Virus record (IMG/VR): IMGVR_UViG_2541047954_000008
From: a virus
Lineage: Duplodnaviria; Heunggongvirae; Uroviricota; Caudoviricetes
Length of the DNA: 34,146 bases
Reading direction: 5' to 3' (one strand)
Shown: positions 1 through 34,146 of the stretch, in pieces
Layout of the letters: each line of letters starts with the position of its first letter
How positions within the stretch are numbered: the stretch's first letter is position 1
Notes under the pieces: model-generated
The model's database searches: none
Told to the model about the DNA's origin: nothing
Seen by the model: the letters and a program-made list of their open reading frames with translations, nothing else
Position numbers and translations under genes: made by a program

Positions 1-996
1 CTGTGTGGTCAGGTACGCATTACAGGTGATGCGCGGCTCCGTGCCGCCAAAGCCGTCCGGCACTGACTGGTCGCAGTACTGGCCGATGACATACAGCGCC
101 CATTTGTCCACATCCGCCGCACCAAGACGTTTCCCCATGCCGTAGCGCGGGTGGGTCAGCATATCCCACAGACACCAGGCCATGTTGTTGCTGTATGCTG
201 GTTTTAACGTTCCGTCCCAGATACCGCTGTATTGTCGCGTCTGCGGGTTATAGTTCGACGGCACCTGCAGAATGCGCCCGCGAAGATGATAATTACGGCT
301 CACCTGCTGGCTGCCGAACTGCTCCGAATCCACCTGTACGCCGACCAGTGCCGTGTTCGGGTAGCACTGTTTCACATCGATGATCTCGGTGTATGACGAC
401 CAGAGCGTTTTGTTCTGCAGCTGGTCTGTGGTGCTGTCCGGCGTCATCCTGCGCATCCGGATATTGAACGGGCGCGGCGGCAGGTTATCCACCACCACCG
501 AGGCCAGATACTGCGAGGTGGTTTTGCCCTTAATGGTGATGTCTTTTTCCGTCACCCAGCCACCGTTACGCTGTATCTGAACCAGCAGGCGGACTTCCGA
601 CGGATTCCTGTCTCCCTTTGAGGTGGTTTCCACCAGTGCCTGTACACCGAAGGTAAAGCGCAGACGGTCGATGTTTGCCGACGTGATGGTCCGGGTGATC
701 GGCGTTTCATATTTCACTTCCGTACCGAGCACCGTCTCGGAACCGGAGGATTCAAATCCCTCCGGCGGTGACTGCTCCTGCTCACCTGCCCGGAACACCA
801 CCGTGACGCCGGAGATATTGGTATTCCCCTCACTGTCCAGCACCGGCGTACTGTTCAGCAGCACGCTTTTTAATCCATCCACCGGACCTTCAATCGGCCC
901 TTCGCTGATGGCATCAATCGCACTCAACAGCTGCGTGGATTTCAGGTTATCTTTCGCTTCGCGCGGGGTATGCCCCTTACTGCTGCCTTTACCCAT
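1..996 (-). CDS. J: Tail tip host-specificity protein J, N-terminal part (continues past window start)
   Basis: Minus-strand ATG at 996-994 translates MGKGSSKGHTPREAKDNLKSTQ..., recognised from memory as the lambda J N-terminus; GGAG 8 nt upstream; frame open to position 1. Not in ORF track because it is truncated. Confidence 0.8.
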   Translation of the reverse strand, partial: MGKGSSKGHTPREAKDNLKSTQLLSAIDAISEGPIEGPVDGLKSVLLNSTPVLDSEGNTNISGVTVVFRAGEQEQSPPEGFESSGSETVLGTEVKYETPITRTITSANIDRLRFTFGVQALVETTSKGDRNPSEVRLLVQIQRNGGWVTEKDITIKGKTTSQYLASVVVDNLPPRPFNIRMRRMTPDSTTDQLQNKTLWSSYTEIIDVKQCYPNTALVGVQVDSEQFGSQQVSRNYHLRGRILQVPSNYNPQTRQYSGIWDGTLKPAYSNNMAWCLWDMLTHPRYGMGKRLGAADVDKWALYVIGQYCDQSVPDGFGGTEPRITCNAYLTTQ

Positions 997-1056
997 TCGT
1001 CATGCTCCATAAACGACAAAACCGCCCGGAGGCGGTTTCACATAAAACATTTTGCA

Positions 1057-1728
1057 TCAGCGACCAATCACCACAACCTGACCACCGTCCCCTTCGTCTG
1101 CCGTGCTGATCTCCTGAGAAACCACGCGCGACCCCACGCGCATTTCACCGTACAGAACCGGCAGAACATTGCCCTGAGCAACCATGTTATCCAGTGAGGA
1201 GAAATAGGTGTTCTGTTTGCCGTTATCCGTTGTCTGTGTACGGGGAGTTCTGGCTTTCGGTGCCAGCATCTGCGCCACACCACCGAGCACCATACTGGCA
1301 CCGAGAGAAAACAGGATGCCGGTCATACCACCGGCCCCAATGGCTGCCCCCCATGCTGCAAGGGTGGCTCCGGCAGTAAAGAATGATCCGGCAATGGCGG
1401 CAGCTCCCAGGACAATCTGGAATACACCACCTGACTTGGCCCCGGCGACTCTGGGAACAATATGAATCACAGCGCCATCAGGCAGAGTCTCATGTAACTG
1501 CGCCGTTAATCCGGACGTGCTGACATCCCGCCCGGCAATCCGTACCTGATACCAGCCGTCGCTCAGTTTCTGACGAAACGCCGGGAGCTGTGTGGCCAGC
1601 GCCCGGATGGCTTCGGCCCCCGTTTTCACACGAAGGTCGATGCGGCGGCCAAATCGTTGTAAATTCCCGTAAAGGCAGATGCGTGCCATGCCCGGTGACG
1701 CCAGAGGGAGTGTGTGCGTCGCTGCCAT
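1057..1728 (-). CDS. I: Tail tip assembly protein I
   Basis: 223-aa ORF, Gly/Ala-rich hydrophobic C-terminal half, overlaps K by about 100 nt as in lambda; sequence recalled as lambda I-like. Confidence 0.8.
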   Translation of the reverse strand: MAATHTLPLASPGMARICLYGNLQRFGRRIDLRVKTGAEAIRALATQLPAFRQKLSDGWYQVRIAGRDVSTSGLTAQLHETLPDGAVIHIVPRVAGAKSGGVFQIVLGAAAIAGSFFTAGATLAAWGAAIGAGGMTGILFSLGASMVLGGVAQMLAPKARTPRTQTTDNGKQNTYFSSLDNMVAQGNVLPVLYGEMRVGSRVVSQEISTADEGDGGQVVVIGR

Positions 1729-2369
1729 TTGTCGGTATACCTCTCTCGTTTGCTCAGTTGTTCAGGAATATGGTGCAGCAGCTCGCCGTCGCCGCAGTAA
1801 ATGGCGGCATGATTCGGCACCGATGAACCAAAACAGCACAGCAGCACATCGCCCGGCTGCGCCTCTGTCAGTGCGACACGGTAAAAACCAGTCGCCTCCA
1901 TATTTTCAAGATAGAGATTCTGGCCGTTACGCCACCAGTCATCCCCGCGATAAAAATCCGGCATCTCAATTTCCGCCAGATGGTATGCATCCCGGAACAG
2001 CGTGTAACAGTCCGTCACCCCGTGCTCAAAGCGCCGCCCGGTAAGATGTGGCACACAGCGGAACTTGTGAATCGCCCCCCGGCAGACCAGCCACCACGGC
2101 AAATCACTCTGCACCTGCAGCCGCCTGTCAGCCTCACTCAGCCAGGGCAGACCACCGGGGTGGCTGTGGACCAGTGCCACAACCTCCCCCTGCATTTGTG
2201 CACGCAGCCAGTCCTCCGGCGACATCCGGAAATACGCCTCCGGCTCACCGGAGATATTCACGCAGGGAAAATATCTGTCCCCCTCCGGCGTTCTCACCAC
2301 GAAGCCGCACGACTCCACTGGCGCACATCGCCGGGCGTGCGCCAGAATCGCTGATTCTGTCTCTGTCAT
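1626..2369 (-). CDS. K: Tail tip assembly protein K (JAB/MPN-like HSHP motif plus NlpC/P60-like Cys region)
   Basis: ATG at 2369-2367 (MTETESAIL) 4 nt after L stop; motif ALVHSHPGG; track ORF 1626..2444 trimmed to first ATG. Confidence 0.75.
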   Translation of the reverse strand: MTETESAILAHARRCAPVESCGFVVRTPEGDRYFPCVNISGEPEAYFRMSPEDWLRAQMQGEVVALVHSHPGGLPWLSEADRRLQVQSDLPWWLVCRGAIHKFRCVPHLTGRRFEHGVTDCYTLFRDAYHLAEIEMPDFYRGDDWWRNGQNLYLENMEATGFYRVALTEAQPGDVLLCCFGSSVPNHAAIYCGDGELLHHIPEQLSKRERYTDKWQRRTHSLWRHRAWHASAFTGIYNDLAAASTFV

Positions 2370-2373
2370 GGGT

Positions 2374-3072
2374 TTACTGCGAAAGTTTGTTAATGGAAAG
2401 GTAGCCGCCAAAATTGCCGACGTTATTGCGGAACTTGCAACCACTCAGGCATTTGCTGCACTTATCCTTCGTGATATCGGACGTTGGCTGGTCATATTCA
2501 TCCGCGACCGCCGGGCCATCATAACCGCACTCATCGCCGCGGTAGATCCAGGTGCAGGTGTTGGCCAGCATGATGCGCCCCGGAAAAACAGCGCCATCCG
2601 TTTCCGTCGGTGTGGACAGCACAAAAGAGGCACTCACCGCGCTCAGTTCGCTGCACTGTTCGATGCGCCAGCGGCTGATCACCTCCTGCTCCGGATCGGC
2701 GTCACTGTTTCCGTTGACGAAGTTCACCGCATCCAGAAAACGGGCGTAAACCTTACGCCGGACCACCGTTCCGCCGACCAGACTCTGCAGATCTTCCGCC
2801 ATCCCGGTGACCATGCCGTACAGGTTAGAGACTTTAAGCGTTGGCCTTGCACTGGCTCCTTTGCCGTTCATCTCAAATCCGCTTCCCTGAATGGGATAAG
2901 CCTGATACTGCCGCCCCTGCCAGGTGACTGGTTCACCTTTTTCGTTCTGCTCATTACAGAAGAAATAACGATCTCCGCCGACCTCTGTCAGATCAATTTC
3001 CCAGAGCACGACCAGCGCGGATTGCTCCGTTTTAGTGCACTCATTGAGTGTATCCTGCTGTATATCCTGCAT
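2374..3072 (-). CDS. L: Minor tail protein L
   Basis: 232-aa ORF, start overlaps M stop (ATGA), Cys cluster CSKCLSGC near C-terminus; recalled as lambda L-like. Confidence 0.8.
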   Translation of the reverse strand: MQDIQQDTLNECTKTEQSALVVLWEIDLTEVGGDRYFFCNEQNEKGEPVTWQGRQYQAYPIQGSGFEMNGKGASARPTLKVSNLYGMVTGMAEDLQSLVGGTVVRRKVYARFLDAVNFVNGNSDADPEQEVISRWRIEQCSELSAVSASFVLSTPTETDGAVFPGRIMLANTCTWIYRGDECGYDGPAVADEYDQPTSDITKDKCSKCLSGCKFRNNVGNFGGYLSINKLSQ

Positions 3073-3413
3073 CAGTGAGTGACCTCTTCAAAGGTACAGT
3101 TAAAATCGGTATACATGGCATTATCCGAAATGCTCCACTCCCTGCAGACAACCCGGACAGTCCTGTTGTGTTTTGGCGGACGCCACAAAAAAGCACGAAT
3201 CCCGGCATGACGGGATAAAAAACTGTCCAGCGCGGCACGGGAATATTCATCTGTGACACGAAATACCGGTTTAAACGTTTTCAGATCCGCATTCAGACCA
3301 CCAGCCCGTCGCTGTTCATATCCGTCACCAAACTTTACCGTAATAACTGATGGCTTTCGTGTCGTCTCCATCCCCTCACGGGGGATCCAGTTAAAAACTT
3401 CAGGCTCAGGCAC
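3072..3413 (-). CDS. M: Minor tail protein M
   Basis: GTG at 3413-3411 preceded by GGAGGA at 7 nt; FGDGY motif; position between tape measure and L. Track ORF extends to 3458 on weaker starts. Confidence 0.65.
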   Translation of the reverse strand: MPEPEVFNWIPREGMETTRKPSVITVKFGDGYEQRRAGGLNADLKTFKPVFRVTDEYSRAALDSFLSRHAGIRAFLWRPPKHNRTVRVVCREWSISDNAMYTDFNCTFEEVTH

Positions 3414-6400
3414 TGTACAATCCTCCATCCCGACGCGATGACTGCATAATTGACACAACCCTGCTGTCGATCAGATCCACCAGTCCCCTGGCTGAGCGCG
3501 CATCTATCTCGCCATTGCTCCCTTGATTCTGAATGCTGATGTGATACACGGGAGAATAAACAAATCCACCGCCACCATTCACATTTCCAATGGCCCTGAC
3601 CCCAAGAGAGCCGTCCGCTGCCCGTGTCAGTGGCATGATTGCTTCAGGCCCGGCCTCGCCCATCAACCCGGCACCTTTCGCAAAAGCAAAATACGTCGGT
3701 GTATCCACAATAGTGTTACTGTAAGCACTCAGATTTGCCGATGTGTAAACACCACCTTTTGCGTTTGCCACTACCCCCGAAATCCATCCGCCGACCGTAC
3801 CAAGCCACCCTCCGGCACCGGAGAGTGATTTCAGTCCGTTAACAATGGCTGCATTCATCAGAATTTTTGAAACTTCCCGGAGAACTGAACTCCCCCAGTT
3901 CCTCCAGTCCACAACATTCCCGGCCAGTGCATCGGAAATATTTGATACCAGCCCGTCCATCGTGGAAACGACAGCATCTGCCGCCTGTGAAGCATAATCG
4001 GTGGCACTGTCTGCCCAGTTGGTCAGTCCCTCCTGGAGTCCGGCATTCCAGTTATTACGTAAAGCATCGGCCTTTGCATAATAATCCTGCTGATCGCTGA
4101 GACGCTCTTCCAGATATTTTTTATTCAGTTCTTTCTCCTGTTTCCACAGGGCTTCTTCAATTTCTCCGGCCTGATACTGTCTCAGCAGCTCGTTATTTTT
4201 CTGCTCAAACGCCTGCCGGATACTCCACATTTCCTGGAGTCGTTCACGCATCCGTGAGCCTTCACCATATCCCAGCAACTGCGCTTCGTCAGATGCCCGG
4301 GCACTGGCATTACTGTCCGCCAGACTGCTCTCATACGCAGCAAGCTGCTCACGAATCTTTTTCTGGTCGATGAGTGCTGCATTCTGCAAAAGCGTTTTTT
4401 TCTGCGCTTCTGACAGGGTTGATAATTCGCCCTGACTGACCTGATATTTCATCTTAGCCAGTTCAGTATTCTGCCCTGCCAATGCTATTTGTTCTTTTTG
4501 CTGTTTAATCAGCCGTTTATAAATATCTTCTGTTTTTTCCGCTTCGGTCTTTTTATGCGCTTTGGGTTTATTTGCCTGGTTATTTCGCCAGGCATCCAGT
4601 GAGGTATTGATATAATTCTGTCTGGCTGTCTGATACGCCTCTCCCACAAAGCCGAGATCATCCGCAGCATAACCCAGGCGGGCACGCTCACGGGCTTCCC
4701 CCTTCAGGCGGGACAGAGCCAGTTCGCGCTCGCTGTTATTCAGTGCGGTCTGCTGTTTATCATCCAGGGTTGCCTGTGGTAGCCGTAACGGTACATTCAC
4801 CAGCCCCTGTCGCTGCTGAAGTAATTCATTACCGAGCCCGAGAAGGCGATTAAACTCGGTATGCTGCCCATTCATGATCAACAGGGACTGATACGCTTTG
4901 TTTTGTTCCGCGGCCTGTTGACGGATCAACGCCACCCGTCGCTCCTCCAGCCCGGCAAGCACATCCTGAATGGATTGCGCTTTGCCCTGCATTTGTGTGA
5001 GACGGGACTGTTCAACTGCCAGTTGATTTGTTGCTTCTGCAAGCCCTTCTGTGACAGTTTTTACCGACGTCATGTGGTTAATCATAAAACCGTTATCGGT
5101 TGTCCAGCCCGGGTTTGCCAGCACATACTGATAGCCAGCAATTTTTTCCTGTAAGGATTTAATCTTACTTTTCTGCTCGTCAATTAACCTGTTTTGCTCA
5201 TCAAGTGCCTGCCGCGTCTTTTCCTCATTATCTGACGCTTCAGGAAGCGACATTGCCGACGTTTTCTGGCGAATTTCGTCGATTGTTGCGGCATACTGGC
5301 GTGCAGATTCTCTGGCCTGCTCCTGATTCTGATACATCGTGTACCAGGCCGTCGCCCCCAGCATGACTAGTCCCGGCACACCACCAACCAACCCCAGCGC
5401 ACCACTTAACAGACGACTCCCCACTGACGTGACAGTATTCAGCGTTGTCTGTGCCGCTGTTCTGGCCGCAATATTACGGGTAAGTGACGCCTGGGCAGCT
5501 GTCAGCTTCGCTTCTGCTGCGGCCTGCCTTTCGGTACCGCGAGCAGCAACAACCGCCTGTTGCGCACGATAAACCGCCGCACGCGCCCTGGCGGTTGCTA
5601 TCTGTGTCCCCCGAAGTTGCGCTTCAGCAAGAGCCACTTCGTTTCTGGCTGCAGTAATTAATCCGGCAGTTGCAGATCCAGCAGACGACGCCATATTGCC
5701 AAAATATCGGGCTCCCCCGACGGCAACCAGTGCGCCAGCTGCAGCAGCCACGGTATCAATATTGTCTGCAACACCATTCAACACCCCGGTGAGTGTCTTT
5801 GTCACTCCGCTTGCCTCGTTCGCACCACCAACCCAGGCCATAAAGGCGTTTTCAACTTTGGTTGCAGAGGATGAAACAGTATCAGGCATTGCTGCATATT
5901 CATCACGCAACGCCCCAAGCTGACTAATCAGTGCAGGAACAACCTTATCGGCGGTCAGTTTTCCGTTATCCGCCATGGCCTTCAGATCCTTACGGGCAAC
6001 ACCCATTCCCGCAGCCAGCGCACGAATAACACGATCGCCGTTCTCATTCACAGAGTTAAATTCTTCACCGCGCAGCACTCCCTGCGCCAGTGCCTGACTG
6101 AACTGCGTGATCACCGAACTGGCTTCTGCTGTACTGGCACCGGATAATTTCAGGCCCGTGGAGATCGCCTCGGTGACTTTCAGTACCTCCTCAGAACTGT
6201 AGCCATACTCCCGCATGGAAGCTGCAGAGCGGGCAAAAAGGCTGGCGTTATCAGAAAACGCCGTTCCCGTTCTCTGGCTGATTGCCATTAATTCACGTTG
6301 TGATACCTGAAAATCATCACTGGACTGTGAAGCCTGCTTCAGACGGGCATTGACTGAATTCCACTCATCGGCGAGAGAAATAAGATGACCGGTAGCAAAA

Positions 6401-6633
6401 GCTCCGGCAAATGCCCCCGCCATATTCAGTGCCGAAGATTTAGCTGTATTTATCTGATCCGTCACTTCTGCCAGTGCACGCCGCATTTCACGGGATGCAG
6501 CAGCGGACTGCCGGCCTCCGTTCTGCATGGTACGGTAGTAATCCTGCCCCATACGCGAAGCCCGGGAGATCTCTGACTGGAATGACCGGGAATTTGCCGA
6601 GATTTTAATAATCAGTTCACGTAATGTCGCCAC
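3406..6633 (-). CDS. H: Tail tape measure protein
   Basis: 1075-aa ORF, long coiled-coil/Ala-rich segments, GTG start with GGAG 7 nt upstream, position after G-T chaperones. Confidence 0.85.
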   Translation of the reverse strand: MATLRELIIKISANSRSFQSEISRASRMGQDYYRTMQNGGRQSAAASREMRRALAEVTDQINTAKSSALNMAGAFAGAFATGHLISLADEWNSVNARLKQASQSSDDFQVSQRELMAISQRTGTAFSDNASLFARSAASMREYGYSSEEVLKVTEAISTGLKLSGASTAEASSVITQFSQALAQGVLRGEEFNSVNENGDRVIRALAAGMGVARKDLKAMADNGKLTADKVVPALISQLGALRDEYAAMPDTVSSSATKVENAFMAWVGGANEASGVTKTLTGVLNGVADNIDTVAAAAGALVAVGGARYFGNMASSAGSATAGLITAARNEVALAEAQLRGTQIATARARAAVYRAQQAVVAARGTERQAAAEAKLTAAQASLTRNIAARTAAQTTLNTVTSVGSRLLSGALGLVGGVPGLVMLGATAWYTMYQNQEQARESARQYAATIDEIRQKTSAMSLPEASDNEEKTRQALDEQNRLIDEQKSKIKSLQEKIAGYQYVLANPGWTTDNGFMINHMTSVKTVTEGLAEATNQLAVEQSRLTQMQGKAQSIQDVLAGLEERRVALIRQQAAEQNKAYQSLLIMNGQHTEFNRLLGLGNELLQQRQGLVNVPLRLPQATLDDKQQTALNNSERELALSRLKGEARERARLGYAADDLGFVGEAYQTARQNYINTSLDAWRNNQANKPKAHKKTEAEKTEDIYKRLIKQQKEQIALAGQNTELAKMKYQVSQGELSTLSEAQKKTLLQNAALIDQKKIREQLAAYESSLADSNASARASDEAQLLGYGEGSRMRERLQEMWSIRQAFEQKNNELLRQYQAGEIEEALWKQEKELNKKYLEERLSDQQDYYAKADALRNNWNAGLQEGLTNWADSATDYASQAADAVVSTMDGLVSNISDALAGNVVDWRNWGSSVLREVSKILMNAAIVNGLKSLSGAGGWLGTVGGWISGVVANAKGGVYTSANLSAYSNTIVDTPTYFAFAKGAGLMGEAGPEAIMPLTRAADGSLGVRAIGNVNGGGGFVYSPVYHISIQNQGSNGEIDARSARGLVDLIDSRVVSIMQSSRRDGGLYSA

Positions 6634-6654
6634 ACTCGTTCTCCGGACGAAAAA

Positions 6655-6670
6655 AACCGCCGAAGCGGTT
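6655..6670 (-). terminator. Hairpin plus U-tract element between T and H (accgc-cgaa-gcggt followed by T7 on the coding strand)
   Basis: Read directly: forward aaaaaaaccgccgaagcggtt; lies in the 45-bp gap between T stop and H start. Confidence 0.35.
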
Positions 6671-6678
6671 ATGTTGAC

Positions 6679-7352
6679 TCACTGAGACACTATTAAAAGC
6701 GCGTTTTCCAGTCCGGCAAATGGATCTGAGACGCCTTCTGTCTGCTCTTGTTCCCACTGAAGAAGCGCATCATTCAGTGGGACTTTGACACCCTGCGCAC
6801 CGTAAACCGCAGAAACTATCTGGGCAGCCCGGATATCAGCCCGCTCGTCACCCAGCGGGCTGAACCTGTCAAATTCTGCCCACATCATGATTTCTGATGC
6901 GGACATTTCCCGGCGTAACTCTGACAATGTGCGCCCCATCCTGAGCGCCAGCATCATCAGAAAACGCATCCCCGGAAGCTCTACTTTTTTTTAACCTCGC
7001 CGGCATCACTGATCAGTTCCAGAGACTGCCGAAGAAGCCGCGCATGCACCGGGCCATACACGGCAATCACCTGTTCACGATCATCCTCTGAAAATACAGG
7101 TTGCAGTCCGGTATCACACAGAACATCAATGAACAGTTCAACATCTGCCTCCAGATTTCGGCGGGCGCGCTCCGCAACGGATAACGGTGTCTCATCATCT
7201 TTTGCTTTAACGATCTCCTGCCAGCGCAACCAGGCTTCTGCAGAAGGTTCCCGTAATACAACCGTTGCCCCTTCCCATTCAGGCACATCAACAGTTTTAT
7301 GGCGAAACCCCGACATCGTTGCCAGTGCCAGATTGCGGATATTTTTAGTCAT
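6679..7352 (-). CDS. T: Tail assembly chaperone G-T fusion made by programmed -1 frameshift at 6984-6990
   Basis: Heptamer A_AAA_AAG in phase at the last G codons; -1 shift enters the 6679..6969 ORF frame (..KKVELPGMRFLMML..); frame arithmetic checked. Confidence 0.6.
6981..7352 (-). CDS. G: Tail assembly chaperone G
   Basis: ORF 6981..7367; preferred ATG at 7352-7350 has AGGA 8 nt upstream; ends ...EVKKK-TAG on the slippery run. Confidence 0.7.
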   Translation of the reverse strand: MTKNIRNLALATMSGFRHKTVDVPEWEGATVVLREPSAEAWLRWQEIVKAKDDETPLSVAERARRNLEADVELFIDVLCDTGLQPVFSEDDREQVIAVYGPVHARLLRQSLELISDAGEVKKK

Positions 7353-7366
7353 CACATCTATCCTCA

Positions 7367-8071
7367 TTAACTGACGGTAACAGTGCAGGAAGTGGAGGTC
7401 ACCTTGTTAACAGGGCTTGCTGAATCAGAAATCTCGCAGGTATACGCACCGGCATCACCTGATGCTGCTGATGCCTTACTGAATGTTGCCGCCGTCTGTC
7501 CGGAAACAGGAGAACTACCTTTCTTCCAGACATAAGAATAAGGCGGCACACCACCGGCAGCCTCAACCACCATTTCGAGTTTCGCTCCGGCAGAAACCTG
7601 CAGCGTGCTGTTTAAATCGACCTTCACTTTCAGCGGCTCTGTCGTCAGCACAGGTTTACCTTTCAGGCGCAGGGAAAACGTTGCAGCCACAACACCATTA
7701 GTTCCTGCAGACCAGGTATGCTGACGCACCTCTGCCATAAAGGTAAATCCGTTGCCTGACGGAAAAATAACTTTAAAGCCATACGTGGTGTCATTGTCAT
7801 AGGCACTGCGCAACGCGTTCTGGGCAGCATTGAGGTAAAAGTTGCCTGACATGGAAATCTCTGACGCGGCACCAAGGCCGTTAATATTTTCCTGCTCAAC
7901 AGAACACAGCGTGGTGACATCAATATCCTGCTTTTGTCCTGCGGTAAACTGCACCTCTTTGATTGTACAGCTCAGGCCAAGATAGCTGGCAGAATCCAGG
8001 GTTTCTGCTGTTACCGGTGCAGACGAAATCATAATTTTCGTCAGTTGCGAACGCTCAAAATTAGAGGACAT
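7367..8071 (-). CDS. V: Major tail protein with C-terminal Ig-like domain
   Basis: ATG 8071-8069 with AGGAGA upstream; C-terminal Thr/Ser/Val-rich segment typical of Ig-like tail decoration domains; position before G. Confidence 0.65.
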   Translation of the reverse strand: MSSNFERSQLTKIMISSAPVTAETLDSASYLGLSCTIKEVQFTAGQKQDIDVTTLCSVEQENINGLGAASEISMSGNFYLNAAQNALRSAYDNDTTYGFKVIFPSGNGFTFMAEVRQHTWSAGTNGVVAATFSLRLKGKPVLTTEPLKVKVDLNSTLQVSAGAKLEMVVEAAGGVPPYSYVWKKGSSPVSGQTAATFSKASAASGDAGAYTCEISDSASPVNKVTSTSCTVTVS

Positions 8072-8093
8072 ACTCGTCTCCTGAAAATAAAAA

Positions 8094-8110
8094 ACCCGCC
8101 AGCGGCGGGT
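8094..8110 (-). terminator. Hairpin plus U-tract element between U-like gene and major tail gene
   Basis: Forward aaaaacccgccagcggcgggt; on the coding strand the stem is followed by TTTTTTATTTT. Confidence 0.35.
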
Positions 8111-8130
8111 GGGTAAAATCATTAACGACC

Positions 8131-8475
8131 TCAGGCTATTACCTGAAATTCAAGCGTGGCTCTGCTCAGACGGGAATCAGGATCATAACCCTGAGTTTTA
8201 GAAATAACGGAGGGTGCAAGTTGCCTTACCGCATCAAGCGCCTGCTCACGGATATCATCTGCGTCATCAGGTACTGTTGCCCAGACATCGATCTGCACGG
8301 TAATTCTGGATTCAGCCTGACCATCAAGCACATCAGACGCAGTGTCAGACACCACAGAAAATACCAGCCATGGCGGAGATACCGCAGGCTTTCCCTCCGT
8401 CAGCGGGACCACATAAGGATAAACCTGTCCTCCGGCCAGTTGAGACAGCAGGGAATACAGTGTGGTCTCTCTCAT
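8131..8475 (-). CDS. Tail terminator / tail completion protein (U position)
   Basis: 114-aa ORF between neck genes and major tail gene; assignment by synteny only. Confidence 0.5.
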   Translation of the reverse strand: MRETTLYSLLSQLAGGQVYPYVVPLTEGKPAVSPPWLVFSVVSDTASDVLDGQAESRITVQIDVWATVPDDADDIREQALDAVRQLAPSVISKTQGYDPDSRLSRATLEFQVIA

Positions 8476-8918
8476 TTACTTAAGACCTCATCAATAGCCT
8501 GATTCATTCGCTGTATGGCAATCTGTGCTGCCAGTTCCTCTGTCGTATCGAAAGCCGGGCGAATGAACGGATGCGCGGGCATGTTTATCGTTCCCAGCTC
8601 CACAAAGCGCCAGTAAAACGCATTTCGGGGATCACTGGCTTTCATGCTGTTATCACTGTTTCCGGTTCGCAGATTCCGTCCACGAATGTGGACACCCGAG
8701 ATAATTTCCCCGCGACGCTTTGAACGCTGAGTGAGAACAACCACATTTTTCTTCAGTTTCCCGGTTCGCTCCGGCGCACGTTCAACAACTGCATCCCGCA
8801 TAACTTCAGCACCGGCACGGGTGGCATCGCGCAGTACCTTATTATTTTCTGCCCTGCTGAGCGTCTCCAGATCCCGTGCAATATCCGCCAGACCTGAAAA
8901 ATCAAGACTGAAATCCAT
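8472..8918 (-). CDS. HK97 gp10-like neck / tail-completion protein
   Basis: ATG 8918-8916 overlapping upstream stop; synteny after head-tail joining genes. Confidence 0.5.
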   Translation of the reverse strand: MDFSLDFSGLADIARDLETLSRAENNKVLRDATRAGAEVMRDAVVERAPERTGKLKKNVVVLTQRSKRRGEIISGVHIRGRNLRTGNSDNSMKASDPRNAFYWRFVELGTINMPAHPFIRPAFDTTEELAAQIAIQRMNQAIDEVLSK

Positions 8919-9256
8919 CACACATTCCCCTTCTGAGAACAGAGTATCTCAAGCCGTGTGGCACGAGCATCCGGTATCGGCGGACCGTCTATACTCAGAA
9001 TCGCGCCTTTGAATGCACCAGTCAGCACTTTCAGACATGAAGTTGCTGTTACATCTCGCCGGAATCTCATCCAGACCCTCACTGTAGCCTGAGCAGTTTC
9101 TGCGCCTCCGGATATTCTCTCCCTGCCACTGATCCCCTTAACTTCTGCCCATATGGTTGCCCCCTCCGTCATTGTTTCCACAGGGTGCCCTGACGGAGAC
9201 CGAACGGTGGTGGCATTCAGAATAACCACACGATCACGTAATCTTCCTGCCTGCAT
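8918..9256 (-). CDS. Head closure / head-tail joining protein
   Basis: 112-aa ORF, synteny downstream of connector. Confidence 0.5.
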   Translation of the reverse strand: MQAGRLRDRVVILNATTVRSPSGHPVETMTEGATIWAEVKGISGRERISGGAETAQATVRVWMRFRRDVTATSCLKVLTGAFKGAILSIDGPPIPDARATRLEILCSQKGNV

Positions 9257-9264
9257 GAATCCTC

Positions 9265-9570
9265 CTATGTTCCGGGATGAAATCGATACATCCGCAGTCC
9301 GGTATAGAAAAAATCAGGCACTGCATCCTGCATTTCCCTGTTCTCGTACCAGTAGCCAACCAGTTGCATAAGACGCAGTTTTATCAGAGGTGTTATTACA
9401 AGCCCGGTCGTATCCTGCTCAGAAACAGTTTCATCGTAAAGCGTCCGGTTTAAAAACTTTTCAGCCTCTTCCCTGGCAGCAGCCAGATACATCATAAGAA
9501 GAGAATTCTCCTGTTCATTGTCATCATCAATCCGGCACTGAACACGAAGCTCTTCCAGAGTGGGCATCAT
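9265..9570 (-). CDS. Head-tail connector (gp6-like) protein
   Basis: 101-aa ORF, acidic N-terminus, synteny after major capsid gene. Confidence 0.5.
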   Translation of the reverse strand: MMPTLEELRVQCRIDDDNEQENSLLMMYLAAAREEAEKFLNRTLYDETVSEQDTTGLVITPLIKLRLMQLVGYWYENREMQDAVPDFFYTGLRMYRFHPGT

Positions 9571-9581
9571 TTGGGCAACCT

Positions 9582-9770
9582 CTATGAATGCTGTTTTTTA
9601 GACTTATCAGCCCCCCGCGCAACAGGTGTTCTCTTATCAGAGACAATCCCAGCTGCAGTGGCAATTTCGCGTACCCGTTCGGGTAATTCTTTATCTTCAT
9701 ACTCACCGGCCCGAATAATCTCAACACGCATACCGTCCGGTGACCATTTCAGATCTTGTTTCAGGATCAT
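9582..9770 (-). CDS. Small hypothetical head-region protein
   Basis: 62-aa ORF with AGGTGA 8 nt upstream of ATG, immediately after the post-capsid hairpin. Confidence 0.4.
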   Translation of the reverse strand: MILKQDLKWSPDGMRVEIIRAGEYEDKELPERVREIATAAGIVSDKRTPVARGADKSKKQHS

Positions 9771-9790
9771 GATTCTTTCACCTGTCAGAA

Positions 9791-9816
9791 CAGGGGGCGC
9801 ACTTCTGCGCCCCCTG
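9791..9816 (-). terminator. Perfect 11-bp stem, 4-nt loop hairpin just downstream of major capsid gene (no U tract)
   Basis: cagggggcgca-cttc-tgcgccccctg read directly; begins 6 nt after the capsid stop codon. Confidence 0.4.
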
Positions 9817-9821
9817 AATGA

Positions 9822-11027
9822 TTACGCCGCTGCAATCTTCAGCAGTTTGATGGCCTGCGAATCGACCAGCATGCCGCCGGTGCGCTTGGTGGTATAAAAA
9901 CCGACAAACGGTTTATTGGTGTACGGGTCACGCAGAATGCGGGTACCGATACGGTCAACGATGGTGTAACCCCGTTTGAAGTTACCAAATGCAATGGCTT
10001 TCGCATCAGCGGCAATATCCGGCATCTGTTCGTTTTCAGCGATAGCGTAACCCGCCAGAGAGGACGGCTGCCCCAGCTCCAGCCCCGGACGCCACAGATA
10101 GTTACCCTCACTGTCTTTCAGCAGACGGATGGCAAACAGACTGTTGTTGTTCATCATGAACTTCGCGCCAGTGCGGTGTGCCTTACGCAGCGTGTAAATC
10201 AGTTTGATAATGGCATCTGCGGTCACCGCCGTCGCTTCGCCGGATACAATATGCTGAAGTTTGCCGAACGCCCGGACCTTGTCTGTTTCATCCGTGGACT
10301 CATACGCCAGGAACCCTTTCGGCTTCTTGGTACCATCGCCGGTGGTAAAGGCAATTTCTTCCTGTTCGGCAAATTCGGTTGCCAGCTCGCTGTTGATCCA
10401 TGCTTCCACGTTGAAAAAGGCATCATCCAGCATTTTCTGGGTGGCCTGCGGGTTACCGTAGATTTCCCCCATGAAAGGTTCAATCAGGCCCAGTTTTGAG
10501 GTGGCAGTCTGGGAGCGCGCGTCAGTCTCGCCAACCCATCCGGAAGCCGTGCCGCCCAGATTCACCAGTTTTTTGTAGTCGGAACCACCAACGCTGATCA
10601 CCGTGGCTTCCTGGCGCATCACCACTTCATCTTTCAGCAGGGTGAGAATGTTGCGATCCAGTGCTTCCGGCACGGCATAGCCGCCGTCTTCATCGGTGCC
10701 CACCTGTAATGCCTTGCGCTCCAGATCGCGCAGACCATCTTCACGGCCTTTACGCAGGAAGCCCACAAACGCTTCTTTATGCTCGGTGGCCAGTTTATTT
10801 TGCGCACCACCTGCCGGACGTTTCAGCTCAAGCAGCTCTTTTTCAAGATCGCTTTTGAGGTTTTCCAGCTCGCTGAGTTTCCCGTTCAGGGTTTCCACCT
10901 GCCCGGCAAGTTTGCCTTTTTCCTGCTCAATCGCATCCACGCGCTTGTCGTTCTTTGCTTTGAAGTCGTCAAACTTCTGCTGCAGCTCCTGCGCGACCTG
11001 TTCGACATCTTTAATATCAACCGCCAT
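9822..11027 (-). CDS. Major capsid protein, HK97 fold, with N-terminal coiled-coil delta domain
   Basis: 401 aa; N-terminal ~100 aa heptad-rich (KLSELENLKSDLEKELLELK); AGGAGA upstream; follows prohead protease. Confidence 0.85.
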   Translation of the reverse strand: MAVDIKDVEQVAQELQQKFDDFKAKNDKRVDAIEQEKGKLAGQVETLNGKLSELENLKSDLEKELLELKRPAGGAQNKLATEHKEAFVGFLRKGREDGLRDLERKALQVGTDEDGGYAVPEALDRNILTLLKDEVVMRQEATVISVGGSDYKKLVNLGGTASGWVGETDARSQTATSKLGLIEPFMGEIYGNPQATQKMLDDAFFNVEAWINSELATEFAEQEEIAFTTGDGTKKPKGFLAYESTDETDKVRAFGKLQHIVSGEATAVTADAIIKLIYTLRKAHRTGAKFMMNNNSLFAIRLLKDSEGNYLWRPGLELGQPSSLAGYAIAENEQMPDIAADAKAIAFGNFKRGYTIVDRIGTRILRDPYTNKPFVGFYTTKRTGGMLVDSQAIKLLKIAAA

Positions 11028-11041
11028 CGTATTTCTCCTGA

Positions 11042-11692
11042 TTAGAAGTTTAGATTTTTCAGTGCATTCAGTGCAGAGCCCACATCCTCAGCGTCGCGCA
11101 GGGACAGTGCGCCATAGCCCCCGGCCATGAATGCTTTGGCCTGGGTACGGGAGAGTCCGACATCACGCAGGACTCTTTCGATTTTTTTCTGTTCGGGGAT
11201 TTCCCCGCGGGCCAGTGCGTTCTTGACGTCGCTGATCCGCGCCTCATCGTTAGACGGGAACGTCACCAGGCTGACTTCCCAGAGGTCGATTTCTTTCAGC
11301 AGAAAGGCTTCTTTGCTCCGGTCGTATTCCCAGTCTTTCAGGACGTACCCAATAGAAAGGCCGGTTAACGAACCGGCCTTCATGTGTGCATGTGCGCGTT
11401 TTGCGAGGGGATCATCATCAATAAGCAACCGTCCCCTGACGTAAAGCCCGACATCGTCTTCCTTCATTTCGGTGTAAACACCGATGGGTTCATCCATGCG
11501 GTGCTGCCAGAGCAGCGCAGGTAACGCTTTTCTGTCACTCCACGCCCGTAGGGAAGCAGCAAATGCCCCGGACATCACCACATCATCGTGGCTGTCCTTT
11601 ACACCAAAGACGGAGCCATACCCTTCAAACTCACCGGAGTCACTGACAGATTTCAGACTCAGCGGTACATCAAGACGTTGTTTCGTCTGCAT
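11042..11692 (-). CDS. Prohead protease (HK97 family)
   Basis: ATG 11692-11690 with AAGGA upstream; overlaps portal 3' end; synteny portal-protease-capsid. Confidence 0.75.
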   Translation of the reverse strand: MQTKQRLDVPLSLKSVSDSGEFEGYGSVFGVKDSHDDVVMSGAFAASLRAWSDRKALPALLWQHRMDEPIGVYTEMKEDDVGLYVRGRLLIDDDPLAKRAHAHMKAGSLTGLSIGYVLKDWEYDRSKEAFLLKEIDLWEVSLVTFPSNDEARISDVKNALARGEIPEQKKIERVLRDVGLSRTQAKAFMAGGYGALSLRDAEDVGSALNALKNLNF

Positions 11693-12911
11693 TGGCGTTA
11701 TCCTTCTGCTTACCGGCTTTACTGCCATCGGAGGGTTTCGTGGTCATGTTCATCGGTGTGAGATAGACATCCCCACCGGGACGCGGATTCATATCTTCCA
11801 GGTCGCGGCAGTCATTGGGAGAGTAAATTCCCCAGTTGATCCCGGTGGCGTAGGCTTCAAAACGGGACTTCATATCCCCGCGCAGTAACGCCCCGGCGTT
11901 AAATTTGGCGTAATAAACGCCCTGCTTACTTTTTCGTACCAGTCCGGTGTTGATCCGCTGTTCGATGCGGGTCAGATACGGCACCAGTGAATAGTTGATA
12001 AATCCCAGCCCCAGCTCTTCGATATTGTTGAAGGTGGCGCGATCGGTGTTCTGCACCATGTGCAACGGCACCCGGAACAGACGACAGATTTCTTCAAGCT
12101 GAAACTTGCGGGTTTCCAGGAACTGGCTGTCCTCGGCGTTCAGCGCCATCGACTTCCAGTCCAGCCCCATCTCAAGGATCATCGGGCGGTGAGCATTGCC
12201 AAGCCCGGTGTGACGCTCCTCAAAATCTTTCTTCAGGCGCTCATAAGCCTGATCCGACAGCGTCTGTTCTGTACGCAACACACCGGACGTCACCGCACCA
12301 TTGCTGAACAGTCTGGCCCCGTGCTCTTCGGTCGCTGCTGCCAGCGATATTGCCTCGCGGGCATAGGCGATGGGATTCAGTCCCACCAGACCGTCCAGCG
12401 TCAGCGTGCGCACATGCCAGATATCTTCCTGGCTCAGTACATCCGTGGAACCGTCCGGGAATGTGACCTGATAGACCGGCTCCCAGCGACTGTTAAGCTT
12501 CGGTACCACACAACCGGGATCGACGGGCAGCAGTTCAGCCACTTCGCCAAATGCTTTCACTTTGTAGGCGTAAAAGTTTCCCCTCAGGCACAGACAGGTG
12601 ACCACCAGCTCCCAGAACTCCTGCGGCGTCATATAGCCATTGGGATGCGTGGAGATCAGCTTATGCAGACGTTCGCCGGTGGCCCTCTGTTTCAGGCTGC
12701 CGTTCAGGTGATACAGATTGCAGGGCAACATCCCGACCGACTCTGCCAGCACTCTGACGCAGGAAAAAACCGCCGTCAGTCGCATGGCCCGCTGACTGCT
12801 GATCTGCTTTCCGGTATAGGTGTCGTAAGACAACCCGATGGCATCCGCCAGCTCTGCTGGCGTGGTCACCGGCGCGTCACTTTTTCGTTGAAATAATCCC
12901 GAAAAGAACAC
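11670..12911 (-). CDS. Portal protein (HK97 family)
   Basis: 413 aa, GTG start with GGAGGT 5 nt upstream, follows terminase. Confidence 0.85.
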   Translation of the reverse strand: MFFSGLFQRKSDAPVTTPAELADAIGLSYDTYTGKQISSQRAMRLTAVFSCVRVLAESVGMLPCNLYHLNGSLKQRATGERLHKLISTHPNGYMTPQEFWELVVTCLCLRGNFYAYKVKAFGEVAELLPVDPGCVVPKLNSRWEPVYQVTFPDGSTDVLSQEDIWHVRTLTLDGLVGLNPIAYAREAISLAAATEEHGARLFSNGAVTSGVLRTEQTLSDQAYERLKKDFEERHTGLGNAHRPMILEMGLDWKSMALNAEDSQFLETRKFQLEEICRLFRVPLHMVQNTDRATFNNIEELGLGFINYSLVPYLTRIEQRINTGLVRKSKQGVYYAKFNAGALLRGDMKSRFEAYATGINWGIYSPNDCRDLEDMNPRPGGDVYLTPMNMTTKPSDGSKAGKQKDNANADETTS

Positions 12912-13093
12912 TATTTACCTCCGCCGACAGACGGCTGTGTACGGTCGAGATATCGCGCCACCAGCCACGACCAGAACAGGCACAGCACCCCGGCAACAAC
13001 AAAACCCGCCGGGGGATAAATCAGCCAGGCACCATACGCCAGCAAAAGCGCACCCAGCACGCCCACCAGTGGCGCGAGAATTATCAGAAACAT
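12911..13093 (-). CDS. Small single-pass membrane protein between terminase and portal
   Basis: 60 aa, two hydrophobic stretches, GAGG upstream of ATG, stop overlaps portal GTG. Confidence 0.45.
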
Positions 13094-13104
13094 AATGACC
13101 TCGG

Positions 13105-14862
13105 TTAAAGCGAGCGGATGCCCACGCTGACCAGATGTTCAGACAGATCCAGCTCCGGTTCACCACCATTGACCAGCATCCGGCTCATTGCTGTAAACAT
13201 CGCAACAGGGCCGTCGATTTTGGCTTCCAGCGTGGATTTATTCGGGAAGATATTGTCGTTTTTGTCCGGTTTTACCGTAACGTTAGACATCATCCAGTTC
13301 ATGACCGGATGATTGCTGTGATGGAAACGCCCGGCATAGACCAGTGATTCCGTTTCCTTCATGGCCTCTGACAGATTGCGAACCGTCTGCGGAACCTCCA
13401 CCAGCGGTATCCCTTCTTCAGCCAGTGCCAGGCTGAACTGCATCGCGCTCCACGGGTCAAATCCCAGTTCCCTGAGGTTTTCACCACCAATCCATTCCAG
13501 TAAGTCACTTTTTATCTGAGCATGATCGATAACATCACCATCCGTCAGAATCAGCTTATCCATCTCCGCCCACTTCCGGTAAAGTTCTGCCTGCTGCCGC
13601 GAGCATCGTTCCAGCCGTCCTTCCGGAAGCCAGAATTTAAAATCGGCATGAACATGCCCGTTATCCGTTCGCCAGAGTTTTGCCGCCGCACAGATATCAA
13701 TCTTATGAGCAAGGTCAACGCCGACCCACATGGGATACGTTTTCAGCTCATGTCGTGGGGCAATGTATTCGCACTTCTCCCACTTAATCATGTCCATCCA
13801 GGCAGACTCTGCTGTTACCCACACATTCATGTGTTTGGTAAAAAAATTCACCCGCGCAGAGACCTGTTCTTTCGCTTTTTTCGCCAGGCGACGCAGATCA
13901 TCCCAGCGTTTACAGATGCCCAGGCCGGGATTCGCTTTCTGCCAGACCGTTTCATCAAACGGATCATCTCCCTCATCGAGGGTGTAAATAATCGCAAAGT
14001 AGGAGTCGTCTTTTACCGCGCCCTCCACGTCGCTGTTATAGCCACGCAATACCTTGATGGCGTAATCACGCTGCTCGTAACAAATCCCTTCCTTGTTAAA
14101 CCCTGCCGTGGTGATACCAAATAAAAGGGACTGCAGACGGGCACCGGTTGCCGTTTCCAGAACGTCCCACACGTCACGGGTTTTATGTGCATGCAGCTCA
14201 TCAATAATGGCGCAGTGGATGTTCAGACCATCTAGGTTGTTTGCATCCGAAGAAAGCGGTTCAAATTTTGATGCGCTCTGCTCCTGGTAAATCGCCAGCT
14301 TGTTGAAATCAAACAACCGCCCGAGTGTCGACCGGGCTTTTCTGACCATATTTTTGGCGTCTTCAAACACGATTCTGGCCTGGTCACGCGTGGTTGCGGC
14401 TGAATACACCTCAGCTCCGCCTTCACCATCTGCCCCCGTCATATACAGGCCGATACCCGATGACAGAGTTGATTTTGCGTTTTTACGGGCGACTTCGTTG
14501 TACGCCGTCCGGAACCGGCGCACCATCACCGGACGTCCGCTGCCATCGCTGCGCATGACAACTTCCCCGGTCTCTTCATTGACCAGCGGAATGACAAAAC
14601 CAAAAATATTAATGAGGATAAATACATGCCAGTCCATCAACTCAATGGGCTGGCCTGCCAGCGCCCCTTTTACATGAGGCACAAATTTGTAGAAATTCAG
14701 GATGTGCTGCGCACGGGGTTCACTGAAATAAATCCCCCGCTCTTCGCCGTACTTCAGATCATCAAGAAAACGCTGGCAGGCCAGGCGGACAAATTCGCCA
14801 GCAACAATTTCTCCTGCAACAACACGTTCGGCGTAGCGGATCCCGTCAGCCACTTTTGCCAT
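13105..14862 (-). CDS. Terminase large subunit
   Basis: 585 aa; start overlaps small-subunit stop (ATGA); position between small terminase and portal. Confidence 0.9.
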
Positions 14863-15344
14863 CAGTCTCTCGCTTTTAAAAGCTCCGCCAGCGGATCAAC
14901 ATCATCCGGTCCGGCGATATTTACTTTAGCCCGGCTTGCCGGTGACATACCAAACTCTGCAAGCATTGCCCGGATCCGCTTCCAGGCATCCGCTTTCATT
15001 GCCGCCGCGGGGTGCGCCTTAATCAGTACATCACCGCTCTGCGTTTTCGTGCGGTAGGTATACCCCTCAACATCGAGTGTTTCGCAGTGATGCCGATATT
15101 CGGTGTAGGCTTCCACCAGCAACTCGAGCGCACGCGCATCAAGCTGAGAAATGATCCCTTCCGCATTCAGCTCTTCCGCCATTCGCCTGAACCAGTACTT
15201 CCCCTGAGCCCCTAAATGCTGCGGAATTTTAGGAAGACCTTTTTCATCCTTTTTAGCGGTTTTTTTGTGGTCTTTAACGGGGCGCTTTGAGGGGTTGCCT
15301 CGAATCAAATGCAGGCGTGGCGGGGTTTTCGGAGGTCCTGACAT
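14862..15344 (-). CDS. Terminase small subunit (P27/HK97-type)
   Basis: 160 aa, basic N-terminus, immediately upstream of large subunit. Confidence 0.75.
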   Translation of the reverse strand: MSGPPKTPPRLHLIRGNPSKRPVKDHKKTAKKDEKGLPKIPQHLGAQGKYWFRRMAEELNAEGIISQLDARALELLVEAYTEYRHHCETLDVEGYTYRTKTQSGDVLIKAHPAAAMKADAWKRIRAMLAEFGMSPASRAKVNIAGPDDVDPLAELLKARD

Positions 15345-15492
15345 AATCGGTCTTACCTATCAATCGTTTGTTCACATTTCCAAAAAAAAGTTTTCGAACC
15401 TGCGGCGATGTGAGGAAGGGTCAGGCGGCGGTACTGAGCAGCCTGGGCTGCAGAGATTTGACCCGCCCCTCCCCTACAGATGGGAACTGTTA
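15345..15492. other. Candidate cos / packaging site region between HNH gene and terminase small subunit
   Basis: 148-bp non-coding gap in the HK97-type position; GC-rich ggcggcg and gacccgcccc motifs; inverted gggtca (15418-15423) / tgaccc (15459-15464). Confidence 0.35.
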
Positions 15493-15843
15493 TCAGTTGA
15501 TACGTTCGCGCGCAGTTTTTGCTTTATGGCAGGGCCAGCACAGACTCTGCAGGTTACTGTCTGCATCCGTGCCACCGTGAGCTTTCGGAATGATGTGGTC
15601 CACAGTTCTGGCTTCAACGGCTCTCCCATTGCGCAGGCAGTTCTGACACAGATGATTATCACGCTTCAGTATGCGCGCACGTATGGCATCCCATTTCGAG
15701 CCATAGCCACGCTGGTGGCGGCTCAGTCCGCGTTGATGCTGTACCCATCCTTCGCCACGATGTTTATCGCAGTAACCAGAACTGTCTGTGGTTGTACCTG
15801 CACATCCACGCTTACGGCAGGCGCGTGGGATTCGTGATGGCAT
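15493..15843 (-). CDS. HNH endonuclease (terminase-associated)
   Basis: CxxC...H-N-H pattern: CQNCLRNG...VDHIIPKAHGGTDADSNLQSLCWPCH; sits across cos from terminase. Confidence 0.85.
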   Translation of the reverse strand: MPSRIPRACRKRGCAGTTTDSSGYCDKHRGEGWVQHQRGLSRHQRGYGSKWDAIRARILKRDNHLCQNCLRNGRAVEARTVDHIIPKAHGGTDADSNLQSLCWPCHKAKTARERIN

Positions 15844-15885
15844 AAATACCTCATACCCTGCGAAATGTTTACCACGATAAAAAGG

Positions 15886-16350
15886 CTACTTAATGCACTG
15901 AGTGCGGATATACTCCTGTGCCCCTTCCAGTTGCATCTGCATCGTCATCAGCCGCTCTCTGAGGGTGAAATAATCCCGTTCAGCGGTGTCTGCCAGTCGG
16001 GGGGAGGCTGCATTATCCACGCCGGAGGTGGTGGTGGCTTCACGCACTGACTGACAGACTGCTTTGATGTGCAACCGACGACGACCAGCGGCAACATCAG
16101 CGCGCAGAGTTTCATTTTCAGCTTTCGCATTGGCTAATTCTCTCGAGTACTTTGCATCGAGCGCAGCAACATCACGCTGACGCTGCTGCATGTCAGCGAT
16201 GGTGGCGTTCGCCTGCTTCAGCTCACTGACTTTTTTATCACGCTGTTCTTTGTAGGCAATGGCGTTATCACGATAATGATTAACAGCCCATGACAGGCAG
16301 ACGATGATGCAGATAACCAGAACATAAATAATCGCGGCGACTCTGCTCAC
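15886..16350 (-). CDS. Rz-type inner-membrane spanin
   Basis: GTG 16350-16348 with GGGGGA upstream, overlaps endolysin stop; N-terminal TM then coiled coil; Rz1 embedded in +1 frame. Confidence 0.8.
15948..16130 (-). CDS. Rz1-type outer-membrane lipoprotein spanin, embedded in Rz
   Basis: 60 aa, signal peptide with lipobox VVVGC, proline-rich (PPPPPAW), wholly inside Rz in another frame. Confidence 0.75.
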
Positions 16351-16880
16351 TGATCTATCCCCCAACAGGATAATGCGCTTTCCTGGTCACGACGAATAAC
16401 CTGTCCATAGCAGTTATTTGAACGGATACGGCAGTCACGCCCACCATCTTTTATCCACCAGCGAATCGCCTCGCATGCACCTTTACGATCACCGGCATTC
16501 AGCCGCTTATAAAACGTCGACGGGAAACACTTACCGGGGCCAATGTTATAGGGACAGAATGATGCGATACCGGCTTTCTGTGGCTCAGTCAGTGGAACTT
16601 TTATATTGCGCTCCACCCATGCCAGCGCCTTATCACGCTCAATGGCATTAACCTGAGCGCATTTTTCCTTCGACAGTTTCATTCCTGGTACGACTGGCTT
16701 ACCGTCCACCATCGTTGCACCGCGGCAGATGGTCCATATGCCGGAACCATCGCGGTATGCCGTAGTGTGGTTACCCTCTTTTTCATCCAGAAACTGGTCA
16801 AGTATTTGAGGAGCAGACGCGCCTGCAGCAATCAGCGCCAGAACAGCAGCTGACAGGCCGTATTTGATTTTTGCGCTCAT
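16347..16880 (-). CDS. Endolysin, phage lysozyme with N-terminal SAR-type hydrophobic segment
   Basis: 177 aa; N-terminus [16 protein letters not shown] then E...D...T catalytic spacing ([18 protein letters not shown]). Confidence 0.8.
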
Positions 16881-16935
16881 GGATATTTATCAGGATGCTA
16901 CCAATGAAAGATACTGGAAAGCCAACTGCAAAAAG

Positions 16936-17250
16936 CTAACAACCCGTAATCGAGTTATCAGAACTGTTAATTTTTATGGTATACCGCGCCTCTGAACAGG
17001 GGCGCGTTTGTGGCAACAGCTCGTCCCCTTCACATAACCCGGCAGCAACATCCAGGAAGACCTGTCTGATGCTCCTTCTGGCTGCTGCCTCATAAAACTC
17101 CAGCGCGGCACCTTCAACACGGTCCAGCGAGATGTCCAGGTCAAAAATTTCACCGTCAAAGCGTTTTTTGTCCCGTAACGCTAAAGTTACCGTAACTTTA
17201 TTCTCAAAATTGCGGATCCCTTTCACAATCAGTTCATAGTTTTGAGTCAT
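16936..17250 (-). CDS. Hypothetical protein between holin and endolysin (YdfR-like position)
   Basis: 104 aa, GGGGAGAG upstream of ATG; same placement as ydfR in the Qin lysis cassette as recalled. Confidence 0.55.
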   Translation of the reverse strand: MTQNYELIVKGIRNFENKVTVTLALRDKKRFDGEIFDLDISLDRVEGAALEFYEAAARRSIRQVFLDVAAGLCEGDELLPQTRPCSEARYTIKINSSDNSITGC

Positions 17251-17254
17251 TGAA

Positions 17255-17470
17255 TTACTCTCCCCGTGCAGCCTTACGCTTGTCTTCTCTGATTTTGAAG
17301 TACAGATTTGTCAGATAAGTCAGGAAGCCCAGAACCAGACTCCCCAGTACACCAATCGCAGCCCACTGTGACGGACTGACCTGATCAAGCCACTGTAAAA
17401 ACCAGTAGCCAGCACTGCCTGCGGAGGTGCCGTAGGCAATGCCCGTTGAAATTTTGTCCATGGATTTCAT
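17255..17470 (-). CDS. Holin, phage-21-type pinholin with dual-start motif MKSM
   Basis: 71 aa with two TM segments; ATG codons at 17470-17468 and 17461-17459 would give 71- and 68-aa forms; GGAGGTGAGG upstream. Confidence 0.85.
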
Positions 17471-17763
17471 AGCCTCACCTCCGCAAATAACGGATGGCGT
17501 AGTTTTACACTGAGAAATGAAAGGGATTTGAAAAGAAAAAACCGCAAAAGCGGGCGAAACGATATATACAGTAAGGAAAGCACTCTATCCAACAAACCAC
17601 CCACAGTTAATCGGAATAAAAGCAGAGTGCTTATGAATGATCGCCTGCCCGAAGGTTAGTATTTCTGCACAGCAATTTTGCAAAAAAAAAGCGATCATTC
17701 ATAACTTAAACGTCTTTCAGTCACTCAGGGATTTCCCATCATCGCAGACTGAAAGACTCTAAC

Positions 17764-17838
<75 letters not shown>

Positions 17839-17841
17839 ATA

Positions 17842-17917
<76 letters not shown>

Positions 17918-17919
17918 AC

Positions 17920-17996
17920 TGGACCGCCACCGGGGACTCGAACCTCGCACACTCAACTTAAAGGGTTGACGCTCTTTCCTGATGAGCTAGTGGCGG
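17920..17996 (-). tRNA. tRNA-like gene, anticodon UUU (Lys) if canonical, with C at position 33
   Basis: Acceptor CCGCCAC/GTGGCGG, anticodon stem UCAAC/GUUGA, loop CCUUUAA, encoded CCA; noncanonical C33 and one T-stem mismatch. Confidence 0.5.
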
Positions 17997-17997
17997 T

Positions 17998-18073
17998 TGG
18001 TGGCCCTTGCTGGATTTGAACCAGCAACCTGGCGATTATGAGTCGCTCGCTCTCACCACTGAGCTAAAGGGCC
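17998..18073 (-). tRNA. tRNA with CAU anticodon (Ile2 lysidine-type or Met), ileX/ileZ-like
   Basis: Acceptor GGCCCUU, anticodon loop CUCAUAA, T-loop TTCAAAT, encoded CCA. Confidence 0.7.
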
Positions 18074-18198
18074 GGGCGCGAAATAATACATATGCCAGTT
18101 CAGCTCTGCAATACCCCACACACACCTGATTCAATCCTGTATCTGCTTCATACATGGTAAAAAGTATGAGCAGCCAACAAAAAGTTACTCAGGCAATA

Positions 18199-18972
18199 TT
18201 AACGTACTCTGACTACATTAATTTTGAAGTCATCAATCTGCCCGCTATTAAGTATAACGAATGTAGAACTCCCATTACTGTACGATTCCGACAATATCAG
18301 CCGATCATCATAGCGTGCAAGAACGTAATACCAGACACTCTCATAGCGAATCATCTGATATTCATTCTTAAACTGGGGCTTGTACCAACCGGCAATAAGT
18401 GAAAATCCCCAGAAATAGATCATGAACCCAGCCATCATACACTCAATCCAGTGATGGCGAATAAAAGACATGTCCGAAAAAAATTTTACTGAAATAAGTC
18501 TTCTTCCTGACCTGACAAAAAACGTAATTATTAAGGCAGCAATAACGCATAAAACCAGTGCATCTGGCGCAACGCGTCGATGAATTACTGAAAACTCCAG
18601 AGCAGGCGGAACAAAAAGCAATAATATCGCCAGAAAAAGTCTGATAAAACTCAGATCCTGCACATTATTTTTTTGTTTGATCCCCAGGAAGAAAAAAACA
18701 CCTGTTCCCCATCCAATCAGGAATATAACAATGACTGTAACAGCATAAAAAAGGCTCCGGGCCACATCATCGACACCAGCCCCAACAACCCACCATGGGA
18801 AACCATAGTAAAAGGAAGTTCCCCAGCCATAGAAGTAAGCGCTCCCCCACCCAAGACAGCCCATATAAGCAACAAAAAGTGAAGAGTGCCTGAGCAGAGT
18901 ACTGTCATCCATAGCAACACCATTAACAACCCAAAAACATAACAACACATTGCATAACAAATGAAGCTCCAT
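18199..18972 (-). CDS. AT-rich cargo gene: polytopic membrane protein (about 6 TM helices, ~65-aa C-terminal tail), function unknown
   Basis: 257-aa ORF in a visibly AT-rich segment; hydrophobic runs e.g. FYAVTVIVIFLIGWGTGVFFFLGI; between the tR'-like terminator and the tRNA array. Confidence 0.6.
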   Translation of the reverse strand: MELHLLCNVLLCFWVVNGVAMDDSTLLRHSSLFVAYMGCLGWGSAYFYGWGTSFYYGFPWWVVGAGVDDVARSLFYAVTVIVIFLIGWGTGVFFFLGIKQKNNVQDLSFIRLFLAILLLFVPPALEFSVIHRRVAPDALVLCVIAALIITFFVRSGRRLISVKFFSDMSFIRHHWIECMMAGFMIYFWGFSLIAGWYKPQFKNEYQMIRYESVWYYVLARYDDRLILSESYSNGSSTFVILNSGQIDDFKINVVRVR

Positions 18973-19058
18973 TTAGTCAAGAAGCTTCATAGCAGGAAAA
19001 ACTCATAGCACAATCGCCATCACATTTAATGTTCTGTGTCTTTTTCGGGTATAAAAAA

Positions 19059-19074
19059 CCCGCTCGGCGGCGGG
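19059..19074 (-). terminator. tR'-like intrinsic terminator downstream of the Q-like gene
   Basis: Forward aaaaaacccgctcggcggcgggtt; on the transcribed strand the hairpin is followed by TTTTTT; 68 bp past the Q stop. Confidence 0.5.
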
Positions 19075-19141
19075 TTGTGCTTGCTTTTGCCATCACGTAC
19101 AAAATCGGCAAAATATCAGATTTGCATGAAATATATGCCTT

Positions 19142-19831
19142 TCAATCTACTTTTGCAACACTTTGCTTTGAAAATGCCGCCTTTTGTATTGAACGTATTC
19201 TCATTACAAACAATAAAGCCTCACTATCCAGTCGGTGAAAAATGTGTTTCATTGCAACCCAGTGACGAGTAAATGTTTTGGACCAGTTTTTAGTTGTCAC
19301 TCCCGCCAGTAATGCCAGCTCCTGGTATTCATAACCTTCCCCACCAAAAAGTTCTGCTTTTACTGCCTGCGCCGCCAGCCAGATTAATTTTTTCAGGCGT
19401 TCCTGCGTTTTCCCTGCAATTTTTCTGGTACCGGATTGAGTATTAAATTCATTCCACGCCCACTGTGTTATCGCGATCTGATATTCCCAACAAATACTCC
19501 CGCTGTAACACCACAACAACCAGGCTTTATGATGTTCTTCAAGAGACAGAACAGCCCGCCGCCACGATGATGTCGAAAACTCAACCGGACTGACCAGAGG
19601 AATTGACGTCCCCTTCGCCAGCGATTGCTTTCCCGGGATTGGTGGATTATCCCGCGTTATCATTTTTCCAGTCACTTCATCGCGGTACCGGATTTTTTTT
19701 CGCCTGTAACGCCCTGTATCGAACATGGCATTCTCTTGCCAGGCTTCAAGCTGACCTTTTGTTGCCCCACTCAAATCAGCGGTGGCGATAATGAGCTGCT
19801 CACGCACAAACTGTAAATACTGGTTATTCAT
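19142..19831 (-). CDS. Putative late-gene antiterminator (Q-like)
   Basis: ATG 19831-19829 overlaps RusA stop (ATGA), GGAG upstream; position between RusA and a terminator preceding the lysis genes. Call by synteny. Confidence 0.55.
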   Translation of the reverse strand: MNNQYLQFVREQLIIATADLSGATKGQLEAWQENAMFDTGRYRRKKIRYRDEVTGKMITRDNPPIPGKQSLAKGTSIPLVSPVEFSTSSWRRAVLSLEEHHKAWLLWCYSGSICWEYQIAITQWAWNEFNTQSGTRKIAGKTQERLKKLIWLAAQAVKAELFGGEGYEYQELALLAGVTTKNWSKTFTRHWVAMKHIFHRLDSEALLFVMRIRSIQKAAFSKQSVAKVD

Positions 19832-20193
19832 GCGCACTCCAGTTCTGTGATTTTTATCCCCAGCCGCCCACCAGGAACGAGCTGACCGCGCACAATATTG
19901 ATTTCATCAAACTGCTCGTCGTCTATAAGTAGTCCGGCATGCGTCAGCGCATCCAGTGGTGCCTTCAGGATATTGTCCAGGTCGCGGCGGCGCTTATCCG
20001 GTGGCTCTGCAATAATCTTTATCGCCAGCCTTCCGGACAGGCTTAATTTCAGCCGCTGCTGGCGAACAATTAGCGCCACATCACGGCGATAACGCTTTCC
20101 AGCTTCCGAGATGAAATACGTATTGCCATGACGTCGCCAGTAGGTATTCACCGTCGGCGGGTAAGGCAAAACAAATTCTATGCGTTCAGTCAT
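19828..20193 (-). CDS. rusA: RusA-family Holliday junction resolvase
   Basis: 121 aa; motifs YPPTVNTYWR and DKRRRDLDNILKAPLDAL recalled as RusA-like. Confidence 0.8.
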   Translation of the reverse strand: MTERIEFVLPYPPTVNTYWRRHGNTYFISEAGKRYRRDVALIVRQQRLKLSLSGRLAIKIIAEPPDKRRRDLDNILKAPLDALTHAGLLIDDEQFDEINIVRGQLVPGGRLGIKITELECA

Positions 20194-21249
20194 TCATGCT
20201 TTCCACTTCAGGACACCCGAATTTCTCGCGTGCATTAAAAAACGAATCAGCAACAACAGCTGGCTGCCGTGTTTTTCTTCAAAATCTTTTACCCCGGCGT
20301 GCAGTTCGTTATGACATTTACGGCACAGCGGAATAACAAACAAATCATCAGCCTTTGTTCCCATCCCTCCCAGTCCATGACCAATGATGTGATGCGGATC
20401 ATCTGCCTGATTACCGCACGTCATGCATTTCTGCGTTTTTACCCAACGCGTGTATACAGGCATCTCTTCCCGTTGTGGTTTCTGGCGCTGGAGATACTGA
20501 GCCGGTGACTCCGGATCAACGGCAATGCTGACCACCGTCTTTTCCTGTGGCGGGTTTTGCTGGTGGGCGTGAGGCAGCGGCGCAAGATTTTTTGTGCGCT
20601 GCTTCAGTATGCTGGTGGCGGTCTGCTCTCCCGGTACGATGTCGCTTTCACGGTACATTGAGCGGATTTTTTCCGCACGCAACCCCAGCGAACGACGTAA
20701 TACCGCTTCCGGTAGCGCGTCCGCCACCTGATTGCGGACCGCCCACCAGGATAATTCAGCCAAAGATAATTCACGCTCCTGCGTACCGCTTATTGCGTGA
20801 CCGATGACGTCAATCATCCATGCTGACAGGTTTTGATGAGCAAGTTGCTCGAGTGATTCGGATGTCTGGTCACGCAGCTGGTTGTCGCAGTGCCAGCACA
20901 ACACCATTGCGCCGGTACCATAACGGTGAATGACGGTTTCGCTGTGATGATAATCGCCGTGTGGCCACTGGCAGGATTTAATATGGCGCAACAGCCAGTC
21001 AGACAATGCACCAGCACCACCAGCAGCACGAATCACCCGTGCGTTACTGAAAAACGGCAGCAATGTTTTGTCTTCCACCAGCGGCTGGCGAACGGCAGGA
21101 ACGACCCCGGACGGCAGATTACGCATGCTTTTCGGTTCCGGCTCCACCAATACCCGGGTATTGTGGAATACCGGCATGGATTCACGGCCCGGCTTAACGA
21201 TCACCAGCCCGAGTTCCGGTACCAGAACAGGTCGAAGTAATACCCGCAC
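20194..21249 (-). CDS. DUF968-type protein with C-terminal HNH-like motif (YdfU-like)
   Basis: 351 aa, GTG start with GGAGG upstream; C-terminal CMTCGN...HHIIGHG...CRKCHNELH. Confidence 0.65.
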   Translation of the reverse strand: MRVLLRPVLVPELGLVIVKPGRESMPVFHNTRVLVEPEPKSMRNLPSGVVPAVRQPLVEDKTLLPFFSNARVIRAAGGAGALSDWLLRHIKSCQWPHGDYHHSETVIHRYGTGAMVLCWHCDNQLRDQTSESLEQLAHQNLSAWMIDVIGHAISGTQERELSLAELSWWAVRNQVADALPEAVLRRSLGLRAEKIRSMYRESDIVPGEQTATSILKQRTKNLAPLPHAHQQNPPQEKTVVSIAVDPESPAQYLQRQKPQREEMPVYTRWVKTQKCMTCGNQADDPHHIIGHGLGGMGTKADDLFVIPLCRKCHNELHAGVKDFEEKHGSQLLLLIRFLMHARNSGVLKWKA

Positions 21250-21250
21250 G

Positions 21251-21529
21251 TTACCTCCAGATGCGTTGCTGGAATGTGCGAGACGGACGCGGTGGGCGTT
21301 CAGAGTAAGGAAGCCTGACGGAGATTATCCAGTGACGATAATCGAGGCTGAGGGCTTTCTTAATCTCGTATCCGTGTCTGCGGTAGCACTGAATTAGCCA
21401 CTCGGCCTGTTCTTCAGTGCATGGGTCATGCTGGAACCAGTCAGATTTGAAAGTGCGGGAACGCCGCCCGTGCCTGCTGGCAAAGACGGCAGAATCATCA
21501 GAATTGTGTAATTTGGTATCGTGCGCCAT
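21251..21529 (-). CDS. Hypothetical protein
   Basis: Track ORF 21251..21610 begins on TTG; first ATG at 21529 (MAHDTKLH) taken as start; weak SD. Confidence 0.4.
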   Translation of the reverse strand: MAHDTKLHNSDDSAVFASRHGRRSRTFKSDWFQHDPCTEEQAEWLIQCYRRHGYEIKKALSLDYRHWIISVRLPYSERPPRPSRTFQQRIWR

Positions 21530-21612
21530 CGGTTGTCTCTGCTGGCGCAGCAGGTGCCAGTTGTTCAGGCTGGCGTGCGAATTGTAAACCAGAATGCCAG
21601 GAAAAAACAAAA

Positions 21613-21626
21613 CCCGCCGAAGCGGG
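21613..21626 (-). terminator. Intrinsic terminator downstream of lipoprotein gene
   Basis: cccgc-cgaa-gcggg stem-loop followed on the coding strand by TTTTGTTTTTT. Confidence 0.45.
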
Positions 21627-21825
21627 TATGCTAAAACGAACTGAAAGTAATATACCGGACTTGTAAAGGAACGATAGAATAATTATTGGATTAAACCCTG
21701 ACTCAATCCAGATTTCATAGGCAACAACTACGGACTAATCATCACAGTCATGTTTGATAGGCTTAGTCCACATTGGGTGAGGGTTTACGGCGTTTTCACT
21801 AATAATTTATCGTCCAAGCTATACA

Positions 21826-22218
21826 CTACTGCCCTGTTTTAACGAAGTTTTTAAAGGAAACAACTGCCTGATAGGGGTTTGGTTGACAGCCAAACATATT
21901 ATCGCAAAAAGGCTTGATGAAAATTCTTGAGGATCCATCTTCATTTGGCATTTTACTCACTTGATAAGCGAGGAATGGACTATTTGGAGAGGGATTATAA
22001 GTGGAAATTAGCGTGTCTGTCGCCGTTTGAATTTTCCATGAGGAATTATTAGCCAACCAGAATTGCGCTCGTTTCCAATAAAAGTCACATTGCTTTTCAT
22101 CATTACATGTTAGTGGCTTCATTGCTTCTGCTTTCAACGCTGGATCGACCTTTGCTGCACACCCTCCCAACATTACTGTTGCAATCATTACACCTGCGAC
22201 TAAAACAAGTTTCTTCAT
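21826..22218 (-). CDS. AT-rich cargo gene: secreted lipoprotein, function unknown
   Basis: 130 aa; signal peptide MKKLVLVAGVMIATVMLGGC with lipobox Cys; AT-rich; terminator-like hairpins on both sides. Confidence 0.65.
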   Translation of the reverse strand: MKKLVLVAGVMIATVMLGGCAAKVDPALKAEAMKPLTCNDEKQCDFYWKRAQFWLANNSSWKIQTATDTLISTYNPSPNSPFLAYQVSKMPNEDGSSRIFIKPFCDNMFGCQPNPYQAVVSFKNFVKTGQ

Positions 22219-22361
22219 CTCCCTGCCCCATCAATAAAAGTTCGGTTCTCTAATAACTAGAGTTAATCAACGGAAAAAACGCCGAAGCGGGTTAAGTGTG
22301 GGTGCATTGAGGATGCCTGACTCATCAGAGGTGGCGAGGGATTTCTCCCCCGCCAGGTCTC

Positions 22362-22517
22362 TTACTCCTCAGGTTCGTAAGCTGTGAAGACAGCGACCTC
22401 CGTCTGGCCGGTTCGGATTCGTACCTCGCAGAGGTCTTTCCTCGTTACCAGTGCCGTCACTATGACGGTTAAACAGATGACGATCAGGGCGATTAGCATC
22501 GCCTTTTGCTGCTTCAT
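22362..22517 (-). CDS. hok: Hok/Gef-family type I toxin (51 aa)
   Basis: MKQQKAMLIALIVICLTVIVTALVTRKDLCEVRIRTGQTEVAVFTAYEPEE, recalled as HokD/RelF-like; AGGAGAAG 8 nt upstream; in-frame upstream ATG at 22574 gives a 70-codon ORF. Confidence 0.85.
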   Translation of the reverse strand: MKQQKAMLIALIVICLTVIVTALVTRKDLCEVRIRTGQTEVAVFTAYEPEE

Positions 22518-22728
22518 AGCCTGCTTCTCCTTGCCTTTCGGCACGTAAGAGGCTAACCTACATGTGTTCAGCATGGATTGAGCCTCAGATTAATGTTAAG
22601 CGTCTTGCGGGACGCGTAATGTTAACTGGGGCTTTTCTCTATCTGCCGTTGGTGTTCATGCCCGAGGCAGATAGCCTCAAGCACCCGCAGCAATTCTACT
22701 TAACTCACGTCACCTCGCCAATATAAAA

Positions 22729-22818
22729 TCAATCAGAGAGGTGATTCATAAGAACGATAACAAGACAATAAATTGCCATTACTGCCGCAATAGCCAGCGC
22801 ACATTTCAGAACCAGCAC
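22729..22818 (-). CDS. Candidate 29-aa hydrophobic peptide upstream of hok
   Basis: GTG 22818-22816 with GGGAGG 5 nt upstream; translation (M)LVLKCALAIAAVMAIYCLVIVLMNHLSD; flanked by a 13-bp direct repeat. Below the track size cut-off. Confidence 0.25.
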   Translation of the reverse strand: MLVLKCALAIAAVMAIYCLVIVLMNHLSD

Positions 22819-22946
22819 GATGACCTCCCATATTTGACGTACACACGCATGATTCAATATGTAGCAACCTATTTCTTGCTTCAATATAAAATCAGGTATT
22901 GTTGTACAACTATTTAACTAACTCCCTATCCCCACATCTCAGGCGC

Positions 22947-23063
22947 TCAACGTCTGTGTGCGGGGCGTTTTTTAATACCTTCCCCCCAGCGGCAAATCGA
23001 ATACACCACCAGCGCCACCGCCATTGCAATTCCTACCGTTGTGAATGCTTCAGGCCAGGTCAT
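22947..23063 (-). CDS. Candidate 38-aa single-TM peptide coupled to the 171-aa gene
   Basis: ATG 23063-23061 overlaps upstream stop (ATGA); MTWPEAFTTVGIAMAVALVVYSICRWGEGIKKRPAHRR. Confidence 0.3.
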   Translation of the reverse strand: MTWPEAFTTVGIAMAVALVVYSICRWGEGIKKRPAHRR

Positions 23064-23575
23064 CGCAAAACATCCTCCGCGCTTATCAGTTCGTTCCGCT
23101 TCAGGTAGTCCATCGCCTTCTCCGGTAATTTGCAGTCTGGATTAGCTTTTTTCAGTTGACTGACCAGTCGTTTAACCCACATTGTTAATTCGCCAACTTG
23201 GTTACTGGATGCTAATGGATTGTCGGCTTTACCCAGAATGACAGCACAGCAGGCCTCTTTGAGAACCCAATCAACAGCATCTTTCCATACTCCTGTTTCG
23301 ACTGGTGGATTCTCACGCTTTACCTGTTCATAAAAGCGCACGGCTTTAACCAGTCCTTCTGATATCACCGGGGCTGGCGGGGTAGTGAATAAGGCCTGAA
23401 TCTCATAGCTCGGCCTGTCGTTGCAATCCTCTTTTGTCGGTACATATTTCCAGTCACCAACCCACATCTTCTCCTGAAAGTCCGTAACGCCCTTTTTCAC
23501 ATAGCGATATCGCCATGCAACTGGTTTTTCCTGCCCTACCGTTTCATGCCCTTCCTGATAATTAATCTCGCTCAT
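23060..23575 (-). CDS. Hypothetical protein (171 aa)
   Basis: Clean ORF, start overlaps upstream stop (ATGA); no recognisable motif. Confidence 0.6.
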   Translation of the reverse strand: MSEINYQEGHETVGQEKPVAWRYRYVKKGVTDFQEKMWVGDWKYVPTKEDCNDRPSYEIQALFTTPPAPVISEGLVKAVRFYEQVKRENPPVETGVWKDAVDWVLKEACCAVILGKADNPLASSNQVGELTMWVKRLVSQLKKANPDCKLPEKAMDYLKRNELISAEDVLR

Positions 23576-23748
23576 TCATCGCCCCACTCATCACAATATG
23601 CTTCGACAGGTGTTTTTCCTGCTTCGTAGTCATCACGCCAGGCTTCAGCATCAGCAGCACTTCCACCACGTAACTCTGCATAATCCATTAACAGTTCATG
23701 CCATTCTTCAAAACTGACATTGTATTTAGTTGAACCAAAATCAGCCAT
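23572..23748 (-). CDS. Small acidic protein (58 aa)
   Basis: ATG 23748-23746 with GGAGGA 8 nt upstream; MADFGSTKYNVSFEEWHELLMDYAELRGG...DEWGDE; below track cut-off. Confidence 0.5.
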   Translation of the reverse strand: MADFGSTKYNVSFEEWHELLMDYAELRGGSAADAEAWRDDYEAGKTPVEAYCDEWGDE

Positions 23749-23923
23749 TTTGTTCTTCCTCCTCGTCTTTTATTTCGTGATATGAGTAATTGCAGTAGTT
23801 AAAGAAAATTTCTTTTGCTTCGTCATGAATTTCATCTGGTGTTGCGTCATCGTCCACTTCGAATACATCCTCAAAATCTCCACCAGCTATTCCTGTTTCA
23901 ATAATTATTTTGAACTTTCGCAT
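23741..23923 (-). CDS. Small acidic protein (60 aa)
   Basis: Track ORF; Asp/Glu-rich (FEDVFEVDDDATPDEIHDEAKE...KDEEEEQNG); hairpin and palindromes upstream. Confidence 0.5.
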   Translation of the reverse strand: MRKFKIIIETGIAGGDFEDVFEVDDDATPDEIHDEAKEIFFNYCNYSYHEIKDEEEEQNG

Positions 23924-24067
23924 TTCACTACCGCCCTTTCGGGCGGCCTCCTGATGATTTGAGGGTACAGAAATCCCTCCGGTTAAGGATTAAATTTTAT
24001 TTACAGAACTGAATTTAATTATTCAGATATACGTATCTGTAACCTTACGAACCTACTCACTGGATGC

Positions 24068-24541
24068 CTATTTCATAAAAATAATCCAGTGGGTTTTATC
24101 GTTTTTTCCTGTTCGTTGACCGATAACAGGTTTTCTGTCGGTCAGTATCAATATCTGGCGAACAGGTATTTGCGTTTCATTCCATTTAAAAATCAGAACG
24201 CCGGATGGACGCAACACACGAAAGGCTTCTTTAAATCCCTGCCGCAAATCATCACGCCAGGTATCTTTATTCAGCCGTCCATATTTCTTTCCCATCCAGG
24301 CGTTATCACCAACACGCTCAAGATGCGGAGGGTCGAATATAACCATCGAAAAAGATGCGTCTGCAAATGGTAGTGCACGAAAATCAGCTATCAGATCAGG
24401 ACTGATAATCAGGCGTCGTCCATCACACAATGTGTGCTCTTCCTTTCTGATATCGCTAAATATCGCCCGGTCGTCATTCTTATCGAACCAGAACATGCGA
24501 CTGCCACAGCACATATCAAGAATGGTTGCCGGTGCACTCAC
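24068..24541 (-). CDS. Orphan DNA methyltransferase (DPPH motif)
   Basis: 157 aa; LDMCCGSRMF (motif I-like) then IFDPPH (motif IV-like); GTG start with GGAGG upstream overlapping upstream stop; no restriction partner seen. Confidence 0.65.
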   Translation of the reverse strand: MSAPATILDMCCGSRMFWFDKNDDRAIFSDIRKEEHTLCDGRRLIISPDLIADFRALPFADASFSMVIFDPPHLERVGDNAWMGKKYGRLNKDTWRDDLRQGFKEAFRVLRPSGVLIFKWNETQIPVRQILILTDRKPVIGQRTGKNDKTHWIIFMK

Positions 24542-24960
24542 TGCGCTACCTCCGGAAAATTACCCTGATAGAAAGCCAGTACACGCTGCATAGCTTCGCT
24601 CTTCCGGCACTCGCGACAGATTATATTCAGACGCCCGTCATATCGGCGTATTTCTCCGTCTGGTAATGACCAGATAAGGTCAGGATCAACCACAACCGTT
24701 TTTTTCACCTTTGCCCTGGATAGTTTTTTGCGGGCGTTTTGCCAGTCCTTACGGGCCTGTTCAGACGGAAATAACCCGTAACCAGAGTTGTATACATCGC
24801 CACTGGCAACCAGCTCTCTGGCCAGAACGCTCATCAGATATCTTGTTGCCCCAGTTTTAGCTTCCAGTTGTCGTAACGTCTCGCGCCCACTCTGGCGTAC
24901 GAGTTCAAGAACCTGCCCTTTAATTTTTTCCCGCTCTTCTTGTGTAAAAACTTTTGCCAC
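24538..24960 (-). CDS. Hypothetical protein (140 aa), possible DNA-binding
   Basis: GTG start with AGGAGGG upstream; HTH-like TLRQLEAKTGATRYLMSVLAREL; follows replication gene. Confidence 0.55.
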   Translation of the reverse strand: MAKVFTQEEREKIKGQVLELVRQSGRETLRQLEAKTGATRYLMSVLARELVASGDVYNSGYGLFPSEQARKDWQNARKKLSRAKVKKTVVVDPDLIWSLPDGEIRRYDGRLNIICRECRKSEAMQRVLAFYQGNFPEVAQ

Positions 24961-25000
24961 AAGCCCTCCTGAAAATTACCTCATGACCAGAAATTAACAC

Positions 25001-26071
25001 TTACCCCCTGAAGCCCGGCGGAATTTCGTTATCCGGTTCAGAAATATGATTCACACAACGCTGGTTGTTCGTGCCGCTTACCGGGAGCAACCAGGGGTTC
25101 TCAAAATTCCGGTCCGGTCCAAAAAACGTCGTCGCTCGCTGAACAAATTCCGTTCCCGTTTTCCCGGTAGCCGCCAAGTATCTTGCGTAACGCCTCACGC
25201 CATCCAGCATGGCCTCTGGTGGCACCCCCTCGCGTAATCTGGCCTTCCAGGCACTGAAAGCGGATTTCTTCGGGTTTGCTCCGGCACGCAACGGGTACTC
25301 CCGCCAGACCTGTTCGAACACATCCGGATAATCCACTCGTCCCACAGACTGCCCGGTGTTTTCCGGGACTACCCGATCGGCTTCCCGCTGAATGGCGGAA
25401 TCGGCTTCAGGCTGCTGCAGTTGGTGTGATTGCTCCGGCCTTGCGGTCATCACCTGCTGCACAGCGCCCGAATCGGCTTTCAGCGCATACGCTGAATCGG
25501 CTTCCGGTGTCGTGCCTGCTGGCTGACCAAGATTGACGGTCTGAACATCCCCTGCCTGGTTCGTGGCGTTTTTTACGCCATGGACCATAGTGTTTTGATC
25601 TTCTTGATCTGTATCTTTATCTGTATCTTTATCTGTCGTGACTCGTCGTGACATGTGCGTGACATTTCGTGACGCGCCGTGACAATCGCCATTTTGTTCC
25701 CGCTTTCTTTCCCTCTCTCGCTGCGCCCTCTTGCGCTCTGCAGGAGATTTTGCGGTTTGCGAAATATTGCCGTTGTCCTCTTTAAGCACCTGGCGTTTTT
25801 CCCATCCAGTGATTAAATCACCATCAAGTACCCGCCCCTGCATCGTCTGCAAAATTGAATCAATTACCTCTTCTGTCACGTCGAGCGCACTTGCCAAATC
25901 TTCTGTCGTGACATCAATGTGACCTCGCGTGACATTTCGTGACGCGCTCACCAGGAGGTGGATATACACTGCCATCACTGTTGCAATTGGCTGCCCTGAC
26001 ACCCTGGCAATTGTTCGCCACTTAGGGTCATTTGGCATGTCATGCCATAATCTGAGCCAAGCGTTAGCCAT
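25001..26071 (-). CDS. Replication initiator (O-like) containing the origin iterons
   Basis: ATG 26071-26069 with GAGGTGAG upstream; two CGTGAC iteron clusters plus an AT-rich tandem repeat inside the gene, as in lambda O/ori. Confidence 0.6.
   Translation of the reverse strand: MANAWLRLWHDMPNDPKWRTIARVSGQPIATVMAVYIHLLVSASRNVTRGHIDVTTEDLASALDVTEEVIDSILQTMQGRVLDGDLITGWEKRQVLKEDNGNISQTAKSPAERKRAQRERERKREQNGDCHGASRNVTHMSRRVTTDKDTDKDTDQEDQNTMVHGVKNATNQAGDVQTVNLGQPAGTTPEADSAYALKADSGAVQQVMTARPEQSHQLQQPEADSAIQREADRVVPENTGQSVGRVDYPDVFEQVWREYPLRAGANPKKSAFSAWKARLREGVPPEAMLDGVRRYARYLAATGKTGTEFVQRATTFFGPDRNFENPWLLPVSGTNNQRCVNHISEPDNEIPPGFRG
25637..25683. repeat. Iteron cluster A: five CGTGAC cores at 10-11 bp spacing, next to tandem atctgtatcttt repeats (25608-25634)
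   Basis: Read directly: gtcgtgac tcgtcgtgac atgtgcgtgac atttcgtgac gcgccgtgac. Confidence 0.6.
25905..25943. repeat. Iteron cluster B: four (C)GTGAC cores at about 10 bp spacing
   Basis: Read directly; cgtgacatttcgtgacgcgc is shared exactly with cluster A. Confidence 0.55.
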
Positions 26072-26142
26072 ACTCACCTCTTCTGATACCGAATCTTTTT
26101 ACTCACGAGTTGCCGGAAGCGATTCGATATGGCTATTGTCAG

Positions 26143-26568
26143 TCAATGTACTGCCACAGCATTTCCTGCCGGGCCACCACGGTTCATCTGATTGAAACCG
26201 GCGATTGCCACTGCGACAAAATCATCAGCGTCTCTCACCAATCGCTCCCGCGTCTCCACCAGCTCCCGAAAATAAGCTGAACTGTGGCTGCGCATTCTGG
26301 CCACCAGCAAAGGTGGCATTGCCTTTTCGATCGCTGGTAACAACGCCTGAATTTTTTCAACTGCATCAGGGGTGTCTTTCTCTACCCAGCGGAAAATTTT
26401 CTGGGTATTGCGAGCCAGGGCTTCCGGATGGCTGTCGTCATACAGTTCAGGAAACGTCATACCCAACTCAAAATAAGCCTGGGTTATTCCAGCTGCTGGA
26501 ACTTTTTCGCCATCAGGACGCGCCCAGGCATTCATCGCCATGCGGATGTGTTCATGCTTGATTTTCAT
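26143..26568 (-). CDS. YdaT-like early protein
   Basis: ATG 26568-26566 (MKIKHEHI) with AAGGGGGGA upstream; position between cro-like and O-like as in Rac ydaS-ydaT-ydaU (recalled). Confidence 0.5.
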   Translation of the reverse strand: MKIKHEHIRMAMNAWARPDGEKVPAAGITQAYFELGMTFPELYDDSHPEALARNTQKIFRWVEKDTPDAVEKIQALLPAIEKAMPPLLVARMRSHSSAYFRELVETRERLVRDADDFVAVAIAGFNQMNRGGPAGNAVAVH

Positions 26569-26794
26569 GAATCCCCCCTTGGTTAGAAGGCGGATTATGA
26601 TCAGAACCGGGAATGACAACCGTCGGTATGTGTAACTCATATTTGAGCGCCCCGGCAGTGACTGCCTGAATTAGCAACGCCCATTTCCACGGAACCTCTT
26701 CCCCCCACATGCTGACTGTGGTTTTTGACGTTCCTAGAGCTGCGGCTGTTTTAACAACTCCGCCAAAATAGCCTAATACTTCTGATTTTTTCAT
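26552..26794 (-). CDS. Cro-like HTH regulator
   Basis: 80 aa from ATG 26794-26792 (GGAG upstream); HTH-like VVKTAAALGTSKTTVSMW; divergent from cI-like gene. Confidence 0.7.
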   Translation of the reverse strand: MKKSEVLGYFGGVVKTAAALGTSKTTVSMWGEEVPWKWALLIQAVTAGALKYELHIPTVVIPGSDHNPPSNQGGIHENQA

Positions 26795-26885
26795 GAGTCG
26801 CTCCATAAAACTGAACGCCAAAAGTTTAATAATCAAAACCAAAGAAAGTCAAGAAACAAAACCATCTGTGTTTTAAAATCAAAAC
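26795..26885. promoter_or_regulatory. Divergent immunity control region with two operator-like inverted repeats
   Basis: O1 agtttaataatcaaaacc 26823-26840; O2 tgttttaaaatcaaaaca 26869-26886 abutting the cI ATG; TTGACT -35 on the cro strand. Confidence 0.5.
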
Positions 26886-27524
26886 ATGAGCAAGCAAACA
26901 ATATCTGAACGCATAACCCAACGTATGCATGCGCTAAACCTGAAAGGCAAAGACCTTGTCAATGCCACTGGCGCATCAAAAGGCTCCGTAAGTCAATGGA
27001 TGAACGGTGGAGGAGCGCCGTCCTCGCGTTACATAAGTTCACTGGCAAAGGTATTGAAAGTAAACGAAAATTGGCTTCTTAATGGAGGAGAGTTAAATAC
27101 AGGTGATTCGCTTGATCTATCTTTACCGCCGATAAAAACGGTTCCGCTACTATCACTTCAGCAGGCAGCAAGCTGGAGTGATTATATGAAAAATTCCTCA
27201 ATAACCTCTTGTGTGCAGCTTGTCGGAGAAATCCCGGCCAATACCTTTGCAGTTGTTCTAGAGAGTGACAGTATGTCAACATCTGGTGGGGGAGTTTCCA
27301 TCCCAAATGGTTCAACAGTTTTTGTTGATCCCGATCGAACCGTACAACCAGGAAATATTGTCCTTGCCTTACCCAAAGGGACCACAACACCTGTCATTCG
27401 TAAACTGGAGATAGAAGGGCCGGATATTCTTTTAGTCCCCACGAATCCTCGCTACCCTTCAATTATGCTGGATGATCTATCTTGCATATTGGGCGTATGC
27501 TTTAAAATTCAACAAGATATTTAA
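26886..27524 (+). CDS. cI-like repressor (N-terminal HTH, C-terminal S24 LexA-like peptidase)
   Basis: 212 aa; HTH GKDLVNATGASKGSVSQWMNG; C-terminal ESDSMS (Ser) and downstream Lys consistent with Ser-Lys dyad. Confidence 0.85.
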   Translation: MSKQTISERITQRMHALNLKGKDLVNATGASKGSVSQWMNGGGAPSSRYISSLAKVLKVNENWLLNGGELNTGDSLDLSLPPIKTVPLLSLQQAASWSDYMKNSSITSCVQLVGEIPANTFAVVLESDSMSTSGGGVSIPNGSTVFVDPDRTVQPGNIVLALPKGTTTPVIRKLEIEGPDILLVPTNPRYPSIMLDDLSCILGVCFKIQQDI

Positions 27525-27588
27525 CCAACCTCATCTATTTGATTAACTGTATGCCATCGTGGCGATGGCTTAACAGCTGCCTGCTTAA

Positions 27589-27637
27589 AATGTTTTGATA
27601 AAAAAACATTGACCTGAAAAGTTCATTTTTCTAAACT
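27589..27637 (+). promoter_or_regulatory. PL-like promoter with overlapping operator O3
   Basis: Perfect inverted repeat aatgtttt-gataaa-aaaacatt (27589-27610) overlapping -35 TTGACC (27609-27614), 17-bp spacer, -10 TAAACT (27632-27637). Confidence 0.45.
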
Positions 27638-27816
27638 TCATTCATTCCCTCACCCCACCCCACAGAATGCAGGGCAATACTTCGAGTTACCAGGCAGTGG
27701 TCAGGGGTTAAGTAGCCAGCCCGAGGCGTAAGAACATGACGGCAGGGTTCAACTTTAATAACTATGCAGCAGGTTTTTGTTCCGCTACCCCGGCGTTAAG
27801 GGGAAATGAGGTCAAC

Positions 27817-27972
27817 ATGGATACTATCGATCTTGGCAACAACGAATCTCTGGTGTACGGCGTGTTTCCCAACCAGGACGGCACATTCACCGCGATGACG
27901 TATACCAAAAGCAAAACGTTTAAAACCGAAAATGGTGCCCGTCGCTGGCTGGAAAGAAACTCAGGTGAGTGA
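27817..27972 (+). CDS. ydfA: YdfA-like small protein (51 aa)
   Basis: ATG 27817 with GAGG upstream; first gene of the dicB-type operon; recalled as Qin ydfA-like. Confidence 0.65.
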   Translation: MDTIDLGNNESLVYGVFPNQDGTFTAMTYTKSKTFKTENGARRWLERNSGE

Positions 27973-27973
27973 T

Positions 27974-28102
27974 ATGGATTTCGACACAATCATGGAAAAG
28001 GCTTACGAAGAATACTTCGAAGGCCTTGCCGAAGGCGAAGAAGCTCTCAGCTTCAGTGAGTTTAAACAGGCGCTTTCCAGCTCGGCAAAATCTAACGGCT
28101 GA
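27974..28102 (+). CDS. ydfB: YdfB-like small protein (42 aa)
   Basis: ATG 2 nt after ydfA stop; MDFDTIMEKAYEEYFEGLAEGEEALSFSEFKQALSSSAKSNG; below track cut-off. Confidence 0.6.
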   Translation: MDFDTIMEKAYEEYFEGLAEGEEALSFSEFKQALSSSAKSNG

Positions 28103-28131
28103 TAAGCGAAGCAGCACCGCGAGGAATCAGT

Positions 28132-28350
28132 ATGCAGAAACGAGAACCCGTCATCATCGCGCCAGACTATACCGATGATGAACTTTATGAGTGGATGCGC
28201 CAGAAAATTAATGCAGCGCAGGATCTGAAATGGGCCAATGAAGCCAGGGCTAAGCAGGCTGAAAATCTGTCCGCTCTGGAGCAGGATATCACCAATCTGG
28301 AAAAAGCAGCGGCATTAAGCATTGCCAGAATGATTACATACCCGCGTTAA
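28132..28350 (+). CDS. ydfC: YdfC-like protein (72 aa)
   Basis: Track ORF; operon position before DicF. Confidence 0.65.
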   Translation: MQKREPVIIAPDYTDDELYEWMRQKINAAQDLKWANEARAKQAENLSALEQDITNLEKAAALSIARMITYPR

Positions 28351-28467
28351 TAGCTAACCAACGAAGCTAAGGTTGGTAATTAAGGAGTTCTCCACGGGTG
28401 AGGTGGAGTGCGTGCGCCGGACACGGGTGAGCATCCGGCACTGACAGTTTACTGAAAGGATATTTCC

Positions 28468-28656
28468 ATGAAAAGTCAGACCATAACGCGAAAGCGCACG
28501 GCGAAGTTCGTCTCACTGTACGGTGTCGTTAAATTTAATTCGACCGTGCGCTTCCGGTTGTGGCAACCCGCGAAATGGCGCGGCGGTAAGTATGGCGGGG
28601 TTATTCCTTCCCCGTTGAGGACACCGGGTTGTCAGGTTGACCATACGCTTAAGTGA
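28468..28656 (+). CDS. Possible small basic protein inside the DicF precursor region
   Basis: 62-aa ORF with AAGGA 8 nt upstream; may equally be non-coding. Confidence 0.25.
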   Translation: MKSQTITRKRTAKFVSLYGVVKFNSTVRFRLWQPAKWRGGKYGGVIPSPLRTPGCQVDHTLK

Positions 28657-28687
28657 CAACCCCGCTGCAACGCCCTCTGTTATCAAT

Positions 28688-28745
28688 TTTCTGGTGACGT
28701 TTGGCGGTATCAGTTTTACTCCGTGACTGCTCTGCCGCCCTTTTT
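28688..28745 (+). ncRNA. dicF: DicF small RNA (antisense regulator of ftsZ) with hairpin and T-run terminator
   Basis: tttctggtgacgtttggcggtatcagttttactccgtgactgctctgccgcccttttt recalled as DicF; ends hand-estimated. Confidence 0.7.
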
Positions 28746-28914
28746 AAAGTGAATTTTGTGATGCGGTGAATGCGGCTAAGCGCACGCGGAACAGTTAAAA
28801 CCAAAAACAGTGTTATGGGTGGATTCTCTGTATCCGGCGTTAATTGTTAACTGGTTAACGTCACCTGGAGGCACCAGGCACCGCATCACAAAACTCATTG
28901 TTGAGGGCGCGATA

Positions 28915-29103
28915 ATGAAAACGTTATTACCAAACGTTAATACGTCTGAAGGTTGTTTTGAAATTGGTGTCACTATCAGTAATCCTGTATTTACTGAAGA
29001 TGCCATTAACAAAAGAAAACACGAACGGGAGTTATTAAATAAAGTATGCATTGTTTCAATGCTGGCCCGTTTACGTCTGATGCCAAAAGGATGTGCACAA
29101 TGA
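28915..29103 (+). CDS. dicB: Cell division inhibitor DicB (62 aa)
   Basis: MKTLLPNVNTSEGCFEIGVTISNPVFTEDAINKRK..., recalled as near-identical to K-12 DicB; GAGGG upstream. Confidence 0.8.
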   Translation: MKTLLPNVNTSEGCFEIGVTISNPVFTEDAINKRKHERELLNKVCIVSMLARLRLMPKGCAQ

Positions 29104-29291
29104 ATCCAGTATTTGCACTTATTCTGACGGTTTTTCTTGTTTCCGGAGAGCCAGTTGATATTGCAGTCAGTGTTCACAGAACAATGCAGGAATGTATGGC
29201 AGCAGCAACCGAACAGAAAATTCCAGGCAACTGTTATCCGGTCGATAAAGTTATTCACCAGGATAATAACGAAATCCCGGCAGGATTTTAA
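29100..29291 (+). CDS. ydfD: YdfD-like lysis-associated small membrane protein (63 aa)
   Basis: ATG overlaps dicB stop (ATGA); hydrophobic N-terminus MNPVFALILTVFLVSG. Confidence 0.7.
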   Translation: MNPVFALILTVFLVSGEPVDIAVSVHRTMQECMAAATEQKIPGNCYPVDKVIHQDNNEIPAGF

Positions 29292-29384
29292 AACAGCACC
29301 GTAATAAATATCCAGTTTCATTCTTATATGTCAGCAATGGCAGAGATTTGTTCACACTTAAATCTGTGATGAGGTTTACCAATA

Positions 29385-31826
29385 ATGAGCACTGATAAAG
29401 AAGAATTTGCACTATATTGCGAAGCAAAAAATGACAAAGTAAGAAAACGCCTAGGAATTAAAGGTGGTTTTTACTGGACTACAGCAAAAAAATTATCTGT
29501 TGCAATCTCCCGCTGCATTACCGCAATGGATGACAACGATTATGATGAAGACGACTTTAAAAAACCCGTCCGCGTCAATTTGCCCGTTGTTGACGACCTT
29601 CCGCCAGAAGGCGTGTTTGATACTGAATTCTGCAACCGCTATGAAAAAGGCGGGAAAGATGGCATCACAATGACATTTATCGGCCCTTCCCCCTCTGTTC
29701 AGGACAAACCAGCCAGCACTGACAATACCAACATCAACGGCGAAGACATGACTGAGATTGAGGAGAGCATGCTTCTGCCTGTCTCCGGTCAGGAACTGCC
29801 CATTCGTTGGCTTGCTCAACACGGCAGCGAAAAACCAGTAACGCACGTTTCACGCGACGAACTCCAGGCATTACACATTGCACGGGCTGAAGAACTACCG
29901 GCTGTTACTGCCCTGGCTATTTCGCATAAAACCAGTCTGCTCGACTCGCTGGAGATTCGCGACCTCCACAAACTGGTTCGTGACACTGACAAAGTTTTCC
30001 CTAATCCTGGTAATTCAGACCTGGGACTAATAACTGCTTTTTTCGAAGCATACCTGGACGCTGACTACACTGATCGGGGTCTGCTGACAAAAGAGTGGAT
30101 GAAAGGAAATCGTGTTTCACGCATCACCCGCACGGCTTCCGGTGCTAATGCTGGCGGTGGGAACAAAACCGATCGCAATCCGAATTTAGTACACACCCTC
30201 GACACACTGGATGTGGAGATTGCAGCAGCCACACTTCCGATGGATTTTAATATTTATGAAATTCCGGGCAGCGTTTATCGTCGCGCAAAAGAAGTAGTCC
30301 TGAACAAAGAAAGTCCGTTCAAAGAATGGTCCGCAGCACTTCGTGCAACCCCGGGTATTCTGGACTATTCCCGCGCCGCTATTTTTGCACTTATCCGAAG
30401 CGCACACCCTGAATTTTATCACTACCCGGGACGCCTTCAGGGGTATATCAACGCCTATTTGACGGAAACTGATCACGAGAACCCCAGCAAGGAAACTCTC
30501 ACAGCTGCCCGGCATACGCCGGAAAAAGATATCCTGGAAAAAATTAACCGCGAGGTGGTTACTGAGCGTGAAACAGAAGAAGAAAAACCACAACCATCTG
30601 ACGCAATGGCAGGTGAACAGGCAACAACTGAAACAATGGAACCGGATACAACTGAACATGGCCAGAACGCGCAGTCGCTGGATGCTCAGTCGCAGGTGAG
30701 TTCCGCTAACCAAGTAAAAGTCACCGCTGACGAAGTAAACAAAATTATGCAGGCAGCCAATATCAGCCAGCCTGACGCCGATAAGTTACTTGCTGTATCG
30801 CGTGGTGAATTTGTTGAGGGGATTAGCGACCCTAATGATCCGAAATGGGTCAAGGGGATCCAGACTCGCGATTCTGTGAACCAGAACCAGCATGAATCGG
30901 AACGGAACGACCAAAAAGCGGAACAAAACAGCCTAAATGCGTTACAAAACGAGCCAGAAACGAAACAATCCGAACCAGTAGCGCAACAGGAACCGGAAAA
31001 AGTCTGCACCGCCTGCGGTCAGAGCGGTGGCGGCAACTGCCCTGATTGTGGCGCGGTGATGGGCGACGCAACATACCAGGAAACATTCGATGAAGAGAAT
31101 CAGGTTGAAGTTCAGGAAAATGATCTGGAGGAAATGGAAGGCGCTGAACATCCACACAAGGAGAACCCTGGCGGCAATCAGCATCACGCCAGCGATAATA
31201 AAACTGGCGAGGCGACAGATCCCTTAATTAAGGTGAATGGTCATCATAAGCTCACATCCACCAGCAGAGCGGGGATTCATCTGATGATCGACCTTGAAAC
31301 CATGGGAAAAAATCCCGATGCCCCGATTATCTCAATAGGCGCAATATTTTTCGATCCACAAACCGGAGATATGGGACCGGAATTTAGCAAGACCATCGAT
31401 CTGGATACTGCTGGCGGAGTCATTGATCGTGACGTCATTAAATGGTGGCTGAAGCAATCACGTGAAGCGCAGTCTGCCATTATGACCGATGAAATCCCGT
31501 TAGATGATGCACTACTGCAATTGCGGGAATTTATCGACGAAAACTCCGGTGAATTTTTTGTTCAGGTCTGGGGTAATGGGGCCAACTTCGACAACGTGAT
31601 TTTACGCCGTTCATACGAACGACAGGGTATCCCCTGCCCATGGCGCTACTGCAACGATCGCGATGTACGCACAATCGTTGAGCTGGGGAAAGCCATAGAC
31701 TTCGATGCCAGAACTGCTATCCCATTCGAAGGTGAGCGCCATAATGCACTTGATGACGCTCGTTACCAGGCAAAATACGTTTCAGCTATCTGGCAAAAAC
31801 TGATCCCGAGTCAGGCTGATTTTTAA
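29385..31826 (+). CDS. 813-aa exonuclease: C-terminal DnaQ-like DEDDh 3'-5' exonuclease domain, central zinc ribbon, acidic linker
   Basis: Exo motifs MIDLETMG, GNGANFDNVIL, HNALDDARY in last ~190 aa; CTACG-x7-CPDCG at about 31006-31050; full-length relative of the truncated K-12 ydfE as recalled. Confidence 0.7.
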   Translation: MSTDKEEFALYCEAKNDKVRKRLGIKGGFYWTTAKKLSVAISRCITAMDDNDYDEDDFKKPVRVNLPVVDDLPPEGVFDTEFCNRYEKGGKDGITMTFIGPSPSVQDKPASTDNTNINGEDMTEIEESMLLPVSGQELPIRWLAQHGSEKPVTHVSRDELQALHIARAEELPAVTALAISHKTSLLDSLEIRDLHKLVRDTDKVFPNPGNSDLGLITAFFEAYLDADYTDRGLLTKEWMKGNRVSRITRTASGANAGGGNKTDRNPNLVHTLDTLDVEIAAATLPMDFNIYEIPGSVYRRAKEVVLNKESPFKEWSAALRATPGILDYSRAAIFALIRSAHPEFYHYPGRLQGYINAYLTETDHENPSKETLTAARHTPEKDILEKINREVVTERETEEEKPQPSDAMAGEQATTETMEPDTTEHGQNAQSLDAQSQVSSANQVKVTADEVNKIMQAANISQPDADKLLAVSRGEFVEGISDPNDPKWVKGIQTRDSVNQNQHESERNDQKAEQNSLNALQNEPETKQSEPVAQQEPEKVCTACGQSGGGNCPDCGAVMGDATYQETFDEENQVEVQENDLEEMEGAEHPHKENPGGNQHHASDNKTGEATDPLIKVNGHHKLTSTSRAGIHLMIDLETMGKNPDAPIISIGAIFFDPQTGDMGPEFSKTIDLDTAGGVIDRDVIKWWLKQSREAQSAIMTDEIPLDDALLQLREFIDENSGEFFVQVWGNGANFDNVILRRSYERQGIPCPWRYCNDRDVRTIVELGKAIDFDARTAIPFEGERHNALDDARYQAKYVSAIWQKLIPSQADF

Positions 31827-31841
31827 TGTTCAACCCTAATT

Positions 31842-31867
31842 GCCGCTAACCGTATATAGTTAGCGGC
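31842..31867 (+). other. 9-bp perfect-stem hairpin between exonuclease stop and excisionase start
   Basis: gccgctaac-cgtatata-gttagcggc read directly; no U tract. Confidence 0.3.
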
Positions 31868-31884
31868 GGTTATGAGATATAGCT

Positions 31885-32088
31885 ATGAGCAGCTTATTTT
31901 TAACCGAAGATGAATTGCTAATATTAACGGGCTGCAAATATGCAAGCCACCAGCGAAAATGGTTAATGGAAAACGGGCTTCCGTTCTATACCAATCGTAG
32001 TGGCAAACCGATTGTCAGCCGGGATCTATTTACCTGCAATAAAACTTTACCACCACGCGAGGTAGAGCCGAATTTTGGTGCGATCTGA
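31885..32088 (+). CDS. xis: Excisionase-like DNA-binding protein
   Basis: 67 aa immediately upstream of integrase; stop overlaps integrase ATG. Confidence 0.6.
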   Translation: MSSLFLTEDELLILTGCKYASHQRKWLMENGLPFYTNRSGKPIVSRDLFTCNKTLPPREVEPNFGAI

Positions 32089-33113
32089 TGGGAAGACGAA
32101 GGAAAAATCCTGAACACGAAAAATTACCTCCAAATGTATACCCAAATAAATATAGTTATGTATGGAAACCAACATCCAGAGAATCTGTCACACTAACCGC
32201 CATCAAGGATGGTTTAGCTGCTTTATGGAAAAAGTATGAGGAAACTGTAAATAATCGCGATCGTGCAATGACATTCGGTCGCTTGTGGGAAAAATTCCTC
32301 GCCAGCGCCTATTACAGTGACCTTAGTCCAAGAACACAAAAAGATTATCTGCAACATCAAAAAAAGTTGCTTGCCGTATTCGGTAAGGTACCAGCGGATT
32401 CCATAAAACCAGAACACATCCGTCGATACATGGACAAAAGAGGGGAGCAGAGTAAAACGCAAGCCAACCATGAAAAAAGCAGTATGTCCCGTGTTTACAG
32501 TTGGGGGTATGAGCGAGGGTACGTCAAGGCTAACCCATGTGCAGGTGTAAGTAAATTCAAGGCCAAAAACCGCGAACGATATGTAACCGACAAAGAATAC
32601 CAGGCAGTATTAAGCGTTGCACCTCTTCCTGTTTTTATCGCAATGGAAATTGCCTATCTGTGTGCAGCGAGGGTTTCCGATGTGTTATCGCTGAAATGGG
32701 AACAGATTGGAAACGACGGGATATTCATCCAGCAAGGGAAAACCGGAAAAAAACAGATAAAAGCATGGAGTCCACGATTACAGGCAGCGATCGAAAAAGC
32801 AAAACAGTTACCAAAATCTGCCTATGTGATCAGCAATCAATACGGCAACCGATATATGTACAAAGGCTTTAACGAAATGTGGGTAGAAGCAAGAAATCGT
32901 GCTGGAAAAATTTCAGGTATTTTAACCGACTTCACCTTTCATGATCTGAAGGCGAAAGGAATTTCAGACTATGAAGGAAGCAGCCGGGATAAGCAACTTT
33001 TCTCTGGTCACAAAACCGAAGGGCAAGTGCTAATCTATGACAGGAAGGTTAAAGTTTCACCAACACTTGATGTCCCGTTACCTGAAAATATTCCAAGAAA
33101 ATATTCCAAGTAA
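32088..33113 (+). CDS. int: Tyrosine integrase
   Basis: 341 aa; C-terminal catalytic region with HDLK and conserved Tyr (LIYDRK); adjacent to tRNA. Confidence 0.85.
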   Translation: MGRRRKNPEHEKLPPNVYPNKYSYVWKPTSRESVTLTAIKDGLAALWKKYEETVNNRDRAMTFGRLWEKFLASAYYSDLSPRTQKDYLQHQKKLLAVFGKVPADSIKPEHIRRYMDKRGEQSKTQANHEKSSMSRVYSWGYERGYVKANPCAGVSKFKAKNRERYVTDKEYQAVLSVAPLPVFIAMEIAYLCAARVSDVLSLKWEQIGNDGIFIQQGKTGKKQIKAWSPRLQAAIEKAKQLPKSAYVISNQYGNRYMYKGFNEMWVEARNRAGKISGILTDFTFHDLKAKGISDYEGSSRDKQLFSGHKTEGQVLIYDRKVKVSPTLDVPLPENIPRKYSK

Positions 33114-33165
33114 TTCCAAGTGTGATTTTTGTCACTGACTTAATGATGTGTAAGTGATTGAATTT

Positions 33166-33255
33166 TGGCGGAGAGAGGGGGATTTGAACCCCCGGTGGAG
33201 TTGCCCCCACTCCGGTTTTCGAGACCGGTCCGTTCAGCCGCTCCGGCATCTCTCC
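33166..33255 (-). tRNA. serU: tRNA-Ser (anticodon CGA), host gene serving as att site
   Basis: 90-nt cloverleaf with long variable arm: GGAGAGATGCCGGAGCGGCTGAACGGACCGGTCTCGAAAACCGG...CTCTCCGCCA. Confidence 0.8.
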
Positions 33256-33348
33256 GTTCAGATGGTTGCCATGATGCCAGGAAATTTGGCATTTTAACAG
33301 TCCCTGTCCGTGCAATTTTGTTCAAGTGACGAGTTTGCGAGCAAAACG

Positions 33349-34146
33349 ATGATTAAGTGGCCCTGGAAAGTACAAGAATCAGCACATCAAACTGCCCTTC
33401 CCTGGCAGGAAGCACTATCGATCCCCCTTTTAACGTGTCTGACAGAACAGGAACAAAGCAAATTGGTCGCTCTTGCCGAACGTTTTTTACAGCAAAAACG
33501 GCTTGTTCCTTTACAGGGCTTTGAGCTGAATTCATTAAGAAGCTGCCGGATAGCACTTCTATTTTGCCTGCCCGTTCTGGAGTTAGGACTGGAATGGCTG
33601 GATGGTTTTCATGAAGTCTTAATTTATCCTGCGCCATTTGTGGTCGATGATGAATGGGAAGACGATATCGGTCTGGTGCATAACCAACGTATTGTTCAGT
33701 CAGGTCAGAGCTGGCAGCAAGGGCCTATCGTTTTGAACTGGTTGGATATACAAGATTCTTTTGATGCTTCTGGTTTTAACCTGATTATTCATGAAGTCGC
33801 TCATAAGCTGGACACCCGTAACGGCGATCGCGCCAGCGGAGTTCCCTTTATTTCGTTGCGTGAGGTTGCTGGCTGGGAACATGATCTTCATGCTGCAATG
33901 AACAACATTCAGGAAGAAATCGAATTAGTTGGTGAGAATGCGGCGAGCATTGATGCTTATGCTGCCAGTGATCCTGCTGAATGTTTTGCCGTACTTTCTG
34001 AATATTTCTTTAGCGCCCCAGAACTTTTTGCTCCTCGTTTCCCTTCATTGTGGCAACGTTTCTGTCAATTTTATCAACAAGATCCTTTGCAGAGACTGCA
34101 TCACGCTAATGATACAGACCCGTTTTCGGCGACGAATGTTCATTAA
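33349..34146 (+). CDS. mtfA: Host gene mtfA (Mlc titration factor / zinc peptidase)
   Basis: Starts [14 protein letters not shown]; HEVAHKLD zinc-binding motif; track ORF 33310 start trimmed to ATG 33349. Confidence 0.85.

Follow-up and report, generated by a model that had tools for sequence, protein, structure and literature searches.

The window, a stretch of 34,146 nucleotides of viral DNA (IMG/VR record IMGVR_UViG_2541047954_000008), contains a complete gene for an exonuclease. The gene is intact and conserved and belongs to the early-left (PL-type) operon of a lambdoid Escherichia coli prophage of the Qin/dicBF type. The prophage is integrated at tRNA-Ser (serU), beside mtfA, and its genes follow the order cI, ydfABC, DicF, dicB, ydfD, exonuclease, xis, int and tRNA-Ser (Table 1). 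RefSeq genomes carry a single CDS with the same coordinates, and the gene there is 100% or 99.8% identical. A scan of the gap upstream of the exonuclease gene found no plus-strand promoter-like or terminator-like site, and the counts of such sites in the scanned region around the gene were at chance level. The phage also encodes a RusA resolvase, and the neighbouring integrase is flagged as frameshifted by PGAP in near-identical prophages.

Table 1. Coordinates of the exonuclease gene, its modules and the surrounding prophage features in the window
Feature	Position	Strand	Basis or remark
cI-type (LexA/S24) repressor	26886..27524	+	Head of the same-strand early-left region
dicBF-type early-left genes	27736..29291	+	ydfA-like (DUF1391), ydfB, ydfC, DicF, dicB, ydfD; upstream of exonuclease
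ydfC	28132-28350	+	
DicF sRNA	28689-28740	+	
dicB	28915-29103	+	
ydfD/DUF1482	29100-29291	+	
RecE-N / DEDDh chimeric exonuclease, complete ORF	29385..31826	+	ATG start, 813 aa plus stop codon
RecE-type N-terminal region, aa 1-375, folded	29385..30509	+	PF06630 = aa 57-189
Linker aa 376-632, acidic, Glu/Gln-rich, largely disordered, common to RecE	30510..31280	+	Composition, pLDDT, alignments to RecE and Tritos protein
Zinc ribbon C541-x2-C544-x7-C552-x2-C555	31005..31049	+	Sequence motif; kept in Rac RecE
Homology breakpoint versus K-12 recE (DNA and protein), codons 615/616	31228..31232	+	~18 codons before the DEDDh domain
DEDDh 3'-5' exonuclease domain aa 633-813 (PF16473, DexA/Rv2179c-like)	31281..31823	+	Catalytic D636, E638, D736, H786, D791
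Excisionase-like DUF4224 gene	31885-32088	+	Immediately downstream of exonuclease
Tyrosine integrase	32088-33113	+	After the excisionase-like gene
tRNA-Ser(CGA) attachment site	33166..33255	-	Host mtfA next; prophage end
17 Chi octamers (GCTGGTGG)	3298..31954	14 on -, 3 on +	Across the prophage

The protein is modular and consists of a RecE-type N-terminal region, a disordered linker with a zinc ribbon, and a DEDDh domain of the DexA/Rv2179c type. The presence of a DEDDh nuclease at the C-terminus of this 813-residue frame, which was the core of the original prediction, was borne out by several lines of evidence. The Pfam family PF16473 (Rv2179c-like 3'-5' exonuclease) matched residues 632-803 at E=3e-66 and 222.9 bits, against a cut-off of 27 bits, and was covered over profile positions 2-177 of 177. 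The five catalytic residues aligned to D7, E9, D119, H186 and D191 of T4 DexA, and each is kept in 56-58 of 58 homologues (the 813-residue protein and 57 genome loci) with identities of 45-94%. An AlphaFold2 model of the domain (pLDDT ~90) has the RNase H-like DnaQ fold, and Foldseek placed DexA first among its PDB matches (8KEL, E=4e-10), with RNase T and Orn next; DexA was also the top entry in a PDB sequence search with the protein (E=3e-5). The nuclease had further been described as not belonging to the PD-(D/E)xK class, and indeed Pfam found no such domain in the protein and the RecE C-terminal domain, used as a tblastn query against the window, returned only noise. From its family membership the domain is predicted to be an Mg2+-dependent 3'-5' exonuclease, for which the most likely substrate would be DNA 3' ends or single-stranded DNA, as for T4 DexA. 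The host exonucleases ExoI (SbcB), ExoX and RNase T share the DEDDh fold and the predicted polarity, and RNase T follows DexA as the second-closest structural neighbour; these housekeeping enzymes, however, lack a RecE-type module and have no significant sequence similarity to the domain outside the motifs.

The N-terminal ~400 residues, in which no nameable motif had initially been seen, turned out to have a clear relative. PF06630 (RecE N-terminus / Exonuc_VIII region) matched residues 57-189 at E=3.5e-36, and residues 58-615 aligned to residues 50-591 of Rac RecE (exonuclease VIII) with 58% identity, the zinc ribbon included. Similarity to RecE is non-significant past residue 615, with the breakpoint in the DNA at ~31230, and the C-terminus of RecE itself carries PF12684 (PD-(D/E)xK, RecB-like). 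The NCBIfam equivalog NF007259 scored 948.3 bits, below the full-length cut-off of 1269 bits, and was matched only over profile positions 1-603 of 877. Since residues 58-615 are RecE-like at this level of identity and the homology ends ~18 residues ahead of the nuclease domain, the protein is a RecE derivative rather than an unrelated nuclease, one in which the PD-(D/E)xK 5'-3' nuclease has been exchanged for a T4 DexA-like 3'-5' nuclease. What the two proteins share is PF06630, the acidic linker and a zinc ribbon of the form CxxC-x7-CxxC, and each gene is found towards the end of its early-left operon, ahead of xis and int. They differ in that the fusion has a DEDDh 3'-5' domain in place of the PF12684 5'-3' nuclease, and in that no recT follows the fusion gene, xis and int being directly downstream.

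The N-terminal region combines strands and helices over approximately residues 1-100 and is helical over residues 120-375, with a disordered loop at residues 103-112. Its fold is predicted with confidence but has no structural neighbour in the PDB or BFVD, and structure comparison found its fold to be unlike that of any Rad52, RecT or Rad51 protein. The linker that follows is rich in Glu and Gln, has a net charge of -29 and is predicted to be disordered over most of its length, with pLDDT values below 50 at residues 495-535 and 568-626 of the AlphaFold2 model and a conserved helical island at approximately residues 448-490. The zinc ribbon noted at the outset in this acidic linker is an exact C-x2-C-x7-C-x2-C motif (C541-TA-C544-GQSGGGN-C552-PD-C555). 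It is present in just 5 of 21 long fusion proteins (the 813-residue protein and 20 from other species), all of the Escherichia clade, and was ruled out as a family-defining feature; it is specific to that clade.

Natural proteins combine the RecE-type N-terminal module with one or the other nuclease, or carry it without any. A homologue search with the N-terminal 632 residues returned only proteins at least 99% identical, and diversity was assessed from representatives of 50% identity clusters. Among 79 such representatives of at least 450 residues that share the N-terminal region, 15 have a DEDDh domain, 21 a PD-(D/E)xK domain and 43 no detected nuclease domain. To our knowledge, the N-terminal three quarters of RecE have long been without a known function, and their behaviour here as a portable module provides a handle on that question. 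In E. coli the DEDDh segment is found in 4065 of 5426 complete genomes and a full-length copy in 1242 complete genomes, and the long fusion gene of 20 other species adjoins an integrase (19 neighbouring ORFs match Phage_integrase).

The suggestion that this is a nuclease of an undescribed type does not stand, as the gene is a common and already catalogued E. coli prophage gene. Identical proteins are present in RefSeq and UniRef under the names 'exonuclease' or '3'-5' exoribonuclease domain-containing protein', and PHROGs 607, 2082 and 20376 cover the protein. Zheng et al. 2025 (PMC12315714) described the nuclease-only 'Tritos' module type as well as nucleases of the DnaQ-like kind in the early-left operons of lambdoid phages. 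T4 DexA, for which a structure has been solved, belongs to the same catalytic family, as does EcD, a defence exonuclease of E. coli (Kang et al. 2025, PMC12153337). Literature queries with the Pfam names, with ydfE and dicB, and with RecE and DEDDh found no experimental work on this fusion. As a sequence feature the gene is ordinary, being among the most frequent prophage genes of E. coli, but it is often mislabelled 'exodeoxyribonuclease VIII' despite lacking the RecE nuclease and having the opposite expected polarity. This annotation needs correction, as the protein is neither RecE nor a recombineering exonuclease.

The absence of an annealing-protein gene, which had been asserted for the neighbourhood, was confirmed for the window and for the prophage as a whole within the sequence-recognisable families of annealing proteins, SSBs and anti-RecBCD proteins that such searches detect. 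Pfam and PHROG scans found no annealing-protein family in the early-region ORFs (those of at least 90 residues from the tRNA cluster to cI, with Q and cro left out, and three ORFs of the early-left operon), and six-frame tblastn of the window with RecT, Bet, Erf, lambda Exo, Gam and Abc2 gave a best E-value of 0.049. A partner might have been encoded just outside the window; in the complete ~40-kb prophage of strain G749, as annotated by PGAP, there is no annealing protein, and the part to the left of the window contains tail genes only. The module thus holds no SSAP gene (RecT/Red-beta, Erf, Rad52-like or Sak4) that would make it a two-component recombinase. The same is seen at the 20 long fusion loci of other species, where no RecT, Bet or Erf match was found nearby and the 25 most frequent Pfam families of the neighbours include no annealing-protein family. 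The prophage is highly enriched in Chi, with 17 octamers observed against 1.22 expected and none of 100 shuffles reaching 17, and the strand with 14 of them is also the strand that carries the structural genes. Following the interpretation of Chi enrichment in PMC12315714, this pattern marks a phage that makes use of the RecBCD of its host.

These properties match the Tritos-type Rec module, which consists of a nuclease only, is rich in Chi and contains no SAP, SSB or anti-RecBCD gene (Zheng, Casjens, Davidson, Amundsen and Smith 2025, PMC12315714). Tritos is the prototype of this nuclease-only, Chi-rich class, in which the numbers of Chi on the two strands range from 21/6 to 7/2 (PMC12315714). 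The prophage described here likewise has an early-left nuclease gene, no recognised SAP, SSB or anti-RecBCD gene, and 14 and 3 Chi per strand, which lies within the class range and exceeds the four required on the active ('top') strand. Its nuclease is orthologous to that of the prototype: TRITO_27 is >90% identical over residues 455-812 (the last ~360 residues), and the flanks are the same, with DicF, dicB and ydfD upstream and xis and int downstream. The difference lies in the first ~270 residues, which in Tritos, as in K-12 ydfE, form a different N-terminal module from the RecE PF06630 type seen here. K-12 ydfE was also considered as a cut-down copy of the N-terminus described here, and this was rejected as ydfE matches the Tritos-type module.

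Comparison with DexA (PDB 8KEL/8KEN) and EcD places the fusion within the same catalytic family. The DEDDh catalytic core is shared, whereas overall identity to DexA is only ~26% and several DexA loops are missing. The 5hmC-recognition residues W152 and D169 of DexA align with C756 and A770, a difference that is suggestive but not final as the alignment is moderately reliable at 26% identity; tryptophan is kept at the W152 position in 44 of 58 relatives. DexA and EcD are stand-alone proteins of ~190-230 residues, while the domain described here is fused to a 630-residue RecE-type module and is encoded in the early operon of a temperate phage. EcD was also examined as a candidate for the C-terminal domain of the fusion itself and rejected, as the EcD cloning primers encode MIDTET... 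and ...TIPETY and the domain starts with MIDLETMG... and ends with ...PSQADF. The primer-encoded ends of EcD differ from the retrieved stand-alone E. coli homologues as well.

Taken together, the evidence favours a reading in which the gene encodes an early-left-operon enzyme that trims DNA ends in the 3'-5' direction in a phage relying on host RecBCD and RecA, and we consider this explanation to be probable. From its context, the protein would appear alongside DicB and DicF once the prophage is induced, and would not constitute half of an exonuclease-plus-annealase recombinase. Recombination-dependent replication would most likely be left to host RecBCD and RecA, because the phage has no annealing protein, no RecBCD inhibitor and many co-oriented Chi sites. 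In that case the exonuclease would play an accessory part, trimming or degrading 3' ends. T4 DexA clears single-stranded and oligonucleotide DNA, and comparable clearing, or the removal of non-homologous 3' tails, may be the job of the fusion. The RecE-type N-terminal module may contribute targeting or partner binding, which is a guess given that the module is without a structural or functional analogue. Two points raised by Zheng et al. argue against this reading (PMC12315714): homologous recombination is usually inhibited, not promoted, by 3'-5' exonucleases of the superfamily, so that a beneficial effect on replication or recombination is not self-evident, and Rec modules of one gene are 'somewhat suspect'. 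Also counting against it are the name of the Pfam family, which comes from an exoribonuclease, and the presence of RNase T and oligoribonuclease among the close structural neighbours.

The alternation of the N-terminal region among two unrelated nucleases and none could also mean that this region is an autonomous functional module, armed interchangeably with PD-(D/E)xK, DEDDh or nothing, although we regard this as doubtful. Were it true, the conserved function would be the N-terminal activity, for example the binding of a host DNA-repair or replication factor or of particular DNA ends, and the DEDDh-armed version would perform a job not yet described, such as that of an exclusion or anti-defence nuclease or the channelling of phage DNA ends into Chi/RecBCD-dependent recombination.

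A role in defence is unlikely, although a link between DexA-like exonucleases and defence against phages with modified DNA has recently been made. The protein would in this case be made in the lysogen and would selectively degrade the 5hmC-type DNA of superinfecting T-even phages, in the manner of HREX/EcD. Genes adjacent to int/att are often lysogenic-conversion or defence cargo, and the fusion belongs to the catalytic family of T4 DexA. There is a precedent in EcD, an E. coli DexA homologue that cuts only 5hmC-DNA and protects against T4, and 38% of the DexA homologues in bacteria come from Escherichia (Kang et al. 2025, PMC12153337). Most of these Escherichia homologues are probably members of the prophage family described here, because its DEDDh segment is so frequent in complete genomes. 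However, EcD is a different, stand-alone protein, the residues for 5hmC recognition appear to be replaced, and the fusion to a RecE N-terminus would be left unexplained. Expression in the lysogen is also not expected, since the gene lies at the far end of a repressor-controlled operon and has no plus-strand promoter-like site just upstream. Distinguishing a defence role of this very widespread prophage version from support of Chi/RecBCD-dependent phage growth would be cheap and informative.

An enzyme acting on RNA or small nucleotides, that is, an exoribonuclease or nanoRNase used in host take-over or anti-defence during lytic growth, is improbable. PF16473 takes its name from the M. tuberculosis exoribonuclease Rv2179c, '3'-5' exoribonuclease' is a frequent RefSeq name, and the Foldseek matches after DexA are RNase T, oligoribonuclease, REXO2 and the CBASS-associated exonuclease Cap18. 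Targets under this reading would be RNAs, linear oligonucleotide signals or primers. The closest characterised relative in both sequence and structure is nevertheless a DNA exonuclease, DexA, the carrier module derives from the DNA enzyme RecE, and stand-alone relatives in other prophages are found amid genes of DNA metabolism (SSB, Erf, Rad52-like, RdgC, Dam).

We give equally little credence to a true recombination exonuclease whose annealing partner has gone unrecognised, be it its own N-terminal region, a small neighbour or a host protein. The gene does sit at the operon position of recE and retains ~600 RecE residues, its phage encodes RusA, and stand-alone relatives in other genera adjoin Erf, Rad52-type or Sak4-type genes in ~6 of 37 loci. 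Against this, Pfam, PHROG, tblastn and annotation revealed no annealing-protein family in the window or the whole prophage, none adjoins the 20 long fusion genes of other species, and the N-terminal fold does not resemble Rad52, RecT or Rad51. Known annealases and RecA make no productive use of the 5' tails that 3'-5' resection produces, and the abundance of Chi suggests that the phage relies on RecBCD.

That the gene is a recET module in decay, with no function at present, is highly improbable. Truncation is frequent among related copies, partial entries are numerous in the databases, K-12 ydfE at the same position is an IS2-disrupted pseudogene and the adjacent integrase carries the PGAP frameshift flag in near-identical prophages, but the frame is intact across 813 residues and full-length in the 1242 complete genomes, the catalytic residues are kept across genera at 45-94% identity, and the same architecture is maintained in ~20 species.

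The 813-codon open reading frame is genuine, with ATG as its start codon, and its product consists of the non-catalytic three quarters of RecE joined to a differently folded nuclease. The C-terminal DEDDh domain of the original prediction is recovered as Pfam PF16473 (Rv2179c-like 3'-5' exonuclease) at residues 632-803 (E=3e-66), and the protein, as anticipated, contains no PD-(D/E)xK domain. The N-terminus had been described as lacking any nameable motif, but it matches PF06630 ("Enterobacterial exodeoxyribonuclease VIII") at residues 57-189 (E=3.5e-36). By BLASTP, residues 58-615 align with residues 50-591 of Rac RecE of E. coli K-12 at 58% identity, with stretches more than 90% identical and with the acidic linker and zinc ribbon inside the aligned part. 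This similarity stops at codon 615/616, approximately 18 residues ahead of the DEDDh domain; RecE has the PD-(D/E)xK domain PF12684 where this protein has DEDDh, and the NCBIfam RecE equivalog model is matched over only the first 603 of its 877 positions, with a score under the cut-off. A RecE part has therefore been joined to another nuclease, whose polarity, judged by family, would be opposite to that of RecE.

Alignment with T4 DexA equates the DEDDh residues D636, E638, D736, H786 and D791 with D7, E9, D119, H186 and D191. A decaying remnant was among the explanations considered; each catalytic residue is kept in 56-58 of 58 homologues (this protein and 57 genome loci, 45-94% identical). 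The only PDB structures matched by sequence search were 8KEL and 8KEN, both T4 DexA (Kang et al., NAR 2025; PMC12153337). The exonuclease domain is confident in an AlphaFold2 model of residues 440-813, for which DexA was the best PDB match (E=4e-10), followed by RNase T, oligoribonucleases and Cap18, and the exonuclease family is very common among phages, tblastn having matched 1362 phage records that range from lambdoid phages to T4-like dexA genes. Family membership thus predicts a Mg2+-dependent 3'-5' exonuclease; an RNA- or nucleotide-directed enzyme was considered, and the substrate is most probably DNA. We also considered a defence nuclease resembling HREX (EcD), the stand-alone E. coli DexA homologue that confers protection from T4 and attacks 5hmC-DNA alone (PMC12153337). 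In the alignment, W152 and D169, the DexA residues implicated in 5hmC recognition, fall opposite C756 and A770. The position of W152, which stacks on 5hmC, is Trp in 44 of the 58 homologues and Tyr in the nearest Escherichia relatives; Cys is unique to this protein. EcD itself is a different protein, as its primer-encoded termini differ. An in-frame ATG at codon M634, preceded 9-13 nt upstream by GGGGA, coincides exactly with the start of stand-alone homologues of 180-185 aa (MIDLETMG...), and production of a free DEDDh domain from this internal start is conceivable.

The linker was also as described, with the zinc ribbon (C541-x2-C544-x7-C552-x2-C555) lying inside a Glu/Gln-rich segment at residues 376-632 of net charge -29. 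AlphaFold2 models this segment as mostly disordered, except for a short helical island at residues ~448-490 and the ribbon, which occurs in 5 of 21 long fusion proteins, all of the Escherichia clade. Residues 1-400 are modeled with a mean pLDDT of 92 from a 77-sequence alignment of diverse relatives, and structure searches with this model returned no informative neighbor (best Foldseek match against BFVD, E = 0.17). A search of 1.84 billion cluster representatives with residues 1-632 gave 268 families at E ≤ 1e-3. Among the 79 representatives of at least 450 aa, 15 carry a C-terminal DEDDh domain, 21 a C-terminal RecE-type PD-(D/E)xK domain and 43 no detectable nuclease domain; the RecE-type N-terminal module is therefore portable. 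The nuclease-less group is the counterpart of the "RecE-2" proteins noted by Zheng et al. (PMC12315714). The extreme N-terminus is itself swappable: in phage Tritos and in the ydfE pseudogene of K-12, a different sequence makes up the first ~250 residues, with the middle and C-terminal parts being the same.

The table collects the principal features of the window, an E. coli prophage of the lambdoid Qin/dicBF type.

Positions of features in the window
Feature	Position	Strand	Remarks
Four phage tRNA genes	17764-18073	-	Gly-TCC, Thr-TGT, Lys-TTT and a CAT-anticodon tRNA (tRNA-Ile by RefSeq in relatives); between Q region and lysis genes
RusA Holliday-junction resolvase and DUF968 protein with HNH-like domain	19828-21249	-
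sok antitoxin RNA	22512-22686	-	Rfam, 113.5 bits; hok/sok-type toxin-antitoxin locus, early-right region
DicF sRNA	28689-28740	+	Rfam, 76.7 bits
dicB and ydfD	28915-29291	+	directly upstream of exonuclease
Exonuclease gene	29385-31826	+	813 aa
RecE homology breakpoint	~31230		DNA alignment
Chi site in exonuclease gene	31258-31265	-
In-frame ATG	31284		codon M634
Codon C756	31650-31652		aligns with DexA W152
Integrase	32088-33113	+	341 aa; "frameshifted" by PGAP in near-identical prophages of MIN10 and G749
Chi octamers (17)	3298-31954

On the + strand, a cI-type repressor gene is followed by ydfA-like, ydfB, ydfC, DicF, dicB, ydfD, the exonuclease, a DUF4224 excisionase-like gene and the integrase, then by tRNA-Ser(CGA) and host mtfA. 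DicF, dicB and ydfD immediately precede the exonuclease, making it the distal member of a dicBF-type operon; in K-12 Qin its position is held by the IS2-disrupted pseudogene ydfE. The gap upstream of the gene has no + strand promoter-like or terminator-like site, counts in the scanned region being those of chance, so the gene is most simply the distal part of a repressor-controlled early-left operon. Excision may be impossible for this prophage.

The absence of an annealing partner also held. Pfam and PHROG scans of early-region ORFs returned RusA, DUF968/HNH, DUF977, YdaT, a replication initiator and a methyltransferase fragment, but no member of the RecT/Red-beta, Erf, Rad52-like or Sak4 families. 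When RecT, Bet, Erf, lambda Exo, Gam and Abc2 served as six-frame tblastn queries, the best E was 0.049. The complete ~40-kb prophage of a close relative, strain G749, lacks single-strand annealing proteins (SSAPs) and Gam throughout, with only tail genes left of the window; the flanking annealing gene that would have contradicted the original prediction was thus not found. Late recombination functions are thus kept, through RusA and DUF968/HNH, despite the missing annealase. In other species, all 20 long-fusion loci adjoin HTH repressor genes and integrases; none showed a RecT/Bet/Erf match, nor was an SSAP among their 25 commonest neighbor Pfam families. A recombinase with a hidden partner was considered; the context suggests instead that the enzyme is not one half of an exonuclease-annealase pair. 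Neighbors of stand-alone exonucleases (37 loci, 180-260 aa) include Erf/Rad52-type/AAA_24 in ~6 and SSB in 4. DUF2303 (PF10065) flanks 17 of the 37, in other Enterobacterales (among loci L014-L067), more than any recognized annealing protein, and is a recurrent partner of the stand-alone enzyme.

The prophage contains 17 Chi octamers (GCTGGTGG) against 1.22 expected from shuffles, 14 of them on the - strand, that of the structural genes, and none in the host flank. An analysis of lambdoid Rec modules (Zheng, Casjens, Davidson, Amundsen and Smith, Genome Res 2025; PMC12315714) describes 3'-5' nucleases of the DnaQ-like kind in these modules and DnaQ-type genes sporadically near int; its authors' view is that a phage lacking a recombination system of its own is Chi-enriched and uses host RecBCD. 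Phage Tritos has an orthologous gene with the same neighbors, and the two products share more than 90% identity across the final ~360 residues. This orthologue and the Chi enrichment place the prophage in the Tritos-type class of nuclease-only, Chi-rich modules described in that analysis. One Chi site falls between the recE breakpoint (28 nt before it) and the start of the DEDDh domain (19 nt after it); this may be coincidence (a chance of a few per cent with 17 sites in 34 kb) or could have been left by the event that joined the modules.

We propose that the enzyme, made after prophage induction, would act as an accessory processor of 3' ends, that the phage would leave strand exchange to host RecBCD and RecA, and that the RecE-type module would supply targeting of some kind. 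The original prediction was accurate in its sequence observations and partly right in its interpretation, but the type it suggested might be undescribed is already catalogued; the gene is already known and very common in prophages, and so does not represent a new kind of system. The exact 813-aa protein occurs on hundreds of contigs, labeled "exonuclease" or "3'-5' exoribonuclease", and "exodeoxyribonuclease VIII" is a frequent mislabel in phage records. At megablast level, a copy spanning 80% or more of the gene is present in 1242 of the 5426 complete E. coli genomes, and the DEDDh segment in 4065, where a single genome can have as many as 7 copies of the segment. Enterobacterial-type prophage sequence also appears on contigs labeled as a Veillonella parvula MAG, a Geobacteraceae MAG and Chryseobacterium sp. 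(loci L008, L024, L052 and L066, L008 being 95-100% identical to the exonuclease gene), which are probably binning or contamination errors in public assemblies.
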